Shown here piece after piece: positions 1 through 64,000 of a stretch of DNA of 64,000 bases. Source of the DNA: a phage. Each line of letters starts with the position of its first letter. Positions within the stretch are counted from its first letter, which is position 1. The notes beneath the pieces were generated by a model. The model saw only the letters and a list, made by a program, of their open reading frames with translations. It had not been told where the DNA came from and searched no databases. The position numbers were made by a program, and so were the translations under genes. The stretch is from the sequence record PZ809289.1. One strand, given 5' to 3'.

Positions 1-311
1 AAGCCGAACAACTTTTTAACAGGTCGGTTGAAAATGCTCGTAGAGCTATTCTGCGTAATCCTAAATTGAAACCTGTTTATGATGTACTGGACGAAGTTCG
101 TCGTTGTGCTTTAATTAACATGGTATTCCAAATGGGTGAAGCAGGTGTAGCTGGGTTCACTAACTCTTTACGTATGCTCCAACAGAAACGTTGGAATGAT
201 GCGGCAGTTAACCTGGCTCAATCCCGTTGGTATAAACAAACCCCTAATCGTGCTAAGCGCGTGATTTCTACATTTAAAACAGGTACTTGGAAAGCATATG
301 AAAACTTATAA
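1..311 (+). CDS. e: Endolysin (T4-type lysozyme), C-terminal part; 5' end outside window
   Basis: Frame open from window edge; ...[49 protein letters not shown]...[20 protein letters not shown] matches the T4 lysozyme C-terminus nearly residue for residue. Confidence 0.95.
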
Positions 312-696
312 TGAATTTATCGCAGAGAATGTAATTCCTGCATCTAAAGAACTTTTGGCAATGTTCGAATCTGAAGAGTTCACTGAAGAACTGAATGAGA
401 ATCTGACCCAGGCCACTCCTCAGGTTATTCGCGTTCGTAATGCCCTTCAGACAGGCATGCAGGCTCGCGTCTCTAAGACTATGAAGCTGGCCTTCACCAC
501 TTCTAAAAATGAAGACTACGGTGATGGTATTGCAATGAACACTGGACAGTATTATGTTGAGTGGAATGGCGAAACCGGTACTGCTAAGATTCGCCAAACC
601 AGAGCAGCGGGTGGTAAAATGTTGGACATTAAACTGAACGTTAAAGAGAAAGACGTCGCGGCTTTGTTCAAGAATTGGATGAAGACCTATAAATAA
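298..696 (+). CDS. Internal head protein-like (132 aa) with capsid-targeting sequence
   Basis: N-terminus [10 protein letters not shown] = T4 internal-protein CTS (prohead protease cleaves after E); start overlaps e stop. Confidence 0.8.
688..695 (+). promoter_or_regulatory. T4-type late promoter box TATAAATA
   Basis: Exact TATAAATA overlapping the stop of the preceding ORF, upstream of internal-protein gene 779. Confidence 0.5.
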
Positions 697-725
697 GTTT
701 ACATCTCCTAGAATTGTGATAGTAT
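697..725 (+). promoter_or_regulatory. Early promoter-like element (GTTTAC -35, 17-bp spacer, TAGTAT -10)
   Basis: GTTTAC 697-702, hexamer 720-725; member of repeated cassette family. Confidence 0.5.
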
Positions 726-778
726 ATCTACAGTTACTTGAACAGACCAATTAAAATATTTTCCTTTAAGGAACCCGT

Positions 779-1375
779 ATGAAAACGTATAAAGAATTTA
801 TCGCCGAAGCTTCTGTAGGAAAGGTCCAAGGCATTAATAAAGATGAGTGGACTTACAAAGGAAACGGCGTTGACAACCCAGGAAACGGTTTTGACGCTAA
901 AACAGCTCCTATTGAACGGTACTTGGCTACAAAAGCTTCCGACTTTAAAGCTTTCGCCTGGGAAGGACTTCGCTGGCGTAACGACCTAAATATTGAAGCT
1001 GATGGACTTAAATTTGCCCATATCCAAGATGTTGTTGCTAGTAACTTGGACGCAGCTTTTGTTAAAGCTGACGGTGACCTTCGTCGCTGGAATTTAAAAC
1101 TGTTCTCTAAACAGAAAGGTCCTGTATTTGTACCTAAAGCAGGTAAATGGACTATTGATAATAAATTGGCTAAAGCAGTTAACTTCGCTGGTCTTGAATT
1201 TGCCAAGCATAAATCCGCATGGAAAGGTCTTGATGCAATGACTTTCCGTAAAGAATTTGCCGATGTTATGGCTAAAGGCGGCTTTAAGGCAGAAATAGAT
1301 ACCTCTAAAGGTACGTTTAAAGACGCTAATATTCAGTACGCTTACGCCGTTGCTAATGCAGCCCGTGGTAATTAA
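779..1375 (+). CDS. Internal head protein-like (198 aa) with capsid-targeting sequence
   Basis: N-terminus MKTYKEFIAEA; RBS AAGGAA upstream. Confidence 0.8.
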   Translation: MKTYKEFIAEASVGKVQGINKDEWTYKGNGVDNPGNGFDAKTAPIERYLATKASDFKAFAWEGLRWRNDLNIEADGLKFAHIQDVVASNLDAAFVKADGDLRRWNLKLFSKQKGPVFVPKAGKWTIDNKLAKAVNFAGLEFAKHKSAWKGLDAMTFRKEFADVMAKGGFKAEIDTSKGTFKDANIQYAYAVANAARGN

Positions 1376-1399
1376 TAAAGCCGATACTTGATAAAAGTT

Positions 1400-1428
1400 G
1401 TTTACATCTCCTGTAGTCATGATACTAT
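1400..1428 (+). promoter_or_regulatory. Early promoter with stem-loop (PeSL-like cassette) upstream of denV
   Basis: GTTTAC 1400-1405, TG-extended -10 TACTAT 1423-1428; 12-bp perfect inverted repeat 1406-1417/1439-1450 pairs the spacer with the SD GGAG of denV. Confidence 0.6.
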
Positions 1429-1455
1429 AGACCTATCAACTACAGGAGATTAAAA

Positions 1456-1863
1456 ATGACTCGTATCAACCTTACCTTAGTATCTGAATTGGCTGACCAA
1501 CACTTAATGGCTGAATATCGTGAATTACCACGTGTTTTCGGTGCAGTTCGTGAACGTATTGCCAAAGGGCAAGGCTTCTCTGATATCCCTAAAGACTTCC
1601 GCCTTGGTTCAGGGCACGTCAAGTTCTTTTATGACAAAATTGGTTTTTTGTTCTTGCGACAAAATGCAATAATTGAGGAACTTCTGAAGCGTGGTTACCA
1701 GATTCAAAATACCCATGTAGACGTAGCGGATATTCCATTACGGCTTATGAACGATTTCACTCCAACCGAAGCTGATATAGCTTTAAGCCAAGCTCGTCTG
1801 GATGAAAAAATTGCACAGCGTCCTACCTGGTACAAACATTATGGCAAGGCTATTTACGCTTAA
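1456..1863 (+). CDS. denV: Endonuclease V, pyrimidine-dimer DNA glycosylase
   Basis: [31 protein letters not shown]...[15 protein letters not shown] is near-identical in ends and length to T4 DenV. Confidence 0.95.
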
Positions 1864-1906
1864 TTAAATCCGTGATAGAATACTTCTATCAACTTAAGGA
1901 ATAACA

Positions 1907-2206
1907 ATGAAAACTTATCAAGAATTTATCACAGAAGCCAAAGCTCCTAAAGCATTTCAAATTGGAGTTCAAGGCAATTTAGACCAAGAATATGTTGATG
2001 CTATTGTAGCAAGCCTCGGTAAACAGGGCGTACAAGTCGATTTTGTTGATTTTACCAAAGGTAATACTTTTAATATTGTTACATCTAAAGGTTCTTTAGC
2101 TAAAGTTAAAAAGGCCTTTGGCGTAGCACAAGCATATGAAATCGACCACTCCGAATTAGAAAATAAAGGTCGCCAGAACACAATTAGAGGTTCTGGTTCT
2201 TTCTAA
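1907..2206 (+). CDS. Internal head protein-like (99 aa) with capsid-targeting sequence
   Basis: N-terminus MKTYQEFITEAK; RBS AAGGAA. Confidence 0.8.
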   Translation: MKTYQEFITEAKAPKAFQIGVQGNLDQEYVDAIVASLGKQGVQVDFVDFTKGNTFNIVTSKGSLAKVKKAFGVAQAYEIDHSELENKGRQNTIRGSGSF

Positions 2207-2310
2207 TAAAGGCAAGCCGGCCCTCTCCTCATGAACGTCTAGTCCTCTGGGTGATGAACCCAAGGATGAATTATGTGCCAAGGATTAGTCCATAACTTAA
2301 AGAGTCAAAA

Positions 2311-2670
2311 ATGAAAACATATCAGCAATTTATTACTGAATCTACCCAACGTATTAACGAAGCTATGTCGCCTGAACAGTTGGCTAAAGCTAAAGAAGGC
2401 CTGAACCCATCTGAAGTTTTTAAAGTTACAGGTAAAGACTTTGCTTCTATGGCCACTAACCAAAGCCTGGCTAAAGAACTTAAATCTAAATCTAACTTCA
2501 TTCATGCTACATGGAATGGTGATTCTCTTACTTCAATAAGTGTGTACAATAAAAAAGGTCTCCTTAAGAGTTCTTATGGCGCGGATGCCATCCGTGTTTC
2601 TAAATCAGATTGGCATAAAAACACTACTAAAGCAGAAAAACCTCATAACCCGGCACTAGACCATCTTTAA
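2311..2670 (+). CDS. Internal head protein-like (119 aa) with capsid-targeting sequence
   Basis: N-terminus MKTYQQFITEST; preceded by 13-codon uORF. Confidence 0.8.
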   Translation: MKTYQQFITESTQRINEAMSPEQLAKAKEGLNPSEVFKVTGKDFASMATNQSLAKELKSKSNFIHATWNGDSLTSISVYNKKGLLKSSYGADAIRVSKSDWHKNTTKAEKPHNPALDHL

Positions 2671-2678
2671 GGCTTAAT

Positions 2679-2936
2679 ATGAAAACTTACCAAGAATTTA
2701 TTACAGAATCCACTTTAGTTTCTAAACGTTGGAATATGATTGTAAACGTTAAACCTTCCGGCACTGAAGTTTCTATGGCCGACCCTAATGATGACGAACT
2801 TGAGCACGCTTTTAGCTCTAAAGAAACTGACGAGAAAGTGGTTAAGCAACTGGTTGCTGATGCAGATCAACTTCGTAAAGTAGCAGATGTTGTTAAGCTG
2901 TTTACTAAGAAAGGTTTTAAACACGAAGAACGTTAA
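2679..2936 (+). CDS. Internal head protein-like (85 aa) with capsid-targeting sequence
   Basis: N-terminus MKTYQEFITEST. Confidence 0.8.
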   Translation: MKTYQEFITESTLVSKRWNMIVNVKPSGTEVSMADPNDDELEHAFSSKETDEKVVKQLVADADQLRKVADVVKLFTKKGFKHEER

Positions 2937-3052
2937 TTAGCATTTTAAATGGGAGCAACCTGGACCTCACAATTCTGTGAGGGACTCCCGCCAACCTGTA
3001 ATAAGGTCGAGCCCAAGTGCGGTAATGGGTAAATGCAGAAAGGGACGAATTA

Positions 3053-3613
3053 ATGTGCCAAGGAACGGCCCTCAAAGGAAATACTATGAAATTTTTAACC
3101 CCTATTTATCTAACCTTAATGCACGCCTTCGCTGAACGCGCCATTGAACGTTTAGACTCAGACCAATATACCTGGTATGAACCTACTTCACGAATGCAAG
3201 AGTTTGGTACTCTTCGTCTTGATGGCGGTCGACAAACGGGTAAAACAAGTGCCATTGCGCAGTTTGCTGCGGATTGGGTTTCCAAAGGTAATGATGTGAT
3301 TGTTATGTCGAGTTCTTCGCATCGCTCGCGAGAAATTTGTAATATAATAAAACAGGTTTCTAAGGCACACCCACATCTCCAAGTCGAAGGTCCCGGTTTT
3401 GTTGTCTATGATACCGTGCGCAGTTTCCTTGATGAAGACAATTTCCATAAGTATCGTGGACTATCTGTTACTCGATTATTGATTATTATCGAAGAGCCAA
3501 TGCGCCTTCCAACGATGGATAAGTTCTATGAAGCTTACCAGGTAATGATTAATAAATTTATGTGCCAAGGCGACAAGCCTTTGCCTCTGTTCTTTGTGAT
3601 AGGAATGCAATGA
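3053..3613 (+). CDS. Hypothetical protein with P-loop-like GRQTGKTS motif (186 aa; alternative start 3086)
   Basis: ORF with RBS AAGGGA before ATG 3053; second RBS AAGGAA before ATG 3086; Walker-A-like DGGRQTGKTS. Confidence 0.55.
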   Translation: MCQGTALKGNTMKFLTPIYLTLMHAFAERAIERLDSDQYTWYEPTSRMQEFGTLRLDGGRQTGKTSAIAQFAADWVSKGNDVIVMSSSSHRSREICNIIKQVSKAHPHLQVEGPGFVVYDTVRSFLDEDNFHKYRGLSVTRLLIIIEEPMRLPTMDKFYEAYQVMINKFMCQGDKPLPLFFVIGMQ

Positions 3614-3906
3614 TGACCGATGAAGAACTTTTTGAGTTCTGTTATTTCTCACGTAAGGTCCGAAGAGAGGACCTTACTGCAAATTTCGAATATGCTTATT
3701 TCTACCCACTAGAATACGTGTTCATGACAGGGCCCTTTAAGGGCTCTCGTTTTAGATGTCATGCTCCTAGTATCCGATTAATGAAACAGGTTCCTTACTT
3801 CACTCTCGAGTTCATCTCAGGGCCTTGTAAGGGTATTATTACTCGTAGTCTCTTGACTTATGACCAAGAGATTCATATGATTTCTGACTGGAAAAAATAT
3901 GTCTAA
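3610..3906 (+). CDS. Hypothetical protein (98 aa)
   Basis: ATG overlapping upstream stop (ATGA coupling); track ORF begins at upstream GTG 3562. Confidence 0.5.
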   Translation: MMTDEELFEFCYFSRKVRREDLTANFEYAYFYPLEYVFMTGPFKGSRFRCHAPSIRLMKQVPYFTLEFISGPCKGIITRSLLTYDQEIHMISDWKKYV

Positions 3907-4117
3907 ATTGACAATTGAAGGCTCTGATGAAGCTCTGAAGATGTTTGTTGACTGGTTCCATGAACAAGGCGAGCATGGCTTTATGGAATGTTGGGATGGC
4001 GGACAATGGAATGGTAAAGAAACCGTTTATCCTAGCACATATATCTCTGTTCGTGGTGGATATGATGGGATTCATTTAGTTGAATATGATATTGCATCTG
4101 ATGAGGAAGTGAAATGA
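3899..4117 (+). CDS. Hypothetical acidic protein (72 aa)
   Basis: ORF overlapping upstream stop; acidic composition typical of T4 early proteins. Confidence 0.5.
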   Translation: MSKLTIEGSDEALKMFVDWFHEQGEHGFMECWDGGQWNGKETVYPSTYISVRGGYDGIHLVEYDIASDEEVK

Positions 4118-4392
4118 TTGAAGATATCAAGGGTTATAAACCGCATACCGACGATAAAATCGGTAAAGTGAATGCTATCAAAGATGCTGAAGTTCGTCTT
4201 GGGTTAATGTTTAAAGCTCTAGAAGAAGAACATGTTACCTATTATATGAACTTAGATACCGAAGAGGTTTCTGAACAAGAACTAGACCAGGCTCATGAAC
4301 GCATTACCCAGATTCGTAATGCAATTGACCGTCTTAAAGAAGCTAGTATGTGGGCTTGTCGCTCTGTGTTCCAACCAGAAGAAAAGTACTAA
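4114..4392 (+). CDS. Hypothetical protein (92 aa)
   Basis: ATGA start/stop coupling with upstream ORF. Confidence 0.5.
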   Translation: MIEDIKGYKPHTDDKIGKVNAIKDAEVRLGLMFKALEEEHVTYYMNLDTEEVSEQELDQAHERITQIRNAIDRLKEASMWACRSVFQPEEKY

Positions 4393-4396
4393 AGCA

Positions 4397-4425
4397 GTTT
4401 ACATCTCCTGTAGGTATGATACTAT
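4397..4425 (+). promoter_or_regulatory. Early promoter with stem-loop (PeSL-like) upstream of regB
   Basis: GTTTAC 4397-4402, TACTAT 4420-4425, CCTATCAAC box, inverted repeat ATCTCCTGTAG/CTACAGGAGAT around the SD. Confidence 0.6.
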
Positions 4426-4453
4426 AAACCTATCAACTACAGGAGATTACAAA

Positions 4454-4912
4454 ATGTCAGAAATTAATTCAGAAGTATTCATCCGCCGCAACAAATTACG
4501 TCGTCAGTTCGAAACCGAATTCCGTGAACTGAATGCGTCCATCAAAAAAGCCGCCATTAAGAGCGGAGTCCCAGCCTTCTTTATTAAGTACTCTAATCAC
4601 TTGTTGGACCGTGCTATCCAACGTGAAATCGACGAAAAATACGTTTTTGCTTTATTCAAGCAACTCCATAACCATGTTAAAGAAATTCATGAATTTTTAA
4701 TCCAGGAACCTCTACCTGATGTAGAATCCGAAATTGTCCCTGGTAAAGTGTATCGTCCATTGCGTCTCGAAATTACCGATAAAACCTTATGGCTAGGTAT
4801 GACAGTAGACCGTAAACATCCTGATAAAGGATACTCATTAAAATGTCGTATGGCATTTGTTAACTCTAAACGTTTAGAAGGTAAAACCAGCACGAAAGTA
4901 ATCTATCTTTAA
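4454..4912 (+). CDS. regB: RegB sequence-specific endoribonuclease
   Basis: MSEINSEVFIRRNKLRRQFETEFRELN...HLLDRAIQREIDEKYVF...LEITDKTLWLG closely matches T4 RegB (about 152 aa). Confidence 0.9.
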   Translation: MSEINSEVFIRRNKLRRQFETEFRELNASIKKAAIKSGVPAFFIKYSNHLLDRAIQREIDEKYVFALFKQLHNHVKEIHEFLIQEPLPDVESEIVPGKVYRPLRLEITDKTLWLGMTVDRKHPDKGYSLKCRMAFVNSKRLEGKTSTKVIYL

Positions 4913-4924
4913 TAATGAGGTCTC

Positions 4925-5464
4925 ATGAAAAAAGTATTAGCCACTTTACTATTGACAGTTAGTATGTCTGCCTATAGCGTAGAGCCTACTTTCAACAGTG
5001 AGCAACTCGACAATTTGCATTATGCATATGCTTTCGGTGAACAATACCAAAAGTCGGGAAAGTTCAAAGAAACCCCTAATCAAAAAGGATTAGGATATAT
5101 TATGGCCGGATTACTATGGCAGGAATCATCCGCCGGAATTAATCAAGGTTTAAATAAAGATAAGCACCATGCTTATGGCATGTTCCAAAATTACTTGCCT
5201 ACGTTAAGAAGTCGTGTTCAACAGGTAGGTTGGAAGATGTCTGACAAAGAAATAATTCGTATGGTCCAAAAACGACAGAACAGTGCCTCTTGGGCCTACA
5301 TTGAGCTGTCTTATTGGATTGATGTTCACAAAGGTGACCTGAGAAAAGCGATTGCTTCTTATAATGCGGGCTGGAACGTCAAAGCAGGCAGTAAATATGC
5401 TTCTGAAGTTCTAGAAAAGGCCAATTATCTAAAATCTAAAAAGATGTTTGAGGCGGTGTATTAA
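4925..5464 (+). CDS. Secreted lytic-transglycosylase-like protein (SLT fold), 179 aa
   Basis: N-terminal signal peptide MKKVLATLLLTVSMSAYS; catalytic-type E-S motif (LLWQESSAGINQG) and AYNAG motif of family-1 lytic transglycosylases. Confidence 0.7.
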   Translation: MKKVLATLLLTVSMSAYSVEPTFNSEQLDNLHYAYAFGEQYQKSGKFKETPNQKGLGYIMAGLLWQESSAGINQGLNKDKHHAYGMFQNYLPTLRSRVQQVGWKMSDKEIIRMVQKRQNSASWAYIELSYWIDVHKGDLRKAIASYNAGWNVKAGSKYASEVLEKANYLKSKKMFEAVY

Positions 5465-5821
5465 ATGATTAAGCAGATGACTATAGCGCTTATGTTGATT
5501 GCTCCGGGAGTATTAGCGTCACAAGTTGGTGATAGTAATAATTCAATTGTCGAGTATGCTACCCGTACAGCAAAAGATTATTGTCATCCGAGCAATACTG
5601 AATGCATTATCGAATTCAGTTCAAAAATCACAGCTGCTTTTAAAGATGGCCAGAACGACGTAGAGCATCGCCGAATGAAAGAGAAAACTCTTTCTAAAAG
5701 ATACGAGCAACGTCTAAACGTTACTGAATGTATTCCATCTGATAAAAAGTACAAAGAAATGTGCGCGTCTATGGTAGACAGACTCGTTGACTCATACAAC
5801 CGAGGATTAAACTCTAAATGA
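5465..5821 (+). CDS. Secreted/periplasmic hypothetical protein (118 aa)
   Basis: Signal-peptide-like N-terminus MIKQMTIALMLIAPGVLASQ; TAAATG coupling. Confidence 0.55.
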   Translation: MIKQMTIALMLIAPGVLASQVGDSNNSIVEYATRTAKDYCHPSNTECIIEFSSKITAAFKDGQNDVEHRRMKEKTLSKRYEQRLNVTECIPSDKKYKEMCASMVDRLVDSYNRGLNSK

Positions 5822-6285
5822 TTATTGATTATATTAAGGGCGATATCGTCGCCCTGTTTCTTCAAGGTAATAATGTTGCACACGGGTGCAACTGTTTCCA
5901 CACAATGGGTTCAGGTGTAGCTGGGCAATTGGCTAAGGCTTATCCGCCTATTCTCGCTATCGATAAAACTACTTATTTAGGCAATTTGGCAAAACTTGGC
6001 ACGTTTACTCAAGCTACAGGTAATAATGGCCAAATTTGCTATAATTTATATACCCAATACGAACCAGGCCCTAATCTTGATTATGGTGCTTTAGTAAACT
6101 GTATGATAGAATTAAATCAACAAGCAAAAGGTCTTTTGTTTAAACCAAGAATTTATATCCCTCGCATTGGTTGTGGTATTGCTGGTGGTGATTGGGACAA
6201 GGTTTATCAATTGATTAATTTGTTTACTCCTGATATTAATTTAGTGGTGGTAGATTATGAAAGCCCATTACCCGCATCCGTTTGA
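5818..6285 (+). CDS. Macro-domain protein (155 aa)
   Basis: Motifs VAHGCNCFHTMGSGVAGQLAKA (N-terminal Gly-rich ADP-ribose-binding loop) and IPRIGCGIAGGDW (C-terminal macro motif). Confidence 0.65.
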   Translation: MIIDYIKGDIVALFLQGNNVAHGCNCFHTMGSGVAGQLAKAYPPILAIDKTTYLGNLAKLGTFTQATGNNGQICYNLYTQYEPGPNLDYGALVNCMIELNQQAKGLLFKPRIYIPRIGCGIAGGDWDKVYQLINLFTPDINLVVVDYESPLPASV

Positions 6286-6469
6286 CCCTAAAAACAAAGC
6301 GGAAATTATTCGACGCTGGACCGAAACACGAGTAACTAAATGCCCTATAAAAAGTCAACACAACACCGATAAATGGTATATTGGTGAATATGTTGAATAT
6401 ACTTTTATAGATAAAAATAAACGTAAACAGCATGTAGAAGAATATTGCTTAAAGGTGCAATGGTTATGA
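6257..6469 (+). CDS. Hypothetical protein (70 aa)
   Basis: ORF overlapping end of macro gene; weak RBS. Confidence 0.4.
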   Translation: MKAHYPHPFDPKNKAEIIRRWTETRVTKCPIKSQHNTDKWYIGEYVEYTFIDKNKRKQHVEEYCLKVQWL

Positions 6470-6651
6470 GTCTGAGTAAAGAACAGAAAGATAAATTGTT
6501 TGAGCTTATCCATGAACTTCTAGATGAGCATGCAGAAGCAAATTCTTTTTATGATGAATATGGCCCGCTATCTCCCGAACATCAGGAAGAATTTGTCAAT
6601 CGATTTGATGAGAAAGAAAACGAATTAATAGCTTATGTGAATACGCTTTAA
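6460..6651 (+). CDS. Hypothetical acidic protein (63 aa; alt starts 6445 TTG, 6466)
   Basis: RBS AAGGTG 5 nt upstream of ATG 6460. Confidence 0.45.
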   Translation: MVMSLSKEQKDKLFELIHELLDEHAEANSFYDEYGPLSPEHQEEFVNRFDEKENELIAYVNTL

Positions 6652-6660
6652 GAAGGTAAT

Positions 6661-7398
6661 ATGGCAAAGGAATTCCATTATAATTACTTGACTGTAATAA
6701 AAACCCATAAGGCAAATTATTACTATGTAGGTAAACACTCCACTGATAATCTTTCAGACGGGTATTATGGAAGTGGTACGGTAGTTAAAAATATTTGTAA
6801 AAAGCATCCTTATAAAACTCGTATATTAGAATTCTTCGAATCTGAAGAAGAGGCGTATGCCGCCGAAATTCCTTTAGTTGAAAAGGCTAAATTAAAATAT
6901 GGTAAGCATTCTTTAAATTTTGCTGATGGCGGAAGAGGTAAAAAGAAAGGAACCAAATTATCTAATTTAACTAAACAGAAAATGTCTAGGTCTAGAAAAG
7001 GAGTTAAATGGAGCAAAGCCAGAATAGAAGCTTCTAAATTCACCACTTCTAATAAAGGTTTAAACCATTATTCCAATAGAATAGGATTTAGTGATGAGCA
7101 TAAAGCTAAAATAGGATTAGCCTCTAAAAAATTAAAAGGATTTAAACATAGCGCTGAAACCATAGAAAATATGAGTAACGCCAAAAAGGGCAAAAAGAAT
7201 CCCATGTACGGTAAAAAGGGCGCTATGGCAGGAAAACCTTCTCCTATAAGAAACGAATCTTGGAAATTTTACGATGAATTAAAACTCTTATGGGAAGAAT
7301 CCAATAAGCCTTCAGCATATATGTTTAAAAAGATAGCTATAAGCAAAGGTTATCCTAATTGCTCTTATAGAGGAGTTGTATTTAAATGGCAAGCTTGA
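6661..7398 (+). CDS. GIY-YIG homing endonuclease (Seg-like) with NUMOD3-type repeats
   Basis: YNYLTVIKTHKANYYYVGKHS GIY-YIG core; repeated NPMYGKKG-type motifs; inserted just upstream of tk. Confidence 0.75.
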   Translation: MAKEFHYNYLTVIKTHKANYYYVGKHSTDNLSDGYYGSGTVVKNICKKHPYKTRILEFFESEEEAYAAEIPLVEKAKLKYGKHSLNFADGGRGKKKGTKLSNLTKQKMSRSRKGVKWSKARIEASKFTTSNKGLNHYSNRIGFSDEHKAKIGLASKKLKGFKHSAETIENMSNAKKGKKNPMYGKKGAMAGKPSPIRNESWKFYDELKLLWEESNKPSAYMFKKIAISKGYPNCSYRGVVFKWQA

Positions 7399-7958
7399 TG
7401 TTTCACTATGCGGCGATGAATTCCGGGAAAACCGCTTCATTGCTAACGGCAGCTCATAACTACAAAGAACGTGGTATGGGCGTACTCCTTTTAAAGCCTG
7501 CGATAGACAATAGAGAATCAAGCCATAGCATTTCGTCTCGTATAGGGATTAGTCAAGAGGCTAATGCCGTGACTCCGGATATGGACCTATACGAGTTCTA
7601 TCGTTGGGCTGAATCTCAAAAAGATATCCACTGTGTATTTGTGGATGAAGCACAGTTCTTAGAACCTGCACAGATAAAACAACTGGCAAAGATAGTAGAC
7701 AATTATAATGTTCCGGTTATGTGCTATGGACTAAGAACTGATTTTCAGGGTAAACTGTTTCCTGGCTCTGCTGAATTACTCGCTACAGCAGATAAACTCG
7801 TTGAGTACAAAGGTGTGTGCCATTGCGGCCGTAAAGCTACTATGACGGCTCGTATCCAGGATGGTATCGCAATTAAGGACGGCGCCCAAGTTTCTATAGG
7901 TGGCAACGATTCTTACGTGTCATTGTGCAGGAAGCACTGGATAGAAATAACGAGTTGA
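7386..7958 (+). CDS. tk: Thymidine kinase
   Basis: MASLMFHYAAMNSGKTASLLTAAHNYKERGM... with Walker A and C-terminal zinc ribbon CHCGRKAT...C; matches T4 Tk. Confidence 0.95.
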   Translation: MASLMFHYAAMNSGKTASLLTAAHNYKERGMGVLLLKPAIDNRESSHSISSRIGISQEANAVTPDMDLYEFYRWAESQKDIHCVFVDEAQFLEPAQIKQLAKIVDNYNVPVMCYGLRTDFQGKLFPGSAELLATADKLVEYKGVCHCGRKATMTARIQDGIAIKDGAQVSIGGNDSYVSLCRKHWIEITS

Positions 7959-7965
7959 GGGTATT

Positions 7966-8244
7966 ATGGACCTAAATTCAAAGATTTTAATTCTAGCGTT
8001 CGCTGTGGCCATTTCTTATATTGTTCTTTCGCCTATCATGGATGATGTGGCTTACAAAAGAGAGATAGAGGTTGTAGCAGCGACGTATAATGCTAATAAT
8101 AAAGAGTGTCCTAATAAAAATGGGATGGATTTAATTAAAGCGCATTATATGCTTTCCATTACCTCGCCTATACAGAGGAATTGGGTTGAATATAATTTTA
8201 ACGACGTGTTCTATTCTTATTGTCGTAAGCTTAAAAAGCTATAA
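7966..8244 (+). CDS. Hypothetical membrane-anchored protein (92 aa)
   Basis: Hydrophobic N-terminus ILILAFAVAISYIVL. Confidence 0.5.
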   Translation: MDLNSKILILAFAVAISYIVLSPIMDDVAYKREIEVVAATYNANNKECPNKNGMDLIKAHYMLSITSPIQRNWVEYNFNDVFYSYCRKLKKL

Positions 8245-8247
8245 ATA
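8240..8247 (+). promoter_or_regulatory. T4-type late promoter box TATAAATA
   Basis: Exact TATAAATA about 90 nt upstream of lipoprotein ORF 8337. Confidence 0.4.
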
Positions 8248-8336
8248 ATAATACTAACCGTAGAGCTTTAGCTTTTGGTAATCGCTATCGGTTAAGGCCG
8301 AAAGGCAAATAGTATAAAACAACAAAGGACTTTTGT

Positions 8337-8630
8337 ATGGATATTTTCCGTACAGCGGCTTGTATCCTTATGGCGGGATGTTTAAGCCCTACAGTTTCAC
8401 TAGCAAATAATACCAATGATAAATTGATGGATGCATTTGCTAGTAGTGCGATGCCTGTTTATGCGCAAATGAGTAGACCCAGCGTAAAGGCCTCCGAAGA
8501 CTATTGGGCCTATGTTACGGCTTCCTGGAAGATTTCAAGTTGTCGGACTATAGAAGCGTGCTCAATTGAAGGTCGGGCCATCGGAGAGCGTTATGTAAAA
8601 CTAATGAAGGTGGAAGATGAAGTTCAATGA
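8337..8630 (+). CDS. Predicted lipoprotein (97 aa)
   Basis: Lipobox ILMAGC near N-terminus; RBS AAAGGA. Confidence 0.55.
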   Translation: MDIFRTAACILMAGCLSPTVSLANNTNDKLMDAFASSAMPVYAQMSRPSVKASEDYWAYVTASWKISSCRTIEACSIEGRAIGERYVKLMKVEDEVQ

Positions 8631-9000
8631 TTTCGTACCCGGTCGAGGGTCTGAAGTGGATTCTTATATTGGTTGGCTACTGGTTTCTTTAGCCTATTTT
8701 AAGTCAGCCCATTTAGAAACCAAAAGCTATGCAAGACACAAAGCGTATGACTTCTATTATGTAGAAGTTCAAGGACCGCTGGACCAATTTAGTGAGCAAT
8801 ATCTTGGGTTCAGTGGCAAAGAATATAAAGCATCATTACCGTCTGCTTCAGACTTGCCTAAGGACCCGGTAGATTTTCTTGACGAGCTTCTTAAAGCATC
8901 TGATAAAATCTATGACACCCTTCCTAAGGCCATCCAGTCGACTTTGGACGATATCACTGGCGTCTTTTACCAGACTAAGTATTTGCTGACGTTAGAATAA
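8617..9000 (+). CDS. Hypothetical protein (127 aa)
   Basis: RBS GGTGGA; overlaps upstream ORF end. Confidence 0.5.
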   Translation: MKFNDFVPGRGSEVDSYIGWLLVSLAYFKSAHLETKSYARHKAYDFYYVEVQGPLDQFSEQYLGFSGKEYKASLPSASDLPKDPVDFLDELLKASDKIYDTLPKAIQSTLDDITGVFYQTKYLLTLE

Positions 9001-9005
9001 TCAAA

Positions 9006-9031
9006 GGTCTCACTTCGGTGGGACCTTTTTT
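9006..9031 (+). terminator. Rho-independent terminator (8-bp stem, UUCG tetraloop, U6)
   Basis: GGTCTCAC-TTCG-GTGGGACC followed by TTTTTT. Confidence 0.8.
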
Positions 9032-9040
9032 CGTTTAGGT

Positions 9041-9069
9041 GTTTACATCCTCTAGGAACATGATACTAT
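9041..9069 (+). promoter_or_regulatory. Early promoter (PeSL-like)
   Basis: GTTTAC 9041-9046, TG-extended TACTAT 9064-9069, CCTATCAAC box. Confidence 0.6.
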
Positions 9070-9097
9070 AGACCTATCAACTAATGAGGAGAACAGT

Positions 9098-9334
9098 ATG
9101 AAACTTACAAGTACTACGGTTTCATTAGAATATGAAATCAACGGTCGTATCCTTGAGATTAAGATATTCGACGACCGAAGTATCTTCGCTGATTATCGAG
9201 GATACAGAATTCGTCTAGAAAAGGACGAGCTCAAGGAACCGTGGCTCCTTAAAGACACATTAAAGGGTTGTGGATGTAAACTGAATACTACTCAAGCCCA
9301 AGAATTAATTTCTACTATCAACAAATACTGGTGA
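9098..9334 (+). CDS. Hypothetical protein (78 aa)
   Basis: RBS GAGGAG; first gene after promoter. Confidence 0.55.
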   Translation: MKLTSTTVSLEYEINGRILEIKIFDDRSIFADYRGYRIRLEKDELKEPWLLKDTLKGCGCKLNTTQAQELISTINKYW

Positions 9335-9338
9335 TATT

Positions 9339-9521
9339 ATGTTAACTACTGAACAGATTGAACAAATCCTTAAACTAGCTACTGCTATTGAACGTGATTC
9401 TTATGATAGTGCAGTAGAACATTGCGAAGGCTATTCATATTCCGCAATAGAGCAGTGTAAACGAGATTTGGATAACTCTAAAGCGGCATTGGTTGAGTAT
9501 CTTAATGAGTTGAAAGCATAA
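9339..9521 (+). CDS. Hypothetical protein (60 aa)
   Basis: ORF tightly packed after 9098 gene. Confidence 0.45.
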   Translation: MLTTEQIEQILKLATAIERDSYDSAVEHCEGYSYSAIEQCKRDLDNSKAALVEYLNELKA

Positions 9522-9540
9522 TGGCTGATGGCACAGGAAC

Positions 9541-9642
9541 ATGAAGATGATTTATTACTTAGAACCCTGGGCTTGGTCAACAATGATTATAGGCCCTATT
9601 TTAATCGGTTTATTCTTTTCATGGTTAGTGAGGAAATTGTAA
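9541..9642 (+). CDS. Hypothetical small membrane peptide (33 aa)
   Basis: MKMIYYLEPWAWSTMIIGPILIGLFFSWLVRKL; stop overlaps next start (TAAATG); below ORF-track cutoff. Confidence 0.35.
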   Translation: MKMIYYLEPWAWSTMIIGPILIGLFFSWLVRKL

Positions 9643-9840
9643 ATGTTATACGATCCAAATGGTTGTTCTGAAGATGGTGTGATTGCCCTTTTAGCAGATG
9701 TTGAAGAATCTGACGATGACGTCTTTGTTAAAGATTGGGAAGAAAAAGGTGGAATCACGCTCCAACAAGAAAATGATATGATTTGTCTGAATGCAGACCA
9801 AGTCGAAGAGCTTTATAGTATTTTAAAACATAACCGTTGA
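9643..9840 (+). CDS. Hypothetical very acidic protein (65 aa)
   Basis: ORF; D/E-rich. Confidence 0.5.
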   Translation: MLYDPNGCSEDGVIALLADVEESDDDVFVKDWEEKGGITLQQENDMICLNADQVEELYSILKHNR

Positions 9841-9850
9841 GGAATAGAAA

Positions 9851-10411
9851 ATGATTATTGAAACAACTGAATTGTTTGGCGAACTGTCCGCTGAAGTAGT
9901 TAATAACGCAATTGAGCTTTCACAAGAAGACGATAAAATCGTACTGACTATCGCTGATATTAAACCGCTTTATGATTTAATGGTTTTAGATAGACACGAT
10001 TATCTTAACGGTCGGGCTAGTGCTCCTATCGATATCAATGATGATATGTTTGCCTATATCTATAAAAATGAAACCGGGTTTAATCTGGAAAATGGTATTG
10101 AATGTCTGAGCATCAGCGATTCTGATAAATTCTTTGATTGTATTTTCAAACTGTTCCAGGAAGAATGCAAGCCGGAAGTTGAATGGAAAGTCCCTGGCCA
10201 AGATGCCGTGATTCGTTCTAGTGAAACCTTTGAAGGTGATGAAGAAGAACTGAATTATGATACTGAATTAACCGTGTATCAACATCAGGGCCGTGATTTG
10301 TTATCCTTGACCCAAAGACACGATGGTGAAAGTGAAGTGGTATTTACTAAAGACGAACTAAAAGTTTTAGTCTCTTATCTGAACTCTGTTATCCCAACTA
10401 TGAACTCTTAA
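9851..10411 (+). CDS. Hypothetical acidic protein (186 aa)
   Basis: RBS GAGGAA; strongly acidic composition. Confidence 0.55.
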   Translation: MIIETTELFGELSAEVVNNAIELSQEDDKIVLTIADIKPLYDLMVLDRHDYLNGRASAPIDINDDMFAYIYKNETGFNLENGIECLSISDSDKFFDCIFKLFQEECKPEVEWKVPGQDAVIRSSETFEGDEEELNYDTELTVYQHQGRDLLSLTQRHDGESEVVFTKDELKVLVSYLNSVIPTMNS

Positions 10412-10421
10412 GGAAAATATT

Positions 10422-10874
10422 ATGATTATCAATGCAAACTCTTGGCACGCTAAACTTCATGACCGTTTTTATGACAGTCATTCTCGACCGCACTCTTTAT
10501 GTGCTTACTTCTGGAAAATGGTTTGGGCTTGTTTTGCTTGTGCTGTTGTTGCAGGTAGTACGCTTTTTGGATTAACTGTTGCAGGTGTTGGTGTATTAGA
10601 GCATTTCTTTGTATTAAGTACCCCTGTTCTGTTGAGTCTAGGGTTTGTTTTAGGATTGGTTGCAATAGCTCTTATTATTGCGCTATCCATTGGTTTGGCA
10701 TTAGGTGTGATGAATTTACACGCATGGTATGATGCACGTAGAGAAGAAAAGGAATGGCAACGTATTCAAGCTGAGCGTGAAGGCCGAGAAACTAAAGAAA
10801 ATATCGTTATTCAATACATTAAAGCTCGTAAATCTAAGGTCTGTCCGGTAATCCACTTCGAGGACAAAGAATGA
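10422..10874 (+). CDS. Hypothetical membrane protein (150 aa)
   Basis: Two long hydrophobic segments (VWACFACAVVAGSTLFGLTVAGVGVL..., LLSLGFVLGLVAIALIIALSIGLALGV). Confidence 0.55.
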   Translation: MIINANSWHAKLHDRFYDSHSRPHSLCAYFWKMVWACFACAVVAGSTLFGLTVAGVGVLEHFFVLSTPVLLSLGFVLGLVAIALIIALSIGLALGVMNLHAWYDARREEKEWQRIQAEREGRETKENIVIQYIKARKSKVCPVIHFEDKE

Positions 10875-11881
10875 GAACAGTTATGAAAGGCTACTTCGGT
10901 AGCCACCTTTATGGAACAAGTACTCCGGAATCTGACGTCGATTTTAAAGAAATCTTTGTTCCACATCCGCGTGATATTCTGTTAGGTACGGCTATGAACC
11001 ATACCAACCTGAATACGAATAACACTGCTTCCAAAAACACTAAAGATGATGTTGACCATGAGCTTTACAGCCTGAAATATTTCTTTAAACTAGCGGCTGA
11101 AGGCGAAACCGTTGCTCTGGACATGATTCATACTCCACCTGAACTGGTGGTTAAATCTGATTTACCTGATGTATGGAAATTTATCCAAGACAATCGTTCT
11201 CGGTTCTATACGACTAACATGAAAGCCTATTTAGGGTACGTCCGTAAGCAAGCTTCTAAATATGGTGTTAAGGGTTCTCGACTAGCTGCACTGCGTGGTG
11301 TACTGGCTATTGTTAACCAGATTCCTGAACAGTGGGTCGATTATCAAGAAGATGGTTCGACTAAACAACGTCGTACTAAGGTAGAAGATATTAAACATCG
11401 ACTCCCTGAAAATGAGTTCTGTGAATGGGTATTCCATAACCATGAGAAAACAGGCCCTCAAACGTTCTATACTGTTCTAGGACGTAAGTACCAAACTACT
11501 TTGTCTTTAATCGAGCTCAAGCAATCTCTGAATAAGCTTGATGCTGAATATGGCGAACGTGCTCGTAAGGCTGAAGCTAATGAAGGTATTGACTGGAAAG
11601 CTCTGAGCCATGCTTATCGGGCTGGATATCAATTGTTGGAAATCTACCAAACAGGCGACCTGGTATTCCCATTGCGCGAAGCCTCTATCATTAAGCTGAT
11701 TAAGGCCGGTGAACTTCCATTTAAAGAGGTCCAAGAACTTCTTGAAGACACTGTTGATTTAGTCGAAGTACTGGCTATCCAGGCTCATAAGAACGGTATG
11801 CCTGCTAAGGTAGATATGAAGTTCTGGGACAAGTTTGTTGAAGAGGTATACCTTGACAACCACAACTCTTATTATCGATAA
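10871..11881 (+). CDS. Pol-beta-superfamily (minimal) nucleotidyltransferase-domain protein (336 aa)
   Basis: GSHLYGTSTPESDVDF fits the GS-x9-13-DxD nucleotidyltransferase signature; ATGA coupling. Confidence 0.6.
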   Translation: MRTVMKGYFGSHLYGTSTPESDVDFKEIFVPHPRDILLGTAMNHTNLNTNNTASKNTKDDVDHELYSLKYFFKLAAEGETVALDMIHTPPELVVKSDLPDVWKFIQDNRSRFYTTNMKAYLGYVRKQASKYGVKGSRLAALRGVLAIVNQIPEQWVDYQEDGSTKQRRTKVEDIKHRLPENEFCEWVFHNHEKTGPQTFYTVLGRKYQTTLSLIELKQSLNKLDAEYGERARKAEANEGIDWKALSHAYRAGYQLLEIYQTGDLVFPLREASIIKLIKAGELPFKEVQELLEDTVDLVEVLAIQAHKNGMPAKVDMKFWDKFVEEVYLDNHNSYYR

Positions 11882-11888
11882 CGAAGAA

Positions 11889-12077
11889 ATGAAGGTCTTT
11901 TTATCATATGGAAGACCCCATAAAACCCGACGTTGGTATCTTGAAGCTGTCTGTAAAGAAACCGGACGTCGAGTCAATATCAAGTACGTGTGCAAACCTA
12001 CGCCTAAACAGACAAGACAATTTGTTAACTGGGCTATAAATGATATACGCTTCCATAATTTTTGGAGCGCAATTTAG
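11889..12077 (+). CDS. Hypothetical basic protein (62 aa)
   Basis: ORF between NTase gene and terminator; track start 11835 overlaps upstream gene. Confidence 0.4.
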   Translation: MKVFLSYGRPHKTRRWYLEAVCKETGRRVNIKYVCKPTPKQTRQFVNWAINDIRFHNFWSAI

Positions 12078-12098
12078 GAACCTTCGGGTTCCTTTTTT
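12077..12098 (+). terminator. Rho-independent terminator (GGAACC-UUCG-GGUUCC-U6)
   Basis: Perfect 6-bp stem, UUCG loop, T6. Confidence 0.8.
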
Positions 12099-12118
12099 GG
12101 GTTTAGTGCAAAAAAAGA

Positions 12119-12147
12119 GTTTACACCTTCGTAGAGCATGTTATTAT
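12119..12147 (+). promoter_or_regulatory. Early promoter (PeSL-like)
   Basis: GTTTAC 12119-12124, TATTAT 12142-12147, GACCTATCAA box. Confidence 0.55.
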
Positions 12148-12172
12148 GGACCTATCAAATCTACTGAGTGAA

Positions 12173-13165
12173 ATGGAGAATATAATGTTAACTATCAAAA
12201 TCAACAAAGGTATCTATCGCGGTAATGTAATCTCCGGTACGTTCATGAGTTCAGGTAAAACCTGGTTCCCTAATAAAATTCATGAATCCGAAGCTCACCT
12301 CGGTGATGGTAAGGTATTTGTACAGATTGATGGTGTTGAACGTGGTGTATGGGTGTTCAAATGTGACGTTGAAATGGAAGGTGCTGAAGCTCCTGCAGTT
12401 GTTACTGAATCCGCTGAAGAAATGAAACATCGCATTAACAAACGTTTTAAAGTAATGAACATGATGACTAGTGGAATCATCGATGGTAAAATTCGTTCCC
12501 TTATCATCTCTGGTGCCGCAGGTATTGGTAAAACATATTCTTTGGATAAAGCATTACAGAATGCCCACGAAAATGAAACTATCGAATATAAATCAATCAA
12601 CGGAAAGATTAGTGGAATCGGTCTTTACGAGCAGCTTTGGAATAACCGCGGCCCTAATAGTGTTCTTCTTATTGATGATGTTGATGTATTCTCTGATATG
12701 GATATCCTGAACCTGTTAAAAGCAGCATTGGATACTGGTGAAAAACGTAAGGTGTGCTGGAGCACTTCAAGTTCTTATCTTGATGATAAAAATATCGATA
12801 AAGAATTTGAGTATGAAGGCACCATCGTGTTCATCACCAACGTTGATATTGACCGTGAATTAGAGCGTGGAACTAAACTTGCTCCACACCTCCAGGCTTT
12901 AGTATCTCGTTCAGTTTACTTAGACCTCGGAGTTCACTCTAACGAAGAGATTATGGTTCGTGTTGAAGACGTTATCCTGTCCACTGATATGATGCAAAAC
13001 CGTGGTCTGACTGATGCCGAGACTTACCAAGCTTTAGCATGGATGAAGGCTAATGTATCTCGTCTTCGTAACGTATCATTACGTACAGCTCTTTATCTGG
13101 CGGACTTCATTGCCACCGATAAAAATGACTGGAGCGAAATCGCTGAAGTTACACTTCTGAAATAA
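12173..13165 (+). CDS. P-loop NTPase (AAA-like ATPase) of unknown role (330 aa)
   Basis: Walker A SGAAGIGKT and Walker B VLLIDDVD; ATG 12146 of the track ORF lies inside the promoter -10, so start moved to 12173 after ACTGAG RBS. Confidence 0.6.
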   Translation: MENIMLTIKINKGIYRGNVISGTFMSSGKTWFPNKIHESEAHLGDGKVFVQIDGVERGVWVFKCDVEMEGAEAPAVVTESAEEMKHRINKRFKVMNMMTSGIIDGKIRSLIISGAAGIGKTYSLDKALQNAHENETIEYKSINGKISGIGLYEQLWNNRGPNSVLLIDDVDVFSDMDILNLLKAALDTGEKRKVCWSTSSSYLDDKNIDKEFEYEGTIVFITNVDIDRELERGTKLAPHLQALVSRSVYLDLGVHSNEEIMVRVEDVILSTDMMQNRGLTDAETYQALAWMKANVSRLRNVSLRTALYLADFIATDKNDWSEIAEVTLLK

Positions 13166-13174
13166 GGGTGAATT

Positions 13175-13516
13175 ATGTTTGAACAATTTAGTTATGACCT
13201 TATAAAAGCAGAGTTGAAGTACTCTAATGCCGTGAAACAGTCCGTCGAGGACTATGATAAAGAACTTATCGATGGATATACTAATAGAGTTTATAAAACT
13301 GATTGTGAAGAAGGAGACTACAAGAGACTGCTCTTGGCCGCGAAGACCCAGGCCTTAATAAATCTAGACCGCAAGCAGGTAAAGTTGGCAGGCGACTTCC
13401 GAGATGAACTCTGCGCCATCAGGAATGAATATCGCATTCGTATTGAACACCAACGGAAAGAGAACACCCAATCCGCCTGGTTTAGTGGTCAAGCCGGTGA
13501 AAAAAGTTTCTATTAG
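13175..13516 (+). CDS. Hypothetical protein (113 aa)
   Basis: RBS AAGGGTG. Confidence 0.5.
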   Translation: MFEQFSYDLIKAELKYSNAVKQSVEDYDKELIDGYTNRVYKTDCEEGDYKRLLLAAKTQALINLDRKQVKLAGDFRDELCAIRNEYRIRIEHQRKENTQSAWFSGQAGEKSFY

Positions 13517-13518
13517 TT

Positions 13519-13547
13519 GTTTACATCTCCAGTAGAAATGATACTAT
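13519..13547 (+). promoter_or_regulatory. Early promoter with stem-loop (PeSL-like)
   Basis: GTTTAC 13519-13524, TACTAT 13542-13547, CCTATCAAC, inverted repeat TCTCCAGTAG/CTACTGGAG. Confidence 0.6.
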
Positions 13548-13573
13548 AGACCTATCAACTACTGGAGGTTAAC

Positions 13574-14098
13574 ATGAACGCTAAAGATATTTTTTCACTC
13601 ATCAATTATAACAATGGTAATTTCAAATCCGAAAAACAAAGCAAGTTCTTTAACGACGTTGCTTGTGGTAATGAGATTACTGTATCTGGAGGAGAGATTT
13701 ACAAAAGCCGTTGGAACTGGATTGTTGTCATCGATTCAGTTGGTATTGTAGAGCTCTATAAAAACACTAACAAAAAACGTACTCTTCACTGGAGTCGTGA
13801 AACCAATCAAGCTTATCAAGCTGAACGTAACAAACGTTTAATGCCTACCGAATCTGACCTGGCAAACGTTAAATCTGATATCGCTTATTTCGATAATCTG
13901 ATTGCTGAACAACAAGCAGTTATTGATAAGTTTGACGAAATCAAAGCTTGTAAAGAGATTCCTGAATTTATGCGGGAATCAGTAAACGAACAGTACGCCC
14001 TCACTTCAGGTCGTATCGAGCAGTACAAATCACAACGAGCTGAACGCCAAGCTCTGCTTCATAAATTTGAAGAGCGTTTAAAGACGGTTCTCGCATAA
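13574..14098 (+). CDS. Hypothetical protein (174 aa)
   Basis: ORF after promoter; SD inside hairpin 3' arm. Confidence 0.55.
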   Translation: MNAKDIFSLINYNNGNFKSEKQSKFFNDVACGNEITVSGGEIYKSRWNWIVVIDSVGIVELYKNTNKKRTLHWSRETNQAYQAERNKRLMPTESDLANVKSDIAYFDNLIAEQQAVIDKFDEIKACKEIPEFMRESVNEQYALTSGRIEQYKSQRAERQALLHKFEERLKTVLA

Positions 14099-14161
14099 AC
14101 GCTTTATACCAAGGATGGTATAATGGTTCTAGGTTCTTAATTACTTACTGAGGAAATTATT

Positions 14162-15004
14162 ATGTCACAGGCAATTAATCAAATTCGTTCTGAAGTTAAA
14201 AAAGTTATTAAATTTGGTCGTATTCCACTGAATAAAGAAGTGGTTGAAAAGGTTTTGGCCATGATGTGGGAAAAGTTTGAAGTTTGTATTTCTGTAGATG
14301 AATTCACTAAAATATTTGACAAGACTAAAGGTTTGTTTACGTTAGAAGACCGAGTCATGAAATCTCTTCACAGGGCCGGTATGTTGACTCGTGCTAACGC
14401 CAGAATTATTCTTAGAAATTATAACAAAGGCTATGACCTCTATGGTCGTTTAATTCCAGCGATGTCATTTGATGAAGTTGTTAAAGACCTTCGTACTAAC
14501 CAACGTCGTTTACTAGCACTGGGTGCTCGCCTTGCAAAAGGTCAAGATAAGCAAATGCCATTTAAGACTAATGGTTCAGGCGATTGGATTATCTTTAATA
14601 TTGTCAACCAACCAGGTAACGAAAACGAGTATCTTACTTCAACTTTTAGTGGTTGTCAATATGACAACTGGAAATTCCATCTTCGATTGGCTTTGTCCGA
14701 ACTCGAACGTAGTGGTATTCTTACCTTCGATAATGTTAATACCAGTACAGGCTGGCGTATTAAACTTGTTAAGCCAGGTAATGATGTTAAGAGTCATTCA
14801 GAAGCTCCTAAACCGGAACCTGTACCAGTGCGCAGCAATGAGAAGCACCAAGCTCAAATCGAGTATTTTAGCAATTTGCTTACTTGTCTTAATGTTACAA
14901 TTCAACAACAAGATGATGAGATTTTCCGACTCTCTGGTCTGAATGCTAAAGCCAAGGCTGAACGTCAAAAATATATCGATATCCTAAATCTTCTTAAGGA
15001 TTAA
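14162..15004 (+). CDS. Hypothetical protein (280 aa); leader and first codons shared with ORF 21282
   Basis: RBS ACTGAGGA; N-terminus MSQAI. Confidence 0.55.
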   Translation: MSQAINQIRSEVKKVIKFGRIPLNKEVVEKVLAMMWEKFEVCISVDEFTKIFDKTKGLFTLEDRVMKSLHRAGMLTRANARIILRNYNKGYDLYGRLIPAMSFDEVVKDLRTNQRRLLALGARLAKGQDKQMPFKTNGSGDWIIFNIVNQPGNENEYLTSTFSGCQYDNWKFHLRLALSELERSGILTFDNVNTSTGWRIKLVKPGNDVKSHSEAPKPEPVPVRSNEKHQAQIEYFSNLLTCLNVTIQQQDDEIFRLSGLNAKAKAERQKYIDILNLLKD

Positions 15005-15006
15005 TT

Positions 15007-15222
15007 ATGGAAATTATTGGTTTTATTCTTGCTTATCTTGTGATAGGATTTATTACTGCTTTGATTGCGCATAAAACAGGCGCGTGGAACCCGGTTAAAA
15101 TTGAATCAAGCTATGATGCGGTATTCATTACATTTGTATGGCCAGTATTTTGCTTTGCCTGGTTATGTATGCTAATTCTGTGGCCTATCGCTAAACTCTA
15201 TGAAAAATTATTTGGACTCTGA
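15007..15222 (+). CDS. Hypothetical small membrane protein (71 aa)
   Basis: Two hydrophobic helices; RBS AAGGA. Confidence 0.5.
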   Translation: MEIIGFILAYLVIGFITALIAHKTGAWNPVKIESSYDAVFITFVWPVFCFAWLCMLILWPIAKLYEKLFGL

Positions 15223-15223
15223 T

Positions 15224-16093
15224 ATGAACATTAAAACACGTAAAGAATATTCCATCTATGACCATGACACGACTCGTCGTATCGCTATCGATCGGCTGGC
15301 AGACTTTGGCCATATTTGTAATGGTAATTATACTTATGGTGTAGGTCGTAAAGGGACTTATATTAGTTCTTTGAACGATTATTGCCGTTGCCCTGCTCAT
15401 TTATTTGGTGCAACACTGCGAGCTAATATCAAAGACCTCTTGGCTACCGCAGGACGTATTTCTACGGTTCCTGTCAATATCAAGAATATTAATTTTACGG
15501 CTCGTAACCTAGTCATTAATATTCTGCCTGACGGTATTCAAGTTCGTTTCCGTCCTACCTCAAAAGGTAATAAGGCCCTTCGTGAAGCATTCGAAACCTT
15601 ATTCAGAGAGGCAATGACCCGTATTAAGGCAGTAGAATCATATAAAGTTACAACCGATGAATATGCTGATTGTTTTGAGCGGGCTGATGCAGTGTATTTT
15701 AATGTTAAACTAACTCGTGAATATCTTTTGTCTTATGCCCCTTATCAATCCCAACAAAAGGACCCACAAATGGAACGTCGTATCTCTACCGCATCATATG
15801 GGCCCGTAGGCCAGTATGCAGCCTATGACAAATTCAAAACCACTGCTGTACCAAGCCCATTCAATTCCGAACCGTATCATTGGAAAATTAAACCCGAGAA
15901 TTCTTTGGTGGTTACTAACCCTACGATGAAACCTATCGAGAAGTATCATGAGGACCACCTCCAGGAATCAATCCACCGTTTAAACGGTCAGATCGAAGAT
16001 GAGAAAAAGAGTATCCAAGACGTATTGATTCGCATCAAGAACATGGAACTCCAGCGTGACAAGCTCCGCGCGGCAGTATTAGCTCTAAAATAA
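15224..16093 (+). CDS. Hypothetical protein (289 aa)
   Basis: ATG immediately after upstream stop; track start 15200 overlaps upstream gene. Confidence 0.5.
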   Translation: MNIKTRKEYSIYDHDTTRRIAIDRLADFGHICNGNYTYGVGRKGTYISSLNDYCRCPAHLFGATLRANIKDLLATAGRISTVPVNIKNINFTARNLVINILPDGIQVRFRPTSKGNKALREAFETLFREAMTRIKAVESYKVTTDEYADCFERADAVYFNVKLTREYLLSYAPYQSQQKDPQMERRISTASYGPVGQYAAYDKFKTTAVPSPFNSEPYHWKIKPENSLVVTNPTMKPIEKYHEDHLQESIHRLNGQIEDEKKSIQDVLIRIKNMELQRDKLRAAVLALK

Positions 16094-16094
16094 T

Positions 16095-16124
16095 GTTTAC
16101 ATCCAAGGATGGATGGAGTATAAT
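16095..16124 (+). promoter_or_regulatory. Early promoter-like element (GTTTAC, 18 bp, TATAAT)
   Basis: GTTTAC 16095-16100, TATAAT 16119-16124. Confidence 0.55.
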
Positions 16125-16150
16125 CTTTTAAATCTACTGAGGAGAATATC

Positions 16151-17161
16151 ATGACTCGTACTGAATACATCAATGCCTTTACTACGTATATCACTACCAA
16201 CACCCCTCCGTTAACCCCATACGAGGTAATAGTTTCTAATATCAATAAATGGGTCGACCAAATTGATGATGCATTATCGCGCTGTTTCAAAGCTGAAATC
16301 GAAAAGATTGCAGGCCGTTTGTGCATTCATGATATCATTAAAACATTTAAAGGTTCTCGACTGCTTTCGCGCCTGGTCAATAAGGACATCCTTTCTGAGT
16401 TCGGTAAAGAGAAATATCCAGGTTCCAACCGTGTTGTTAACTACAAATGGTTTGGTGATACCATAAAAGGTTATATCAAAATTAAAGGTATGGACCCTAA
16501 TAGTTTATTTCCGCAACGTTGGGTTAGCGAATTCAAGGCTAACTCTGCATTAATTCTCAAAGCGGCCTCTAAAACTATAGTTTCCGGTGATTGTCGTACT
16601 ATTCACCCGATGGCTAATTGCATGATTAAAACAAATAGTTATAAAGGAAAAGCTATTATTTCTGTTATTTGGTCACCTAATAGGAAACCTAAAGATGATG
16701 TGGAAGTTGTAAAGTATCAAGATATTGCTTACGATACCTTGAATACTATCGAACAAGCTTTAGCTCTGATGGATACCGTAGAGAAATATGAGACCCAAGA
16801 AGTTAAACACCACTTAGGCTGGAAAGGATATGAAGTCTTAGTAACAGTCCGTGAAATCAAATGTACCGTTCCAAAAACTGATGCTGAAATTTACAAAGAA
16901 AAATGTGAGGAAATTGTGAACACTGATAAAGAGCCTGCTACATTAGAAGATTTGATTAACGACTTGAACAGCCCTATCATGGCCCCTACACCAATTACTA
17001 AATCCAAGTTACCGGAAGTCGTTGCCTTGGAAAAAGCGTATAAAGACGCCCTTGCTATCAACAAAAAACTGGCCGGGCAATATACTGCTGCCAAGAAACT
17101 TTGGGAAGAGTCTACCAATCGTTTAGACCGTCTTGAACAAGCTCTGGAGCTGTTGAAATGA
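16151..17161 (+). CDS. Hypothetical protein (336 aa)
   Basis: RBS ACTGAGGAG. Confidence 0.55.
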   Translation: MTRTEYINAFTTYITTNTPPLTPYEVIVSNINKWVDQIDDALSRCFKAEIEKIAGRLCIHDIIKTFKGSRLLSRLVNKDILSEFGKEKYPGSNRVVNYKWFGDTIKGYIKIKGMDPNSLFPQRWVSEFKANSALILKAASKTIVSGDCRTIHPMANCMIKTNSYKGKAIISVIWSPNRKPKDDVEVVKYQDIAYDTLNTIEQALALMDTVEKYETQEVKHHLGWKGYEVLVTVREIKCTVPKTDAEIYKEKCEEIVNTDKEPATLEDLINDLNSPIMAPTPITKSKLPEVVALEKAYKDALAINKKLAGQYTAAKKLWEESTNRLDRLEQALELLK

Positions 17162-17379
17162 AATACCAATTAGCTGAAGATATTGACCAAACTATTCCTG
17201 ATTGGAATGCCATTATTAAAATTGTCGAACGTCGTGAAAAAGCTTCTAAGAACGTTCCGAACTGTCCGGAATGTGGAACTGAACAGGTTCAATTGGTCCA
17301 TTGGCAGACTAGTAATCTTCGTTACAAATGCCGCCATTGTAAACATAAATTTGAGCGAGAAGAAAATGGCAAAGCGTAA
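17158..17379 (+). CDS. Small zinc-ribbon protein (73 aa)
   Basis: CPECG...17 residues...CRHC four-Cys arrangement; ATGA coupling. Confidence 0.5.
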
Positions 17380-17602
17380 AGAATATGTAGAGGCTGCCGA
17401 TAAGGCAGTCCGCGAACTTACTCTAGCTTATTATAAAGAGCACGGTAAATTTCCGGACAGTTATTCAGTATTGAAATCTGCTTTAACTCGCTCGTATAAT
17501 AATATACTATCTGATGTGTATAATTTAAAATATGAGCACATGGAAAAATATGGAACAGAACTTGACCGTTCTGAAGCATTCAAACAAATATTAGGAATTT
17601 AA
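17366..17602 (+). CDS. Hypothetical protein (78 aa)
   Basis: [15 protein letters not shown]...; RBS GAGAAGAAA; track ORF 17183 extends upstream in same frame. Confidence 0.45.
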
Positions 17603-17603
17603 A

Positions 17604-17867
17604 ATGTTTAAAGTTTATGGTTATGATTCAAATATTCACCGTTGTGTTTTCTGTGATAATGCCAAACGACTGCTTGATGTTAAGAAACAACCTTACGAAT
17701 TCATTAACGTGATGCCGGAAAAAGGTGTATTTGATGATGAGAAGATTGCTCAACTCCTGGCTGCGCTTGGTCGCGAATCTCAAATCGGTTTGACCATGCC
17801 GCAAGTATTTGCTCCGGACGGAACTTCTATTGGTGGCTTTGACCAACTGCGAGCGTATTTCAAATGA
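17604..17867 (+). CDS. nrdC: Thioredoxin/glutaredoxin NrdC
   Basis: MFKVYGYDSNIHRCVFCDNAKRLLDVKKQPYEFINVMPEKGVFDDEKIAQLL... near-identical to T4 NrdC (87 aa). Confidence 0.9.
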   Translation: MFKVYGYDSNIHRCVFCDNAKRLLDVKKQPYEFINVMPEKGVFDDEKIAQLLAALGRESQIGLTMPQVFAPDGTSIGGFDQLRAYFK

Positions 17868-18034
17868 TTGAATTAATGTTGGTTGTTTTGTATCTTATCA
17901 TCGGTATTGGTTATGCTAAGACCCTAGCTAAATTAGATGATTCAGGTGACTTTTGTTGGTGGTTGACGTCTATGATTTGTTGGCCTTTATTTCTGGTTGG
18001 TGCTTCATTCTGGAACTTCAAATGATTGAATTAA
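17859..18034 (+). repeat. Direct repeat of 18-bp junction TTCAAATGATTGAATTAA flanking a small ORF
   Basis: Copies at 17859-17876 and 18017-18034; each supplies a stop plus overlapping ATG so both downstream ORFs begin MIEL. Confidence 0.7.
17864..18025 (+). CDS. Hypothetical small membrane protein (53 aa)
   Basis: MIELMLVVLYLIIGIGYAKTL...; ATGA coupling with nrdC; not in ORF track (<60 aa). Confidence 0.4.
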   Translation: MIELMLVVLYLIIGIGYAKTLAKLDDSGDFCWWLTSMICWPLFLVGASFWNFK

Positions 18035-18330
18035 ACGAACAAACCATTTTTCTAGGTGATGGTACCGAAGATGACCTGGAATATAAACTATACGAATATA
18101 TGGTTTGGTTGGCTAAAGCAGAAGGTATAGACTTTGCTGTAGCCCATCCATATGGCGAGAACACTGTTGTAATCGGCGGCACCGCTTACGAAGTCCAATG
18201 GCAATACGTTGGCCTTGAATCTGAAGAATTTGAAGAAGATGAACACGGTGATTGGCATCCAGTCGGTCCTTGGTACTGGGAACACGGTGAACCTGATTTT
18301 GAAGTAAGTAGTTGGTGGTGTGACCGTTAA
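18022..18330 (+). CDS. Hypothetical acidic protein (102 aa)
   Basis: MIELNEQTIFLGDG...; ATGA coupling. Confidence 0.5.
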   Translation: MIELNEQTIFLGDGTEDDLEYKLYEYMVWLAKAEGIDFAVAHPYGENTVVIGGTAYEVQWQYVGLESEEFEEDEHGDWHPVGPWYWEHGEPDFEVSSWWCDR

Positions 18331-18385
18331 GCCATGGTATGTCGCTCGGTGGGATACGATAGAACCTACCGAGCCAGAGGAACCC

Positions 18386-18415
18386 GTTTACAACGATTCC
18401 GAAATAGAGTATAAT
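18386..18415 (+). promoter_or_regulatory. Early promoter-like element (GTTTAC, 18 bp, TATAAT)
   Basis: GTTTAC 18386-18391, TATAAT 18410-18415. Confidence 0.5.
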
Positions 18416-18461
18416 GAACCTTCAAACAATGATTTAATTGATATGGAATATGGGTTTTACT

Positions 18462-18647
18462 ATGAAAACTGAACTGATTTATACTGAAAAGTTAAATGGC
18501 GGTAAAGTCTGGAAACTTCTTATTAAAGGAAGTCCTACTGATCAGTTTATGGCCACTTGTGTAGGGTTATACACCCGTCCTACTAAAAAGATGATTCGTC
18601 AATTTAAACGGTTGCATCGCTCGTTTTATAGTACATTTGAAAAATAA
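18462..18647 (+). CDS. Hypothetical protein (61 aa; alternative starts TTG 18438 or ATG 18450)
   Basis: ORF downstream of promoter; start uncertain. Confidence 0.4.
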   Translation: MKTELIYTEKLNGGKVWKLLIKGSPTDQFMATCVGLYTRPTKKMIRQFKRLHRSFYSTFEK

Positions 18648-18682
18648 TAAATACCCTTATCTAATAATGGTAAGGGTTTATT

Positions 18683-19156
18683 ATGTTGTTGACCGGCAAA
18701 TTATACAAAGAAGAAAAACAAAAACTTTATGATGCACAATGTGGTAAGTGTTTGATTTGTAAACGTGAATTAAACCCTGATGTTCAAAGTAACCACCTTG
18801 ACCACGACCATGAATTGAACGGGCCAAAAGCCGGTAAGGTTCGTGGTTTACTATGTAACCTGTGCAATGCTGCAGAAGGACAAATGAAGCATAAGTTCAA
18901 CCGTTCTGGTCTTAAAGGTCAAAACGTTGACTACCTCGAATGGTTAGAGAATTTGCTGGTCTATCTGAAAGCTGATTATACTGAAAACAATATTCATCCT
19001 AATTTCGTTCCTGATAAAACCAAAGAGTTCAGCAGGTTGGGTAAGGAAGAAATGATTGCTGAAATGCTTTCACACGGAATGACTTATAATGAATCTGCCA
19101 CTAAGAAACAAATGGTGGATTCATTCAAAAAACAACTGAGGAAATCGCTTAAATGA
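18683..19156 (+). CDS. 49: Endonuclease VII (Holliday-junction resolvase)
   Basis: MLLTGKLYKEEKQKLYDAQCGKCLICKRELNPDVQSNHLDHDHELNGPKAGKVRGLLCNLCNAAEG... near-identical to T4 gp49 (157 aa). Confidence 0.95.
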   Translation: MLLTGKLYKEEKQKLYDAQCGKCLICKRELNPDVQSNHLDHDHELNGPKAGKVRGLLCNLCNAAEGQMKHKFNRSGLKGQNVDYLEWLENLLVYLKADYTENNIHPNFVPDKTKEFSRLGKEEMIAEMLSHGMTYNESATKKQMVDSFKKQLRKSLK

Positions 19157-19278
19157 TTAATTTTTATGGCTACACATTTTATGCTTTAGCCGAATCTCTG
19201 AATGATGCGGTGCGTATTATGGGTGTTGAGTATCCTGCTCAATGGTTATTTGTTGTAACTAACATGTGGGTTCTTTAA
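19153..19278 (+). CDS. Hypothetical small protein (41 aa)
   Basis: ATGA coupling with gene 49; below track cutoff. Confidence 0.35.
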   Translation: MINFYGYTFYALAESLNDAVRIMGVEYPAQWLFVVTNMWVL

Positions 19279-19493
19279 TGAATAAATTTCGTAATGCTGT
19301 TTCTGATATCCTGGCTAATATAACATTGGTTCTGTTTATCGTATGCCTTTTAATCCTGGCTATTCCGTTTGGATTGCTGTTCATGATTATTGGTGCTCTG
19401 AGTACTGAAAAAGGTCTTGAAGGGTCCGAGTTCGACAAACGAATCCAGGCTGTTCATAGTGTTATTGCAAAAATGATGAAGGTGAAAGAATGA
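19278..19493 (+). CDS. Hypothetical membrane protein (71 aa)
   Basis: MNKFRNAVSDILANITLVLFIVCLLILAIPFGLLFMIIGAL; track start is GTG 19266. Confidence 0.5.
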   Translation: MNKFRNAVSDILANITLVLFIVCLLILAIPFGLLFMIIGALSTEKGLEGSEFDKRIQAVHSVIAKMMKVKE

Positions 19494-19786
19494 AACGTTT
19501 TGAAGAATATGTAGCTTTGAATTGGACCGCTTGGGACAAGTTTGGTGATGATTGGTACTTCCATGACTGTGACCTGAACCCTGAATTCTTTAAAGGTAAG
19601 GAAGACGACCTCAAGGACATCTATGCTCTGTCAGAGATTCATGGTATTAAACCTACTGTCTATTTCTCTTTTGATGATACCGGGTTCCTTATCCAGATTT
19701 ACGTCCCATACGGAACTAATGAAGACGAAGTTCTAAAAACTTGGGACTACCAAGGAGTTATTTCCTGTGGACCAAAAGTTAACTAA
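19490..19786 (+). CDS. Hypothetical protein (98 aa)
   Basis: ATGA coupling. Confidence 0.5.
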   Translation: MKRFEEYVALNWTAWDKFGDDWYFHDCDLNPEFFKGKEDDLKDIYALSEIHGIKPTVYFSFDDTGFLIQIYVPYGTNEDEVLKTWDYQGVISCGPKVN

Positions 19787-20084
19787 AATTGAGATTTACG
19801 GTATCCCTGAGACAGTCATGCGCTGTCCAGGGTGCATTGCTGTTCTATCGCTCCTAAATTCCCTTTCTATCCCACATACTTTCTATCCTGTGATTAATCA
19901 GACGCCGTCAGGCGCAGTATATGACAAGCCTCTTATAGTATCATTGGCCAAACGTGCAGGCTTCAAGAGCTTAGCGATACGCTATCCTGTCATATTTGTC
20001 GATAATAAGAAAATAGAAAATATTCCTGCCTTCAAATCGCTTTTGATTGAACTTGGTTATGACCAAGATTTAATTGAAGATTAG
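19767..20084 (+). CDS. Glutaredoxin/thioredoxin-fold protein with CPGC motif (NrdH-like position)
   Basis: GTG start; KIEIYG beta-strand followed by CPGC redox motif. Confidence 0.5.
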   Translation: MDQKLTKIEIYGIPETVMRCPGCIAVLSLLNSLSIPHTFYPVINQTPSGAVYDKPLIVSLAKRAGFKSLAIRYPVIFVDNKKIENIPAFKSLLIELGYDQDLIED

Positions 20085-20085
20085 T

Positions 20086-20114
20086 ATTTACTTCCTCTCC
20101 TCACGTGTTATAGT
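20086..20114 (+). promoter_or_regulatory. Early promoter variant with stem-loop (PeSL-like)
   Basis: ATTTAC 20086-20091, TATAGT 20109-20114, CCTATCAAC box; 13-bp near-perfect inverted repeat pairing spacer with SD GAGGAG. Confidence 0.5.
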
Positions 20115-20143
20115 CTATCCTATCAACACATGAGGAGAACATT

Positions 20144-20326
20144 ATGACTATCCAAGATAAAGAAATTAAAGCCGACCAGTATTATTCAGTAAATGGCTAC
20201 CCTGTTCAAGTAACAAAGGTAACAAATCTCGATGTATGGTATCAACCTTTGACTCACCCTGATGCTCCATTGATGGTGTGTGACCGTTCTTTATTTTGTT
20301 CAGTAGCTAAGGAAATTAAATCATGA
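20144..20326 (+). CDS. Hypothetical protein (60 aa)
   Basis: RBS GAGGAG. Confidence 0.5.
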   Translation: MTIQDKEIKADQYYSVNGYPVQVTKVTNLDVWYQPLTHPDAPLMVCDRSLFCSVAKEIKS

Positions 20327-20577
20327 GTCTGAAATTACATTCAATGAAAAATATCATTACCCTTAATCTGGATGATGAGCGCCTGATTTTTCTCACCGTC
20401 ACTGATAAGAATATTGAAATTGCAAATGGTCCTAAGACTTATTGTTGCCCGGTGAAGAATTGGAAACATGTAACCTTTTTGACCCTGTGCGACCGTCTGA
20501 AAGATATTAAGTTAGATTTGGATGTCAAAGATGTCCAATACATTAAAAATCTTATTGGATACAAACTGCTGAGGTAA
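20323..20577 (+). CDS. Hypothetical protein (84 aa)
   Basis: ATGA coupling. Confidence 0.5.
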   Translation: MSLKLHSMKNIITLNLDDERLIFLTVTDKNIEIANGPKTYCCPVKNWKHVTFLTLCDRLKDIKLDLDVKDVQYIKNLIGYKLLR

Positions 20578-20579
20578 CT

Positions 20580-20873
20580 ATGGGTAAAACTATTCGTCGT
20601 AAAGAATTGTCTGTAAAAGATTTTTATTATTCCGGACGTCGTAAAGCACCGGACGGCGTAAGTCAGGAACTGGTTGAAGAAAATATCTTCCGTTCCGACA
20701 AGTGGAAACGTATGCGCGGTGTTGATTCTGAAGTTAAGAACGAAATGAACCGCCAGCTTCGTAAAGAAGTGAGAAAGCTGAAAAAAGATGTTTACAATGA
20801 CGATGAACCTGATTACAATACTTCTCATCGAGTTGCAAAACGTAAATCAAACGAATGTTATCGTTATAGCTGA
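20580..20873 (+). CDS. Hypothetical basic protein (97 aa)
   Basis: RBS GAGG; K/R-rich. Confidence 0.5.
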   Translation: MGKTIRRKELSVKDFYYSGRRKAPDGVSQELVEENIFRSDKWKRMRGVDSEVKNEMNRQLRKEVRKLKKDVYNDDEPDYNTSHRVAKRKSNECYRYS

Positions 20874-20880
20874 GGAAAAT

Positions 20881-21012
20881 ATGAATATCAAACGAATGCT
20901 TTTTAAGCAAGGACTATACACTTTAAATGTTAGTCCAAAGGGCGATACAACCACGTGGTCAGTAAATGACTGGATTAAATTCATTGATAAACACGGAAAC
21001 TGGAAAATTTAA
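20881..21012 (+). CDS. Hypothetical small protein (43 aa)
   Basis: RBS GAGGAAAAT; track ORF 20788 extends upstream in frame. Confidence 0.4.
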   Translation: MNIKRMLFKQGLYTLNVSPKGDTTTWSVNDWIKFIDKHGNWKI

Positions 21013-21213
21013 ATGAATCCTGAATCTAAATTATCACAGCGAATTGCTGAAGCTCGTCGTCAGTTCTTTGAAAATATGATAGCCCAAGGTATTGATGACG
21101 AAGTTTTTCTGAACTGGTTTTGGAACCACAAATATTCAAGTTGTTCAGGCGCTTTATTAATTTCAGCTGCATCTATGTACGAAGGCTGGAAAGGTGCAAT
21201 GAGTCAAAAATAG
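21013..21213 (+). CDS. Hypothetical protein (66 aa)
   Basis: TAAATG coupling. Confidence 0.45.
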   Translation: MNPESKLSQRIAEARRQFFENMIAQGIDDEVFLNWFWNHKYSSCSGALLISAASMYEGWKGAMSQK

Positions 21214-21242
21214 TTTACAAACTCTTGGGACCAGAGTATAAT
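21213..21242 (+). promoter_or_regulatory. Early promoter-like element (GTTTAC, 18 bp, TATAAT)
   Basis: GTTTAC 21213-21218, TATAAT 21237-21242; GGACC/GGTCC hairpin across -10. Confidence 0.55.
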
Positions 21243-21281
21243 GGTCCTACGGATTATAACTTTAAAACTGAGGAAATTATT

Positions 21282-21611
21282 ATGTCACAAGCTATTAAAA
21301 ACGTACTGAACTCTTTCGCTTTCGATAAAGTAAACGAACTGATGAAAACAGGTTTTGTAACTCCTCAGGTTCTTGACCAATGGGTTGCTGAACTGTTACC
21401 TATCATGCACTCTAAAGACCAGAAAATTGGTAAGAACGGTATTCGTGAAATCCTGGTTCAATATATCCTCGATGAATTCGATGTCGCTGCCTTTGGTGTA
21501 GAATCTAAAGCTTGGTGCCCTGGTGAAATCACGGATAAAACTATCCGTCGTATGAAAAACCAACGTAAGAAAAAATTCGTCGACCTGAAAATTGTTAAGG
21601 CAGCTAAATGA
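21282..21611 (+). CDS. Hypothetical protein (109 aa); leader and first codons shared with ORF 14162
   Basis: RBS ACTGAGGA; N-terminus MSQAI. Confidence 0.55.
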   Translation: MSQAIKNVLNSFAFDKVNELMKTGFVTPQVLDQWVAELLPIMHSKDQKIGKNGIREILVQYILDEFDVAAFGVESKAWCPGEITDKTIRRMKNQRKKKFVDLKIVKAAK

Positions 21612-21856
21612 ATAATTTGCCTGAGGGTGTATCGGTTATAATAGTCCTTAAAGCTTTAGCCGGGTTCCAACGTACACCCATGATGAATAATATTGAAACT
21701 ATTATAAAAGCGGCTAAGATGCTAAGTGGAAGTCATCGTGATTTCAGGATATTTCCTATAAGCTCTAAAACCACTTATATGAAAATGCCTGACCCAAAAA
21801 TAGCTTGGGATGAAGGCATGACATTAAATGAATTTGAGGATTATTTGAATGATTAA
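21608..21856 (+). CDS. Hypothetical protein (82 aa)
   Basis: ATGA coupling. Confidence 0.5.
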   Translation: MNNLPEGVSVIIVLKALAGFQRTPMMNNIETIIKAAKMLSGSHRDFRIFPISSKTTYMKMPDPKIAWDEGMTLNEFEDYLND

Positions 21857-22115
21857 AATAAAACTCTCTAATTACGATAAAAACTTGGAAATGATTGCTA
21901 TGAAAGAAGAACTCTTGAATGATGTCCGCTTTACCGGTTATGCAGTTCAATTTAATGGTGATGGGACTCTCCAGATTGAGGGTGACCACTTTATCATCGA
22001 ATACGAATTTAAACAGTACTGGCTTTATGCGAAGGATGAAGTTGGCGGTGTTGATTACGTCGACGAGTTCGATAACCTAGATGACGCATTGGAAGGAGCT
22101 CGATTCCTACAATGA
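21849..22115 (+). CDS. Hypothetical acidic protein (88 aa)
   Basis: Overlapping start. Confidence 0.5.
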   Translation: MIKIKLSNYDKNLEMIAMKEELLNDVRFTGYAVQFNGDGTLQIEGDHFIIEYEFKQYWLYAKDEVGGVDYVDEFDNLDDALEGARFLQ

Positions 22116-22375
22116 AACCCATATCCACCACCCTCGCCTACGAAGGTCTCGGATTTTTCTTAATAGATAACTGTATGGATGTTGAGTTTGTTTGTGGTGA
22201 GACTTCTTTAGTATGGAAGTCTCATATTTCCAAATACAACCATCGCGAATATCCAGGTCTTTTTAAAGAATTTTGTGGATATATGTCTGAACATGGATGT
22301 ACTGATACAATTTCTTATTCCGAGTTCACACAAATCCTTGAAACCGTATTTCAGGCTTATTGCTTACTCCGTTGA
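22112..22375 (+). CDS. Hypothetical protein (87 aa)
   Basis: ATGA coupling. Confidence 0.5.
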   Translation: MKPISTTLAYEGLGFFLIDNCMDVEFVCGETSLVWKSHISKYNHREYPGLFKEFCGYMSEHGCTDTISYSEFTQILETVFQAYCLLR

Positions 22376-22441
22376 TGCTTTAAAAGGGTCTTCAAATACT
22401 ATGATATAATAGACCTATGATTTGAGTTATCTGAGGTAACA

Positions 22442-22999
22442 ATGACCGAAATTAAACTGACTAAAAATAACTATGTAAATAATAAGGAGCTTCTGAAAGC
22501 TATCACCCAATGGAAAACAGAACTCAGAGAAAATACCGATCCTAATAAAATAGTTCGCCAGAACGACGTTATCGGCTTGGCTATTATGCTCATTGCTGAA
22601 GGACTAAGTAAACGTTTCAACTTCTCAGGATATACCCAATCTTGGAAGCAAGAAATGATTGCTGATGGAATCGAAGCTTCGATTAAAGGTCTTCACAACT
22701 TCGACGAAACAAAATACGACAACCCACATGCATATATCACTATGGCTTGTTTTAATGCCTTCGTTCAGCGTATCAAAAAAGAACGTAAAGAAATGGCAAA
22801 GAAATATAGCTACTTCGTCCATAATGTCTATGACAGTAATGATGACGACATGGTAGGTATTGCAGATGAAACCTTTATCCAAGATATCTACGACAAAATG
22901 ACTCAGTATGAAACCTCTTTAACTAAAGCACCAGGGTCTGATAAGAGTGCCGAACCTAAAGTTGGTGAACTGGATTTTTTATATGGAACATCAGATTAA
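22442..22999 (+). CDS. 55: Late-transcription sigma factor gp55
   Basis: ...[91 protein letters not shown]... essentially T4 gp55 (185 aa). Confidence 0.95.
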
Positions 23000-23213
23000 T
23001 ATCACTCCACTTTTAGATGGAATGGAAGACTTCGAAGCACTCCCTTATTTTATTAAATTGATATTACGGGATGTTAAAGGTCTTCCTATTGATATTGACC
23101 CACTTAACGTCAGGAATATTGAATTCACTTCTCCTGACAATAACGTAGATTACCGTTATCATGTTGAGAACGCTAATTTCTACTTCACTATTGAATTGAC
23201 TCCAAAGGATTAA
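22983..23213 (+). CDS. Hypothetical protein (76 aa)
   Basis: ATG overlapping end of gene 55; track start 22947 further upstream. Confidence 0.45.
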
Positions 23214-23214
23214 T

Positions 23215-23526
23215 ATGCAAAGCCATGACATTTCTCAATTGACTGATGAGCAAATTGAAGAAGCCCAGCAACGTTTAGAAGAGCACAATATTAAAGAAGC
23301 TAATTCTCAAGCGGCTAAGATTCTTAAGAAGAATGCTCGTGAAATCCGTCGTTTAAATCTCCATGCCCAAGGCGCTGTACTTGAAAACAACTTTGAAGCA
23401 TATAAGTACGCTTTAATTAAATTACGTGGTATTTACCGTCAACCTGTTACTGATGAACTTGTTCAATTGATGTGGGAATCTACCCGCAAACAAATTTGGG
23501 AAATCGTCAATGGCCCTAGTAAATAA
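23215..23526 (+). CDS. Hypothetical protein (103 aa)
   Basis: RBS AAAGGA. Confidence 0.5.
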   Translation: MQSHDISQLTDEQIEEAQQRLEEHNIKEANSQAAKILKKNAREIRRLNLHAQGAVLENNFEAYKYALIKLRGIYRQPVTDELVQLMWESTRKQIWEIVNGPSK

Positions 23527-23710
23527 ACCCTTTAAACGGCTTCTTATTGGAGCCGCCTTTAGACTTCGCTCATACGGTAATATCTGTATTAAGCAGTCCG
23601 AAACCGAATATAAAATGGTCGGCCAGTATTCCGATGGAATTTTTCGGATTGAGCCCGTAGCCAAGGTTTGGGTAGATTCTCATCAACTTAAGAAATGGTG
23701 GCAACGATGA
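23510..23710 (+). CDS. Hypothetical protein (66 aa)
   Basis: ORF overlapping upstream end; weak RBS. Confidence 0.35.
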   Translation: MALVNKPFKRLLIGAAFRLRSYGNICIKQSETEYKMVGQYSDGIFRIEPVAKVWVDSHQLKKWWQR

Positions 23711-23768
23711 TAACGTGGACAGGCGGCTAATGAAAGACGAATACGAAAAAGTTTAAGAGGTTGTATGA

Positions 23769-23942
23769 ATGACGAATTCGATGGATTTTGATAAGATTAA
23801 ATCTGACAAAAATGAGATGATACTTCAATTTGAAGCCGCTCGTATTAAAGCAGAAAATGAAGGTACTATTACCTATAAGCCTATCAAGTTCAGGTCTAAT
23901 CACGAACCTCTGTACGGTGTATTAGTTGGTAAAGGAGCTTAG
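23769..23942 (+). CDS. Hypothetical small protein (57 aa)
   Basis: RBS AAGAGG; ends inside terminator stem; below track cutoff. Confidence 0.35.
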   Translation: MTNSMDFDKIKSDKNEMILQFEAARIKAENEGTITYKPIKFRSNHEPLYGVLVGKGA

Positions 23943-23953
23943 GCTCCTTTTTT
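23934..23953 (+). terminator. Rho-independent terminator (GGAGC-UUAG-GCUCC-U6)
   Basis: 5-bp GC stem, 4-nt loop, T-run. Confidence 0.7.
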
Positions 23954-23982
23954 GCTTTATATTCGGATGATAAAATAAATCT

Positions 23983-24600
23983 ATGAAATACATCACATAC
24001 CTGACAATATATTCCGGGACTAAGCTTCCACCGTTTTATATAGGGTCTACCACTTTAGAGAAGCATTCAAAAGGATATCACGGGAGTGTCCTTTCTAAAG
24101 CATATAAAGAAATCTATAAAAATGAGCTTTTAGAGCATCCAGAATTATTTGACTCATGTATTGTAAGTGAACACCCTACAAGAGAAGAGGCTTTAGAAGC
24201 TGAAAGAATGTACCAGTTAAGAACGGATGCGGCCCAAAATCCTCTATTCTTTAATAGGGCTGTCGCAGCTCCTAAAGGATTCTTTGGGCTTTCGCTACCT
24301 AAAGAGCAACACCCTCTTTACGGCTCTCATAATGCTAAAGGGTATATTCATTCCTATAATCCTATTACATTAGAACAAACCTTTGCACCTACAGTCCCCG
24401 AAGGATATGTAGAAGGTCGTTCACCTAATTATAAAGCATCTAGTCATAATAAGGGCAGGAAGTGGTATAATAACGGAATAGAACATAAACTGATTAACCC
24501 ATCTAATATTCCTGATGGGTGGGTCAAAGGTAAACTTCCTGGCTCTGCTTCTAAAGCAGCCTCCAAAATGTGGGAACGGATACGTAATGAAAATTCTTAA
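23983..24600 (+). CDS. GIY-YIG homing endonuclease (Seg-like), paralog of 56748
   Basis: MKYITYLTIYSGTKLPPFYIGST GIY-YIG core; NUMOD-like HPLYGSHNAKG; sits where T4 has alpha-gt (between 55 and 47). Confidence 0.75.
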   Translation: MKYITYLTIYSGTKLPPFYIGSTTLEKHSKGYHGSVLSKAYKEIYKNELLEHPELFDSCIVSEHPTREEALEAERMYQLRTDAAQNPLFFNRAVAAPKGFFGLSLPKEQHPLYGSHNAKGYIHSYNPITLEQTFAPTVPEGYVEGRSPNYKASSHNKGRKWYNNGIEHKLINPSNIPDGWVKGKLPGSASKAASKMWERIRNENS

Positions 24601-25609
24601 TACGGGTGACTGGCACCTTGGAGTGAAGAACGACGACCCTTGGGTGCAAAATATTCAATTGGCAGGCATTAAAGACGCCATCAATTATTCTAAAGCAAAT
24701 GGTATCACTGTCTGGATTCAGTATGGTGATATTTTTGATGTTCGTAAAGCAATTACTCATAAGTGCATGGAATTTGCCAGACATATTTCAGATTTGCTTA
24801 AAGAAAATGGCATTACCATGTATACTGTTGTTGGTAACCATGATGCACACTACAAAAATACCTTGACACCGAACGCTGCTTCTGAAGTTCTGGGTAAATA
24901 CGACCATATCAAGGTTATTGAGAAACCTACTACGGTTAATTTTGATGGTACAGAAATTGATTTGATTCCATGGATGTGTGAAGAAAACACGACCGATATC
25001 ATGGACCATATCAAAAATACTACTGCCGATTTCTGTATTGGCCACTGGGAATTAAATGGTTTCTATTTCTATAAAGGAATGAAATCACATGGTTTAGAAC
25101 CTGATTTCCTTAAGAAGTATAAGCAAGTATGGTCTGGTCACTTCCACACCATTTCTGATGCAGCAAACGTCAAGTATATTGGTACGCCATGGACCCTGAC
25201 TGCAGGTGATGAGAACGACCCTCGTGGCTTCTGGATTTTCGATACAGAAACCCATAAAATGGATTTCATCATCAATGAAACTTGTTGGCATCGTAAGATT
25301 CATTATCCGAATGCGACTATCGATTACAAAGATTTTACAAATATTGCGGTTCGTGTTATAGTCGATAAAATTGATGACGGGCTTACCAAGTTCGAATCTG
25401 AACTTGAAAAGGTTGTTCACTCTTTACGTATTGTGTCTAAGGTAGATAACAGTGTTGATATCGATGATTCTGAAGAGGAAGATGAAGTTAAGTCCCTCTT
25501 GGATATGATGTATGATTATATCGATGCCCTTCCTGATGGCCACACTGAAGACGATGTTAAAGCCCTTAAGACTATGGCCGCACAACTTTATAATGAGGTT
25601 ACACGATGA
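24587..25609 (+). CDS. 47: Recombination nuclease subunit gp47 (Mre11/SbcD-like)
   Basis: MKILNTGDWHLGVKNDDPW... calcineurin-like phosphoesterase motifs (GDWHLG, GDIFD, GNHD, GHWE...H); track ORF 24515 begins upstream in frame. Confidence 0.9.
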   Translation: MKILNTGDWHLGVKNDDPWVQNIQLAGIKDAINYSKANGITVWIQYGDIFDVRKAITHKCMEFARHISDLLKENGITMYTVVGNHDAHYKNTLTPNAASEVLGKYDHIKVIEKPTTVNFDGTEIDLIPWMCEENTTDIMDHIKNTTADFCIGHWELNGFYFYKGMKSHGLEPDFLKKYKQVWSGHFHTISDAANVKYIGTPWTLTAGDENDPRGFWIFDTETHKMDFIINETCWHRKIHYPNATIDYKDFTNIAVRVIVDKIDDGLTKFESELEKVVHSLRIVSKVDNSVDIDDSEEEDEVKSLLDMMYDYIDALPDGHTEDDVKALKTMAAQLYNEVTR

Positions 25610-25869
25610 CTTTAGATGAATTCAAAAAATCAGGCCTTGAACTAGAACACGACTGCATCGTTATTGATGACGATAACCAAACGAATATCATTAAGTTCTG
25701 GTTTGAAGCCGTGAGCACTCGCGATACCAACGAGCTTATTAAAGTTTATGTTGCTACTGATTGGGCTGTGGAATTTAGCTTTAATGTAATGGTAGATGAT
25801 ACTCCAGAAACATTAATTCATATGGCTGAATCATGCATCAAGGATGCTTATAATGATGAAAATGTATAA
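25606..25869 (+). CDS. Hypothetical protein (87 aa)
   Basis: ATGA coupling with 47. Confidence 0.5.
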   Translation: MTLDEFKKSGLELEHDCIVIDDDNQTNIIKFWFEAVSTRDTNELIKVYVATDWAVEFSFNVMVDDTPETLIHMAESCIKDAYNDENV

Positions 25870-26068
25870 ACATGATTTTCATATTGGCGATGGCTGGTTC
25901 GGTAATGTAGAATGGGACGTGGATGGTTCTTGGTATACCGGAACTATGTATGTCACTTCTGAATATTCTGAAGGTGTTTCATGGGCCATGGAACTTGACG
26001 ACGTGTTTGCTTCTTCCGAAGAAATGCTAGAATATGCTGAACAAACAATTCGTGAGAACAATACATGA
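25853..26068 (+). CDS. Hypothetical acidic protein (71 aa; track start 25844)
   Basis: RBS AAGGA 9 nt upstream of ATG 25853. Confidence 0.45.
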   Translation: MMKMYKHDFHIGDGWFGNVEWDVDGSWYTGTMYVTSEYSEGVSWAMELDDVFASSEEMLEYAEQTIRENNT

Positions 26069-27747
26069 AAACGTTTAAGTTAAAGAAAGTAACGTATAAA
26101 AATATTATGTCGGTAGGCCAGCAACCTATTACAATCCAACTTGATAAGGTCCAAAAGACCTTAGTCACCGGTAAAAACGGCGCTGGTAAATCTACGTTCC
26201 TTGAAGCCGTTACATTTGCTCTGTTCGGTAAGCCTTTTCGTGATGTTAAGAAAGGGCAGTTGATTAACTCAAGTAATAAGAAAGACCTTTTGGTCGAACT
26301 GTGGATGGAATATGATGGCAAAGAATACTATATCAAGCGCGGGCAAAAACCCAATATTTTTGAAATCTCTTGTGGCGGTGAACGTCTTGATGAATCTGCC
26401 AGCAGTAAAGACTTCCAAGCAGAATTTGAACAGCTTATCGGAATGTCATATACCAGTTTCAAACAGATTGTCGTACTTGGTACAGCAGGGTATACCCCTT
26501 TCATGGGTTTGTCGACCCCTGCGCGCCGAAAGCTTGTGGAAGACCTCTTAGAGGTTTCTGTATTAGCGGATATGGACAAGTTGAACAAATCTTTGATTCG
26601 TGAGACTAATAGCCAAATCCAAGTAATCGACGTTAAACAGGATTCTATTATCCAGCAAATTAAAATTTATAATGACAACGAAGAACGTCAGCGTAAATTA
26701 TCAGGTGAGAACGCAGCACGTCTACAAACAATGTACGATGAGCTCGTTAAAGAAGCCAGGACTGCGAAGGGCAATATAGAAAAACTGACTGATGAATTAC
26801 TCAATGTCATCGTCGATGATGACCCTAGCAACTCTATGAGTGACCTGAGCAATAAAGGATTTGCAATCAAGAATGATATGGCAACCTTTACTAAGGTCGT
26901 GAAATTATACGAAACCGGTGGTAGTTGTCCTACATGTATGCAAGGACTGGAAGAGCATGGAAATATCCTTACTAAAATTAAGGATAAGAACTTTGAGCTT
27001 CAAAAATCTTTGGATAAGATTAACGAACAGTACCAAGAACTCAAGCTCATTAAGGACCAAGTAACCGAACAACGTAATAAAGCTCTGGCTATTAAATCTC
27101 AGATAGCTACTCATAAGCAACAAGCCATTACTGCCGTAGAGAAAGCTAAAAAAGTTAAAGTATTAATCGACCAAGCAGCTGCTGAGTTCGTAAGTAATGC
27201 CGAAGAGATTGCCGCGCTTCAAGCAGAGCTTGATAAAATCGTCTCTACCAAATCGTCCTTGGTAATGGAAAAATACCATCGTGGAATTCTGACAGAAATG
27301 TTGAAGGATACTGGTATTAAAGGTTCCATTATTAAGAAATACATTCCTATCTTTAATAAGCAGATAAATTCTTATTTGAAGATTATGGAAGCGGACTACG
27401 TCTTTACACTAGACGAAGAGTTCAATGAGACGATTAAATCACGTGGACGTGAAGACTTTAGTTATGCTTCATTTTCACAGGGTGAGAAAGCACGTATTGA
27501 TATCGCACTACTTTTTACATGGCGCGATATTGCTTCTAAGGTATCAGGTGTTAATATCAGCACGTTAATTCTTGATGAGGTATTTGACAGTGCTACTGAC
27601 GCTGAAGGCGTTAAGACCATTGCAACCATCTTGAATAGCCTTGAGGATACGAACGTGTTCATTATCTCTCACCGAGACCATGACCCACAAGCTTATGGCC
27701 AACATCTTCAAATGAAGAAAGTTGGACGATTCACGGTGATGGAATGA
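26065..27747 (+). CDS. 46: Recombination ATPase subunit gp46 (Rad50/SbcC-like)
   Basis: 560 aa; Walker A GKNGAGKST, Zn-hook CPTC, signature FSQGEKAR, Walker B LILDE; collinear with T4 gp46. Confidence 0.95.
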   Translation: MKTFKLKKVTYKNIMSVGQQPITIQLDKVQKTLVTGKNGAGKSTFLEAVTFALFGKPFRDVKKGQLINSSNKKDLLVELWMEYDGKEYYIKRGQKPNIFEISCGGERLDESASSKDFQAEFEQLIGMSYTSFKQIVVLGTAGYTPFMGLSTPARRKLVEDLLEVSVLADMDKLNKSLIRETNSQIQVIDVKQDSIIQQIKIYNDNEERQRKLSGENAARLQTMYDELVKEARTAKGNIEKLTDELLNVIVDDDPSNSMSDLSNKGFAIKNDMATFTKVVKLYETGGSCPTCMQGLEEHGNILTKIKDKNFELQKSLDKINEQYQELKLIKDQVTEQRNKALAIKSQIATHKQQAITAVEKAKKVKVLIDQAAAEFVSNAEEIAALQAELDKIVSTKSSLVMEKYHRGILTEMLKDTGIKGSIIKKYIPIFNKQINSYLKIMEADYVFTLDEEFNETIKSRGREDFSYASFSQGEKARIDIALLFTWRDIASKVSGVNISTLILDEVFDSATDAEGVKTIATILNSLEDTNVFIISHRDHDPQAYGQHLQMKKVGRFTVME

Positions 27748-27935
27748 GTGATTTTATAACAGGCCAGCATTTGTTGGCCGTTCCTGAACTAAAGCGGTAT
27801 GTTTTAGTTAATAACTTCTCTGGAGACGAACATCTTGTTACTGAAGATTATCTCCGAAATGCTTTTAAGTCAGAGTATGATAGAATCATGTCGAACAGGA
27901 ATCCTGCCTGGTTCGTTTATGAATACTTTGATTAA
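27744..27935 (+). CDS. Hypothetical protein (63 aa)
   Basis: ATGA coupling with 46. Confidence 0.5.
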   Translation: MSDFITGQHLLAVPELKRYVLVNNFSGDEHLVTEDYLRNAFKSEYDRIMSNRNPAWFVYEYFD

Positions 27936-27995
27936 ATTAAGTGCTTTAAAATATTGATTTATAATACATCTACCAACCAAATGAGAGAAAATATT

Positions 27996-28409
27996 ATGTT
28001 TGCTAACGCTATTACTGTTAAAGATATCCAAGTTAAAACCATTCGTACTGATTCCAACCCACATAATCAAAACCGTATCCGTAAATCATGGGTACTGAAT
28101 ATTGATACCGACTCTGCACGTCGTCTGCAGTCTCTTCCACAAGAAACTAAGTTCATGCTCTACGGTATCATTGATAACGACGTATCCGATAAGTGGGTAG
28201 AAATTATGCGTCGCCACTATAATGATTCACTGGCCGCAGGTGCTAAACTGGTTATCGACCGTGATGGTTCTGAACGTCTCGAAGATGATTATTGCGTAGA
28301 TTTTGACGAACAACTGCTTGAAGCCGGTGCTATTGTTGCTTCCCAGATTCCAGAGTATATTGAATCTCTGCCTGAATCCATTCGTAAACAAATGATCGTT
28401 ATTGCTTAA
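27996..28409 (+). CDS. Hypothetical protein at the rpbA position (137 aa)
   Basis: RBS GAGAGAAA; lies between 46 and 45 as T4 rpbA does; identity by position only. Confidence 0.45.
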   Translation: MFANAITVKDIQVKTIRTDSNPHNQNRIRKSWVLNIDTDSARRLQSLPQETKFMLYGIIDNDVSDKWVEIMRRHYNDSLAAGAKLVIDRDGSERLEDDYCVDFDEQLLEAGAIVASQIPEYIESLPESIRKQMIVIA

Positions 28410-28433
28410 TTTTTGACTTGATAAGGAAACATT

Positions 28434-29132
28434 ATGAAATTCTCTAAAGAAACTCTGAACATTCTGAAAAACTTCTCCAGTATTAACCCAGGTATCATGC
28501 TTAAGCCTGGTAACACTATTCTAACTCGTTCAGTAACGGGTGCAAGTTATGGTGAAGCTACTGTAAGCGATACCTTTGATATCGAAGCCGCAATCTATGA
28601 TTTGAACGGCTTCTTAAGTATTCTGTCATTGGTATCTGATAGTGCTGAAGTTTCGGTAAGTGAAGACCAAACCACCTTAATTATTAAAGACCAACGTTCA
28701 ACTATTAAATGGCCTATTGCCGACCCAAGTACAATTGCATTCCCAAGCAAAGCTATTCCATTCCCGGTGGCTGAAGTTATTTTTGACCTTAAAGCCGAAG
28801 ATTACCAACAGTTGATGCGTGTGTCCTCTGGATTGAGTATTGATACATTTGCTATCACTGTAGACAACGGTAAAATTGTAATCAATGGCTACAAACAAGT
28901 TGATGATAAGGACCTGGCACGTCCATTGTATTCCTTAGTGGTTGCAGACCATGATGGTCCTGAATTCAAATTCATTATCAACAAAACTAATATGAAAATG
29001 ATGCCTGCCGATTACCATGTATTGTTATGGGCTCGTGGTGAAGGTCAGGACGCTCGTTTCGCAGCCAAGTTTGAAGGTTCACAAGCTTCTTATGTATTGG
29101 CTATGGAAGCAGGCTCAAGCCACTCGTTCTAA
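28434..29132 (+). CDS. 45: Sliding clamp gp45
   Basis: MKFSKETLNILKNFSSINPGIMLKPGNTILTRSVTGASYGEA...AIYDLNGFLSILSLV... collinear with T4 gp45 (about 230 aa). Confidence 0.95.
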   Translation: MKFSKETLNILKNFSSINPGIMLKPGNTILTRSVTGASYGEATVSDTFDIEAAIYDLNGFLSILSLVSDSAEVSVSEDQTTLIIKDQRSTIKWPIADPSTIAFPSKAIPFPVAEVIFDLKAEDYQQLMRVSSGLSIDTFAITVDNGKIVINGYKQVDDKDLARPLYSLVVADHDGPEFKFIINKTNMKMMPADYHVLLWARGEGQDARFAAKFEGSQASYVLAMEAGSSHSF

Positions 29133-29710
29133 TGTATATATGTTATCATAATACGATAACCAACACTAAAACCAAGTGTGTCTATCATTATTTTGGTAGA
29201 CACCGTGTTACTGCTGAAGAATACTACGGTACAGGTAAGTTTGTTAAGAAATGCAAACGAGAAAATGCTATTACTCCAGGTCTTTGGGAGTTTTGTGTTG
29301 AAGTTATCCATACAGTGGATACGTTTAAAGAAGCCAAGATTATTGAAGAAGAGCTTGTTAAAGAAGGCATATCAAAATATGGTATCCTTTGTGTTAATAA
29401 GAATCCTGGTGGTGATGGCGGTGTGGATTACCACACCGAAGAATCTAAACGTAAAATGTCAGAAACTAGAACAGGAAAATCAAGAATATTTTCCGAAAGT
29501 CATAAAGAAAATTTAAGTAAACGAGCCAGAAAATACTCTGATGTTTGGTCCGAACCTGTATATTCAAATCTTAAAACCATTTGGCTGGAAACAGGTATGT
29601 TAAAACGCGGACGGTTTAGTACGCTTTTACAAAAATATGGGTATAATTATTCTGCGAATGAATTGAATAAAATTGTTAAACATTTTAATGAGGAAAATAA
29701 TAATGAGTAA
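29132..29710 (+). CDS. GIY-YIG-like homing endonuclease inserted between 45 and 44
   Basis: YICYHNT...VYHYFGRH core like the other Seg-like ORFs; NUMOD-like NPGGDGG...SRIFSESHKENLSKRA; TAATG coupling. Confidence 0.6.
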   Translation: MYICYHNTITNTKTKCVYHYFGRHRVTAEEYYGTGKFVKKCKRENAITPGLWEFCVEVIHTVDTFKEAKIIEEELVKEGISKYGILCVNKNPGGDGGVDYHTEESKRKMSETRTGKSRIFSESHKENLSKRARKYSDVWSEPVYSNLKTIWLETGMLKRGRFSTLLQKYGYNYSANELNKIVKHFNEENNNE

Positions 29711-30680
29711 AGTAGTAAATGGTTTAACTATTAATGAAAACGACTTCATGTGGGAACAGAAATATCGTCCAGGTACTTTATCTGAGTGTATTCTGCCTGC
29801 TCATGATAAAGAAACCCTCCAAGCCATTGTTAATAAGGGCCTAATCCCTAACATTATCCTAGTCTCTGCTTCACCAGGCACAGGTAAAACTACCGTAGCT
29901 AAAGCATTGTGTGCTGATACAAATTCAGATATGCTTTTTGTTAACGGTTCCGACTGCCGTATTGATTTCGTTCGTAATGAACTTACTCGTTTTGCATCTT
30001 CCAAATCTATCGAAGGTAAACGTAAGGTAATTGTTATCGACGAATTCGACCGTGCTGGTGTTGCTGAAGCTCAACGTCACCTTCGTTCGTTCTTAGAAGC
30101 CTATTCCTCAAACTGTTCTGTAATTATTACAGCAAACAATATTGATGGTATTATCGGCCCACTTCAATCCCGTTGTCGCGTTATTAAATTTGGTGAAGCC
30201 ACTCCAGCTGACCAAACATCCATGATGAAAGAAATGATTCATCGTGCTGTAGCGATCTGTAAAAACGAAAATATCGAAGTCGAAGACCTTAAAGTTATTG
30301 CTGCTTTAGTTAAACAAAACTTTCCTGATTTCCGTAAAACAGTTAACCAACTGGACCGTTACTCATCCAGTGGTAAAATCGATACAGGCATTTTGAGTAT
30401 TGTAATGAATACCAATTCGCCTATCGATGAAGTAGTGGCTGCACTTAAAGATAAAAACTTTAAAGAACTCCGTGCATTAGCTCCACGCCATGTCAATGAC
30501 TATTCCAACTTTATTATGACGCTGGCTAACGAACTCTATGGTAAATTGCCTGGGCCAAGCATTGTTAGAATGTATGAAATTGTCGGTGAAAATAACCAAT
30601 ACCACGGTATTGCGGCTAACCCAGAAATTCACATGACTTATCTGTTCATCCAACTTGCTCTGGAGCTCCAATGGCTATAA
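29703..30680 (+). CDS. 44: Clamp-loader large subunit gp44 (AAA+)
   Basis: ...WEQKYRPGTLSECILPAHDKETL...SASPGTGKTTVAKALC...VIDEFDR...SNCSVIITANN... collinear with T4 gp44; track ORF begins 29673. Confidence 0.9.
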   Translation: MSKVVNGLTINENDFMWEQKYRPGTLSECILPAHDKETLQAIVNKGLIPNIILVSASPGTGKTTVAKALCADTNSDMLFVNGSDCRIDFVRNELTRFASSKSIEGKRKVIVIDEFDRAGVAEAQRHLRSFLEAYSSNCSVIITANNIDGIIGPLQSRCRVIKFGEATPADQTSMMKEMIHRAVAICKNENIEVEDLKVIAALVKQNFPDFRKTVNQLDRYSSSGKIDTGILSIVMNTNSPIDEVVAALKDKNFKELRALAPRHVNDYSNFIMTLANELYGKLPGPSIVRMYEIVGENNQYHGIAANPEIHMTYLFIQLALELQWL

Positions 30681-31243
30681 GTCTTTTTGATGATGACGTT
30701 GAACTGAACGAACATGAAGTTGCTTGGAAATCACGTAACGACGCTGCAATTCAAGCCTTGGCCGATTCATTTAAAGAAAAGGCTGAAAACGAACTGTTCG
30801 CCATTATGAACGATATCACATATGGTAAGAACCAACGTAACTTGGCTCAGTCGGAAAACTACAATCAATTTTGGCTCGATAATAGTTTGAGCCAACATGT
30901 GGATTGTATTATGCAGGCTGCAATGGTTAACTGTCTGAAACTTGATGACCAAAGTCATTTCAACTATCTTTTACACGCTGTTCCTAAGGGTAAGAGGTTT
31001 GGTAAATGGGCTAAGGCCCATGATGATGAAGTTAGTGTAGTTTTTATTACTCGTTTATTGATGAAATACCATTCAATTAATAATGATGACGCTTATCGTT
31101 ATCTCGAGACTTATAAAATTAAAGGCCATCTTCCTGCAGTGCTTAAGAAGATGAAAGGGTTGGTTACGGACGAATTCCTGAAATCCGTAACTAAAAATGT
31201 TAAAGAACAAAAAGACTTGAAAAAGAAAGCATTGGAATGGTAA
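30671..31243 (+). CDS. 62: Clamp-loader small subunit gp62
   Basis: 190-aa ORF overlapping end of 44, in the T4 44-62-regA order. Confidence 0.8.
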   Translation: MAISLFDDDVELNEHEVAWKSRNDAAIQALADSFKEKAENELFAIMNDITYGKNQRNLAQSENYNQFWLDNSLSQHVDCIMQAAMVNCLKLDDQSHFNYLLHAVPKGKRFGKWAKAHDDEVSVVFITRLLMKYHSINNDDAYRYLETYKIKGHLPAVLKKMKGLVTDEFLKSVTKNVKEQKDLKKKALEW

Positions 31244-31249
31244 ATTAAA

Positions 31250-31612
31250 ATGATTGAAATTACTCTGAAACAACCTGAAGACTTCTTGAAAGTTAAAGAG
31301 ACCCTAACTCGTATGGGTATCGCTAATAATAAAGAAAAGAAACTATATCAATCCTGCCACATTCTGCAAAAGCAAGGGCTGTATTATATCGTCCACTTTA
31401 AAGAGATGTTACGTATGGATGGCCGCCAAGTTGATATCGATGGTGAAGACTACCAACGTCGTGATTCAATTGCCCAGCTTCTTAAGGAGTGGGGACTGAT
31501 TGATATAGTAGACGACTCTGAGCTGTTCGAAATCACTAATAATTTCCGTGTCATTTCCTTTAAGCAGAAAAATGACTGGGAACTACTGTCTAAGTATACC
31601 ATTGGTAATTAA
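31250..31612 (+). CDS. regA: Translational repressor RegA
   Basis: MIEITLKQPEDFLKVKETLTRMGIANNKEKKLYQSCHILQKQGLYYIVHFKEMLRMDGRQV... near-identical to T4 RegA. Confidence 0.95.
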   Translation: MIEITLKQPEDFLKVKETLTRMGIANNKEKKLYQSCHILQKQGLYYIVHFKEMLRMDGRQVDIDGEDYQRRDSIAQLLKEWGLIDIVDDSELFEITNNFRVISFKQKNDWELLSKYTIGN

Positions 31613-31613
31613 T

Positions 31614-31829
31614 ATGATTCTTGAAATTGAAACGTGTGAACGTCTTAAAGAGGTATACGGACTTTCTCCAACTCAAACGATTTTTGACCTTTCCGAAGAG
31701 CTCCAAATAGAATTTCAAAAGGACCTCCAAAAGTTACTACATCCTGGCCAGCAAGTCTTCCAGGCTATGATTAAAACTAAAGACGAAGATGGTAATTCAA
31801 CTATTAAACGTCAGACAATAGAAATTTAA
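31614..31829 (+). CDS. Hypothetical protein (71 aa)
   Basis: ATG 2 nt after regA stop; track ORF 31548 overlaps regA. Confidence 0.45.
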   Translation: MILEIETCERLKEVYGLSPTQTIFDLSEELQIEFQKDLQKLLHPGQQVFQAMIKTKDEDGNSTIKRQTIEI

Positions 31830-31832
31830 GCA

Positions 31833-31852
31833 AAGGGACTTCGGTCCCTTTT
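31833..31852 (+). terminator. Hairpin AGGGAC-UUCG-GUCCCU + U4 (terminator, or part of gene 43 regulatory region)
   Basis: 6-bp stem with UUCG loop and short T-run about 60 nt upstream of the polymerase start. Confidence 0.55.
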
Positions 31853-31910
31853 GGAGTATAATGATTCATCAACAAACAAAAGACAATCACTCGTCTATAA
31901 AGGAAATGAA

Positions 31911-34622
31911 ATGCAAGAATTCTATTTGACAGTCGAACAAATCGGTGATAATATTCTCGAACGTTACATCGATAAAAATGGTAACGAACGTAGTCGTGAA
32001 GTTCCTTACAAGCCTACAATGTTTATGCATGCTAATCCAGAGCAAGCCGTAAAATACATTGATATCTATGGTAAGGGTTGTGTTAAGAAAGAATTCGATT
32101 CTATGCGTGATGCATCCCAATGGATGAAACGTATGGATGATATGGGTCTCGAAGCCCTGGGTATGGACGACTATAAATTAGCCTATTTGTCTGATACCTA
32201 TCGTAAAGAAATCAGATATGATTCTTCTAAGATTCGTATTGCTAACTTCGACATCGAGGTAACATCTCCTGATGGATTCCCTGAACCAGCTCAGGCTAAA
32301 CATCCTATCGATGCCATTACCCACTACGACTCGATTGACGATAAATTCTATGTATTCGACCTTTTAGTTTCGCCTTATGGTACTGTCGAAGAGTGGTCGA
32401 TTAAAATCGCTGAGAAACTCCAAGACGAAGGCGGTGACGAAGTTCCACAAGAAATCATTGACAAAATCGTTTATCTTCCGTTTAATTCTGAAGAAGAAAT
32501 GATGCTTGAGTACTTGAATTTCTGGCAACAGAAAACTCCTGTGATTTTGACTGGATGGAACGTTGAGTCGTTTGACGTACCATACGTTTATAACCGTCTG
32601 AAAAATCTGTTCGGTGAGAACACTGCTAAGCGATTAAGCCCACATCGTAAAACTCGTGTTAAAGTTATCGAGAACATGTACGGTGCTCGTGAAATCATTA
32701 CATTGTTCGGTATCTCTGTTCTGGATTATATCGACCTGTATAAAAAATTCAGCTTTACCAACCAGCCTTCTTATTCTCTGGATTATGTTTCTGAATATGA
32801 ATTGAAAGTAGGTAAGTTGAAATATGATGGCCCAATCTCCAAGTTACGTGAGACGAACCACCAACGATATATTTCCTATAACATTATCGACGTATATCGT
32901 GTAGTGCAGATTGATATGAAGCGTCAGTTCATTCTTCTGAGTTTGGACATGGGTTATTATGCCAAGATGCAGATTCAGTCGGTGTTCAGCCCAATTAAGA
33001 CTTGGGACGCTATTATCTTTAATAGCCTTAAAGAACAAGGCAAGGTAATTCCACAAGCTCGTTCGCACGTGGTCCAACCTTATCCTGGTGCTTTCGTTAA
33101 GGAACCGATTCCTAACGCTTACAAATATGTAATGAGTTTCGACCTTACATCTCTGTACCCGAGTATCATTAGACAAGTGAATATAAGCCCAGAGACCATC
33201 GCAGGGACATTCGCTAACGCACCGATACATGAATATATTGCCGGAACAGCTCCGCGTCCTAGCGACACCTACAGTTGCTCTCCTAACGGCATGATGTATT
33301 ATAAAGACCGTGAAGGTGTGATTCCGACAGAAATCACAAAGGTATTCTTGCAGCGTAAAGAACATAAAGGTTACATGCTTGCAGCTCAACGTAATGGCGA
33401 GTTAATTAAAGAAGCATTGGAAAATCCTAATCTCTCAGTTGATAGTCCACTGGATATCGATTATCGTTTTGACTTCTCTGACGAAATCAAAGCCCAGATT
33501 AAAGCACTGTCAGCGCCTTCTTTAAGAGAAATGTTGAAGAAAGCCGAGCTCACTGAAGTTGCAGGTAACACTGCTCAGATTAACCGTAAGTTGCTTATCA
33601 ACTCCCTTTATGGTGCACTTGGTAACGTATGGTTCCGTTACTATGACCTCAGGAACGCAACTGCAATCACATTGTTTGGTCAAATGGCCCTCCAATGGAT
33701 TGAACGTAAGGTTAACGAATATCTGAATAGCGTGTGTAAGACTGAAAACCAGAAGTTCGTGCTCTACGGTGATACTGACTCCATTTATGTTAAGGCAGAT
33801 GCAATCATCAATAAAGTAGGCGAAGATAAATTCCGTGATACTAACCACTGGGTCGACTTCTTAGATAAATTTGCACGTGAACGTATGGAACCAGCTATTG
33901 ATGCAGGCTTCCGTGAGATGTGTGAGTACATGAACAACAAACAGCACTTGATGTTCATGGACCGAGAAGCTATCGCAGGTCCTCCACTTGGTTCTAAAGG
34001 CCTTGGTGGATTCTGGACAGGCAAGAAACGTTATGCACTTAACGTTTGGGACATGGAAGGTACTCGTTATGCTGAACCACACTTGAAAATCATGGGTCTC
34101 GAAACTCAGAAATCAAGTACACCTAAAGCAGTTCAGAAAGCTCTGAAGGAATGTATCCGTCGTATGCTTCAGGAAGGCGAGGCATCTTTGCAAGAATATT
34201 TCAAACAGTTTAATAAGGAATTTAACGAACTCGATTATGTAAGCATTGCAGCAGTATCCAGTGCTAACAACATCGAGAAATATAATGAAGGTGGATTCCC
34301 GGGTTCTAAATGTCCATACCACATCAAAGGTTGCTTAGCTTACATGCGTGCTTCTGCAGGTGATTTGACTATGCCTCGCATCGTTGATGGTGAAAAGGTA
34401 TATGTACTGCCACTTAAAGAAGGCAACCCGTTTGGTGAAGCTTGTATGGCATGGCCGTCAGGTATTGAACTTCCGGTTCAGATTCGTGACCAAGTCCTCC
34501 GTTGGATGGACTACAACGTACTGTTCCAAAAGACCTTTATCAAACCTCTGACCGGTTTTACTGAGTCTGCTAAAATCGACTACGAGAAAAAAGCAACATT
34601 ATTTGATATGTTCGACTTTTAA
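31911..34622 (+). CDS. 43: DNA polymerase gp43 (family B, with 3'-5' exonuclease)
   Basis: MQEFYLTVEQIGDNILERYIDKNGNERSREV... collinear with T4 gp43; Exo I FDIEV, pol motifs SLYPSII and YGDTDS; RBS AAGGAA; track ORF 31851 has 20-codon upstream extension. Confidence 0.95.
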   Translation: MQEFYLTVEQIGDNILERYIDKNGNERSREVPYKPTMFMHANPEQAVKYIDIYGKGCVKKEFDSMRDASQWMKRMDDMGLEALGMDDYKLAYLSDTYRKEIRYDSSKIRIANFDIEVTSPDGFPEPAQAKHPIDAITHYDSIDDKFYVFDLLVSPYGTVEEWSIKIAEKLQDEGGDEVPQEIIDKIVYLPFNSEEEMMLEYLNFWQQKTPVILTGWNVESFDVPYVYNRLKNLFGENTAKRLSPHRKTRVKVIENMYGAREIITLFGISVLDYIDLYKKFSFTNQPSYSLDYVSEYELKVGKLKYDGPISKLRETNHQRYISYNIIDVYRVVQIDMKRQFILLSLDMGYYAKMQIQSVFSPIKTWDAIIFNSLKEQGKVIPQARSHVVQPYPGAFVKEPIPNAYKYVMSFDLTSLYPSIIRQVNISPETIAGTFANAPIHEYIAGTAPRPSDTYSCSPNGMMYYKDREGVIPTEITKVFLQRKEHKGYMLAAQRNGELIKEALENPNLSVDSPLDIDYRFDFSDEIKAQIKALSAPSLREMLKKAELTEVAGNTAQINRKLLINSLYGALGNVWFRYYDLRNATAITLFGQMALQWIERKVNEYLNSVCKTENQKFVLYGDTDSIYVKADAIINKVGEDKFRDTNHWVDFLDKFARERMEPAIDAGFREMCEYMNNKQHLMFMDREAIAGPPLGSKGLGGFWTGKKRYALNVWDMEGTRYAEPHLKIMGLETQKSSTPKAVQKALKECIRRMLQEGEASLQEYFKQFNKEFNELDYVSIAAVSSANNIEKYNEGGFPGSKCPYHIKGCLAYMRASAGDLTMPRIVDGEKVYVLPLKEGNPFGEACMAWPSGIELPVQIRDQVLRWMDYNVLFQKTFIKPLTGFTESAKIDYEKKATLFDMFDF

Positions 34623-34624
34623 GT

Positions 34625-34654
34625 GTTTACATACCACAAGGAACGTGGTAGTAT
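34625..34654 (+). promoter_or_regulatory. Early promoter variant (PeSL-like)
   Basis: GTTTAC 34625-34630, TG-extended TAGTAT 34649-34654, CCTATCAAC box. Confidence 0.5.
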
Positions 34655-34684
34655 CCTTCCTATCAACTACATGAGGAAATTACA

Positions 34685-34921
34685 ATGGAAGCTTTAATCG
34701 TTAGTGCTGGTGTTTTAGGATTCGGTTCTCTGGTTATTATGTTCATCGGTTACTTTTTACCATGGATTCTGGCTCTTCTGCGAGGCACTCGTAGTAATGT
34801 AGGAATTTTCTTCCTTAATCTCCTGTTAGGCTGGACGATGATTGGTTGGGTAGTGGCTTTAATCTGGGCTATCGTCGCTGAACGTAAATCAAACGCACAA
34901 ATCATTATTGTTAAACAATGA
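34685..34921 (+). CDS. imm: Small inner-membrane protein at the T4 imm position (78 aa)
   Basis: Two transmembrane helices; located directly downstream of 43 as T4 imm is; identity by position and topology. Confidence 0.55.
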   Translation: MEALIVSAGVLGFGSLVIMFIGYFLPWILALLRGTRSNVGIFFLNLLLGWTMIGWVVALIWAIVAERKSNAQIIIVKQ

Positions 34922-35055
34922 AAATAATTGTTTTATTTCTTATAATGGCTGCCTTTACCGTTTATTGGGCAGTGGCAATTCCGCCAATGATTCCGACACT
35001 CATCATTGGATGGATTATTCTTATAGCACAAATTAAGTATAACTGTTTTAATTGA
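34918..35055 (+). CDS. Hypothetical hydrophobic peptide (45 aa)
   Basis: MKIIVLFLIMAAFTVYWAVAIPPMIPTLIIGWIILIAQI...; ATGA coupling; below track cutoff. Confidence 0.35.
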   Translation: MKIIVLFLIMAAFTVYWAVAIPPMIPTLIIGWIILIAQIKYNCFN

Positions 35056-35062
35056 GGATATT

Positions 35063-35563
35063 ATGAAAAAGTTAATTATCGCAATGAGTATGCTCCTATC
35101 AGGTTGCGCGGTCCAATATGGTGATACAGTTTCGGCCGATGAAGTTGGTAAAGCTCGTATCGCAGCTGAACAGAAACAATTCGATGGCGAAATGAAATTC
35201 CGTGCAGGTTCTGGACTTGTGTACACCCGAGCTAATAATCAATGCGGTAATAACTGTGCAAAATATGCTCAACAAGAAATCGAATTCCAACGTGAACAAG
35301 AGTCCAAGCGTGAAGCGGTACTAGCCAAACACCAGGCAGAAATGAAGCGTCAAGATGATTTGTACAAAAAGCAGAAACTGTATGCGATGTGCGTAAACCA
35401 TATCAATCTACAGATTTCCATCCACGAGGCTCGTTATTACGAAATGCTCGAAACCGAGAGCTTCGGTAAAGCTCGTGATTATAAGAAACAAATCGATAAG
35501 CTCAAGACCAAAGTACCGGCGGCAATAGAACAGTGTATTGAAATCGGTAAAGATAAGATTTAA
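35063..35563 (+). CDS. Predicted lipoprotein with coiled-coil (166 aa)
   Basis: Lipobox LLSGC after signal sequence MKKLIIAMSM. Confidence 0.55.
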   Translation: MKKLIIAMSMLLSGCAVQYGDTVSADEVGKARIAAEQKQFDGEMKFRAGSGLVYTRANNQCGNNCAKYAQQEIEFQREQESKREAVLAKHQAEMKRQDDLYKKQKLYAMCVNHINLQISIHEARYYEMLETESFGKARDYKKQIDKLKTKVPAAIEQCIEIGKDKI

Positions 35564-35623
35564 GCAATACCAATTTATTAAAAATAGTGTATAATGTACC
35601 TACATTCACTTGAGGAACAGATA

Positions 35624-37297
35624 ATGAAAAAGGTTGTTATTTTAGGCGCGGGTCTTGGCTCACGGTTGTATCCAATTACCAACGAAATCCCGAAGGTACT
35701 GGTTAACTACAAACAACATACTGTATTAAAACATTTGTATGATTTGTATAGTAATCAATCAGATGAAATTATTCTGGTTATTCACAGCAAATTTAACGAC
35801 CTCGTTAAAGGCTATATTAAATCCATTAACATGATTAATAGTGATAAGCCTAAATTCACTATTCGTAACGTTGATGTTGCCAATGGTTCGGCTCATGCTA
35901 TCGATTGCATTGCTGAAGATATCATTGGGCACAATGTCTTGTTTAACTGGTGTGATATTATTCCTGAAGGTCATAAAGTTGAGTGGGATACCGACTACTG
36001 TTATACCTATGGGACCGACTGTCGTTTTACATTTGAAGAACCGTACTTGCGTGAAATTGGTACCGGTGGTGGCGTAGTTGGCTTGTATCAGGTGGCTAAT
36101 TGGACAGGTTTCGACCGTTCTAATTATGGTGAAGACCTTGCTGACAACCTGGATTCAATGGTCCATTTGACTGAACGTAAGTTAGACTTTGTAGTTGATG
36201 TTGGTGACAAACTGAAACTGGCTAAGGCCCATGAAGATTCTGAAATTAACCGTGAATTTAATAAATTAGAGTTCACTGAGAATCTAGCTATTAAAGTACC
36301 TACAAACGAATTAGGTAAAGAAATCCAATCTAAAGAAATCAATTGGTACAATTCTATTGATTCTGAATTCGTTCCTAGCATTGTAGACTTTGCTCCAGGT
36401 GAATTCATTAAAATGGAACGTATCTTTGGTCGAACCATGGCAGATGCCTACCGGTTTATGTCTAAAGAAACTAAAGTCCTAATGGTTTATAAGGTTATTA
36501 GTGCATTACGTTCGTTCGGTGGAACTATCGATAATCCGTCCGATGAGCAATGGTATTCTGATGTTAAGAAAGAAGTATTGGACAAGGTCCTTATTCGTAA
36601 TGCTTCTATTGCCGGATTGATTGAAGGCTTTGCTCCACAGGGTATTACCCATGTTAACGACTTCAAGGTAGGCGACCCAGAAAAACTTCTTCGTCACGCC
36701 TTAGAAATTCTGTCTGAACATAAAGAACCGTACCAACTTATTCATGGCGACCCGCACTACAGTAATATTATGTTGTCGGACGAAGGTAATATTAAAATCA
36801 TCGACCCACGTGGTTATTTTGGTAATAGTTCTAAAGGCCCTGCGATTTATGATGAAGCTAAGGTGCTTTATTCTATCGATGGTTATGACAAATTTAACTC
36901 TGACCCTCTATGGGGTGGCTTAACTCGTAACGGAACTCGTGTATTCGTTGATATTGAAAAGGTTATGCCTTTAGATGATATTCCGATGTGTACATTTAAG
37001 CACAAGCTCTGGATTGCTGTTATCTGGATGGCATTGGCAGGTTACTTTAAAAATAACCCTCTGAAAGCTCTGGGCGCTTATTACAATGGGCTATATCAAC
37101 TGAGTGTGCTGCTGAAGCGGCATCCTCGTAAGCGTAAGCTTATCACAGGTGAATTCGTTGATGAAGTTCGCGACCCTATCACGGCTCAAATTATCACTCG
37201 TTGTCCTGATAAGTGGGTTTTGCTTGACCAGGAAACTGGTGTAAAATATAAACCTACAGGTTCTACCGAACTCCACAAACAATGGAAGAAAATTTAA
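35624..37297 (+). CDS. Bifunctional sugar-phosphate nucleotidyltransferase / APH-choline-kinase-like kinase fusion (557 aa)
   Basis: N-terminus KVVILGAGLGSRLYPITNEIPKVLV = G-x-G-x-R-x-P...PK NDP-sugar pyrophosphorylase signature; C-terminus HGDPHYSNIM...IIDPRG = Brenner kinase motif; RBS GAGGAA; track ATG 35594 lies inside TATAAT. Confidence 0.65.
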   Translation: MKKVVILGAGLGSRLYPITNEIPKVLVNYKQHTVLKHLYDLYSNQSDEIILVIHSKFNDLVKGYIKSINMINSDKPKFTIRNVDVANGSAHAIDCIAEDIIGHNVLFNWCDIIPEGHKVEWDTDYCYTYGTDCRFTFEEPYLREIGTGGGVVGLYQVANWTGFDRSNYGEDLADNLDSMVHLTERKLDFVVDVGDKLKLAKAHEDSEINREFNKLEFTENLAIKVPTNELGKEIQSKEINWYNSIDSEFVPSIVDFAPGEFIKMERIFGRTMADAYRFMSKETKVLMVYKVISALRSFGGTIDNPSDEQWYSDVKKEVLDKVLIRNASIAGLIEGFAPQGITHVNDFKVGDPEKLLRHALEILSEHKEPYQLIHGDPHYSNIMLSDEGNIKIIDPRGYFGNSSKGPAIYDEAKVLYSIDGYDKFNSDPLWGGLTRNGTRVFVDIEKVMPLDDIPMCTFKHKLWIAVIWMALAGYFKNNPLKALGAYYNGLYQLSVLLKRHPRKRKLITGEFVDEVRDPITAQIITRCPDKWVLLDQETGVKYKPTGSTELHKQWKKI

Positions 37298-37656
37298 TGC
37301 ATCTGTGTTTTGATATCGATAATACCATTACTCACTGGCAAGATGACCGTGATTACGAAAACTTTAAACCGGACACCGAAATGGTGTCCATGATTAATAA
37401 GCTTTATGATGAAGGGTACGAGATTACCTTGTTCACTGCCCGTGGTATGACTTCATGCGGCCCGGGTCGAATCTTGGTTGAAGTAGTTCCTGCATTAGTT
37501 AAGAACCTTGAAAAGATTGGATTGAAATATCACAATCTGCTTACACATAAGCCGAGTTATACTTTTATCATCGATGACCGAGCAATCCGTCCTGACCACT
37601 TTAAAGAAATGGTTCGTGAAGGAACTCTTGAAACCTATAAGGCATATCATCCGTGA
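37297..37656 (+). CDS. HAD-superfamily phosphatase (119 aa)
   Basis: Motif I FDIDNTIT (DxDxT), later T, K and IIDDR motifs; TAATG coupling. Confidence 0.6.
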   Translation: MHLCFDIDNTITHWQDDRDYENFKPDTEMVSMINKLYDEGYEITLFTARGMTSCGPGRILVEVVPALVKNLEKIGLKYHNLLTHKPSYTFIIDDRAIRPDHFKEMVREGTLETYKAYHP

Positions 37657-38189
37657 AACCAAAAATCATTGTTATCGACGGCCCGGATAATTCCGGGAAG
37701 TCTACTTTAATTGAATCACTTTTATCTGATAAGAAATATCGTCTTATTGATTTCCCTAAAAAGATTAATGGCAAATGCATTTCATTAGGGACTGATAATG
37801 ACAAGGCTTTAGTCGAGACGTTGTATAAGTTTTTAGACCCTAATTTTGTCTACATCTTAGACCGTGGGTATCCTAGTAATATTGTTTACTCTGGATTCCT
37901 TCGTGGTGAAATGGACCCTTATGTAGAACTGGAAGATTGGAAAGGGTTTAAATCTGAATTCAATATTATTGAGGTTATTTTAACCCGTAATCCACTGGAT
38001 AAAGACTTTGAAGATGACCTTATTAAATTAACCAAAGACGAGTTCAACCTAACTATCCGGCAATATGAAACATGTTTTGAAAACGTGTTTAAAATCTTAA
38101 ATCACGACGGCCATAATAACTTGCTTAACGTCGATATGGTAGAATTAAAACGTCTGAATGAATATATTGAAAATAAGGTGAATAAATGA
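37653..38189 (+). CDS. P-loop nucleoside/nucleotide kinase-like protein (178 aa)
   Basis: IVIDGPDNSGKSTL Walker A at residues 6-19, dTMP/dNK-kinase-like; GTG start overlapping upstream stop. Confidence 0.6.
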   Translation: MKPKIIVIDGPDNSGKSTLIESLLSDKKYRLIDFPKKINGKCISLGTDNDKALVETLYKFLDPNFVYILDRGYPSNIVYSGFLRGEMDPYVELEDWKGFKSEFNIIEVILTRNPLDKDFEDDLIKLTKDEFNLTIRQYETCFENVFKILNHDGHNNLLNVDMVELKRLNEYIENKVNK

Positions 38190-38884
38190 AACACATTACC
38201 GCTGTTAGTTTTGAAAACGCGTTTAAGCAAATGAACGAAGAAATCCTGGAAGCCCCACAGTTTGCAGTTGATTCTCGTATCGGCCGTTGTTATGAAATTG
38301 GTTCTGCTTCGGTAGAAGTACTGGATGCAAGCACCTATAAATTCACCGACCCTCGTATTAATCGTATCAACTATGATTATGCCGAATCTTTCTGGAAGTT
38401 TATGATTTCTGGTGGTACTGACGCCGCCGAAGCATTTAAGGAATACCCTAATGTTGCTAAGTTCATTGATAAGCCGAAAAGTGACGTATTGCCTGCAAAC
38501 TTCAACACTTTCTATGGACCTAGAATTGTGGCCCAACTCCCAGCCTTACTTAAAGAGCTTAAAGAGAAGCCTAACTCAAGACGAGTTGTGTTCCAAATTC
38601 TCCAAGAACAAGACCAAGCCCTCCTTGATTCTGACGAATCCTTAGAATATCCATGTACTGATTCAGTGACATATTATATTCGTGATGGACGTCTTTATGC
38701 ACATACCCATATGCGTTCACAGAACTGTGCTATTGTTATGCAGCTGGATTTCTATCTGCAGGGTAAACTGATGGCCTTTATTGCTGAACAGTGTGGTGTT
38801 GGTCTGGGTACGTATTCCCATACTATGGTTAGTGCACACGTATTTGAACGTGATTTTGACTACGTTCGAGGATTCCTGAAATGA
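38186..38884 (+). CDS. 42: dCMP hydroxymethylase-like enzyme (thymidylate-synthase fold)
   Basis: NSRRVVFQ..., YPCTDSVTYYIRD (catalytic Cys), HMRSQNCAIVMQLDF (Asp at the cytosine-specifying position) align with T4 gp42 MCTNTVQYLIRD...MRSNDVVFGFRND. Confidence 0.7.
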   Translation: MKHITAVSFENAFKQMNEEILEAPQFAVDSRIGRCYEIGSASVEVLDASTYKFTDPRINRINYDYAESFWKFMISGGTDAAEAFKEYPNVAKFIDKPKSDVLPANFNTFYGPRIVAQLPALLKELKEKPNSRRVVFQILQEQDQALLDSDESLEYPCTDSVTYYIRDGRLYAHTHMRSQNCAIVMQLDFYLQGKLMAFIAEQCGVGLGTYSHTMVSAHVFERDFDYVRGFLK

Positions 38885-39774
38885 GTTTGTTTATCGTTCC
38901 TATTTTCAGTATGCGTAGTTACGAAACAGGTGAATATGCCGTCCTTAAGGACGGCAATTTTCAACTCCATTTAAACCGTGCTTGCCCAGGTGATTATCTG
39001 GCTTATCCTAGAAATTCGAGCGATATCAAAGAATGCATTGAATTATTTCCTGAACTGAATTTTGTACCTCTTTGGTATAAAGAAAATGCTTATGAAACTC
39101 GTAAACATTTTTGGTCTGAAAATGAGTTCGTTGTTGATTCGTTAATCGAATACTATGACTGCTCAGGATTGGTAACCGATATCACAGGTTATGATGGTGC
39201 TCATACCGTACAATTCAACTTTAACATTACAATGGACCCTGAAGTTCCTCGTTATTACATCGATGAGTTTATTGATACCGACGTGGGTTCAGTTGAACGT
39301 TCGATTTATACTACAGTCTTGAATCAATGTCAGAAAGACGTCCTGGTGTCACGAGGTGCGTCCTCTGATAAGATTTTTGTAGACCAAAAGGTAATTAATC
39401 CGGCAGTAATTGAGCGTTACTCTGAAGGTCTAGCGCCTATTAAAATTGATGGTATTTTCCATCCATTCCGTATCTCTGATAAATGTTATCAATTCGAAAG
39501 AGTTGTAGACCAAGCTGCGGCTGAAGGTTCTCGCCTTTATATCACCGATCCGAATGATTCATTTAAGCGTGAAGACTATCGTCCTGATGTAGAGATTATT
39601 AAATTCAAACCGAGTAAGGTTGAATATTATCAGATTCTGAAATCAAGACCTCATATCATTTATCATGAGAATCCCGGTTTAGTATTCCATCCTGGTCTGG
39701 CTGAATTCATTTATTTCGGTGCCCACATCCATTCTGAGCACGAAATGCCAAGTTATGAGGACGTGGTCCTTTAA
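38881..39774 (+). CDS. Unassigned 297-aa protein in the beta-glucosyltransferase slot (candidate DNA-modifying transferase)
   Basis: ATGA coupling to hydroxymethylase gene; lies between 42 and uvsX; no similarity to T4 beta-gt recognised by eye. Confidence 0.5.
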   Translation: MSLFIVPIFSMRSYETGEYAVLKDGNFQLHLNRACPGDYLAYPRNSSDIKECIELFPELNFVPLWYKENAYETRKHFWSENEFVVDSLIEYYDCSGLVTDITGYDGAHTVQFNFNITMDPEVPRYYIDEFIDTDVGSVERSIYTTVLNQCQKDVLVSRGASSDKIFVDQKVINPAVIERYSEGLAPIKIDGIFHPFRISDKCYQFERVVDQAAAEGSRLYITDPNDSFKREDYRPDVEIIKFKPSKVEYYQILKSRPHIIYHENPGLVFHPGLAEFIYFGAHIHSEHEMPSYEDVVL

Positions 39775-39851
39775 CGCTGTAAATGTGAAGTGATATAATT
39801 ACCCTATCTTAAAACGTGAGTAAAATATAATGATGCCTATGGAAAAATATA

Positions 39852-41024
39852 ATGTCTGATTTAAAATCCCGTTTGATTAAAGCTTCTACTTCTAAAATGA
39901 CCGCCGACCTGACCAAATCTAAATTGTTTAATGGTCGTGACGAAGTTCCTACTCGTATCCCTATGCTGAATATTGCATTGGGCGGTGCGTTGAATGCAGG
40001 CTTACAATCAGGTTTGACAATCTTTGCTGCTCCATCTAAACACTTTAAAACGTTGTTTGGACTTACCATGGTTGCGGCATATATGAAGAAATATCCAGAC
40101 GCAATTTGTTTGTTCTATGACTCTGAGTTTGGTGCTTCAGAATCTTATTTCCGTTCGATGGGTGTTGATTTGGAACGTGTGGTTCATACACCAATCCAGT
40201 CAGTCGAACAGCTTAAAGTTGATATGACCAACCAGTTAGAAGAAATTACTCGTGGCGAAAAGGTTATTATCTTTATCGACTCCATTGGTAACACTGCTTC
40301 TAAGAAAGAAACCGAAGATGCTTTGAACGAGAAAGTTGTAGGTGATATGACCCGTGCTAAGTCACTGAAATCTCTGTTCCGTATCGTAACACCTTATCTG
40401 ACTATCAAAGATATCCCTTGTGTAGCAATCAACCACACGGCTATGGAAATTGGTGGAATGTACCCTAAAGAGATTATGGGTGGTGGTACTGGTATTCTGT
40501 ACTCTGCTTCTACCGTGTTCTTTATCTCTAAACGTCAGGTTAAAGATGGTACTGAGCTCACTGGTTATGACTTCACACTGAAGGCCGAGAAATCTCGTAC
40601 GGTTAAAGAGAAATCAACGTTCCCGATTACAGTGAACTTCGAAGGTGGTATCGACCCATTCAGTGGATTGCTTGAAATGGCTACTGATATTGGCTTTGTC
40701 GTGAAACCTAAAGCTGGCTGGTATAATCGTGCATTCCTTGACGAAACCACAGGCGAAATGGTTCAAGAAGAAAAAGCATGGCGTGCTAAAGCTACCGATT
40801 GTGTCGAGTTCTGGGGACCGCTGTTTAAACATGCCCCGTTCCGTGAAGCAATCGAGAATAAGTATAAGCTCGGTGCAATTAATTCTATTAAAGAAGTTGA
40901 CGATGCAGTGAACGACCTTATTAACTCTCGTGTCTCTAAGAACGTTGCTGTTAAATTAGGTGGTAATGCCCAAAGCGCCGCTGATATCGAAAACGATTTG
41001 GAAGAGATGAATTTAGATGACTGA
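39852..41024 (+). CDS. uvsX: Recombinase UvsX (RecA-like)
   Basis: 390 aa; RecA core with Walker A; collinear with T4 UvsX. Confidence 0.9.
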   Translation: MSDLKSRLIKASTSKMTADLTKSKLFNGRDEVPTRIPMLNIALGGALNAGLQSGLTIFAAPSKHFKTLFGLTMVAAYMKKYPDAICLFYDSEFGASESYFRSMGVDLERVVHTPIQSVEQLKVDMTNQLEEITRGEKVIIFIDSIGNTASKKETEDALNEKVVGDMTRAKSLKSLFRIVTPYLTIKDIPCVAINHTAMEIGGMYPKEIMGGGTGILYSASTVFFISKRQVKDGTELTGYDFTLKAEKSRTVKEKSTFPITVNFEGGIDPFSGLLEMATDIGFVVKPKAGWYNRAFLDETTGEMVQEEKAWRAKATDCVEFWGPLFKHAPFREAIENKYKLGAINSIKEVDDAVNDLINSRVSKNVAVKLGGNAQSAADIENDLEEMNLDD

Positions 41025-41346
41025 TTTATCTGATTTAGATAATTTCGTTAAAGATACCGAAGAGGGTCCTAGTGACCCTCGTTATTATGAGAAATCATTA
41101 GATATAATCCGTAAGTCAATGGGTTCTGTTAAGCAGGAAATTATGCTTACTTTACCCGATGGCACTGCTCACATCGTTTATGTGATGAATATTGTTATTG
41201 AGAAAGATGGAAAAGTGTCGGTTGATTTCGGAACACCTTCCGAAGACCGAAAAGAAGAGCTGGCGCTTCATGTAGAAAAATGTGTTACAATGCAAATACA
41301 AGAAGAACTGGATAAAATTAAATCTAAGAGGTGGTGGAAGTGGTAG
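41017..41346 (+). CDS. 40: gp40 head-vertex assembly chaperone-like protein (109 aa)
   Basis: Position between uvsX and 41; overlaps both neighbours. Confidence 0.7.
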   Translation: MTDLSDLDNFVKDTEEGPSDPRYYEKSLDIIRKSMGSVKQEIMLTLPDGTAHIVYVMNIVIEKDGKVSVDFGTPSEDRKEELALHVEKCVTMQIQEELDKIKSKRWWKW

Positions 41347-42770
41347 AAACTATTTTGGCTCAACTGCTAGGCAATAGTGATTATTTCACTAAGGTCTGGC
41401 CTTATATGAATGATTCTTATTTTGACCAGGGTCCTGCAAAGACCCTTTTCAAAGAAATTAAAAAACATGTCAATGAATATAATGCAGTGCCTTCTAAGAA
41501 CGCATTGAGCATTGCATTAGATAACAGTACGCTTTCAGAAGTTGAACACCAAGGCGCTAAAGAGCTTTTAAGTTCGCTGAATGCCGGACCTGAAGACCAA
41601 GAATGGTTGGTTAAAGAGACGGAGAAATACGTTCAGAAAGCAGCGATGTATAATGCAACTTCAAAAATCATTGAAATCCAAACTAATGCCGACCTTCCGG
41701 TTGAGCAACAAAATAGAAAACTTCCAGGTATTGGTGCTATTCCAGATATCATGCGTGATGCATTATCGATTTGTTTCGATTCTGAATTAGGTCATGACTG
41801 GATGGATGACTATGAAGAACGATTCAAAAGTTATTCTGATAAAGCACGTAAGGTTCCATTCCGTCTTAATATTCTGAATAAGATTACCAAGGGTGGTGCT
41901 GAGTTTGGTACTGAAAACGTATTGTTGGCAGGAACAAACGTAGGTAAGTCTCTTGGTCTTTGTTCATTGGCTGCTGATTACCTTCAATCTGGTTACGATG
42001 TTCTTTATATCTCCATGGAGATGGCAGAGGAAGTATGTGCTAAGCGTATCGATGCCAACCTTCTGGACGTGTCGCTGGATGATATCGATGATGGTCACGT
42101 CTCGTGGCCTGAATATAAAGCTAAGATGGATAAATGGCGTTCAACTGCTACTTTAGGTCGTTTAAAGATTAAACAGTATCCTACTGGCGGTGCTAATGCC
42201 GATACATTCCGTGCATTATTAAACGAATACAAGCTCAAACAAAACTTTGTCCCTCAGGTTGTTATCGTTGACTACTTGGCTATCTGTGCATCGTCTCGTA
42301 CGAAAGTTTTCTCTGAAAACAGTTACGGATTGATTAAGATGGTCGCCGAAGAACTACGTGGACTTGCAGTAGAGAAGAAATTATTGCTGTGGACAGCAGC
42401 CCAGACTACTCGTGGTGCGAACGTTGCAGCCGAAATCGATATGGCCGATATTGCTGAATCCTTTGGTATTGCACATACTGCAGACTTCATGTTAGGTGTG
42501 GTCGAGACAGAAGAATTTGCTCAAATGGGTATGCAGATGGTTAAGCAGCTTAAATCTCGTTATGGTGATAAGAGCTACTACAACAAATTTAAGATTGGTG
42601 TTAAGAAAGGAAATCAACGTTGGTATGAAGTTGAAGACGATTCCAACCCAGGTCCAGTGAACACGGTACGTGAGGCTACAGGTGAGATGAATCGCCAAGC
42701 CGAGGTCAATCGACAGACGCGTGTTAATAGAAGTGATTTGGACGATTTAGCAGCATCTATCAAATTTTAA
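41331..42770 (+). CDS. 41: Replicative DNA helicase gp41 (DnaB-like)
   Basis: GTG start; MVEVVETILAQLLGNSDYFTKVWPYM... and LAGTNVGKSLGLCSLAADYLQSGYDVLYISMEMAEEVCAKRIDANLLDVSLDDIDDGH match T4 gp41. Confidence 0.95.
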   Translation: MVEVVETILAQLLGNSDYFTKVWPYMNDSYFDQGPAKTLFKEIKKHVNEYNAVPSKNALSIALDNSTLSEVEHQGAKELLSSLNAGPEDQEWLVKETEKYVQKAAMYNATSKIIEIQTNADLPVEQQNRKLPGIGAIPDIMRDALSICFDSELGHDWMDDYEERFKSYSDKARKVPFRLNILNKITKGGAEFGTENVLLAGTNVGKSLGLCSLAADYLQSGYDVLYISMEMAEEVCAKRIDANLLDVSLDDIDDGHVSWPEYKAKMDKWRSTATLGRLKIKQYPTGGANADTFRALLNEYKLKQNFVPQVVIVDYLAICASSRTKVFSENSYGLIKMVAEELRGLAVEKKLLLWTAAQTTRGANVAAEIDMADIAESFGIAHTADFMLGVVETEEFAQMGMQMVKQLKSRYGDKSYYNKFKIGVKKGNQRWYEVEDDSNPGPVNTVREATGEMNRQAEVNRQTRVNRSDLDDLAASIKF

Positions 42771-42790
42771 GGAGCTTCGGCTCCTTTTTT
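42771..42790 (+). terminator. Rho-independent terminator (GGAGC-UUCG-GCUCC-U6)
   Basis: Immediately after gene 41 stop. Confidence 0.8.
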
Positions 42791-42800
42791 GTTTTTAAGG

Positions 42801-42829
42801 GTTTACATCTCCTGTAGGTGTGATACTAT
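42801..42829 (+). promoter_or_regulatory. Early promoter with stem-loop (PeSL-like)
   Basis: GTTTAC 42801-42806, TACTAT 42824-42829, GACCTATCAAC box. Confidence 0.6.
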
Positions 42830-42853
42830 AGACCTATCAACTTGGAGAACAAA

Positions 42854-43171
42854 ATGAAAACCATCGACTGTAAAGCAGAATATAAAGTGTATTATCACGG
42901 AAGTTGTAGTGTTGCTAATATCGGTAATATGCTTTGTCCTCCTGAGGAGACAGGAGTTCTGTCTGAAACTGGTCGTAAGAAAAACCTAAATCGTGTGTTC
43001 TTTACTGAAGATATTGGTTTGGCTAAGATTTATGCTGGACGTGCAGCTCGTTCAGTGGGAGGAGAACCCCGTCTTTATCGTGTAATTGCTCCGGTAGATG
43101 TGGTTTGTTTAAATGATACTAAAGGCGCTACGGTTTATCATGCTGAATGGGCCTTCTGTGAGGAAATCTAA
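42854..43171 (+). CDS. Hypothetical protein (105 aa)
   Basis: RBS GGAG; track start is TTG 42842. Confidence 0.5.
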   Translation: MKTIDCKAEYKVYYHGSCSVANIGNMLCPPEETGVLSETGRKKNLNRVFFTEDIGLAKIYAGRAARSVGGEPRLYRVIAPVDVVCLNDTKGATVYHAEWAFCEEI

Positions 43172-43366
43172 ATGTCCAAATTGACTACGGTAAAATTTGT
43201 ATGCTGTTTTAATAATGATGATACCACTACCAAAGAAGCTTCAGTACCTGAAAATGATATTGTGTGGGTGGCTACTCAATTCGCTGAAGTCAATAACATT
43301 CTAGTCAAGGCCTATGTTGATGGCGTAGAAGTTTATGAACATGATGCACGTATTAAGGAAATCTAA
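43172..43366 (+). CDS. Hypothetical protein (64 aa), tandem paralog 1
   Basis: Shares ...QFAEVNNILVKAYVDG...E.D.R with the next ORF. Confidence 0.5.
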   Translation: MSKLTTVKFVCCFNNDDTTTKEASVPENDIVWVATQFAEVNNILVKAYVDGVEVYEHDARIKEI

Positions 43367-43570
43367 ATGCCTAAATTAGAGAAAGTAGTGTTTATTGGTT
43401 GGTTTGAAAATGGTAATATGTTTACCAAAGAAACCGTTCTAGATGTTAGTGACCAAAATATGATTGAATGGGTTACAGTGCAGTATGCAGAAGTGAATAA
43501 TGCGCTGGTGAAAGCCTTTGTTGATGACAATAAAGTTTTTGAGTGTGATTATCGTTCTAACGAAAAATAA
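43367..43570 (+). CDS. Hypothetical protein (67 aa), tandem paralog 2
   Basis: ...QYAEVNNALVKAFVDD...ECDYR; same architecture as 43172 ORF. Confidence 0.5.
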   Translation: MPKLEKVVFIGWFENGNMFTKETVLDVSDQNMIEWVTVQYAEVNNALVKAFVDDNKVFECDYRSNEK

Positions 43571-43572
43571 CA

Positions 43573-43601
43573 GTTTACATCAAAGGGGTAATGTAGTATA
43601 T
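43573..43601 (+). promoter_or_regulatory. Early promoter variant with hairpin (PeSL-like)
   Basis: GTTTAC 43573-43578; 8-bp inverted repeat GGGGTAAT/ATTACCCC across the -10; CCTATCAAC box. Confidence 0.5.
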
Positions 43602-43630
43602 TACCCCTATCAACTACCGAGGAGAACATT

Positions 43631-43924
43631 ATGAAAAAGTTATTAATCGCAGCAATCCTTACAGTAGCATCATGTGGCACAGCTCCAGTTACGGCTGGAT
43701 TGGATAAAGACCTTTGTGAATGGTCTATGACTGCAGACCAAGAATCGGTTGAACATCAGATTTATGCCGATATCATGAACATCACTAAACGCGACCGCCC
43801 TGATATGGCTAAAGAAGTGTCAGACCAATTAGCTTCAGGTGGTGTTATGCAATATAACCGGAATTTGTATTGTGATGCCAATTTCGATAACAAAAATATC
43901 GTTAAAGAGGTGACAGGTGAATAA
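43631..43924 (+). CDS. Predicted lipoprotein (97 aa)
   Basis: Signal sequence MKKLLIAAILTVASCG with lipobox; RBS GAGGAG. Confidence 0.55.
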   Translation: MKKLLIAAILTVASCGTAPVTAGLDKDLCEWSMTADQESVEHQIYADIMNITKRDRPDMAKEVSDQLASGGVMQYNRNLYCDANFDNKNIVKEVTGE

Positions 43925-44357
43925 GATTAACAGAAATTTAGTTATCAAAAAACTTCGTTGTAAAAATCCAAATGCACAAGCATACAGGATGTTTTGGAGC
44001 GACGACCACCAATACCTGGGTTATTTTCTTGTTGATAGCGATGATCGAATTACAATGGCTCATAAACTTCTTAACAGAGAATTAAACCATTGGCAAGAAC
44101 TTATCGCGGTGAGGTCTAAATTATTTTCGTGCAATACAATGCACCAATTGGTTTATTTTTTCGCTGAAGGTATTCCTGACAAGGTTGAGTTTGATGGATT
44201 CGAATTTAAAGACATCCTCCCAGACAACGAATTGAACGACCGCGTTAATATGGACATCCCTAGCAAGTATATCAAAAACAGTCTGTTGAAAATTCTGGAA
44301 GCTCCGGTTTATTCAATAGATGACCAGATTTTTAATGCCTTTATGAATCGAGGTTAA
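43917..44357 (+). CDS. Hypothetical protein (146 aa, GTG start; first ATG at 43989)
   Basis: RBS AAAGAGG before GTG. Confidence 0.45.
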   Translation: MNKINRNLVIKKLRCKNPNAQAYRMFWSDDHQYLGYFLVDSDDRITMAHKLLNRELNHWQELIAVRSKLFSCNTMHQLVYFFAEGIPDKVEFDGFEFKDILPDNELNDRVNMDIPSKYIKNSLLKILEAPVYSIDDQIFNAFMNRG

Positions 44358-44358
44358 T

Positions 44359-44580
44359 ATGTTTGTCTTAACTCAATTCTCTAAAGCGGTGTATAGTTAC
44401 TCTTGTCAGTGGGAAGTCTTTATCGATTCTCCTTCACCTAAGTATGGTGTTTTTGGACGAGTAACTACTCAAGCTTATGTCGCACGGCCGACTAAGCGCC
44501 AGCTTCGTAAACTTAAAAAGGCCCATCGCCAACTGATTGAGAGAAGGGAACAATATGAGTGCAATGTGTACGGGCTCTAA
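44359..44580 (+). CDS. Hypothetical basic protein (73 aa)
   Basis: RBS GAGG. Confidence 0.5.
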   Translation: MFVLTQFSKAVYSYSCQWEVFIDSPSPKYGVFGRVTTQAYVARPTKRQLRKLKKAHRQLIERREQYECNVYGL

Positions 44581-53014: not shown

Positions 53015-53685
53015 AAGATATAATTATTGACTTTGAAACCTTTGCCACTACTCAAAATGCAGCGGTTATCGACCTAGCCGTAATTGCTTACGACCCTAAT
53101 CCAGAGGTTGTAGAAACGTTTGAAGAGCTTACTCAACGAGGCCTTCGTATTAAATTTGACCTCGCTTCTCAACGTGATAAACGACTGTTTTCTAAAAGCA
53201 CGTTGCAGTGGTGGAAAGAGCAAGGGCCTGAAGCGCGTAAAAACCTGGCTCCATCTGAAATTGATGTGTCCACTTCTATTGGTCTCGGTAATTTCCTGGA
53301 ATACTGCCGTAAAAACGAAGTGGACCAATGGAAATCTCAGATGTGGTGTCGTGGAATGTCCTTTGACTTTCCTATCTTAGTCGACCTTATTCGTGATGCT
53401 TATCGTTCTGAAGGTGTTCCTGAGAATGAAATCGATACCAGTAAATTAGAACCGGTTAAATTCTGGAACCAACGTGACATCCGTACGGCTATTGAAGCAT
53501 ATTCACTAACTCGTGGATTGAGCATGTGTCCTCTGCCTAACGGAACATTGAATGGCTTTGTTGCCCATGACTCCATCCATGACTGTGCTAAGGATATCTT
53601 GATGCTGAAATATGCCCAACGTTATGCCTTAGGCCTGGAAGATGTCCCTGAGAATCCTGACCCGTTAAGTGTAAAAAATCGATAA
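53011..53685 (+). CDS. dexA: Exonuclease A (DEDD-type 3'-5' exonuclease)
   Basis: MKDIIIDFETFATTQNAAVIDLAVIAY... DEDD exo I motif at N-terminus; 224 aa; position downstream of dda as in T4. Confidence 0.85.
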   Translation: MKDIIIDFETFATTQNAAVIDLAVIAYDPNPEVVETFEELTQRGLRIKFDLASQRDKRLFSKSTLQWWKEQGPEARKNLAPSEIDVSTSIGLGNFLEYCRKNEVDQWKSQMWCRGMSFDFPILVDLIRDAYRSEGVPENEIDTSKLEPVKFWNQRDIRTAIEAYSLTRGLSMCPLPNGTLNGFVAHDSIHDCAKDILMLKYAQRYALGLEDVPENPDPLSVKNR

Positions 53686-53689
53686 AAGT

Positions 53690-53718
53690 GTTTACTTCTC
53701 CTCATGACATGATACTAT
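53690..53718 (+). promoter_or_regulatory. Early promoter with stem-loop (PeSL-like)
   Basis: GTTTAC 53690-53695, TACTAT 53713-53718, CCCTATCAAC; 11-bp inverted repeat TTCTCCTCATG/CATGAGGAGAA. Confidence 0.6.
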
Positions 53719-53745
53719 CTACCCTATCAACATGAGGAGAACAAA

Positions 53746-54255
53746 ATGAAAATTTATCGAGTGGAGTCATCGTTCAGTATCTTAGATAACAGCGATGTTA
53801 TAGCAATCACTCACCAACAGTGCCGCCAATTAACACCGTATAGAGGCTCGTTTGATGAATGGAGCGAAGGTTGGTTATTAGAAGTAGGTTTCGACAAACC
53901 TAATTTTAGACACCACCATACCAATAATAAAAATATTCCGCTACCAGGTCAAGACAAGTTGTTGGTGGAAAATTCTAATAAAACCATTCGAACTAAGTGG
54001 GGCCAGCCTGATTATGAAGGCTGCGATGATTATATTCCAGGTTGGTTTGTTAATCTCTACCATTTTGCTTTTGCCAGTGAGTATGATATGATGCGCTGGT
54101 TCACTCGTGAAGAGCGTGAAGAATTATCTTCTAAAGGATTCTATCTTGCCGTTTACGAAATCCCTGAAGATGAGGTTGTCATTGGTGGCCGCCAAGTAAT
54201 GTTCCGCAAATCCCATGCTGAACTCGTAGATTTTATTGAATTGAGAACAATATGA
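53746..54255 (+). CDS. Hypothetical protein (169 aa)
   Basis: RBS GAGGAG. Confidence 0.55.
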   Translation: MKIYRVESSFSILDNSDVIAITHQQCRQLTPYRGSFDEWSEGWLLEVGFDKPNFRHHHTNNKNIPLPGQDKLLVENSNKTIRTKWGQPDYEGCDDYIPGWFVNLYHFAFASEYDMMRWFTREEREELSSKGFYLAVYEIPEDEVVIGGRQVMFRKSHAELVDFIELRTI

Positions 54256-54800
54256 AATTTAATTACAACCCTAAATACACCCCGAATCCGGCAGCTAAAC
54301 TGATTGATTTTGATGTTTTAAGCACTTATGTATGCCCTGTTAAACCACTGGAAATTAAGGAACCTGCTATGAATACTCAGACTATCGAAATCGGCAAAAC
54401 CTACAAACTGGTTGAACCTGAAATTAAAACTAAGGCCTTGATTTCTGGCCATAAAACTCTGACTGAGGTTTTTGGCGAAGGCGAATTTATTGTTGAAGAA
54501 TTTACCAAAAGTGACTGGTTTACTAAATCTTACGTCATCCACGGCCGTCGATTAGATAATAACAAAATAGAGAAAATCTTGGTTTATGAAGATGAGTTCA
54601 TCCTGTTCCAAGAAGTTGAAGAACAAGACCCTACCGACCTTCTGTGTGCTGCTGTGTCTATCCGTCGTCCTTTTGATAATCCTATCTGTGGTTGGGTAAC
54701 AGACCAGTGGGTTGAAGACGGTGTTGAGCTGCTGAACGTTGTACATGCTGGTGATTTTAGCGTAGTACCTCGTAGTGCAGTGGTTAATGTATTGAATTAG
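54252..54800 (+). CDS. Hypothetical protein (182 aa), paralog of 54874
   Basis: C-terminus ...CGWVTDQWVEDGVELLNVVHAGDFSVVPRS parallels the next ORF. Confidence 0.55.
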   Translation: MKFNYNPKYTPNPAAKLIDFDVLSTYVCPVKPLEIKEPAMNTQTIEIGKTYKLVEPEIKTKALISGHKTLTEVFGEGEFIVEEFTKSDWFTKSYVIHGRRLDNNKIEKILVYEDEFILFQEVEEQDPTDLLCAAVSIRRPFDNPICGWVTDQWVEDGVELLNVVHAGDFSVVPRSAVVNVLN

Positions 54801-54802
54801 TA

Positions 54803-54831
54803 GTTTACTTTATCGAGAGCCATGTTATAAT
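54803..54831 (+). promoter_or_regulatory. Early promoter with hairpin across -10
   Basis: GTTTAC 54803-54808, TG-extended TATAAT 54826-54831; 9-bp inverted repeat GAGAGCCAT/ATGGCTCTC. Confidence 0.55.
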
Positions 54832-54873
54832 GGCTCTCATGGAGAATAAACTTATTAACCAAGAGAGAAAATT

Positions 54874-55425
54874 ATGATTACTATCGGTGAAATTGTTCGT
54901 GTATCCAAAGAATCTCGCTCAAAAGCCGCGGGTCGTTTTGTTGAAGTTGCTGGTATTCGTACTAATTTAGTAGGTGGAATTAAAGAAGTTAAAGTGCGTA
55001 TTATTCCTAAAAATGGCCAGACTGAAACTCAATTCGCTTATGTGCATCCTAAATTCCTGGAATCAACTGAATTCACTGGACACATCGCTCCTGTAGTTGA
55101 AGAAGTTGAATCCCATGATGGGTATGTATGTGAAAGCAATGATATCCGTGGCGTAGTAGCTCAAGACGTTGAAACTATTGACCAATCTCATGTTGGTGTT
55201 GATTTCAAATGGAAATTAGGTAAAGGTGTCTTTTTCGTTTCACCTAAACCGTTTGAATACAATTGCAAGTATGGTCCGACTTATGAAACCACTAGTATGT
55301 CCGGTTACATCACAGACCAATGGGTTGAAGAAGGTGTTAAGCTGTATAACATCGTGTTCCTTGGCACCTTTAAAGTAGTTCCTGAAAGTTTTATTGTTGA
55401 GTACGCTGATATTCATTTTGCATAA
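54874..55425 (+). CDS. Hypothetical protein (183 aa), paralog of 54252
   Basis: C-terminus ...SGYITDQWVEEGVKLYNIVFLGTFKVVPES. Confidence 0.55.
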   Translation: MITIGEIVRVSKESRSKAAGRFVEVAGIRTNLVGGIKEVKVRIIPKNGQTETQFAYVHPKFLESTEFTGHIAPVVEEVESHDGYVCESNDIRGVVAQDVETIDQSHVGVDFKWKLGKGVFFVSPKPFEYNCKYGPTYETTSMSGYITDQWVEEGVKLYNIVFLGTFKVVPESFIVEYADIHFA

Positions 55426-55436
55426 AGTTTAAAAAC

Positions 55437-55467
55437 AGTATACAACAGGGTAGTAGTGTGATACTAT
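55437..55467 (+). promoter_or_regulatory. Early promoter variant (PeSL-like)
   Basis: GTATAC at -35 position, TG-extended TACTAT 55462-55467, CCCTATCAAC box. Confidence 0.4.
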
Positions 55468-55497
55468 TACCCTATCAACAAATGAGAGGAAAATAAA

Positions 55498-55716
55498 ATG
55501 GCTAAAGTTACTGTGAACTCGACTCGTGAAGAATTTGAAGATGTTCTGTTCAACCCTGATTTAATCGTGGTTCAAAAGGAACATTCTGATACGTTTTCTC
55601 ATTTATCGTCGGTTTATGTATACGAAAACCAAGGTGATGAAAACCCTATCTATGCGGTGTTCCGTGAAATCACTGCTGAAGGCACCGACTTCTGGAAGGA
55701 AACTTATAATGCTTAA
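55498..55716 (+). CDS. Hypothetical protein (72 aa)
   Basis: RBS GAGAGGAAAA. Confidence 0.5.
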   Translation: MAKVTVNSTREEFEDVLFNPDLIVVQKEHSDTFSHLSSVYVYENQGDENPIYAVFREITAEGTDFWKETYNA

Positions 55717-56236
55717 TCAAGAACTTGAATTTGAAAAAGGTAAATGGTACTATTTTAAAGATGATGCGGCAGAAGCTGAATTCCGTAAGCTGAATTCCCA
55801 TAATATTAGGAATCCTAATAATTCTTCTATAGCAGATATCATTGTCAATTCTGAAGGTTTTTGCCCTGTTAGATTAGCGGCAGGTTATGTGATGAACGTG
55901 GACTTGGCTTATGGTGATAACACTGATATGGTTTTATATCCAAGCGAGCGTAAATTCTTTACTGAAATGGTTGTAGTTGACAGTGAAGACGAATGGGCTG
56001 AAGATGGTTTCTCTGAAGAAGACAAGTCTGAAGATGCAGCCCCATCTGAACCAAGCGATTTCCCTTTGACTAAAATCACTATGGAAATGGGTTTAGTTAG
56101 CAGTGAAGACGAAGACCAGTCTGAAGATGCCGCCCCATCTGAACCTAGTGATTTCCCTTTGACTAAAATCACTATCTCTAATAATTCTGAAGCCTGGACT
56201 GTTTACCAGATGTTGAAAGCTCACTTTAAGGAATAA
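55709..56236 (+). CDS. Hypothetical acidic protein with internal tandem repeat (175 aa)
   Basis: ATG overlapping upstream stop (ATGCTTAA); contains two copies of SEDAAPSEPSDFPLTKIT; track start 55616 overlaps upstream gene. Confidence 0.5.
   Translation: MLNQELEFEKGKWYYFKDDAAEAEFRKLNSHNIRNPNNSSIADIIVNSEGFCPVRLAAGYVMNVDLAYGDNTDMVLYPSERKFFTEMVVVDSEDEWAEDGFSEEDKSEDAAPSEPSDFPLTKITMEMGLVSSEDEDQSEDAAPSEPSDFPLTKITISNNSEAWTVYQMLKAHFKE
56027..56175 (+). repeat. Intragenic direct repeat, two 56-bp copies 93 bp apart
   Basis: 56027-56082 and 56120-56175 differ at about 3 positions; in-frame duplication. Confidence 0.8.
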
Positions 56237-56238
56237 TA

Positions 56239-56412
56239 TGCCACTTTATGATTATAAATGCCAATCTGAAGACTGTGCAAAAGAATACGAAAAAATCAAG
56301 AAAATCTCTGAAAGAGATAATGATGTTTGTCCTGATTGCCATCGGCTGGCTGTTCGGTTAGTCTCGGCTCCTAAACATGTTAATGGCGGTTTTTACGACC
56401 TGCTGACTAAGT
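56239..56412 (+). CDS. Small zinc-ribbon protein (57 aa)
   Basis: CQSEDC...17 residues...CPDC four-Cys arrangement; below track cutoff. Confidence 0.4.
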
Positions 56413-56420
56413 GAGAAATT

Positions 56421-56681
56421 ATGAAATATATTAATCGTTCTATTGCAGCTCTCGTATTAGCAGTTTCGTTGGTTGGATGTACTGATGCTGATAATGCTAC
56501 CCGTGTATTGGATGCAAATGGCTACGAACAAATCCAAATCACAGGATACAACCTATTCGGCTGTTCTGAAGATGATTTCCAACGTACAGGCTTTATTGCT
56601 GTGGGTCCGACAGGTAAAAGGGTTGAAGGAACAGTTTGTTCTGGGTTATTCTTTAAAAAGTCGACCATTCGATTTGATTAA
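56421..56681 (+). CDS. Predicted lipoprotein (86 aa)
   Basis: Signal sequence with lipobox LVGC. Confidence 0.55.
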   Translation: MKYINRSIAALVLAVSLVGCTDADNATRVLDANGYEQIQITGYNLFGCSEDDFQRTGFIAVGPTGKRVEGTVCSGLFFKKSTIRFD

Positions 56682-56700
56682 GGGCTTCGGCCCTTTTCTT
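56681..56700 (+). terminator. Rho-independent terminator (AGGGC-UUCG-GCCCU-U4)
   Basis: Stem-loop begins at last base of upstream stop codon. Confidence 0.7.
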
Positions 56701-56747
56701 GTTAAGCAAAGTATCCAAATCCTTAAATCTATGTTATAATACATATT

Positions 56748-57428
56748 ATGAAATATATAACATACTTAACAATATATGATGGAACAAAGCTACCTCCATT
56801 TTATATAGGCTCCACTTATTTGGATAAACACCTAGCTGGATATCATGGTTCGGTGACATCCAAAAAGTACGAAGACCTATATAATAAAGAGCTTGAGGAA
56901 CATCCTGAATTATTTGATAGCATGATTTTGGGTGAATTTGAAACCAGAGAAGAAGCTACATTTTGCGAGCTTTATTACCAAAAACTTTATAACGTGGTCA
57001 AAAGTAATTTATTTTTCAATATGGCATATGCTACCGTTGACGGATGTTTTGGTATGGATGTTTGTAAAGAAAATAATCCATTTTGGAACCATAAACATTC
57101 TGAAAGTACATTAAAAGCCCAATCTGATGCTAAGATTGGAGAGCTTAATCCTATGTACGGGACTAAACGCCCTGAGCATTCTAAAGCAATGTCAAAAGAA
57201 AATAATCCTTTTTATGATAAGAAACACACCGAAGAAGGATTGGTTAAGTGTGGAATTAAAAATCGTAAAAGTCCGGTATGGGAATATGAATCTGCTTTAG
57301 AAAAATTATGGTTAGAATTAGATAAACCTAAATTGGCTATGTTTATGCGAGAAAGTATTAAACGCGGTTTTCCTGAAGGTTCATACAAAAATATTTTACG
57401 ACAATTCGAGAGAAGACATAATGATTGA
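56748..57428 (+). CDS. GIY-YIG homing endonuclease (Seg-like), paralog of 23983
   Basis: MKYITYLTIYDGTKLPPFYIGSTYLDKH...; NUMOD3 repeats NPFWNHKHSE, NPMYGTKRPEHS, NPFYDKKHTEEG; directly upstream of gene 39. Confidence 0.75.
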   Translation: MKYITYLTIYDGTKLPPFYIGSTYLDKHLAGYHGSVTSKKYEDLYNKELEEHPELFDSMILGEFETREEATFCELYYQKLYNVVKSNLFFNMAYATVDGCFGMDVCKENNPFWNHKHSESTLKAQSDAKIGELNPMYGTKRPEHSKAMSKENNPFYDKKHTEEGLVKCGIKNRKSPVWEYESALEKLWLELDKPKLAMFMRESIKRGFPEGSYKNILRQFERRHND

Positions 57429-59241
57429 TAATAAAATTGAAATGCTTAGTATTAAAGAACACGTTATTAAACGCCCTGGAATGTACATAGGAAGTGTATC
57501 ATTCGAGGACCATGAACGTTTTCTCTTTGGCGAATTTAAAAAAATTCGTTATGTTGCGGGTGTTCTCAAATTAGTAGATGAAATCATTGATAACTCTGTC
57601 GATGAAGCCATTCGTACCAATTTTAAATTTGCAAATAAAATCTCAGTTGGTATTGATTTAAAAACTAATAAAGTTACTGTAGAAGATAATGGTCGTGGCA
57701 TTCCACAGGCTATGGTTATTACTCCTGAAGGTGAAGAAATCCCAGGACCTGTGGCTGCCTGGACCAAGACTATGGCAGGTGGTAACTTTGGCGACGATAA
57801 AGAACGAGTCACGGGTGGCCAAAACGGTGTAGGCTCAAGCTTAACAAATATTTTCTCTACATTGTTTACAGGTGTAACTTCAGATGGCAAAAATGAGCTA
57901 TCAGTAAATTGTTCTAATAACGCCGATAACGTTTCTTGGAAAACCAAAGCATCTAAAGCCAATGGAACAAAGGTTGAATTTATTCCAGATTTTACCCACT
58001 TTGAAATGTCGGCTTTTGACCAAATCTATTTAGATGTTACTTTAGACCGTTTGCAAACCTTGTCAGTGGTTTATCCCGACATAGAATTTAAATTTAATGG
58101 TAAAAAGGTTCAAGGCCAGTTTAAAAAATATGCTAAGCAGTTTGATGAAGAAGTTGTAACTCAAGAACAAGAAACATGCTCTATTGCAATCGGTCGAAGC
58201 CCTGACGGATTCCGTCATTTAACTTATGTGAACAATATTCATACTAAAAATGGTGGCCATCACATTGAATGCGTAATGGATGATATGTGTGATGAATTGA
58301 TTCCAGCTATTAAAAAGAAATATAAAATCGAAGTAACTAAGGCTCGCGTTAAAGAATGTCTAACTATGTTGATGTTTGTCCGTGGAATGAAAAACCTTCG
58401 TTTTGATTCCCAGACTAAAGAGCGTTTGACTAGCCCTTATGGCGAAATCCGTAGTCATATTCAGTTAGATACTAAAAAGTTGGCCAAAAGCATTCTGAAT
58501 TCTGAAGCAGTATTGATGCCCATTATCGAAGCTGCTTTAGCACGTAAATTAGCAGCTGAAAAGGCTGCCGAAACTAAAGCCGCTAAGAAAGCTTCTAAAG
58601 CCAAGGTCCATAAGCATATTAAAGCTAACCTATACGGCAAAGATGCTGATACAACCCTGTTCCTAACCGAAGGTGATTCCGCTATGGGTCCTTTCATTGA
58701 AGTCCGTAATAAAGACCTTCAAGGTGGCTATCCATTACGTGGTAAGGTTATGAATACCTGGGGAATGACAGCAACAGATATCATGAAGAACAAGGAACTA
58801 TTTGATATCTGTGCAATCACTGGATTGGTTATTGGTGAACCTGCAGAGAAAACTAACTATCGTAATATTGCTATTATGACTGATGCCGATGTGGATGGTA
58901 CTGGCTCGATTTATCCATCATTGCTAGCCTTCTTTAGTCAATGGCCTGAATTGTTCGAACAAGGCCGAGTACGTTTCTGTAAAACACCTGTAATTATTGC
59001 CCAGGTTGGTAAAGAACAAGAATGGTTCTATGATGTTCCTAGTTATACCAAAGCTAAGGACTCTCTACCAAAACATTCTATTCGGTATATCAAAGGACTA
59101 GGTTCTCTTGAGAAAGCTGAATACCGTCGAATGATTCAAGACCCTAAATTTGATGTGGTTCAATTACCTGAAGATTGGAAAGAACAGTTCGAAATGCTCC
59201 TTGGTAATGACCCACAACTCCGTAAGGCCTGGATGTCGTAA
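57421..59241 (+). CDS. 39: DNA topoisomerase II large subunit (GyrB-like ATPase), unsplit 39+60 form
   Basis: 606 aa; GHKL ATPase N-terminus aligning to T4 gp39, continuing without interruption through the region T4 encodes as gene 60. Confidence 0.9.
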   Translation: MIDNKIEMLSIKEHVIKRPGMYIGSVSFEDHERFLFGEFKKIRYVAGVLKLVDEIIDNSVDEAIRTNFKFANKISVGIDLKTNKVTVEDNGRGIPQAMVITPEGEEIPGPVAAWTKTMAGGNFGDDKERVTGGQNGVGSSLTNIFSTLFTGVTSDGKNELSVNCSNNADNVSWKTKASKANGTKVEFIPDFTHFEMSAFDQIYLDVTLDRLQTLSVVYPDIEFKFNGKKVQGQFKKYAKQFDEEVVTQEQETCSIAIGRSPDGFRHLTYVNNIHTKNGGHHIECVMDDMCDELIPAIKKKYKIEVTKARVKECLTMLMFVRGMKNLRFDSQTKERLTSPYGEIRSHIQLDTKKLAKSILNSEAVLMPIIEAALARKLAAEKAAETKAAKKASKAKVHKHIKANLYGKDADTTLFLTEGDSAMGPFIEVRNKDLQGGYPLRGKVMNTWGMTATDIMKNKELFDICAITGLVIGEPAEKTNYRNIAIMTDADVDGTGSIYPSLLAFFSQWPELFEQGRVRFCKTPVIIAQVGKEQEWFYDVPSYTKAKDSLPKHSIRYIKGLGSLEKAEYRRMIQDPKFDVVQLPEDWKEQFEMLLGNDPQLRKAWMS

Positions 59242-59285
59242 TAAATACGTATGGTACTAATTGGTGCCATACAAAAGGAGACTTT

Positions 59286-59447
59286 ATGAGAAAGTACTGG
59301 GTTACGCTCGTCACCGGTGAATACGGTTATATCTGGACTGATACTAGACCTCAGTTTGCAGAATACGTGACTATTACAGTCGAGACATGGGACGGCGAAG
59401 TTTACCAAACCCGCGGACAAGTCTATAAGGTCGATTCAAGTAACTAA
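59286..59447 (+). CDS. Hypothetical small protein (53 aa)
   Basis: Strong RBS AAGGAG; followed by terminator; below track cutoff. Confidence 0.45.
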   Translation: MRKYWVTLVTGEYGYIWTDTRPQFAEYVTITVETWDGEVYQTRGQVYKVDSSN

Positions 59448-59448
59448 T

Positions 59449-59468
59449 AAGGGCCTTCGGGCCCTTTT
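59449..59468 (+). terminator. Rho-independent terminator (AAGGGCC-UUCG-GGCCCUU-U4)
   Basis: 7-bp stem, UUCG loop, T-run. Confidence 0.75.
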
Positions 59469-59472
59469 CGGG

Positions 59473-59502
59473 GTTTACAAAGACCCGTGGTTATGATAGG
59501 AT
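59473..59502 (+). promoter_or_regulatory. Early promoter-like element
   Basis: GTTTAC 59473-59478, TG-extended TAGGAT 59497-59502. Confidence 0.45.
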
Positions 59503-59519
59503 TATCTAGAGGTGAGAAT

Positions 59520-59843
59520 ATGATTATGCAAGATAACAGTATAGTGAACACTGACAACCTGGCTCTATCCTTTATGGAAACAGCCATACGAAATTGTAAG
59601 GACGAAGGAATAGTGACTACAAGCGGTAAGGGACTTGAATACCTTAAGGCTGTAAAATCTATTGCCTTAAAGATTAAAGATAACCAGGCGCTCTCTCCTG
59701 TGGTCCAGGAAAAGGTTTTAGAGATAATGTATCGCCACAGAGAGCACAAAAGTACAATGGGTTCTATGAGAAGAATTCTGGCTGAACTAGGTTCTACCAG
59801 AGAATATGTTCAACATGAGGTAGTTAAAAATGACAAACTTTAA
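59520..59843 (+). CDS. Hypothetical protein (107 aa)
   Basis: RBS GAGGTGAG; track start 59487 falls inside promoter. Confidence 0.5.
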   Translation: MIMQDNSIVNTDNLALSFMETAIRNCKDEGIVTTSGKGLEYLKAVKSIALKIKDNQALSPVVQEKVLEIMYRHREHKSTMGSMRRILAELGSTREYVQHEVVKNDKL

Positions 59844-60033
59844 AGTGAATATTGATTTGTTCGATAAAGCCGTCCATAAAGAATTCCGGTTAATCCAGCG
59901 ATTTTTTGATATCAATGCGGCTGAGGATTTTAAAGAACGCTTTAAAGAAATCAGATATAAAATACTCAACGACATCGCTACTAAGGACGAGCTCCTTGAA
60001 GTGGCAGACATTTTTAAACGTAACCTGAATTGA
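59830..60033 (+). CDS. Hypothetical protein (67 aa), rIIA-proximal
   Basis: ORF overlapping upstream end. Confidence 0.5.
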   Translation: MTNFKVNIDLFDKAVHKEFRLIQRFFDINAAEDFKERFKEIRYKILNDIATKDELLEVADIFKRNLN

Positions 60034-60040
60034 GAAAAAT

Positions 60041-62251
60041 ATGATTATTGAAACCGAAAAAGAACAAATCATTGGTAATGGTGCTAAGTCCACAGGCTTT
60101 ACTATTCAGGCATCGCCTAAGGTCTTTAAAATTTTGTCATCAGACCTTTATAGTAATAAAGTACGTGCCGTAGTTCGTGAACTGATTACTAACATGATTG
60201 ATGCCCATATTCTAAATGGTAATAAAGAACGTTGGAAAGTACAGGTTCCTGGTAAACTGGACCCTCGCTTTGTATGCCGTGACTTCGGGCCGGGTATGAG
60301 TGATTTCCAAATTCGTGGTGATGAAAACGAAACAGGTTTGTATAACTCTTATTTCGCGTCGTCCAAAACCGCTTCTAACGATTTCATCGGCGGCTTTGGC
60401 CTTGGTTCAAAATCTCCGTTCAGTTATACCGAAACGTTTAATATTACCTCATGGCACAATGGCGAAGTTCGCGGTTATGTAGCATATATGGATGGTGATG
60501 GCCCGCAGATTAAACCTACTTTCGTAGAACCTATGCAGCCAGGTGATAAAACAGGTATCGAAATCACGGTTCCTGTTGATGAAGAAGATTTCCGTAAGTT
60601 TGAAACTGAAGTTCGTTATATCATGCGGCCTTTCATTGGTCTTGGTGATGTAGACGGTGTTGAAGTTGATTATTTCCCTGAATTTGACGATTACCATCCT
60701 GTAACCACTACAAATTATGGCAGCTTCGAACGTTCAGGACTTTATGCAGTTTATGGTGGTATTGTTTATCCATTGGATTCCGCCTATAATAAAGGCACGT
60801 GGATGCGTACTCGCCATGATGTAGTTTATATTAAGTTCCCTATGGGTTCACTGGATATTGCTCCTTCTCGTGAAGTGTTGTCTCTTGATAAACGTACGAT
60901 GGAAAATATTGCAACCCGTATCGAAGCACTGGATGCAGTGGTCTTTAAAAACGATACACAGGAATGGGTTGAATCTGATAATCCACGCCATGTTTATCGT
61001 GACCTTTCTAACCTTGGTTACAGTGCTCGTGACTATCTTACCAAAAAAGGTGGAACTAGCCTGTTTACTACAGAAAAATTGACATATGAGAAATTATACC
61101 AGCGTTATACCCTTCAAAACGACCTTATTAATTTAGGTGTGGTTTACGAAGTCGTTTCAGACCCACGTTTGAAACGAATTAAGTCAAGTGGTAATACTTC
61201 TTCGGTAGCAGGACTTAGTAATTTATTAGGCATTAATAAGAAAGAAATCCATGTTGTTTATGATGATGAAAAAGGTCGTGTGCCATTAGTTCGAGGTCTT
61301 TGGGCTCTGGCAATGGACAACAGTGCTTCGGCTAAGAAAATTGTTAAAGAGAACAATATTCCTAAATACGGAACTGACCTTATTTTTGTCGACCCAAATT
61401 CAATGTTGCAAATGCAACAACTTGAAAAGGTTAAAGAACTTTTTAAAGGTGACACAATTCATTTTTATAAAGTCTCTGAACTGAATAAAATTGTTAAGCC
61501 ATGGATTCCGGTTACTGTCCGTTCATCAGAACCGCGTCCTAAAACACCGAGTGCTTATCGTTGGTTCATTAAAGACGGGCGCTGGCAACAAGAGACCATG
61601 TATTTGACTGCTGCCGAAGCAGAAGAAATTACAGGTTATGTTCTGTTTGGCAGTCGTTCTGATATTATGGGAATGGATGAAGCTTATGGTATCTTTGACA
61701 TCAATACCACTACCATGTGTCGTATGGCTAATTTGATTGGTGCTACCGAATTCCATATCATTCGCCCTCAGATTGCCAAAAAGATTAAAAAGTTAGGCCA
61801 ATGCGAATGCTTGATGGAAGCTACATTAGAAGCTTATGCTGAAGCCTTAGACGCGGTAGATGTTGATGACTACCTTGGTAGCAATACTCGAGCTCGGTAT
61901 TACCTTGAAATCATTGCTAAGTTCCCTCAGCTTAATTTCATGACCAAGTATTTCAGTGATAAGCCGGTAACTGAAGCATATACTCGTCTGAGTAATTTCT
62001 ATGATATATTCCGTTATATGAATTTCCATGGTTATATCACTGATGATAAGCTTTCCGTTATCAAGAAAATTTGTAACAATACTTTTTTTAAGTTGACTGA
62101 TAATGCTTCAAGCAACAATGATAAAATGACTGTACAGTTTGAATCTGATTACCATTTAGTTTCGGACTACATGTATCGTCGTGGAACATCCATTACCGAG
62201 GCTTCTGTAGCTCAAATTGTTAAATTCATGAAAGCCGTGGAAGCGGCTTAA
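60041..62251 (+). CDS. rIIA: rIIA membrane-associated protein (lysis-inhibition/exclusion locus)
   Basis: 736 aa; N-terminal GHKL-like motif VRAVVRELITNMIDAH and GFGLGSKS; size and position match T4 rIIA. Confidence 0.9.
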   Translation: MIIETEKEQIIGNGAKSTGFTIQASPKVFKILSSDLYSNKVRAVVRELITNMIDAHILNGNKERWKVQVPGKLDPRFVCRDFGPGMSDFQIRGDENETGLYNSYFASSKTASNDFIGGFGLGSKSPFSYTETFNITSWHNGEVRGYVAYMDGDGPQIKPTFVEPMQPGDKTGIEITVPVDEEDFRKFETEVRYIMRPFIGLGDVDGVEVDYFPEFDDYHPVTTTNYGSFERSGLYAVYGGIVYPLDSAYNKGTWMRTRHDVVYIKFPMGSLDIAPSREVLSLDKRTMENIATRIEALDAVVFKNDTQEWVESDNPRHVYRDLSNLGYSARDYLTKKGGTSLFTTEKLTYEKLYQRYTLQNDLINLGVVYEVVSDPRLKRIKSSGNTSSVAGLSNLLGINKKEIHVVYDDEKGRVPLVRGLWALAMDNSASAKKIVKENNIPKYGTDLIFVDPNSMLQMQQLEKVKELFKGDTIHFYKVSELNKIVKPWIPVTVRSSEPRPKTPSAYRWFIKDGRWQQETMYLTAAEAEEITGYVLFGSRSDIMGMDEAYGIFDINTTTMCRMANLIGATEFHIIRPQIAKKIKKLGQCECLMEATLEAYAEALDAVDVDDYLGSNTRARYYLEIIAKFPQLNFMTKYFSDKPVTEAYTRLSNFYDIFRYMNFHGYITDDKLSVIKKICNNTFFKLTDNASSNNDKMTVQFESDYHLVSDYMYRRGTSITEASVAQIVKFMKAVEAA

Positions 62252-62265
62252 TCTAAGGAAATATT

Positions 62266-63234
62266 ATGTACAATATTAAGTGTTTGACCTCCGCTGAGCA
62301 AGTTGAAATCGTTAAGTTATATATTTCTGGTAATTATACTCAGAATGAGTTGGCTGACTGGTACAGTGTATCAGTTGATACAATCCGTAAAGTCCTGAAA
62401 AATGCTAAAGGAGCTGGACAGGCCCAGGTAGTTATTACCGGAAATATCAAAGTAACAGTTCCTAACGAGCCTCGTGAAGTTCCCGTTGAAGTTACTATTG
62501 GCGGCTCTCGCCCTGAAATTATCTGGAACGCGAGTTCTAAATTCGTATCCATCACTGAAGGTCGTACAGTATGGAACACCACTAATAAGAACAAACATTT
62601 TGATGCCATCGTACAGGCTCTTAAAGAATCTCGTTTCGATGACGCGATTAAACTGATTTCCATTAAAGAAGCCGTTAAGGCCTTTGTTAAAGGCAACGTT
62701 CGTATTGAAGGTGGACGTCTGGTTTACCAAGGCATTGAATTGCGTTCAGGGTTGATTGACCGTATTATCACTTCAATGGAAAACGGTGAAGACTTCGAAT
62801 TCTACCTGCCGTTCCTTGAGAACCTGTTAGAAAACCCAAGCGAAAAAGCTGTACAACGTTTGTTCGACTTCTTGGTGGCAAACGACATCAAAATTACTGA
62901 AGATGGTCACTTTATTACGTGGAAGGTGGTTAACTCCGATTACACCGACTGCCGTACCGGTACGTTTGATAACTCGCCAGGCAAACCGGTTAAAATGCCT
63001 CGTTCTCGTGTAAATGACGATGATGAAGTAACCTGTTCAAGTGGTCTGCACGTTTGCTCTCGTAGTTATATCGGTCATTTTGGTAACTCAAGCTGTAAAG
63101 TGGTTTCATGTAAAGTTAACCCACGTGATGTTGTTAGTATTCCGGTCGATTACGGTGATGCTAAAATGCGTGTATGTTATTATGAAGTTCTAGAAGACGT
63201 CACCGAACAGTTCGCAAACGAATACAAATACTAA
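62266..63234 (+). CDS. rIIB: rIIB protein
   Basis: 322 aa immediately downstream of rIIA; N-terminus MYNIKCLTSAEQVEIVKLYISGNYTQNELADWYSVSVDTIRKVL resembles T4 rIIB. Confidence 0.85.
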   Translation: MYNIKCLTSAEQVEIVKLYISGNYTQNELADWYSVSVDTIRKVLKNAKGAGQAQVVITGNIKVTVPNEPREVPVEVTIGGSRPEIIWNASSKFVSITEGRTVWNTTNKNKHFDAIVQALKESRFDDAIKLISIKEAVKAFVKGNVRIEGGRLVYQGIELRSGLIDRIITSMENGEDFEFYLPFLENLLENPSEKAVQRLFDFLVANDIKITEDGHFITWKVVNSDYTDCRTGTFDNSPGKPVKMPRSRVNDDDEVTCSSGLHVCSRSYIGHFGNSSCKVVSCKVNPRDVVSIPVDYGDAKMRVCYYEVLEDVTEQFANEYKY

Positions 63235-63240
63235 ATCAAT

Positions 63241-63262
63241 AACGGAGGCTTCGGCCTCCTAA
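63241..63262 (+). terminator. Hairpin GGAGGC-UUCG-GCCUCC after rIIB (possible weak terminator, no U-tract)
   Basis: Perfect 6-bp stem with UUCG loop; lacks T-run. Confidence 0.4.
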
Positions 63263-63271
63263 TGAGGAATT

Positions 63272-63469
63272 ATGTTAGGTTACCAAGCACGTGTAGTTGA
63301 AGAATACGACCAGTTGGTTCTTAAAATTAACGCACTAGAAACCTTTATTGAAGGTGGTGTTTTTGAAACTCTTGATATCCGTCAACAAGGGTTACTGATT
63401 GCACAACTGGATGCGATGGGCGCTTATGCTCATTGTTTAGAGGTTCGTATTTCTTATTTCGGTGAGTAA
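63272..63469 (+). CDS. Hypothetical protein (65 aa)
   Basis: RBS GAGGAA. Confidence 0.5.
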   Translation: MLGYQARVVEEYDQLVLKINALETFIEGGVFETLDIRQQGLLIAQLDAMGAYAHCLEVRISYFGE

Positions 63470-63470
63470 A

Positions 63471-63788
63471 ATGATTAATTATATGAATGTTGGCGACGAA
63501 GATATCAAAAATTCATATCTCCAAGGTAACCATGTGGTAGATAAGGTTTATTGTGTAGATGTAATCAAATCCGATAAAGCCACGGGCCATCTTTTCGCCG
63601 CAGACGTGATTTTTGATTCAATTGAAAACCTTAAAAAATTAGACCACAGTAAATTGAGTGAAAACTCTCGTATCTATTTTGGTAATGTTCACGTCGAAGA
63701 ATTGTATATTGGTGGTGATTATGAACCCGTCAAATCCGGGACTAGTTCGACTGTCGAAGATGCCGACATTTACCCTGAAGACATCTGA
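63471..63788 (+). CDS. Hypothetical protein (105 aa; track uses GTG 63462)
   Basis: RBS GGTGAG before ATG 63471. Confidence 0.5.
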   Translation: MINYMNVGDEDIKNSYLQGNHVVDKVYCVDVIKSDKATGHLFAADVIFDSIENLKKLDHSKLSENSRIYFGNVHVEELYIGGDYEPVKSGTSSTVEDADIYPEDI

Positions 63789-63801
63789 TTTAACAGGTGA
63801 A

Positions 63802-64000
63802 ATGAAGGTCAAGATTAAGGACACCGTATTGTATTCCTTAAGCCAAGACCCGTCCCAAGATAAGAAAGAAGTATTGACTCGGTGTGTCATTGCAACGTAT
63901 GCCGAGTATATGGTGGCTGATTGGTTGAAAGGATACGTTAACAGTGGTCTGGAAGACCATGATGACCCTTATACCTATGCCTGGGATGTTTTAGCGCATC
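63802..64000 (+). CDS. Hypothetical protein, 3'-truncated by window edge
   Basis: RBS AGGTGA then ATG 63802; frame open to end of window. Confidence 0.45.
   Translation, partial: MKVKIKDTVLYSLSQDPSQDKKEVLTRCVIATYAEYMVADWLKGYVNSGLEDHDDPYTYAWDVLAH

Follow-up and report, generated by a model that had tools for sequence, protein, structure and literature searches.

Five genes with a T4-type capsid targeting sequence at the e-denV-vs.8 locus of a Dhakavirus encode candidate injected anti-restriction proteins

In the 64-kb stretch of phage DNA analysed here (the window), the region around denV is the e-denV-vs.8 internal-protein locus of a Dhakavirus, a JS98/WG01-like T-even phage, and it holds five genes whose products share the capsid targeting sequence (CTS) of the T4 internal proteins and nothing else. 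The explanation that best covers all of our observations is that these are tag-loaded, injected proteins, each of which blocks one GmrSD-like nuclease, and that the cassettes encoding them are reshuffled between phages; we give this reading a probability of roughly 0.7. The idea of injected anti-restriction proteins is not new and this type of locus is already well known, so that, with the internal-protein concept established, the gain is incremental.

Results

Five tagged genes around denV

Five open reading frames on the + strand, starting at 298, 779, 1907, 2311 and 2679 and encoding, in that order, proteins of 132, 198, 99, 119 and 85 aa, open with the N-terminus MKTY(N/K/Q)(E/Q)FI(A/T)E, as the preliminary description of this DNA had reported. 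A six-frame regex scan of the entire 64-kb window found a tag-type N-terminus in these five frames only, which excludes chance, and all five are preceded by a Shine-Dalgarno-like sequence at normal spacing. Every one of the genes lies between the lysozyme gene e, which ends at 311, and a vs.8 homologue downstream of the array (3086-3613). T-even phages have two Ip loci, this one and another adjoining 57B. The endonuclease V gene denV (1456..1863, + strand; Pfam PF03013 Pyr_excise, E=9e-15; phrog_1183), whose product aligns to T4 DenV, sits between the second tagged frame (779-1375) and the third (1907-2206); it is thus indeed flanked by tag-bearing frames, and is a fixed landmark between cassettes rather than an internal protein itself. 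The preliminary description was also right that T4 carries only ipIII and ipII at the same locus, and that the bodies of the five proteins are unrelated to each other: BLASTP on the mature parts gave no match among the five, and profile-profile comparison with hhalign gave a probability of at most 1.9% for every pair.

The tag is conserved as a peptide

The shared decapeptide matches MKTYQEFIAE, the N-terminus of T4 IPII/IPIII and the published CTS, which bears out its earlier identification; the match begins at the initiator methionine in each of the five and involves no more than two substitutions in any of them. Mullaney and Black reportedly found in 1996 that the decapeptide by itself is sufficient for loading. 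Residues 8-10 are IAE or ITE in all five proteins, a putative cleavage motif for the prohead protease gp21, whose recognition rule in T4 is (L/I)-x-E. The gp21 protease and the scaffolding core are, to our knowledge, encoded by core genes in every T-even phage, and these genes lie outside the 64-kb window. Further conserved motifs stand inward of the tag, LNE at residues 32-34 of the 132-aa protein and INE in the 119-aa protein.

The codons of the tag vary synonymously among the five genes (ACT/ACG/ACA, TAT/TAC, ATC/ATT, GAA/GAG), which indicates that the peptide and not merely the DNA is conserved. The tag is also kept in homologues that are only 38-57% identical to the 132-, 119- and 85-aa proteins. 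Purifying selection acts on four of the five genes, with dN/dS values of 0.03-0.22 overall (0.03-0.06 for the 132-aa gene, 0.09-0.22 for the 198-aa gene and 0.05-0.07 for the 99-aa gene).

The common 5' end could be read in another way, as a mere module for translation initiation or recombination that gene conversion keeps uniform in front of early, cytoplasmic proteins that are never packaged. The roughly 45 nt comprising ribosome site and tag are 63-84% identical in DNA among the genes, breakpoints between relatives use them, and several of the genes have a sigma-70-like early promoter in front of them. We nevertheless regard this reading as very improbable: it does not account for a tag peptide that survives both synonymous codon changes and the divergence of its homologues, and IPIII, one of the five by orthology, is a known virion protein in T4. 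Foreign proteins, GFP among them, have also been brought into T4 heads with the help of the CTS (PMC3012670).

One known internal protein and four others

The 198-aa protein (779..1375, + strand) is the orthologue of T4 IPIII (Ip3); it belongs to phrog_5341, 'internal virion protein' (E=4e-115), and its mature part shares 87% identity with T4 IPIII (BLASTP, E=1e-122), whereas the remaining four proteins have no match to it. It shares with T4 IPIII the type of tag and the neighbourhood beside gene e, and differs by five inserted residues close to the N-terminus and by K instead of Q at position 5 of the tag. The DNA modification of the present phage probably also differs from that of T4. T4 IPIII inhibits the GmrSD enzyme of ECOR17. 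IPIII is required on ECOR17 and is active without its CTS when made inside the cell (PMC9391042).

The 132-aa candidate internal protein (298..696, + strand; CTS codons 298-327) is encoded by a gene that shares its first 14 nt with the end of gene e. Its family, phrog_15461, is annotated as 'hypothetical' everywhere; the protein is present in 50 phage records, and homologues with 56-57% aligned identity (47-53% by BLASTP) retain MKTYNEFI(V/T)E. Its AF2 model was poor (pLDDT 54) and was dropped, every Foldseek match having E>0.1. A second MKTYK at the C-terminus of this protein was considered as a scar of tag-mediated recombination and rejected, since homologues differ there (MKSYK, MKVHK, MKTHK, LKK); the match overlaps a late-promoter sequence.

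The 99-aa internal protein (1907..2206, + strand) belongs to phrog_2667, 'internal head protein' (E=7e-43), and is found in 284 phage records with identity as low as 42% in RB69. It is no orthologue of T4 IPII: BLASTP gave no match and phrog_2667 is a separate family; indeed none of the five proteins showed homology to T4 IPII by BLASTP. The 119-aa candidate (2311..2670, + strand) falls in phrog_3966, 'unknown function', and the 85-aa candidate (2679..2936, + strand; N-terminus MKTYQEFITE) is near-neutral, with a mature pI of 6.1. The 85-aa protein occurs in seven phage records, 100% identical in all, and its family is very narrow: a set of 1.84 billion representative proteins holds only two clusters of it, of which the second is 56% identical and carries the same CTS. 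In all seven inspected genomes that have the 85-aa gene, it stands downstream of the 119-aa gene.

For the four proteins other than IPIII, searches of Pfam, NCBIfam, PADLOC and PDB sequences yielded nothing usable, and the structure prediction suggested in the preliminary description gave no clue to their function, nor did fold searches. Weak matches to M.HhaI 189-275 (E=0.01), 9hnh_A (E=4e-4) and JukA (E=0.009) were taken as chance. The 132-, 119- and 85-aa families are not labelled as internal proteins in present annotation, and it is the tag that would make them recognisable as such.

Cassettes vary between relatives and change over at the tag

All five proteins are found in GenBank phages at 96-100% identity. 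Across the 11 Dhakavirus genomes compared, the locus holds two to five cassettes in varying combinations and orders, and the presence of individual cassettes varies between close relatives, consistent with dispensability. Phages ABTNLS3 and AnYang also have five genes, so that five is the maximum of the observed range and not unique to this phage; these sister phages carry an IPII orthologue, which is absent from the present window. In a limited census (65 IMG/VR stretches retrieved with the tag DNA pattern, plus reference loci), the tag precedes 31-32 unrelated families of bodies.

The positions at which relatives part are precise. Alignments to WG01, ABTNLS3, AnYang, PSD9, E33, 04086 and LQ5 break off at base 1936, exactly where the tag of the 99-aa gene ends, and in six of the seven (AnYang being the exception) they restart at 2294, in the ribosome site of the next gene. 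The locus is combinatorial, and the point where the tag ends is the exact boundary of several cassettes. A truncated copy of a GC-rich spacer lies at 2207..2290 (+ strand; alignment A1; breakpoints versus QL01 and WG01), while the full spacer normally stands between the last internal-protein gene and vs.8; the truncated copy marks the junction that joined the pair of 119- and 85-aa cassettes behind the 99-aa gene. The sequence ATGTGCCAAGG is present three times, a count reached in none of 100 shuffles.

An early-promoter and stem-loop repeat resembling PeSL elements lies upstream of denV (1394..1456, + strand; direct repeat family D3, inverted repeat I2), with related copies at 691-753 and 4391-4453. 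PeSL (promoter-early stem-loop) cassettes mediate modular shuffling in T4-type genomes (PMC2839356, PMC4122927). Similar repeats are thus found here and certain deletion endpoints match them, as where IPIII was lost from IME540 and E33, yet many junctions are located where the tag ends or within the GC-rich spacer.

A promoter scan gave another sigma-70-like site in front of the 99-aa gene, at 1853-1881. The T4 late-promoter consensus TATAAATA occurs at 688..695 (+ strand), within the last codons of the 132-aa gene and 84 nt before IPIII begins, where by analogy with T4 it may serve as a late promoter. The window has only four exact matches to this consensus, one of them in the internal-protein region, and it is therefore an assumption that the three genes beyond denV are expressed late.

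In the spacer upstream of vs.8 we also observed a conserved structured RNA-like motif of about 60 nt (2981..3039, + strand; covariance model, 72.6 bits), which is separate from the internal-protein genes and may be the more original lead. The covariance model finds a single copy in the window; covariation counts show that the motif covaries, copies are present in more than 1,000 phage genomes, and in unrelated phages it stands 190-560 nt upstream of tRNA clusters. It has no match in Rfam. The GC-rich spacers were considered as known RNAs and rejected (Rfam, no match; ARAGORN, no tRNA); their single-sequence folding equals that of shuffles (z=0.01), and comparative analysis alone is supportive.

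Discussion

On the T4 model, residues 1-10, MKTYxxFI(A/T)E, would act as CTS and steer each protein into the prohead scaffolding core, after which gp21 would cut the tag off behind the glutamate. The mature protein would remain in the head with the DNA and enter the cell along with it, where it would most likely bind and block one host GmrSD-like type IV enzyme directed against sugar-modified phage DNA, at a time when no phage gene is yet expressed. Five unrelated bodies would then broaden the range of host strains that can be infected, and homologous recombination, with crossovers in the roughly 45 nt of ribosome site and tag and in conserved spacer elements, would reshuffle the repertoire between phages.

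The precedents for such a mechanism come from T-even phages. Their internal proteins are diverse and have only the CTS in common (PMC3012670), and Repoila et al. 1994, as cited in PMC12373910, described polymorphic T-even Ip loci with 'at least 10 Ips'. The present locus displays the same phenomenon of unrelated bodies behind one CTS that vary between relatives, here with five genes at one locus, divided by denV. Ip1, Ip2 and Ip3 of T4 each inhibit one different variant of the GmrSD type IV nucleases, and the authors of that work suggest a like role for all proteins of both Ip loci (PMC12373910). That these five proteins are candidate injected anti-defence effectors, as first proposed from the sequence, fits this work by analogy. 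The accompanying statement that IPI is an anti-restriction factor holds, and its target is known, but IPI is no longer the sole case, as Ip2 and Ip3 have joined it. With IPII and IPI, inhibitors of the GmrSD enzymes of ECOR21 and CT596, the proteins described here share small size, a common leader at the N-terminus only and the same two hypervariable loci, and we propose the same mode of action for them by analogy. The four bodies other than IPIII are, however, homologous to neither, and the leader of T4 IPI is longer and different (MKTFKEFTST...ITE).

Packaged proteins need not have a specific host target, and might mainly be general basic filler for charge neutralisation, packaging or ejection. 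The mature pI of 8.8-9.5 in four of the five proteins would also fit a general DNA-binding role, and a T4 head contains about 1000 molecules of internal protein, which contact the DNA phosphates through their lysines (PMC3012670). We consider filler unlikely as the main role, because it leaves unexplained the unrelated bodies, the gain and loss of cassettes between near-identical phages and the strong purifying selection on four of the genes, and because the 85-aa protein, at pI 6.1, is not basic. All three T4 internal proteins, furthermore, have specific nuclease targets (PMC12373910).

A more serious alternative is that the proteins are injected effectors of which some or all have targets other than GmrSD, for instance some other immediate-early defence or an enzyme recognising arabinosylated cytosine. 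The window contains an RB69-type arabinosylation cluster, including a nucleotidyltransferase+kinase of 567 aa and a homologue of thymidylate synthase that shares only 25% identity with T4 gp42, and lacks a-gt and b-gt, the T4-type alpha- and beta-glucosyltransferases; Dhakaviruses are also among the phages predicted to make 5-hydroxycytosine derivatives (PMC13326640). The modified base of this phage is most likely arabinosylated 5-hydroxycytosine or something similar and not glucosyl-hmC, so the GmrSD enzymes that were studied with T4, which are specific for glucosyl-hmC, may be irrelevant to it. None of the four bodies other than IPIII resembles Ip1, Ip2 or Ip3. On the other hand, Ip1, Ip2 and Ip3 are themselves mutually unrelated and yet all target GmrSD enzymes (PMC12373910), and several sugar-modified forms of hydroxymethylcytosine are cut by type IV enzymes (PMC13326640). 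We therefore hold the alternative to be possible, though the less likely one. Given the likely arabinosylated DNA, we can only tentatively suggest that the four proteins inhibit nucleases recognising such DNA, or other first-response defences new to internal proteins. If this were true, the 85-aa protein, with its two clusters and identical sequence in seven phages, would be a recently spread inhibitor with a new specificity.

In either case, injected internal proteins act before phage gene expression and decide whether T4-like phages grow on strains with modification-dependent nucleases. Three widely distributed 'hypothetical' proteins are now recognisable as tag-bearing and are concrete candidates for anti-restriction screens, and such candidates may be useful in predicting which hosts therapeutic Dhakavirus, Mosigvirus and Klebsiella phages can infect.

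The internal-protein array around denV

Our data show that the window carries five plus-strand ORFs with a capsid-targeting N-terminus, encoding proteins of 132 (298-696), 198 (779-1375), 99 (1907-2206), 119 (2311-2670) and 85 aa (2679-2936), which confirms the array around denV reported in the preliminary description. The endonuclease V gene denV (1456-1863) lies between the second and third ORFs, and the array is flanked by the 3' end of the lysozyme gene e upstream and a vs.8 homologue downstream. The tag, the T4 capsid targeting sequence (CTS) MKTY(N/K/Q)(E/Q)FI(A/T)E, which reads MKTYQEFITE in the 85-aa protein, was confined to these ORFs in a six-frame regular-expression scan of the 64-kb window. 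Each ORF is preceded by a normally spaced ribosome-binding site, and this site together with the first 30 coding bases forms a five-copy direct-repeat family of 63-84% DNA identity. The bodies were said to be unrelated to one another, and this was borne out: once the first ten residues were removed, BLASTP found no mutual similarity among the five, and profile-profile comparison gave a probability of at most 1.9% for every pair. In pairwise comparisons with JS10, AnYang and WG01, dN/dS was 0.03-0.22 for four of the internal protein (IP) genes, while the 85-aa gene had zero differences in the single DNA comparison made (WG01). These values, together with the synonymous variation of tag codons among the five paralogues, indicate selection on the peptide and not on the DNA alone.

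Identity of the five proteins

Megablast assigned the region to Dhakavirus, the JS98/JS10/WG01 group of T-even phages, with Salmonella phage vB_SalD_ABTNLS3 as the top record (97% identity across 88% of 3.6 kb) and no record spanning the entire 3.6-kb region. All five proteins have phage counterparts in GenBank at 96-100% identity. The 198-aa protein, with 87% identity to T4 IPIII and a full-length phrog_5341 match, is by sequence the IPIII orthologue. The 99-aa protein matches phrog_2667, 'internal head protein', over its full length and has relatives in 284 phage records, at identities as low as 42% (RB69); homology to T4 IPII was ruled out by sequence comparison. The 132-aa protein belongs to phrog_15461 (50 records from Dhakavirus, Klebsiella, Serratia and Erwinia phages), and homologues at 56-57% aligned identity (47-53% by BLASTP) still start MKTYNEFI(V/T)E. 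The 119-aa protein belongs to phrog_3966, with 90 records, 77 of them below 60% identity; those among them that are listed share 31-33% and include Mosigvirus phages. The 85-aa protein, identical in all seven records that hold it, has no family assignment, and among 1.84 billion representative proteins its relatives form only one other cluster, 56% identical and likewise starting MKTYQEFITE. Wherever a match shows an annotated feature, the 132-, 119- and 85-aa proteins are called 'hypothetical protein'.

Escherichia phage SF, a Mosigvirus, encodes a homologue of the 119-aa protein (38% identity) in which MKTYQEFITE starts from an internal methionine. The annotated ORF (NC_055749 2902-3294) adds 21 residues ahead of it, and translation almost certainly begins at this methionine (2965) instead.

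Processing and structure

Residues 8-10 read I-A/T-E in all five proteins, and the prohead protease recognises (L/I)-x-E motifs, cutting on the C-terminal side of the glutamate. By analogy with T4, the proteins would be packaged via the CTS and then lose the tag to this protease. Furthermore, an E-L-N-E-N motif is nearly invariant at residues 31-35 of the 132-aa family (LNEN codons 32-35 at window 391-402), following a segment after the tag that is variable or deleted and modelled by AlphaFold with low confidence, and in the 119-aa protein residues 15-17 read I-N-E. The leader of T4 IPI ends ...ITE at residue 19, and by comparison ELNEN and INE may be second cleavage sites; a cut at ELNEN may leave a mature 132-aa product of 98 residues. 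Family and structure searches gave no functional clue. The model of the 119-aa protein (two N-terminal helices, then a small beta-sheet domain) is of moderate confidence (pLDDT 78.5) and had no significant PDB match.

The last residues of the 132-aa protein, ...NWMKTYK (679-696), look like the tag, and their codons share bases with the late-promoter consensus TATAAATA (688-695). This mimicry is probably coincidental and tied to the promoter, since homologues read MKSYK, MKVHK or LKK at the position of MKTYK.

A combinatorial locus

We compared e-to-vs.8 gene order in eleven Dhakavirus genomes and T4. The window reads 132, IPIII, denV, 99, 119, 85, an arrangement found in no record. Five IP genes is the maximum among the genomes compared and is not unique to the window, as ABTNLS3 (132, IPIII, IPII-like, denV, 119, 85) and AnYang (132, IPIII, IPII-like, denV, 119, 99) also have five. 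Four are present in WG01 (132, IPIII, denV, 119, 85), three in QL01 (132, IPIII, denV, 99), JS10 (IPIII, 132, denV, 99), PSD9 and LQ5 (both IPIII, denV, 119, 85) and E33 (132, denV, 119, 85), and two in IME540 (132, denV, 99) and 04086 (denV, 119, 85). T4 indeed has only two such genes here, in the order ipIII, ipII, denV. ABTNLS3 has one additional tag-bearing gene adjoining 57B, at the second Ip locus.

Alignments of WG01, ABTNLS3, AnYang, PSD9, E33, 04086 and LQ5 to the window all end at base 1936, the last tag base of the 99-aa gene, and in every one of the seven except AnYang they restart at 2294, where the 119-aa gene has its ribosome site. The 99-aa body is thus flanked by two copies of the ribosome site plus tag, which, judged from the sequence, is what unequal homologous recombination via the tag would be expected to leave. 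Compared with QL01, the window has the 119+85 pair inserted within the GC-rich spacer preceding vs.8, an insertion that left a truncated spacer copy after the 99-aa gene (2207-2290) and a full one at 2937-3079. Some other deletion endpoints coincide with early-promoter stem-loops resembling promoter-early stem-loop (PeSL) cassettes. The window has three copies of an early promoter (GTTTAC...TATACT-like) inside a stem-loop (691-753, 1394-1456 and 4391-4453), which match published PeSL cassettes. The 11-mer ATGTGCCAAGG also occurs three times in 1.3 kb (within 2207-2290, 3048-3063 and 3555-3570, the last in the 3' end of vs.8), a count reached in 0 of 100 shuffles.

Scanning IMG/VR with a degenerate tag DNA pattern yielded 65 stretches, with arrays of up to four tag genes within 4 kb. 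These stretches and the reference loci encode 110-138 distinct tag-bearing proteins, which sort into 31-32 mutually unrelated body families.

A candidate structured RNA upstream of vs.8

The vs.8-upstream spacer contains a conserved GC-rich motif of about 60 nt (2981-3039), which is a candidate for a new phage structured RNA. In T4, annotation takes the nearly identical copy as the beginning of the vs.8 ORF, and both the T4-annotated Vs.8 N-terminus (MRDSRQPVIRSSPSAVMGK...; region NC_000866 64253-64912) and the longer PSD9 start overlie the motif. In the window (2977-3135 and 3053-3613), that reading frame does not continue into the vs.8 body, which starts in another frame at 3086 (MKFLTPIYL), and the Vs.8 proteins of the window and T4 are only 37% identical. 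The conserved Vs.8 protein probably starts downstream in T4 also.

BLASTN found the motif in 1,066 phage records. Every T-even genus inspected has it between vs.8 and the last IP gene or denV, and T-even copies are intergenic or overlap just the annotated start of the downstream ORF. SF has a copy on either side of its 119-aa homologue gene. Vequintavirus and 45-47-kb phages likewise contain the core of the motif. Five non-T-even loci, drawn from two phage groups (Vequintavirus-type and 46-47-kb phages), have the motif and a tRNA cluster on one strand, with the cluster 190-560 nt downstream. The motif was absent from 5,426 E. coli genomes and had no match in Rfam.

RNAalifold proposed two hairpins enclosed by a closing helix. 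Across 24 distinct sequences, 96.7% of the cells were able to pair, compared to 88.1% in shuffles (0 of 500 reached the observed value) and 17-54% in slid controls, counts that lean towards structure as the alignment was fitted to the model. One closing pair varies as CG, GC, UA and AU. Covariation supports the predicted closing helix and hairpins.

Relation to known internal proteins and DNA modification

The decapeptide alone is reportedly enough for targeting, a result attributed to Mullaney and Black in 1996. Foreign proteins, GFP among them, have been packaged into T4 heads by means of the CTS, and Rao and Black (2010) described T-even internal proteins as diverse defence proteins with the CTS alone in common (PMC3012670). 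IPI* blocks the type IV restriction nuclease GmrSD of strain CT596. T4 growth on ECOR17 requires IPIII, which remains active if the host expresses it in tag-less form (PMC9391042). Silas et al. (2025) matched each of Ip1, Ip2 and Ip3 to a single GmrSD-type nuclease that it inhibits, without cross-protection, and proposed GmrSD variants as the targets of all proteins from the two Ip loci (PMC12373910). The suggestion that the five proteins are candidate injected anti-defence effectors is well supported by this literature, but it is already published; the five genes add new members and a new arrangement to a type of locus that has long been known.

The window contains no homologue of the T4 alpha- or beta-glucosyltransferase genes (a-gt, b-gt), and its gp42-like gene product shares just 25% identity with T4 dCMP hydroxymethylase. 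A cluster at 35594-39771 encodes a 567-aa nucleotidyltransferase+kinase protein, a 232-aa homologue of thymidylate synthase and a further protein of 297 aa, whose genes lie between gene 43 and uvsX, as well as a kinase-like protein of 178 aa; the layout matches that of RB69-type clusters for cytosine arabinosylation. In a 2026 paper, Dhakaviruses are counted among the phages for which synthesis of 5-hydroxycytosine derivatives is predicted (PMC13326640). The phage DNA is probably arabinosylated, carrying arabosylated 5-hydroxy- or hydroxymethyl-cytosine, and in this context the host nucleases relevant to these internal proteins may not be the same as the glucosyl-hmC-specific enzymes examined in T4 work.

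Follow-up and report, generated by a model that had tools for sequence, protein, structure and literature searches.

The early promoters of bacteriophage T4 combine a GTTTAC -35 hexamer, a TG-extended -10 hexamer and an A-rich upstream region (PMC1524935, PMC2988021). In the published consensus the spacer between the two hexamers is non-specific, and complementarity to the Shine-Dalgarno (SD) sequence is unmentioned (PMC1524935, PMC2988021).

Stem-loops at early promoters are known from ‘PeSLs’ (promoter-early stem-loops), which were described in RB49 and phi1 and later in PST/T4 and nt-1/KVP40 (PMC2839356, PMC4122927); in these papers JS98 is named solely for its gene 43 region. The stem-loop of a PeSL occupies one of five published positions (upstream of the -35, over the -35, between the boxes, over the -10, or just before the start site) (PMC2839356), and the role stated for it is that of a terminator or attenuator, with translation unmentioned (PMC2839356, PMC4122927). 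Elements at the internal-protein (IP) loci of T-even phages were termed analogues, not homologues, of PeSLs by the same authors (PMC2839356).

At T4 gene e, a helix that includes the SD and/or AUG in the long RNA brings about an experimentally established ~100-fold reduction, and similar arrangements are reported for soc, 49 and I-TevI (PMC3014915). At these four genes the proximal promoter lies inside the sequence of the 5' strand of the helix, and the RNA that it initiates, which lacks that strand, is translated (PMC3014915).

Here we describe early-promoter cassettes in a 64,000-nucleotide stretch of phage DNA (the window, analysed in full), some of which carry their 5' helix strand in the promoter spacer. 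Sequence similarity places the window in the early-gene region of a JS98/JS10-type (Dhakavirus) T4-like phage: the first 12 kb are 92-97% identical to Dhakavirus phages (WG01, QL01, JS10 and relatives), and the order of the T4 early region is kept (e/ipIII/denV, regB, tk, nrdC, 55, 46/47, 45/44/62, 43, uvsX, 41, modA/B, dda, 39, rIIA/B), with every one of these genes on the + strand. The gene for the RegB endoribonuclease is present. The denV gene is flanked by five IP-like genes with a conserved MKTY.EFI leader (repeat family D2), and the cassette at 1400 lies in an IP locus, of variable gene number and order like those of the T-even phages. Repoila et al. reportedly described, in 1994, a conserved 5' regulatory region of T-even IP genes and the shuffling of these genes, apparently without addressing SD occlusion, and a 1986 sequence paper on the 58-65 kb region of T4 is said to have noted potential stem-loops before ipIII, ipII and denV. 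The late-promoter motif TATAAATA occurs four times in the window, in no case inside a hairpin, and no Rfam family was matched anywhere in the window.

A dispersed family of early-promoter cassettes

A sequence-only reading of the window had listed 21 copies of a 50-60 bp element with GTTTAC and a TG-extended -10; all 21 are present, the site given as 55437 lying at 55438. The pattern GTTTAC-N16-19-TANNAT matches 19 times, exclusively on the + strand; the expected number is 0.99, and none of 100 shuffles gave more than 4. With one -35 mismatch permitted and a start codon required nearby, the window holds about 23 candidate cassettes, two of them (1852 and 20790) beyond the earlier list. All are co-oriented on the + strand, 11-55 nt 5' of start codons (those of denV, regB, nrdC.x, imm, sp, modA/B, srd and others). 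Of the hexamers ascribed to every copy, the -35 is imperfect at 20086 (ATTTAC) and 55438 (GTATAC), and the -10 at 43573 reads TATATT; the TG extension, also claimed for each copy, is borne out in most. Hexamers, 17-18 bp spacing, TG extension and position before early genes are all shared with the T4 early promoters. PeSLs also have an A+T-rich tract upstream of the -35; in the cassettes described here the 25 nt at this place have a mean A+T content of 0.66, as against 0.61 for the window.

The idea of one 50-60 bp element suits nine copies, alignable over 63 nt with at least 60% identity (repeat family D1), but not the rest, which have in common the hexamers, often the octamer CTATCAAC, plus an SD, and nothing more. 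Of the 16 copies of this octamer, against 2 expected, 12 belong to cassettes, where it coincides with the inferred start. The SD is of the GGAG type in many copies, 10 of the 23 spacers open with a CTCC/CCTC-like string, and a stem-loop of some kind or an adjoining terminator accompanies about 15 of the 23 cassettes. The cassettes at 1400 and 4397 are 90% identical, and BLAST against JS10 returns cross-matches of 42-83 bp, at 80-95% identity, between cassettes of different loci.

Taken together, the motif enrichment, the 63-nt alignment, the octamer excess and the cross-locus matches show that the dispersed family of promoter cassettes is real. A generic sigma-70 scan was not enriched (63, 80 and 64 matches vs about 57, 60 and 55 in shuffles), and is uninformative without the phage-specific GTTTAC -35. 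The elements are best explained as T4-type early promoters that come with a GGAG-type ribosome-binding site and a conserved start-site motif, together forming portable expression cassettes placed before single early genes.

Features of the early-promoter cassettes and their hairpins (positions in the window)
Feature	Position	Strand	Details
-35 hexamer GTTTAC, denV early promoter	1400..1405	+	
5' arm ATCTCCTGTAGT in promoter spacer	1406..1417	+	anti-SD-like CTCC inside
TG-extended -10 TGATACTAT (denV)	1420..1428	+	hexamer 1423-1428
Predicted transcription start (denV)	1435	+	7 nt past -10, within CTATCAAC (1433-1440); from sigma-70 promoter geometry
3' arm ACTACAGGAGAT with denV SD	1439..1450	+	GGAG 1445-1448; denV ATG 1456
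regB cassette	4397..4456	+	arms 4403-4413 / 4437-4447; ATG 4454; -18.9 kcal/mol, z -4.8
nrdC.8 cassette	13519..13576	+	arms 13525-13535 / 13559-13569, one U-G pair; ATG 13574; -19.3 kcal/mol, z -5.3
55.6 cassette, -35 ATTTAC	20086..20146	+	helix 20096-20109 with 20125-20138; ATG 20144; -21.1 kcal/mol, z -5.7
motB.2-like gene cassette	53690..53748	+	arms 53696-53706 / 53731-53741; ATG 53746; -19.3 kcal/mol, z -6.5; SD context GGAGAACAAAA
modB cassette, variant	48960..49015	+	5' arm TGACCTC starts at -10 end; pairs with GAGGTCA over SD up to ATG 49013
Cassette with weak SD pairing CCTC/GAGG	9041..9100	+	preceded by intrinsic terminator 9003-9028
Cassette with 4397-type 5' arm and mismatched 3' arm	42801..42856	+	partial pairing, -10.1 kcal/mol; upstream terminator 42769-42786
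sp (spackle) cassette	43573..43633	+	hairpin GGGGTAAT..ATTACCCC round -10 only; SD free; classical PeSL-type position
Cassette with 9-bp hairpin GAGAGCCAT..ATGGCTCTC	54803..54876	+	hairpin round -10 only; SD free
Cassette with GTATAC -35 and hairpin GGGTAGTAGT..ACTATTACCC	55438..55500	+	hairpin round -10 only; SD free
Cassette with hairpin GGGACCA..TGGTCC	21213..21284	+	hairpin round -10 only; near-identical to T4 motB promoter cassette
Additional cassette ATTTAC-18-TAGAAT, with CTATCAAC, before internal-protein-like gene	1852..1909	+	hairpin GATAGAA/TTCTATC round -10
ipIII early promoter	697..781	+	spacer ATCTCC, no matching SD arm; immediately preceded by TATAAATA (688-695)
Terminator 12076-12093 plus promoter 12119, before nrdC.10	12076..12187	+	
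nrdC.4 cassette	16095..16153	+	short hairpin within spacer; SD unburied
imm cassette	34625..34687	+	weak hairpins only
modA cassette	49582..49639	+	weak hairpin in spacer; SD free
srd cassette	50320..50391	+	no notable hairpin
Cassette right behind terminator-like GGGCC..GGCCC hairpin	59473..59522	+	SD free

Pairing between promoter spacer and Shine-Dalgarno sequence

Two RNAs were folded for each cassette: a read-through RNA that begins 20 nt before the -35 and extends 12 nt beyond the start codon, and a local RNA that begins at the inferred start, 7 nt past the -10. Spacer/leader duplex energies were computed separately. Strong spacer/SD pairing, taken as a duplex below -17 kcal/mol, is found in five of the 23 cassettes (1400, 4397, 13519, 20086 and 53690), with duplexes of -17.8 to -19.8 kcal/mol. 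In this class the spacer opens with 11-12 bases that are reverse-complementary to the SD region ~33 nt downstream, and the 3' arm covers the GGAG core in every case; for these five, the geometry proposed in the sequence-only reading (5' arm in the spacer, SD in the 3' arm) is correct. Its worked example was the denV cassette, GTTTAC ATCTCCTGTAGTCATGA TACTAT AGACCTATCA ACTACAGGAGAT TAAAA ATG (1400-1458), where ATCTCCTGTAGT pairs perfectly with ACTACAGGAGAT at exactly the positions it had named; a 5-bp inner helix is formed in addition by TGATA (1420-1424) and TATCA (1434-1438).

In the five strong cassettes the RNA from the -35 to the AUG has a folding energy of -18.9 to -21.1 kcal/mol (z -4.8 to -6.5; none of 200 shuffles as stable), and the leader from the inferred start to the AUG folds at 0 to -1.7 kcal/mol and is predicted to be unstructured. 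A helix of 11-17 bp is predicted over the SD in read-through RNA, in which the SD is unpaired with a mean probability of 0.01-0.22, as against 0.43-0.83 in local RNA. By these folding models the SD of the five genes would be buried in the one RNA and free in the other, as had been foreseen. No U-run follows any of the five hairpins (at denV, the end of the 3' arm at 1450 is followed by TAAAAATG), and they are therefore poor intrinsic terminators. A terminator scan found no intrinsic terminator upstream of any of the five, including the interval between ipIII and denV; ipIII lies directly upstream of denV, and its early -35 is abutted by the late-promoter motif TATAAATA.

Pairing is intermediate or variant in three further cassettes (42801, 48960 and 9041), of which the one at 42801 looks like a chimera. 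The claim that many copies have spacer/SD pairing is overstated, and the extension of SD burial to a family of at least 20 is not supported: the pairing is present in only five (at most eight) of about 23 cassettes, about a fifth, and most cassettes leave the SD unburied.

Hairpins of similar size that spare the SD occur in at least as many cassettes as those that bury it. They are confined to the -10/start-site area at 1852, 21213, 43573, 54803 and 55438, and are weaker at 16095, 34625 and 49582. In another five cassettes (9041, 12119, 42801, 47115 and 59473) an intrinsic terminator lies just upstream and SD pairing is weak or absent; the terminator part of the composite at 12119 is 97% identical to 47082-47111, which precedes the promoter at 47115. 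Nothing notable was seen at 697, 18386, 20790 and 50320.

The cassettes resemble PeSLs in being dispersed intergenic combinations in which an early promoter is joined to a stem-loop, an SD and a start codon, in variable regions, and may also share with them an association with the borders of indels and swaps. In at least five of them (1852, 21213, 43573, 54803 and 55438) the stem-loop occupies one of the positions published for PeSLs, round the -10, and five more have terminators upstream. In contrast, RB49 PeSLs combine stems built of G/C tracts with near-consensus TTGACA promoters, and their stem-loops stop before the start site, whereas the helix of the five strong cassettes runs across the -10 and the start site as far as the SD, which is not among the published positions. 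The likeness to PeSLs drawn in the sequence-only reading extends to composition and, it appears, to the association with shuffling, but not to the position of these five helices or to a translational role, none being stated for PeSLs.

With e, soc, 49 and I-TevI the strong cassettes share the placing of the SD in a predicted helix of upstream RNA and of the promoter within the 5' strand, that is, the same geometry. The analogy to e and 49 that had been drawn is sound in its logic but not in promoter class: the proximal promoter of those genes is late (TATAAATA) and the silenced RNA early or middle (PMC3014915), whereas here an early sigma-70-type promoter has its spacer as the 5' strand, and any upstream RNA, late RNA included, would be silenced. 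Moreover, this translational control has been published for late promoters only, and e, soc, 49 and I-TevI are single genes, whereas the device described here sits in a repeated cassette. A full-text literature search found no description of a spacer/SD hairpin at early promoters; key older papers fall outside its scope, and a prior mention is possible. The SD-burying early-promoter cassettes are a plausible and seemingly conserved device, an apparently undescribed twist that joins two known T4 features rather than a new kind of system.

Orthologous loci, T4 and module borders

Within the window, cognate 5' and 3' arms outpair non-cognate arms (permutation p = 2e-4): cognate duplexes have an energy of -8.4 kcal/mol, compared with -4.9 +/- 0.4 kcal/mol for shuffled spacers and a mean of -6.5 kcal/mol for non-cognate spacer/SD pairing. 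Orthologous loci of the five strong-cassette genes were taken from viral contigs, and their upstream regions read. Across 11 distinct arm types of the spacer type, from paralogues and orthologues, 4.45 of the 6 nt beyond the shared SD/anti-SD core are paired in cognate combinations vs 2.61 of 6 in non-cognate ones (p = 6e-5), a comparison in which independent compensatory events are fewer than arm types, and to which whole-cassette replacement can contribute covariation among paralogues. Covarying extensions include TGTAGT/ACTACA, GTTTG/CAAAC, TCTTTATG/CATAAAGA and AAG/CTT. The orthologues of denV have at least 10 different arm pairs, some with a spacer-type 5' arm (TCTCCTGTAG/CTACAGGAGA, TCTCCTGTG/CACAGGAGA, TTCCTCCAAG/CTTGGAGGAA, TCTCCGTTTG/CAAACGGAGA) and others whose 5' arm overlaps the -10 end and whose 3' arm extends into the AUG (ATGATGTCTTCC/GGAGGACATCAT, AGTGTTCTC/GAGAACACT, TAGTAGCCT/AGGCTACTA). 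Among 28 distinct hairpins there are 17 G-U pairs vs one internal A-C mismatch, a count biased by the choice of helices with an energy model that favours G-U; this balance appears to favour sense-strand RNA over DNA as the level at which pairing operates. Between close relatives, 5 of 106 columns are variable in the arms vs 10 of 116 in the loops, too little variation to separate the two.

Bases 1-76000 of T4, run through the same procedure as the window, yielded 28 candidate early promoters. Spacer/SD hairpins are predicted at denV (-19.0 kcal/mol), regB (-21.6), nrdC.8 (-22.2) and motB.2 (-17.4), a -10-overlap variant at modB, and -10-centred hairpins at ipI, ipII, ipIII, dmd, motB and trna.4. 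Four of the five window genes with an SD-burying hairpin thus have one in T4 too, with different arms at regB, nrdC.8 and motB.2; the T4 denV cassette, promoter included, is almost base for base the regB cassette of the window. As far as can be judged from sequence comparison, the covariation and the retention in T4 with different arms argue for selection on pairing at particular genes. Because T4 keeps SD occlusion at the same genes with different arms, occlusion itself, beyond the mere presence of a hairpin, would seem to matter there, and this retention is the strongest argument that it does.

Cassettes also lie at the borders of blocks colinear with JS10, which end at or within them at 696/709, 1389/1400, 12103, 18462/18473, 43564 and 48961 (6 of ~22 block junctions touch a cassette). 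The order of ipIII and a 132-aa internal-protein-like gene is reversed relative to JS10, with both junctions at GTTTAC, and the IP-like genes around denV differ from those of JS10 in number and order. The denV protein is 93% identical to that of one phage group, but shares only ~70% identity with the denV protein of phages that have a 100% identical regB. These borders and the mismatch of the denV allele fit cassette-bounded modules, as in the PeSL/IP-locus picture. The genome alignment that had been proposed as a check therefore does place block borders at cassettes, and breakpoints there are enriched relative to a whole-sequence null, but the excess is inseparable from indels falling in intergenic DNA; we make no claim of enrichment because cassettes are a large share of the scant intergenic DNA, where whole-gene indels must end.

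Proposed insulation from read-through RNA and competing explanations

On balance, we lean towards a role of the strong hairpins in insulating genes from translation of read-through RNA, a reading that rests on a predicted start site, on presumed read-through RNA and on an expected translational effect. RNA started upstream would carry both arms and, once the SD had been transcribed, would fold into a hairpin of ~-20 kcal/mol that occludes the SD, leaving the gene on that RNA untranslated. Hairpins of about this stability over an SD strongly lower initiation. The transcript of the gene's own promoter lacks the 5' arm because this arm sits between -35 and -10; starting in the loop, it would have an open leader and be translated. 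Expression of denV, regB, nrdC.8, 55.6 and the motB.2-like gene would then be limited to the time in which their own early promoters fire. Read-through into the strong cassettes is plausible because no terminator-like site precedes the five and a late motif lies upstream of ipIII; an example would be late ipIII RNA, from TATAAATA at 688, running into denV. A cassette of this kind would decouple the expression of its gene from that of upstream neighbours, which would suit elements that are shuffled between loci.

Two further mechanisms were considered and rejected. Translational coupling, in which a ribosome terminating on the upstream gene opens the hairpin, would reach at most the first 1-2 bp, given known ribosome footprints and stop codons placed 9-31 nt ahead of the 5' arm. 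Processing by RNase III is disfavoured by helices of 11-12 bp with a 5-bp inner helix, as typical substrates of this enzyme are longer.

The main rival to translational insulation, which we nevertheless consider unlikely, is attenuation or RNA-end formation: the hairpins would be PeSL-type structures that pause or terminate incoming RNA, or that form a 3' barrier stabilising cleaved upstream mRNA, and their overlap with the SD would be incidental. One RB49-group PeSL stem-loop cut downstream lacZ as strongly as rrnB T1 (PMC2839356), SD-sparing -10 hairpins are as common here as SD-burying ones, and the cassettes preceded by terminators are without strong hairpins, as if the two were alternatives. 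Furthermore, the two hairpin types swap at orthologous loci of other phages (regB in L087-L089, nrdC.8 in L104-L106, denV in L022; at these regB and nrdC.8 loci the hairpin is -10-centred only). This swapping also counts against insulation, as does the small share of cassettes that bury the SD, and hints that selection may act on the presence of a stable hairpin in the read-through transcript and not on SD occlusion. However, a hairpin indifferent to position would not predict that four genes keep SD burial in T4 despite different arms; the GGAG core lies under the 3' arm in all strong cases, and the missing U-runs also speak against attenuation. Control of RNA decay, with read-through RNA resistant to RegB and own-promoter RNA sensitive to it, strikes us as improbable. 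The gene for RegB lies in the window; the enzyme is hindered by RNA secondary structure, and its S1-dependent target is GGAGRAYARAA (PMC1702504; PMC3014915); many cassette SDs (GGAGAAYA..) come near this target and several fit it, for example GGAGAACAAAA at 53690 and 42801. RegB sites are a sequence target of a nuclease rather than a structure, and structure is reported to block cleavage (PMC1702504). Yet two SDs are off the consensus, the one at 4397 by a C at position 9 and the one at 13519 by a C at position 10, and RNA that is protected yet untranslatable has no obvious use. An effect of RegB would in any case go alongside SD occlusion rather than supplant it, and a RegB-related role of that kind could exist.

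There is likewise only a slim chance that the inverted repeats act as DNA, whether as short-homology or cruciform-prone sites for recombination between cassettes or as modulators of promoter opening, with RNA pairing a by-product. The breaks in JS10 colinearity at or inside cassettes, the swap of ipIII and the neighbouring internal-protein gene, and a denV allele unlike that of phages with identical regB would be in keeping with recombination there, and PeSL mini-circles have been demonstrated in RB49/phi1 (PMC2839356). Homologous exchange, however, requires direct repeats between cassettes, and the repeats in question are inverted and internal to a cassette; A-C mismatches, unlike G-U pairs, are not tolerated, the 3' arm is invariably on the SD, and the breakpoints show no clear excess over indels falling in intergenic DNA. 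Chance or hitch-hiking, by which C/T-rich spacers complement purine-rich SDs and copies are alike as recent duplicates, is already disfavoured, and we rate it as very improbable. The CTCC/CCTC-like openings of 10 of 23 spacers do allow generic pairing with any SD, as the non-cognate mean illustrates, and the near-identity of the 1400 and 4397 cassettes is what duplication would give; but the extensions beyond the core covary, the z-scores of the strong cassettes are those given above, and orthologous genes across genera keep the feature with different arms.

A broader proposal, possible but held here only tentatively, is that translation gated by transcript origin is a conserved, unrecognised layer of early control in T4-like phages. 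It would act at denV, regB, nrdC.8 and motB.2, and here also at 55.6, with the spacer doubling as the anti-SD strand. Shut-off of the early promoters, together with RegB attack on the exposed GGAG, would produce a sharp pulse of expression, and the cassette would be a self-insulating portable unit, in which shuffled genes escape the expression of their new neighbours.

Like structures at the same genes make these predictions directly testable in T4, and in synthetic biology a promoter with an anti-SD spacer would be a compact insulator design. If the hairpins work as predicted, the promoter of origin would decide whether a cistron on an RNA is translated, and the transcript abundance of denV, regB and genes like them would overstate protein output late in infection. 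Such gating would explain how genes are timed individually in dense, terminator-poor early regions, and would give a functional reason for promoter cassettes to travel with genes in module shuffling.

Internal-protein-like genes around denV

Comparison with the close relative JS10 (L001) reveals that the order of ipIII and of a 132-aa internal-protein-like gene is reversed (window 296-1400 vs. L001 48348-49477), with both junctions of this swap lying exactly on early-promoter -35 hexamers. Six genes in the window begin with a common sequence of ∼31 nt encoding MKTY(K/Q)EFI.., the typical leader of the internal (capsid-injected) proteins of T-even phages; five of the six flank denV, and two of them (2311-2670 and 2679-2936) fall within a 731-bp stretch missing from JS10.

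The denV gene (1456-1863) is itself a mosaic allele: its protein is 93% identical to that of one set of T4-like contigs, but in phages that share a 100% identical regB, DenV identity is only ∼70%.

Since a TATAAATA late-promoter motif (688-695) lies one base 5' of the early -35 hexamer of ipIII, GTTTAC (ending at 702), transcription of this gene both early and late is suggested. The likely late genes located behind the other three such motifs include soc and an IP-like gene.

Coordinates of features in the window
Feature	Position	Strand	Remark
regB	4454-4912		encoded in the window
Remaining three TATAAATA motifs	8240, 44742, 46804	+	upstream of likely late genes
Shared gene starts (∼31 nt)	296-326, 777-807, 1905-1935, 2309-2339, 2677-2707, 44761-44791		
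AGGAACCTTCGGGTTCCTTTTTT terminator hairpins	12076-12105, 47082-47111		97% identical
ORFs missing from JS10 at matching positions	6661-7398, 23983-24600, 29132-29710		
Tandem repeats (93-120 nt)	55951-56175		up to 93% identical; within ORF 55616-56236

Small ORFs, ORFs missing from JS10 and internal repeats

Adjacent ORFs of 64 and 67 aa (43172-43570) match one and the same JS10 stretch, which indicates a tandem duplication adjoining the dmd region. Among the ORFs missing from JS10, that at 6661-7398 carries NUMOD3, a motif characteristic of homing endonucleases; no Pfam match was found for those at 23983-24600 and 29132-29710. The 93-120-nt tandem repeats code for a repeated acidic segment.

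Motifs shared among the early-promoter cassettes

The conserved sequence CTATCAAC spans the inferred transcription start of the denV cassette (1433-1440) and of 11 other cassettes, and occurs in 16 copies, as compared with 2 expected. Its TATCA forms an inner helix with TGATA of the extended -10 element; the role of CTATCAAC may lie in start-site choice, in the hairpin, or in something else. In the cassettes at 9041, 12119, 16095, 20086, 42801, 43573, 47115, 49582 and 53690, the Shine-Dalgarno context typically reads GAGGAGAAYA.. and closely resembles GGAGRAYARAA, the consensus published for cleavage by RegB/S1 (PMC1702504).

The cassette at 21213-21250 has almost the same sequence as the motB promoter cassette of T4 (L130, T4 7180-7215), including its GGGACCA/TGGTCC hairpin, and precedes a gene at 21282, a different locus from that of T4 motB. 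An early promoter also lies directly 3' of each of the two AGGAACCTTCGGGTTCCTTTTTT terminator hairpins, which are separated by 35 kb; because both of these near-identical hairpins directly precede early promoters, the terminator-promoter composite is itself repeated.

Follow-up and report, generated by a model that had tools for sequence, protein, structure and literature searches.

A conserved start-site box extends the T4-type early-promoter consensus in a Dhakavirus

We analysed a stretch of 64,000 nucleotides of phage DNA (PZ809289.1; hereafter the window), which belongs to a T4-like Dhakavirus whose nearest relative is phage C6 and whose gene order is collinear with that of T4 from e to rIIB. 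A short box, CCTATCAAC, lies just behind the -10 hexamer of most early-promoter-like sites of this window, in large excess over chance; it is identical to the early-promoter consensus of T4 and is present in several genera. The box extends a known promoter consensus; it is not a new kind of element and, as it stands, reveals no new mechanism. The initial annotation of this DNA had overlooked that T4 itself has this consensus at its early promoters. The explanation that we favour, with somewhat better than even chances, is that the box is the start-site and initial-transcribed part of this consensus and is selected for initiation and promoter escape.

Ten exact copies of CCTATCAAC were found in the whole window, every one on the + strand, whereas dinucleotide shuffles contained 0.52 on average and never more than 3. 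Four further copies carry one mismatch (12151, 49615, 50352 and 1885), which brings the total to 14. These are carried by 14 of the approximately 21 early-promoter-like sites of the window that have a Shine-Dalgarno and a start codon downstream. The initial annotation, according to which the box stands downstream of the -10 in most cassettes, was therefore right on this point. The copies that it listed correspond to the 10 exact ones and to three with one mismatch, but the copy at 1885-1893 had been overlooked. Two other listed copies are partial: ahead of gene 55, TATAAT-AGACCTATG matches the box over CCTAT and no further, and ahead of uvsX, TATAAT-TACCCTATCTT matches over CCTATC, the position given (39815) lying about 15 nt downstream of the match. 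The distance between the -10 hexamer and the box, described as fixed, is nearly but not strictly constant (3 nt in 11 copies out of 14, 4 nt in the other 3). With the looser pattern GACCTATCAAC and two mismatches allowed, 19 matches were found in the window versus 15 expected, which is chance level; the signal resides in the 8-9 nt core combined with the position of this core. The 14 copies are the following.

1432-1440, + strand: exact box CCTATCAAC, denV cassette; start inferred at A 1435, the box spanning -3 to +6
1885-1893, + strand: variant TCTATCAAC, behind ATTTAC-N17-TAGAAT
4429-4437, + strand: exact box, regB cassette
9073-9081, + strand: exact box; intrinsic terminator at 9003-9028 just upstream of the cassette
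12151-12159, + strand: variant CCTATCAAA, nrdC.10 cassette; terminator at 12076-12093 upstream
13551-13559, + strand: exact box, nrdC.8 cassette
20119-20127, + strand: exact box, 55.6 cassette; 4 nt past the -10 TATAGT
34659-34667, + strand: exact box, imm cassette; 4 nt past the -10 TAGTAT
42833-42841, + strand: exact box; upstream, a terminator-like hairpin at 42771-42784, then a T-run
43606-43614, + strand: exact box, sp cassette; spacer GGGGTAAT (43585-43592) pairs with ATTACCCC (43600-43607)
49615-49623, + strand: variant TCTATCAAC, modA-like cassette
50352-50360, + strand: variant CCTATCAGC, srd cassette; long leader of 34 nt
53723-53731, + strand: exact box, motB.2 cassette; 4 nt past the -10
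55471-55479, + strand: exact box, cef cassette; 55446-55478, spacer included, is identical to the T4 promoter at 146143

The cassettes share the layout GTTTAC-N17-TGnTAYTAT, then 3-4 nt, then the box, as in the denV cassette.

1400-1405, + strand: -35 hexamer GTTTAC, of the T4 type (PMC1524935, PMC4122927)
1420-1428, + strand: extended -10, TGA-TACTAT, with TG before the second hexamer

A -35 variant (GTTTAC, ATTTAC or GTATAC) stands 16-18 nt before the -10 at all 14 copies, and TG(A/G/T)TA(C/T)(T/A)AT was found at 13 of them. A generic sigma70 scan, at background level overall (63 found vs. 57 expected) and used solely to confirm the cassette hexamers, flags TG ahead of the second hexamer at 1401, 1853, 4398, 9042, 12120 and 13520. 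The 20 nt before the -35 are modestly enriched in A+T (70% vs. 61% for the window), with frequent A-tracts. Both the copies and the genes behind them read along the + strand; these genes are orthologues of denV, regB, nrdC.10, nrdC.8, 55.6, imm, sp, modA, srd, motB.2 and cef. No MotA box or middle promoter was recognised at the copies, which have GTTTAC at -35, and among 29 T4 middle promoters with mapped starts, CTATC is found at the start in two and the full box in none. The -10 TACTAT is present at 9 of the 14 box copies and at none of the box-less sites, a linkage that also fits common descent of a single cassette family. In these pattern-defined promoter sets (window, T4 and relatives), about one third of the early promoters of the window and two thirds of those of T4 have no box, though strength is expected of these too. 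Furthermore, the orthologous srd, 55.6, sp, motB.2 and denV promoters of other lineages do without it. Since these promoters function, RNA polymerase cannot require the box.

We place the transcription start of the box promoters at the A of CT-A-T, because of the 7-nt spacing after the -10 and of the T4 starts mapped in identical contexts; the box would thus run from -3 to +6 (CCT-A+1-TCAAC). The names of T4 promoters put +1 seven nt past the -10 (Pe133295; Pe40.4 = 41,225; Pe148.6 = 150,727). Moreover, mapped T4 starts coincide with the A of this context in P55 (AGATCT-A-TGAAT), Pa-gt.4 (TAAACT-A-TCGG) and PnrdC(1) (ATGCT-A-TCAG) (PMC2988021, Table 1). The initial annotation had placed the box at roughly +1 to +10, as a conserved leader beyond the -35/-10 model. 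A conserved element at the start of the transcript is indeed what we find, but the box would straddle the start. As T-1 and the C's at -3 and -2 would not be transcribed, part of the constraint would act on the DNA.

When the sites were anchored on the -10 alone, the majority base from -3 to +8 was CCTATCAACTA in the window (21 sites), in T4 (37 sites) and in a pool of 78 sites; it was the same in RB69 and Kimel taken together (20 sites), but with A at +6. The base frequencies over these positions range from 0.5 to 0.95, and the information content falls at -6 to -4 and at +9/+10. TAC usually comes after the box, the full block being CCT-A-TCAAC-TAC. The Shine-Dalgarno starts at +8 to +13 and the leader, as called by pattern search, measures 18-24 nt in 13 of the 14 copies; for the copy at 12151, the true start codon probably lies further downstream, with a longer leader. 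The distance from the box to the ATG is variable (18-34 nt in the window, longer in T4 motA) while its distance from the -10 is nearly constant: the box belongs with the promoter and not with the ribosome site. The start would be of the pyrimidine(-1)/purine(+1), 'CAT-like' type. Other strong phage sigma70 promoters, T7 A1 (...CC-A-TCGAG) and lambda PL (...C-A-TCAGC), and the classical 'CAT' start likewise combine a pyrimidine at -1 with A at +1, and their RNA begins with AUC, but each is an individual promoter, whereas the box is a conserved block of 9-12 nt in many copies. The NAD-cap promoter consensus and primer-dependent (UpA) initiation at T-1/A+1 were also considered for this start.

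Conserved positions in this region have been mentioned before. T4 early promoters have 'additional regions of consensus' beyond UP, -35, TGn and -10 (PMC2988021), and C is preferred at -3 to -1 in RB69, RB49 and 44RR (PMC1524935). The accessible descriptions of T4 Pe promoters otherwise end at the start site (PMC1524935, PMC2988021). In the accessible literature, Miller 2003, Repoila 1994 and Liebig and Rueger 1989 aside, we found no description of the +1 to +9 part, ATCAACTAC, or of its frequency in Dhakavirus (14 of about 21 sites). A search on the motif CTATCAAC returned unrelated papers only. No 5' end for a box-type promoter was found in the literature searched, which covered T4 start mapping by RNA-seq, the T4 consensus and RegB primer extension but not the first reports of T4 starts (Liebig and Rueger 1989; Uzan 1990).

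We then looked at the distribution of the box among phages. In T4, it occurs at no fewer than 11 promoters, among them denV, motA, imm.1, nrdC.8 and nrdC.10. The T4 Pe promoters resemble those of the window in their -35, spacer length, TGn, -10 variants, orientation and downstream early-gene orthologues; at each position from -3 to +8 the box agrees with the commonest base of the T4 sites, and T4 and the window have nearly identical denV cassettes. The box was also found in RB69, VR7 and Klebsiella phage Roth17, and in the Acinetobacter T4-like phage Kimel, TATCA(A/G)(A/C) stands behind 7 promoters out of 10, while the TG(A/G)TA extended -10 is present at only 2. It was not found in samples of about 18 kb from Krischvirus and from Slopekvirus, although these phages depend on the same polymerase of the host. 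An IMG/VR scan for TACTAT-N4-CTATCAAC, which has no bearing on the distribution of the box, gave mostly single chance matches among the matches listed; among these, several copies occurred only on contigs with a length typical of T4-like phages (about 170 kb).

Many cassettes also contain an inverted repeat that spans the promoter, as exemplified by the denV cassette.

1407-1417, + strand: 5' arm TCTCCTGTAGT, within the promoter spacer and thus upstream of the start
1439-1449, + strand: 3' arm ACTACAGGAGA, overlapping the end of the box and GGAG 1445-1448; the denV ATG is at 1456

The box being constant, the variable spacers may have evolved pairing with it or with the Shine-Dalgarno, and read-through RNA coming from upstream would consequently form a hairpin in which the ribosome site is hidden. 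RNA initiated at the box would be devoid of the 5' arm and hence of the hairpin. In minimum-free-energy folds of 58 distinct cassettes, TATCA is paired with the extended -10 in 27, with the spacer in 12 (e.g. ATAGGG or GTAGTTGAT) and with sequence further downstream in 14, while it is left unpaired in 5. In 29 of these cassettes, sequence preceding the start pairs with 75% or more of the Shine-Dalgarno. The hairpin has a z-score below -2 relative to spacer shuffles in 31 cassettes out of 58; the 27 others, with z above -2, are not significant. The predicted mean unpaired probability of the Shine-Dalgarno is 0.58 in the cassette's own transcript vs. 0.24 in read-through RNA. For the outer stem of eight in-register cassettes, a hand-specified structure shows four compensatory pairs and 95% pairing, and none of 500 shuffles equalled the observed covariation. 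RNAalifold predicted no consensus structure for 17 cassettes, because the stems lie in different registers. The cassettes with a terminator upstream have no ribosome-site hairpin, the inverted repeat spanning the promoter in others. The models thus predict a hairpin hiding the ribosome site in read-through RNA only, at many but not all copies.

The same logic is known from T4 e, soc, 49 and I-TevI, whose ribosome-site hairpins contain an internal late promoter and silence early read-through: the read-through RNA hides the Shine-Dalgarno, and the internally started RNA, without the 5' arm, is translatable. Here, however, the internal promoter is an early sigma70 one, and the box would form only the inner or loop-proximal part of the 3' arm. 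The cassettes also resemble the PeSLs (promoter-early stem-loops) described in RB49/phi1, PST/T4 and nt-1/KVP40 (Arbiol 2010, Comeau 2014). Both are compact repeated early promoters with a Shine-Dalgarno and a start codon before small early genes, and in both the same unit occurs at different loci and is tied to gene replacement (the cef promoter of the window and T4 146143; the srd and denV promoters, which differ while their flanks are conserved). In PeSLs, however, the stem-loop lies just upstream of the promoter as a terminator, whereas in most box copies the repeat spans the promoter, with the 5' arm in the spacer and the 3' arm at the Shine-Dalgarno. A terminator hairpin directly upstream was found at only 3 of the 14 window copies (9003-9028, 12076-12093 and 42771-42784). 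The PeSL papers do not single out a box at the start site.

Several other explanations of the box have to be weighed against selection for initiation and escape. The selected feature could be the common 5'-terminal AUCAACUAC of immediate-early mRNAs, a G-free, C/A-rich unstructured stretch that would aid 30S/S1 binding or 5'-end-dependent stability. With the Shine-Dalgarno at +8 to +13 and short leaders, the box makes up essentially all of the 5' UTR before the Shine-Dalgarno. A stretch of 7-12 nt from +1 that is free of G in 13 of 14 copies, the predicted accessibility of the Shine-Dalgarno in the cassette's own transcript and, in the T4 subfamily, an AUCA able to pair with UGAU 5 nt downstream into a small 5'-terminal hairpin all go in this direction. 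However, conservation already begins upstream of the start (C-3, C-2, T-1) and the distance to the Shine-Dalgarno and ATG varies, with leaders of 34 nt in srd and longer in T4 motA, nrdC.10 and e.8, so that we regard selection on the RNA as unlikely, with about one chance in five. Less likely again, at roughly one chance in eight, TATCA(AC) would be kept in order to pair with the extended -10 TG(A/G)TA and the spacer, and so to hide the Shine-Dalgarno in read-through RNA. TGATA (1420-1424) is the exact reverse complement of TATCA (1434-1438), the TGGTA of T4 pairs through a G.U wobble, T4 promoters with TGTTA have TAACA downstream (123093, 136336), and to this are added the 27 folds out of 58 with pairing between the box and the extended -10 and the compensatory pairs of the outer stem. 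The inner helix, however, is invariant, and because it never varies there is no covariation to count in its favour. TG(A/G)TA is moreover common among box-less T4 promoters, Kimel keeps TATCA without it at most promoters, and the cassettes that use a spacer partner (12), are unpaired (5) or have no significant hairpin (27 of 58) would not be accounted for.

The initial annotation had also proposed a recombination core, which finds partial support for the promoter cassette as a whole. The box would then be the homology core of mobile, PeSL-like promoter cassettes, kept uniform by recombination or gene conversion and serving as a crossover point for early-gene shuffling. Shuffling of early cassettes is supported in the literature (PMC2839356, PMC4122927), and in our data a whole promoter cassette does recur at a non-orthologous position (55446-55478 and T4 146143, spacer included). 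The srd leader CGTCCGTAAGATGAGAAAAATAT is shared by the window, T4, RB69 and VR7, whose promoter modules differ from about +10 upwards, having been swapped, the cassette versions upstream of denV differ between lineages, and terminator-plus-promoter units are seen at 9003-9081, 12076-12159 and 42771-42841. Gene conversion would nevertheless be expected to leave contiguous uniform tracts, and it leaves unexplained an island of 9-12 nt that is constant beside a 13-nt spacer varying freely, at background identity. Furthermore, the motif is kept in Twarogvirinae, a different subfamily for which exchange with coliphages is implausible, and the upstream stem-loop that defines PeSLs is scarce, which makes this origin improbable, at less than one chance in ten. 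Neither of the two other functions named in the initial annotation, a phage-factor site and an RNA processing signal, gained support. A binding site for a phage or host protein at the start, such as an early shut-off factor, or on the 5' end of early mRNAs, is considerably more improbable still. The overlap with +1 would be ideal for a repressor, the shut-off mechanism of early promoters is not understood according to reviews (PMC2988021, PMC3014915), and within our sample the motif is confined to phages with GTTTAC/GTGTAC-type promoters. There is, however, no candidate protein, many box-less early promoters are also shut off, the box is asymmetric and stands at either of two distances from the -10, 1 nt apart, and the sole dyad, TGATA-N9/10-TATCA, is imperfect in T4 (TGGTA). 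A dimeric operator TGATA-N9-TATCA was rejected on its spacing of 9 or 10, on the TGGTA of T4 and on the missing left half in Kimel. The box also matches only the WATCAA half of the IHF consensus (WATCAA-N4-TTR), and 7 of 9 positions of the DnaA box (TTATNCACA); both were rejected as partial by-eye matches to a consensus whose flanking positions are not conserved across copies. Finally, an RNA processing signal had been suggested. The box lies 4-8 nt upstream of GGAG Shine-Dalgarno sequences, a target of RegB in T4, and regB is encoded in the window. RegB/S1, however, needs sequence 3' of GGAG and nothing specific upstream of it (PMC1702504), and the Rfam 15 covariance models gave no match at gathering score over the entire window; a RegB signal was rejected on the published experiments, and for RegB or another endoribonuclease the chances are practically nil.

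In the explanation that we prefer, a full cassette reads, in order, an A/T-rich region, GTTTAC, a 17-bp spacer, TGn-TAYTAT, 3-4 nt, CCTATCAAC, the Shine-Dalgarno and the ATG. The unmodified host sigma70 RNA polymerase would initiate at the A of CT-A-TC, 7-8 nt past the -10, and the first RNA made would be the G-free AUCAACUAC. At these very strong promoters, selection on the box would favour initiation that is efficient and exactly placed, as well as promoter escape, and the box would also provide the entire unstructured 5' end of a very short leader.

T4 early promoters are a textbook case of out-competing the host for RNA polymerase, and reviews mention conserved information beyond the four classical elements that is left unexplained. 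In several genera of T-even phages, as in a relative from Acinetobacter, CCT-A-TCAAC-TAC is the commonest form of the start-proximal block, and it is fixed while its surroundings evolve. The box gives mutagenesis a well-defined target in studies of how very strong promoters choose their start and release the polymerase, and it is an aid to early-promoter annotation. The predicted hiding of the ribosome site in read-through RNA only, in many cassettes, may matter more, for the insulation and the ending of early expression. Two further ideas are, even taken together, very doubtful, at about one chance in seventeen: the box, as DNA from -3 to +6 or as the 5'-terminal AUCAAC of the mRNA, might be the recognition element for the T4-type early shut-off that occurs minutes after infection, or, more mildly, the box and its co-varying spacers might gate translation to transcripts from the cassette's own promoter. 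If such a gate exists, promoter shut-off would also stop translation, although read-through RNA persists.

The box CCTATCAAC, a motif just 3' of the -10 hexamer in early-promoter cassettes, occurs in 10 exact copies in the whole window, all on the + strand, whereas shuffled sequences contained 0.52 copies on average and 3 at most. The repetition reported in the initial annotation is therefore confirmed. Allowing one mismatch added four copies in the same promoter context:

Box variants with one mismatch
12151, + strand, CCTATCAAA
49615, + strand, TCTATCAAC
50352, + strand, CCTATCAGC
1885, + strand, TCTATCAAC, missing from the initial list

Every copy is preceded by GTTTAC or a one-base variant, then 16-18 nt, then TG-n-TA(C/T)(T/A)AT. 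About 21 sites of the window fit this promoter pattern with a Shine-Dalgarno and a start codon, and 14 of them carry the box. Its distance to the -10, initially described as fixed, is always short but takes two values, 3 nt (11 of the 14 copies) and 4 nt (three copies). The sites before gene 55 and uvsX, also listed as copies, share only CCTAT(C) after a TATAAT, the remainder of the box being absent. Two early-promoter-like sites, at 18386 and 20790, have no box; both fall within coding sequence and have conserved T4 counterparts (47452, and Pe40.4 at 41261).

The window corresponds to the region of early and middle genes in a T4-like phage. Over its first 6 kb it shares about 95-97% identity with coliphages WG01, QL01, MX01 and relatives, and its Dda helicase (51436-52764) shows 100% identity with the protein of Escherichia phage C6, a member of Dhakavirus (subfamily Tevenvirinae). 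Translated ORFs are collinear with the reverse complement of T4, from gene e (~66.7 kb) through coordinate 1 into rIIB. The order, entirely on the + strand, is ipIII, denV, regB, tk, nrdC.x, 49, 55, 47, 46, 45, 44, 43, imm, uvsX, 41, sp, 61, 56, soc, modA/B, srd, dda, dexA, motB, cef, 39, rIIA, rIIB. Two ORFs with weak identity to T4 homing-endonuclease regions are probably mobile endonuclease insertions: a segA-like one between the tk.x genes and tk (6661-7398; 29%) and a mobD-like one before gene 39 (56748-57428; 32%). Homologues of denV with 52-55% identity were also found on 345-378 kb contigs, i.e. jumbo phages (comparison stretches L038-L043).

We scanned the early regions of T4 with the same promoter pattern and obtained 37-38 sites, many with the box. 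TACTAT-ACAA-CTATCAAC-TAC occurs at imm.1, nrdC.8, nrdC.10, e.8, motA and site 167086, and TACC-CTATCAAC at trna.4 and ndd.4; the T4 denV cassette is nearly identical to that of the window. When consensus sites were aligned by the -10 hexamer alone, the majority bases from -3 to +8 were C C T A T C A A C T A for the 21 sites of the window, the 37 of T4 and all 78 pooled; the 20 sites of RB69 and Acinetobacter phage Kimel together gave the same bases except for A at +6. The majority base has a frequency of 0.5-0.95 over this interval, and information content is at background at -6 to -4 and +9/+10. The box keeps its place relative to the -10, not relative to the ribosome site, and its conservation begins before +1. 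The proposed motif search in related phages, run around dda in other genera, recovered it repeatedly:

Box in dda neighbourhoods of other phages
RB69 (Mosigvirus): box present
VR7 (Gaprivervirus): box present, with GTGTAC as -35
Klebsiella phage Roth17: TTATCAAC present
Acinetobacter phage Kimel (Twarogvirinae): TATCA(A/G)(A/C) after 7 of 10 promoters

The box was not found in the dda neighbourhoods sampled from Krischvirus (18 kb) and KP15 (Slopekvirus; 19 kb), whose promoters are TTGACA-type. GTGTAC replaces GTTTAC in the VR7 early promoters at 7146, 7881 and 12323 of comparison stretch L008. The literature is broadly in line with this: early promoters of T4 show "additional regions of consensus" besides UP/-35/TGn/-10 (PMC2988021), and the promoter logos of RB69, RB49 and 44RR, which end at the start site, favour C at -3 to -1 (PMC1524935). 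At the sequence level, the box copies of the window resemble T4 early promoters in every respect compared. These comparisons show its position, its excess, its match to the T4 consensus and its conservation across genera. The repetition is non-random and amounts to the 3' end of an already known promoter consensus, now found in a new T4 relative.

T4 promoter names put the start at the 7th nt after the -10 (Pe133295 is scanned site 133331; Pe40.4 and Pe148.6 are given as 41,225 and 150,727). The published table of T4 middle-promoter starts (Hinton, PMC2988021), projected onto the T4 sequence, places the start on an A following CT in three promoters:

T4 start contexts (PMC2988021)
P55: TATAAT-AGATCT-A-TGAAT
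Pa-gt.4: TAAACT-A-TCGG
PnrdC(1): ATGCT-A-TCAG

The gene 55 promoter of the window reads TATAAT-AGACCT-A-TGATT. From the name spacing and these CT-A contexts, we infer that +1 is the A of CT-A-TC and that the box spans -3 to +6; it would straddle the start and not lie at the initially suggested +1 to +10. A transcript from a box promoter would begin AUCAACUAC. Relative to this +1, 13 of 14 copies have the first base of the Shine-Dalgarno at +8 to +13, and the leader, with start codons from the pattern search, measures 18-24 nt in 13 of 14; the start codon of the 12151 copy is probably further downstream than called. The predicted RNA has no G between +1 and the Shine-Dalgarno.

We folded each cassette both as RNA read through from upstream and as the promoter's own transcript. 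Similarity among copies is at background in the spacer between the -35 and TGn, which is complementary to sequence across the -10. In the denV copy, TCTCCTGTAGT (1407-1417) pairs with ACTACAGGAGA (1439-1449), which includes the box end and the Shine-Dalgarno GGAG, and the extended -10 TGATA (1420-1424) forms a helix with the box segment TATCA (1434-1438).

Promoter-spanning inverted repeats (5' arm in the -35/-10 spacer, 3' arm at the Shine-Dalgarno)
1407-1417/1439-1449
4404-4413/4437-4446
13526-13535/13559-13567
20096-20103/20131-20138
53697-53706/53731-53740

As modelled, these repeats can form solely in read-through RNA, where the Shine-Dalgarno is predicted to be fully paired, and leave it open in the promoter's own transcript. 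For the window cassettes, the mean predicted fold energy is -14.7 kcal/mol for read-through RNA vs. -1.3 kcal/mol for the promoter's own transcript, and, in the same order, the mean predicted unpaired probability of the Shine-Dalgarno 0.24 vs. 0.58. Five of the strongest hairpins (1400, 4397, 13519, 20086, 53690) give about 0 vs. 0.4-0.8, with z scores between -4.4 and -6.7 when only the spacer was shuffled. Of the 58 different cassettes with a box, taken from all sources, 31 reach z < -2, and 29 have at least 75% of the Shine-Dalgarno paired to pre-start sequence. In eight same-register cassettes, a 16-pair structure derived from those same sequences is 95% paired, four pairs being altered on both sides (UA/AU, GC/CG etc.); its covariation score, subject to the same derivation, was reached by 0 of 500 shuffles, and slid controls collapse. 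TGATA is the exact reverse complement of TATCA, 9-10 nt apart, in other TGATACTAT copies as well, and this putative helix is invariant; the T4 counterpart is TGGTA (a G.U pair in RNA), with a second TGATAC downstream (ACTATCAACTACTGATAC). Upstream of denV in distant lineages, promoter sequences are quite different and the 5' arm is still at or before the start; what is conserved is the architecture, not the sequence. About 60 nt upstream of denV, all T4-like lineages carry an early promoter together with a Shine-Dalgarno-pairing repeat (comparison stretches L012-L042), in units of unrelated sequence and geometry, with or without the box, whose 5' arm occupies the spacer or positions -6 to +1. 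In T4 e, soc, 49 and I-TevI, the ribosome site is likewise masked by a hairpin with a promoter inside it; box cassettes share this predicted arrangement, but their internal promoter is early whereas that of the T4 genes is late.

Three box cassettes are directly preceded by intrinsic-terminator-like hairpins, an arrangement like that of PeSLs (promoter-early stem-loops):

9003-9028
12076-12093
42771-42784

Since masking hairpins are weak or absent in these three, terminator and masking hairpin may be alternative insulations of a gene from upstream transcription. T-runs precede the promoters at 47115 and 59473. A 33-nt promoter core is identical between the cef site of the window (55446-55478) and the T4 promoter from 146143 (NC_000866), in the frd.2/frd.1 intergenic region; the identity includes the normally variable spacer and indicates that a whole cassette was transferred from one site to a non-orthologous one. 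The srd leader CGTCCGTAAGATGAGAAAAATAT (50365-50387), possibly a regulatory element, is conserved in T4, RB69 and VR7 under differing promoter modules. Judged by such comparisons, whole cassettes move, as proposed for PeSLs (PMC2839356, PMC4122927). The upstream stem-loop that defines PeSLs is missing in 11 of 14 box copies.

Four facts argue against a strict polymerase requirement for the box. It is absent from many early promoters, including T4 srd, 55.6, sp and motB.2, orthologues of box-bearing ones; phages with TTGACA-type promoters appear to do without it on the same host; its presence goes with a -10 of the TACTAT form, an association that also fits descent from one cassette family; and cassettes move. 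Rival readings are therefore that the box acts at the RNA level as a leader, is conserved because it complements the extended -10, is homogenised by recombination among cassettes, or binds a protein. Homogenisation draws on the cef/frd identity and the srd promoter swaps, and the missing stem-loop counts against it; the initial suggestion of a recombination core is partly supported, at the level of the whole cassette. As for the suggested RNA processing signal, RegB is disfavoured, as it needs no information 5' of GGAG (PMC1702504); an Rfam search of the whole window gave zero family matches.

The complement reading gains from the 27 of 58 cassettes in which the box pairs with the extended -10. 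The partner is inconstant, however: 12 cassettes use spacer sequence (ATAGGG(T) in T4 73572, Kimel 2934 and comparison stretch L032; GTAGTTGAT in the T4 promoter near 6630), 14 use sequence downstream of the box, and 5 leave the box unpaired. Only 2 of 10 Kimel promoters have TG(A/G)TA, yet TATCA is kept. As partners change in this way, we read the box as constant for its own reason, with hairpins built around it.

Reviews call the early shut-off mechanism unknown (PMC2988021; PMC3014915), which leaves slight room for a role of the box beyond that of a start site. The best-supported reading is that it forms the start-site and initial-transcribed part of the promoter. The exact start is inferred, as would be a contribution of the box to start precision, to the stability of open complexes or to escape. 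A pyrimidine at -1 and an A at +1 would stand at the preferred distance from the -10, followed by an A/C-rich, G-free initial transcript, and the box would be selected at promoters needing immediate firing with unmodified host polymerase.

Follow-up and report, generated by a model that had tools for sequence, protein, structure and literature searches.

What is encoded by two GC-rich spacers that flank a pair of internal-protein (ip) genes in a T4-type phage, and why do they end alike? The window, by which we mean the whole 64,000-nucleotide stretch that was analysed (record PZ809289.1), belongs to a Dhakavirus-like T4-type phage, and both spacers lie within its ip cassette region, between denV and vs.8. 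A sequence-only reading of the locus had described the spacers as structured islands sharing a duplicated start region that encodes MCQG. The best overall explanation, to which we assign a probability of roughly 60%, is a phage-specific structured RNA, present here as one intact and one decayed copy, that acts as a discrete folded RNA.

Five open reading frames of the window (starting at 298, 779, 1907, 2311 and 2679) begin with the capsid-targeting motif MKTY(Q/K/N)EFI and belong to PHROG internal head proteins. It is this context, with such genes lying between e/denV and vs.8, that identifies a T4-type ip cassette locus, and not the element described below. The upstream neighbour of island 1 is a 99-residue ip gene (1907..2206, plus strand; N-terminus MKTYQEFI; phrog_2667, internal head protein, E = 7e-43), and the same gene is found 5' of the element in JS10. 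Two ip-like genes follow on the plus strand, encoding 119 residues (2311..2670; phrog_3966) and 85 residues (2679..2936). They are the first and second gene of an inserted cassette, as seen by comparison with WG01, which has the same pair. Beyond island 2 lies a vs.8 homologue of 175 residues (3086..3613, plus strand; phrog_1488) with a Walker-A-like motif, GGRQTGKT. Searches of Pfam, PADLOC and the PDB found no relatives of vs.8, which shows weak similarity to the terminase ATPase region and to nothing else. The ATG at 3053 does open a frame of 186 codons, as had been claimed, but the starts annotated in WG01, KIT01 and JS10 place the beginning of vs.8 at 3086, and the phrog_1488 profile alignment begins at residue 12 of the long frame, which is the same MKFL. 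The predicted true start is therefore MKFL at 3086 and not MCQG at 3053, and the gene start is corrected here.

The GC content is 45.2% in the first spacer (2207-2310) and 47.4% in the second (2937-3052), compared with 39.1% for the window as a whole and 28-33% in neighbouring intergenic spacers. The spacers are thus GC-rich, as had been noticed, yet not extreme, ranking in the top 12% and top 4%, respectively, of all segments of equal size. They do share a 3' end, AAGGATGAATTATGTGCCAAGGA (2262-2284) and AAAGGGACGAATTAATGTGCCAAGGA (3039-3064). Exact copies of ATGTGCCAAGG occur three times only in the window, at 2273, 3053 and 3560; when one mismatch is allowed there are five matches against 0.67 expected, a number reached in 0 of 100 shuffles. 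The third copy (3560..3570, plus strand; KFMCQG) had been reported as an in-frame recurrence at 3561. It exists, one position earlier, but it is unrelated vs.8 coding sequence outside the element: its surroundings (..NKFMCQGDKPLPLFF..) are ordinary coding sequence that varies synonymously in relatives, and T4-type vs.8 has no copy. The supposed duplicated MCQG initiation region, the repeated ATGTGCCAAGGA, is a 3' hairpin (P5) with its flanks and not a leader peptide.

The intact copy and its fold

Island 2 contains an intact copy, termed type B, of a conserved structured RNA element (2951..3072, plus strand). It is 100% identical to a spacer of WG01; T2, T4 and RB-type phages match 83% of its length at approximately 90% identity. 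We are highly confident that the two islands are an intact and a decayed copy of a pseudoknotted, phage-specific RNA element of about 120-150 nt on the plus strand, a statement that concerns identity and structure. U-G pairs, which would be C-A on the opposite strand, are frequent, and this fits the plus strand. Comparison yields a fold that opens with the hairpin P0 at the 5' end, followed by a compact three-way junction whose loops hardly vary, a conserved single-stranded linker and a long-range helix (PL).

P0 (2951..2989, plus strand) is the nested hairpin already noticed in the sequence: inside the outer pairs GGGAG (2951-2955) and CTCCC (2985-2989) lie the internal loop CAACCTGGAC and, as inner stem, CTCACA-ATTC-TGTGAG. 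In other groups the outer and inner stems have changed in sequence and remained paired, as GGGAA/UUCCC in T4, GGGG/CCCC in naswa, GCGC/GCGC in locus L062 and GGAAC/GUUCC in locus L066. The three-way-junction core (ACCUGUAAnAAGGUCnAGC..GCGGUAA, 2986..3037, plus strand) is the sole match in the window to our covariance model R1 (65.6 bits, E = 4.5e-20). All its parts lie on the plus strand: the closing stem P1 pairs CCA (2991-2993) with TGG (3026-3028), P2 is ACCT (2994-2997)-GTAATA-AGGT (3004-3007), P3 is GC (3011-3012)-CCAAGT-GC (3019-3020), and GGTAA (3021-3025) forms the junction. Nearly invariant among these are P2, as ACCU[GUAAnA]AGGU, the two GC strands of P3, and the GGUAA junction.

PL very probably joins the internal loop of P0 to sequence 3' of the junction, creating a pseudoknot. 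In island 2 the proposed strands are CTG (2960..2962) and CAG (3036..3038), both on the plus strand. Type B itself shows no variation, so PL is placed here by homology; CC31-type copies have CUG/CAG at this position. The 3' hairpin P5, GCCAAGGAACGGC (3057..3069, plus strand), has an A-C mismatch at its fourth pair in island 2, whereas all 24 type A sequences read GCCAnGGAAnGGC. This hairpin occurs in T4-like phages and is missing outside them.

A search with model R1 returned 83 matches, 59 of them distinct, with E values from 1e-22 to 6e-4. The closing pair of P1 is formed in 57 of the 59 by five pair types (AU 28, UA 12, CG 8, UG 7, GC 2). In the type A alignment the paired fraction of cells is 98.8%, compared with 26-44% in slid controls, and two-sided changes occur at six pairs, including PL and the outer stem of P0; the slid controls have none. 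PL is paired in 24/24 type A sequences, through CCG/CGG, CAC/GUG, CGC/GCG and CCA/UGG. Its covariation is limited to T4-like type A, and extending PL across families is tentative. P0 covaries both in type A and in N4-like copies, and in the latter a long outer helix with compensatory changes closes the element. Compensatory changes among related phages thus back the closing stem, the 5' hairpin and PL; the 3' hairpin is backed more weakly, by a single type A sequence in which GGCAU/AUGCC is accompanied by an indel. P2 and P3 are invariant, so covariation neither supports nor contradicts either stem. An unanchored comparison of 5'/3' complementarity across 41 family representatives gave a Fisher p of 0.91, the helices being too short for such detection. 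Folding energies of single sequences, in a calculation that ignores pseudoknots, are uninformative, being no better than shuffles for island 2 (z = -0.39) and at z = -1.9 for naswa. A further pairing suggested by X20, between column N of UC-N-AGC and the C of GUGC-GG, was rejected owing to one-sided changes in L035, L049 and L055. The small structured RNA that the sequence-only reading had listed as a possibility is borne out for island 2, with firmer support than that reading had claimed, as a widely conserved, covariation-supported element.

Island 2 has matches in 1067 phage records, among them T2, T4, RB69, CC31, PEi20, X20, Vequintavirus naswa, the 45-kb coliphage Ivi and the Schitoviridae (N4-like) Klebsiella phage KpCHEMY26. 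Pattern scans added copies on diverse IMG/VR and metagenome contigs. None of the 5,426 complete E. coli genomes searched has a match, and 185,579 species genomes yielded two, both metagenome-assembled. Judging from these searches, the element is essentially absent from bacterial genomes and appears not to be host-derived. No Rfam 15 family matches at the gathering threshold, nor when E is relaxed to 10 for the islands or to 0.5 for ten loci of other phage groups. The element was not found described in the literature when searched by sequence string, gene names and topic; a RegB/S1 paper that names denV concerns the Shine-Dalgarno sequence of denV.

The T4 copy (NC_000866, about 64,817-64,939, minus strand) lies between denV and vs.8, where the annotation counts it as codons 1-44 of vs.8; T4 is among the best-studied genomes, yet carries the element under this annotation. 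In a KP15-like phage the element comes first, then ip and vs.8. Among loci outside T4-like phages, 12 of 18 have a tRNA gene on the same strand within 600 nt. In L062 the element begins 37 nt after tRNA-Ser and is followed by a hairpin and U-run, which we read by eye as a terminator; L066 has two strong predicted sigma-70-like promoters flanking the element, and in L110 its neighbours are tRNA genes on one side and a sub-threshold tRNA-like match on the other. The element is not itself a tRNA or tRNA remnant: ARAGORN and the Rfam tRNA model give no cloverleaf, ARAGORN finds no tRNA in the whole window, and the islands have no tRNA-clan match at E up to 10.

The decayed copy and the history of the cassette

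Island 1 is a decayed copy of another subtype, type A (2204..2310, plus strand), which retains the 5' domain and 3' tail but not the core. Aligned to the elements of JS98 and JS10, it is approximately 90% identical to them to the left and right of a 57-nt gap. With these 57 nt the island has lost its three-way junction, the GUUUACAUA linker and the 3' strand of PL, and the covariance model detects no core in it. The retained P0 domain (2208..2260, plus strand) is homologous to columns 15-67 of the type A alignment, where P0a, P0b and PL are supported. It still contains the 5' strand of PL, CCG (2217-2219), whose partner is deleted, and two further substitutions fall in pairs that are conserved across the type A set. 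Placed by the type A alignment, the deletion junction lies at 2260..2261 on the plus strand, between ..GATGAACC and CAAGGATGAATT..; it was found nowhere else in phage records or IMG/VR contigs. The 3' tail (2261..2318, plus strand) consists of a degenerate P5, GCCAAGGATTAGTCC (2277-2291), and a JS98-type vs.8 leader. At ATGAAAAC it is fused to the beginning of the following ip gene, and it is 80% identical to JS98 sequence spanning the vs.8 start.

Island 1 is thus, with little doubt as far as sequence comparison can tell, a recombination scar: a second copy of different subtype that has suffered an internal loss of 57 nt and been fused to the next ip gene. The proposal that the islands are recombination scars stands for island 1 and falls for island 2, which is an intact RNA copy. 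Relatives suggest a possible history. The ancestral order would have been that of JS10 and JS98, with the 99-residue ip gene followed by a type A element and vs.8. A WG01-like cassette, consisting of the 119- and 85-residue ip genes and a type B element, may then have been gained, entering at ATGAAAAC, which is common to vs.8 and ip starts. The upstream copy would have become redundant on entry of the cassette, and the 57-nt deletion would then have removed its core. The pair of islands offers a concrete case of ip cassette insertion and of the decay of redundant element copies.

Possible function and competing readings

The near-invariant loops, the presence in more than 1000 phages from at least three unrelated families, the near-absence from bacteria and the covariation together suggest a functional RNA with a conserved enterobacterial target. 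We propose that the element works as a folded RNA domain, and not as DNA or as a peptide. In T4-like phages it would be transcribed inside an early polycistronic message; in other phages a promoter of its own or a tRNA operon would drive its transcription. The product would most likely persist as a separate, stable RNA, and its invariant loops may bind a conserved enterobacterial macromolecule. Such binding in trans is a tentative proposal to which we give about one chance in three. If a partner were found, the element would be a new RNA player in host takeover or counter-defence, and a function could be given to a locus amid known anti-defence genes. Many of the phages that carry it are candidates for phage therapy.

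A more specific version of this idea starts from the P2 loop, whose C-U-G-U-A-A is also what the anticodon loop of tRNA-Tyr reads at positions 32-37, a likeness of no more than 6-7 nt. Together with the linkage to tRNA genes, this loop suggests tRNA-directed machinery. The element might then represent a hitherto unrecognised class of phage RNAs that act in trans and are exchanged by horizontal transfer, and that serve through the P2 loop as a decoy or inhibitor of a tRNA-directed host activity; we regard this as a long shot. Candidate targets would be an anticodon nuclease or a retron/PtuAB-type effector acting against tRNA-Tyr, or the queuine-inserting Tgt. The pseudoknotted scaffold would hold the P2 loop in place, and the element would serve unrelated virulent enterobacterial phages, whether T4-like, rV5-like, N4-like or others. 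Were the decoy idea true, the element would be an RNA-based anti-defence or host-takeover factor, concealed in T4 by the mis-annotated N-terminus of vs.8.

A folded RNA could also act in cis, as a riboswitch-like leader or a stability or translation element that controls the next gene, vs.8 or ip, with P5 and its AUG as expression platform. Invariant junctions, covarying stems and a pseudoknot do make up an aptamer-like architecture; all T4-like phages examined have a start codon 15-45 nt beyond the end of the element, and the P5 loop presents GGA or AGGAA beside a conserved AUG. However, a leader of this kind would be expected at a constant 5' UTR position before related genes, and the gene that follows the element may be vs.8, an ip gene, a small basic protein (in Vequintavirinae) or tRNAs, or the element may be followed by the apparent terminator of L062. 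In Vequintavirinae a predicted promoter separates the element from the next gene, and P5 is confined to T4-like phages. We found no alternative terminator and no pairing with an anti-Shine-Dalgarno sequence. Regulation of the neighbouring gene appears unlikely.

The conservation could instead lie in the DNA: the islands would be recombination anchors, perhaps doubling as promoters, through which ip cassettes are exchanged in a hyperplastic region, and RNA folding would be a secondary matter. The model for this is the PeSL (Arbiol et al. 2010; Comeau et al. 2014, PMC4122927). Its definition pairs a sigma-70-type early promoter with a simple terminator-like stem-loop (PMC4122927), and PeSLs are reported to mediate cassette swaps of this kind. 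The location is right: the region is hyperplastic, the islands sit at the borders of genes that differ between the window and JS10, WG01, KIT01 and the KP15-like phage, the island copies bracket precisely the two-gene ip cassette of WG01, and the order of element and ip genes is permuted among phage groups. In type A copies such as that of JS10, moreover, TTTACA-16-AATTAT resembles a weak early promoter and comes near the consensus TTTACW-N17-TAYWAT of T4/PST PeSL promoters (PMC4122927), so that some of the 3' conservation could be at the level of DNA. Island 1 has lost this site and type B has none, and a scan of both islands (2207-2310 and 2937-3085) found no promoter-like and no terminator-like site; P0 has no T-run after it. 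Against a role in DNA exchange also stand the compensatory changes, G-U pairs and pseudoknot, which indicate selection on RNA structure, and the retention of the core in unrelated phage families, where T4-type cassette exchange cannot be served. We consider DNA-level anchoring improbable as the main explanation.

The islands had further been proposed as leader-peptide elements, by which a translated upstream frame, MCQG..., would be coupled to the downstream gene. A 13-codon frame, MCQGLVHNLKSQK, is present in island 1 (2273..2314, plus strand; its first ATG is at 2273, not 2274), and its TGA (2312-2314) overlaps the ATG of the ip gene at 2311. The resemblance to known leader peptides extends to a Shine-Dalgarno-like GGA 6-8 nt upstream of an ATG that is retained in 41 of 44 variants, and to the ATGA overlap of stop and start, which the window's island 1 shares with KIT01. 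What is conserved, however, is the hairpin, and not the length, frame or sequence of a peptide. Across the 44 variants the frame counts 6, 8, 12-18 or 28 codons or runs on in frame into the next gene, and its register to that gene varies; three variants have ACG instead of ATG, and the substitutions (C/R, Q/H, M/T) are all non-synonymous and fall at unpaired or wobble positions of the hairpin. In one relative, L039, the frame is shifted by an indel and the hairpin kept by a compensatory change. The MCQG frame and its ATGA overlap are probably incidental, and a functional leader peptide seems very unlikely.

That the element is protein-coding, whether as an N-terminal extension of vs.8 (219 residues in the T4 annotation) or as a separate micro-protein (..QPVIRSSPSAVMG..), is hardly credible: T4 vs.8 is annotated from an ATG inside P0 with the frame open through the element, and a frame in the same register can be read in JS10 and one N4-like contig, but T2 has a TAG stop ahead of vs.8, RB69, L039, L058 and L062 have 1-nt indels in the P3 loop (by which RB69 and others stop at GGTAA), naswa and Ivi have an in-frame TGA just 5' of the element and no start codon, and the vs.8 family profile begins at MKFL.

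Comparison with known systems

A phage-specific structured RNA of this kind invites comparison with the T4 stable RNAs species 1 and 2 (rnaC and rnaD), which are likewise small phage RNAs linked to tRNA genes, as is the element, on the same strand, outside T4-like phages. Identity with them can be rejected: the rnaC/rnaD region of T4 was read and has neither the core nor any similarity in sequence or motif, and the T4 element itself is approximately 6 kb from the tRNA cluster. HDV-like 'theta' ribozymes are small pseudoknotted RNAs that adjoin phage tRNA genes. The HDV topology is a nested double pseudoknot, in which the 6-7-nt 3' strand of P1 separates P3 from P4 and J4/2 holds a catalytic C. 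The element differs in having only 3 nt (C-N-A) between the corresponding helices and GGUAA as its junction, and its pseudoknot crosses a different helix. On inspection of the alignments we reject HDV-like and hammerhead topologies, and the HDV-type Rfam models give no match.

With the orphan motifs and aptamer-like folds of Rfam, which include riboswitch candidates, the element shares invariant junction and loop nucleotides, covarying stems, a pseudoknot and a phage/tRNA context. ROOL and GOLLD are large phage- and tRNA-associated RNAs; compared with them the element is much smaller, and besides matching no Rfam 15 family it lacks the consistent class of downstream gene expected of a riboswitch. 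PeSLs are similar as short conserved intergenic stem-loop modules at the borders of swapped cassettes in hyperplastic T4-like regions, just as the islands bracket an ip cassette. The element of the window is distinguished from them by being 3-4 times longer, by its pseudoknot, by covariation at the RNA level and by its presence in families other than T4-like phages.

A conserved structured RNA element in island 2

Island 2, the GC-rich spacer following ip85, holds an intact copy of an RNA element (2951-3072) that is shown to be an RNA-level pseudoknotted fold, conserved, phage-specific and horizontally distributed. Aligned cores consist of an almost invariant ACCUGUAAnAAGGUC-nA-GC(3-6 nt)GC-GGUAA inside a stem of changing sequence. 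A covariance model built on 41 sequences found a single copy in the window (2986-3037, 65.6 bits, E 4.5e-20) and 83 matches (59 distinct) in other loci. The pair closing this three-way-junction core (P1-P3) is formed in 57 of the 59 distinct sequences (AU 28, UA 12, CG 8, UG 7, GC 2), and all closing-pair measures lie above those of shuffles. P2 (ACCU/AGGU) and P3 (GC/GC) are invariant, and covariation therefore speaks neither for nor against them. Abundant U-G pairs are consistent with the + strand, on which the flanking genes and the tRNAs also lie.

The element has two 5' subtypes in T4-like phages: type A (JS10, RB69, KP15-like and CC31-like phages) and type B (T4, T2, WG01 and island 2). 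RNAalifold recovered a long-range helix, PL, from 24 distinct type A sequences, in which three nucleotides from the internal loop of P0, the 5' hairpin, pair with three lying 3' of the conserved linker GUUUACAUA. These triplets pair in type A as CCG/CGG, CAC/GUG, CGC/GCG and CCA/UGG, with CUG/CAG at these positions in CC31-type copies. We tested the structure including the pseudoknot (P0a, PL, P0b, P1-P3, P5) against controls in which the partners were slid: 98.8% of cells are paired in type A versus 26-44% in the controls, and both sides have changed in six pairs versus zero in every slid control. The 3' hairpin P5 (GCCAnGGAAnGGC) is the repeat that the sequence-only reading had described as an initiation region; one comparison locus (L039) retains it as GGCAU/AUGCC, together with an indel. 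On the + strand of island 2, P0 spans 2951-2989, P5 spans 3057-3069, and CUG at 2960-2962 faces CAG at 3036-3038. These triplets are homologous to the PL strands and, by homology only, PL is presumably present in type B as well. Of the origins that had been proposed for the islands, a small structured RNA thus holds for island 2, a copy of a conserved element with covariation-supported stems.

A sensitive search matched island 2 to 1067 phage records, with >=80% of it covered in 554. T2 and T4 carry the sequence at the equivalent position; in T4 it begins directly after the denV stop, and the annotation counts it as the opening 44 codons of vs.8 (219 aa). The ~45-nt core also occurs upstream of the tRNA array in Vequintavirus naswa, behind the endolysin gene of the 45-kb coliphage Ivi, within a 1-kb non-coding stretch that follows the tRNA cluster of the N4-like Klebsiella phage KpCHEMY26, and, by pattern scans of IMG/VR and metagenomes, in many further unrelated contigs. 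In N4-like contigs a long outer helix closes the domain with compensatory changes, and the 5' hairpin covaries. None of 5,426 complete E. coli genomes yielded the element, and only two of 185,579 species genomes, both metagenome-assembled, contain one.

The Vequintavirinae element lies inside a conserved region of ~200 nt. A repeated motif, CCC(U/A)UAGAGGGCUUGA(U/A)AGUGC, flanks the core on one side or on both (L005, 2440-2470; L066, 52-90 and 180-215), which points to a larger, ~200-nt RNA or to another conserved module. Edwardsiella phage PEi20 has two tandem cores, at 1193-1244 (62 bits) and, diverged (CCUGUAAUAAGGCCAGUCCGCGACGGUAA), at 1306-1355 (40.6 bits); duplication of the element is therefore not unique to the window. 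In Klebsiella phage vB_Kpn_AM_K4 (1500-1625) a KP15-type element breaks off inside P5 and continues into unrelated sequence. The break lies near the end of the 288-kb record, in a part with few annotated genes, and looks like an assembly chimera.

Coding potential of the element and the MCQG frames

The element is not protein-coding. In T2, a TAG before vs.8 breaks the frame annotated in T4; in RB69, L039, L058 and L062, 1-nt indels in the P3 loop shift that frame into a stop at GGTAA; and in naswa and Ivi a TGA precedes it and there is no start codon. The annotated T4 vs.8 begins inside the element (MRDSRQPVIRSSPSAV...; NC_000866.4, locus 3280-3413, minus strand, T4 about 64,780-64,912). In other T4-like genomes, as in the PHROG profile, vs.8 starts ~44 codons further downstream, at the MRTF/MKFL methionine, and the N-terminal extension in T4 is probably an artefact of annotation.

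All the features described earlier were confirmed: the sequences, the hairpin, the 13-codon ORF and its ATGA overlap, and ATGTGCCAAGG in three exact copies. The first ATG of that ORF, however, is at 2273 rather than 2274. The spacers are GC-rich against the window (45-47% versus 39%) and neighbouring spacers (28-33%), but among all windows of their size they rank no higher than the top 12% and top 4%. A leader peptide, which had also been considered, is not supported by 44 variants of the MCQG ORF: the ATG is kept in 41, but the ORF has 6, 8, 12-18 or 28 codons or is fused to the next gene, frames vary, and all differences are non-synonymous. Nor is the ORF opened at 3053 the true gene start; relatives have vs.8 annotated from MKFL (window 3086), where the family PHROG profile also starts.

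The 11-mer ATGTGCCAAGG lies at 2273-2283, 3053-3063 and, in frame within vs.8, 3560-3570. This third copy does not belong to the element: it is ordinary vs.8 coding sequence (KFMCQG), with synonymous variants in relatives, and is missing from T4-type vs.8. It shares the 13-mer TTATGTGCCAAGG with island 1 and is probably a coincidence, though a third exact match is improbable by chance.

Island 1 as a decayed copy

The window comes from a Dhakavirus-group phage of the T4 type. All on the + strand, e (66-311), two ip-like genes (298-696 and 779-1375), denV (1456-1863) and the internal-protein gene ip99 (1907-2206) precede island 1, which is followed by ip119 (2311-2670), ip85 (2679-2936), island 2 and vs.8. 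Positions 1800-3700 are 91-97% identical to WG01, KIT01, LQ5, JS10 and others, with a maximum coverage of 83% by any record. Relatives hold subsets of this order: denV-ip99-spacer-vs.8 in JS10, denV-ip119-ip85-spacer-vs.8 in WG01 and denV-ip119-ip99-spacer-vs.8 in KIT01. Five window ORFs (298, 779, 1907, 2311 and 2679; within 298-2936) have the capsid-targeting start MKTY(N/K/Q)(E/Q)FI, more ip-type genes than in any relative compared. ARAGORN found no tRNA gene across the 64-kb window (1-64000); the T4 tRNA cluster lies downstream of e/nudE.

Island 1 is ~90% identical to the type A elements of JS98/JS10 on either side of a 57-nt gap. Nothing is left of the three-way junction, the linker or PL's 3' strand, and P5 is present in a degenerate form (GCCAAGGAUUAGUCC). 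The 3' tail (2261-2318) is 80% identical to the JS98 vs.8 leader and start codon, and meets ip119 at ATGAAAAC, a string common to JS98-type vs.8 starts (MKT..) and ip starts (MKTY..). The proposed recombination scar holds for island 1, a type A copy with a 57-nt gap, joined to ip119. The deletion junction was absent from the phage records and IMG/VR contigs searched. In the simplest history, a WG01-like ip119-ip85-type B module would have inserted into a JS10/JS98-like ip99-type A-vs.8 locus, after which the upstream type A copy, now redundant, would have decayed. The repeated ip 5' sequence ATGAAAAC(T/A)TA(T/C)CA.. is likely, in its own right, to anchor recombination. The 13-codon ORF and the ATGA overlap are by-products of the fusion, and neither the duplication nor the scar goes beyond ordinary evolution of cassettes.

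Function and relation to known RNAs

We infer that the element functions as a discrete RNA because of its setting in several loci. In a Vequintavirinae-like metagenomic contig (L066) it is flanked by two strong promoter-like sites (11/12 and 10/12 matches, each with an extended -10); in L062 it comes 37 nt after a tRNA-Ser, and a hairpin and U-run behind it, read by eye from the sequence, may be an intrinsic terminator. A same-strand tRNA gene lies within 600 nt in 12 of 18 non-T4-like loci, and in L110 the element sits between tRNA genes and a tRNA-like match below threshold. A KP15-like phage has the order element-ip-vs.8 instead of ip-element-vs.8, so the element is not a dedicated vs.8 leader. 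In T4-like phages, where copies always precede a start codon, the element might instead act as a cis-acting leader. A DNA-level, PeSL-like role would fit the position at cassette borders and a weak TTTACA-16-AATTAT in type A, but a scan of the window copies gave neither promoter nor terminator signal, and such a function leaves the covariation unexplained.

Loops that are near-invariant across families with otherwise unrelated genes suggest recognition of a conserved host component. The P2 loop, C-U-G-U-A-A(-A), has the same sequence as the tRNA-Tyr anticodon loop at positions 32-37(38), and the tRNA-Tyr carried by naswa itself is one such case. Phage tRNA-Tyr is known to act against a tRNA-Tyr-degrading retron effector (PMC11555353); as a functional lead, the likeness of the loops, 6-7 nt long, is speculative.

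L066 also has a group I intron (3115-3418; RF00028, 81 bits, E 3e-19), a few kb from the element. In KpCHEMY26, 1 kb without an annotated gene after the tRNA cluster (~2368-3372) holds the element, repeat units starting GUGCnnUUnnCGUUGUG and, at 2999-3134, tmRNA-like matches below threshold (33.7 bits versus a gathering score of 47); this stretch may encode several structured RNAs. The element matches no family in Rfam 15 and, in a limited search, is not described in Rfam or the searchable literature; we rate it as a new family among the conserved structured phage RNAs of unknown function.
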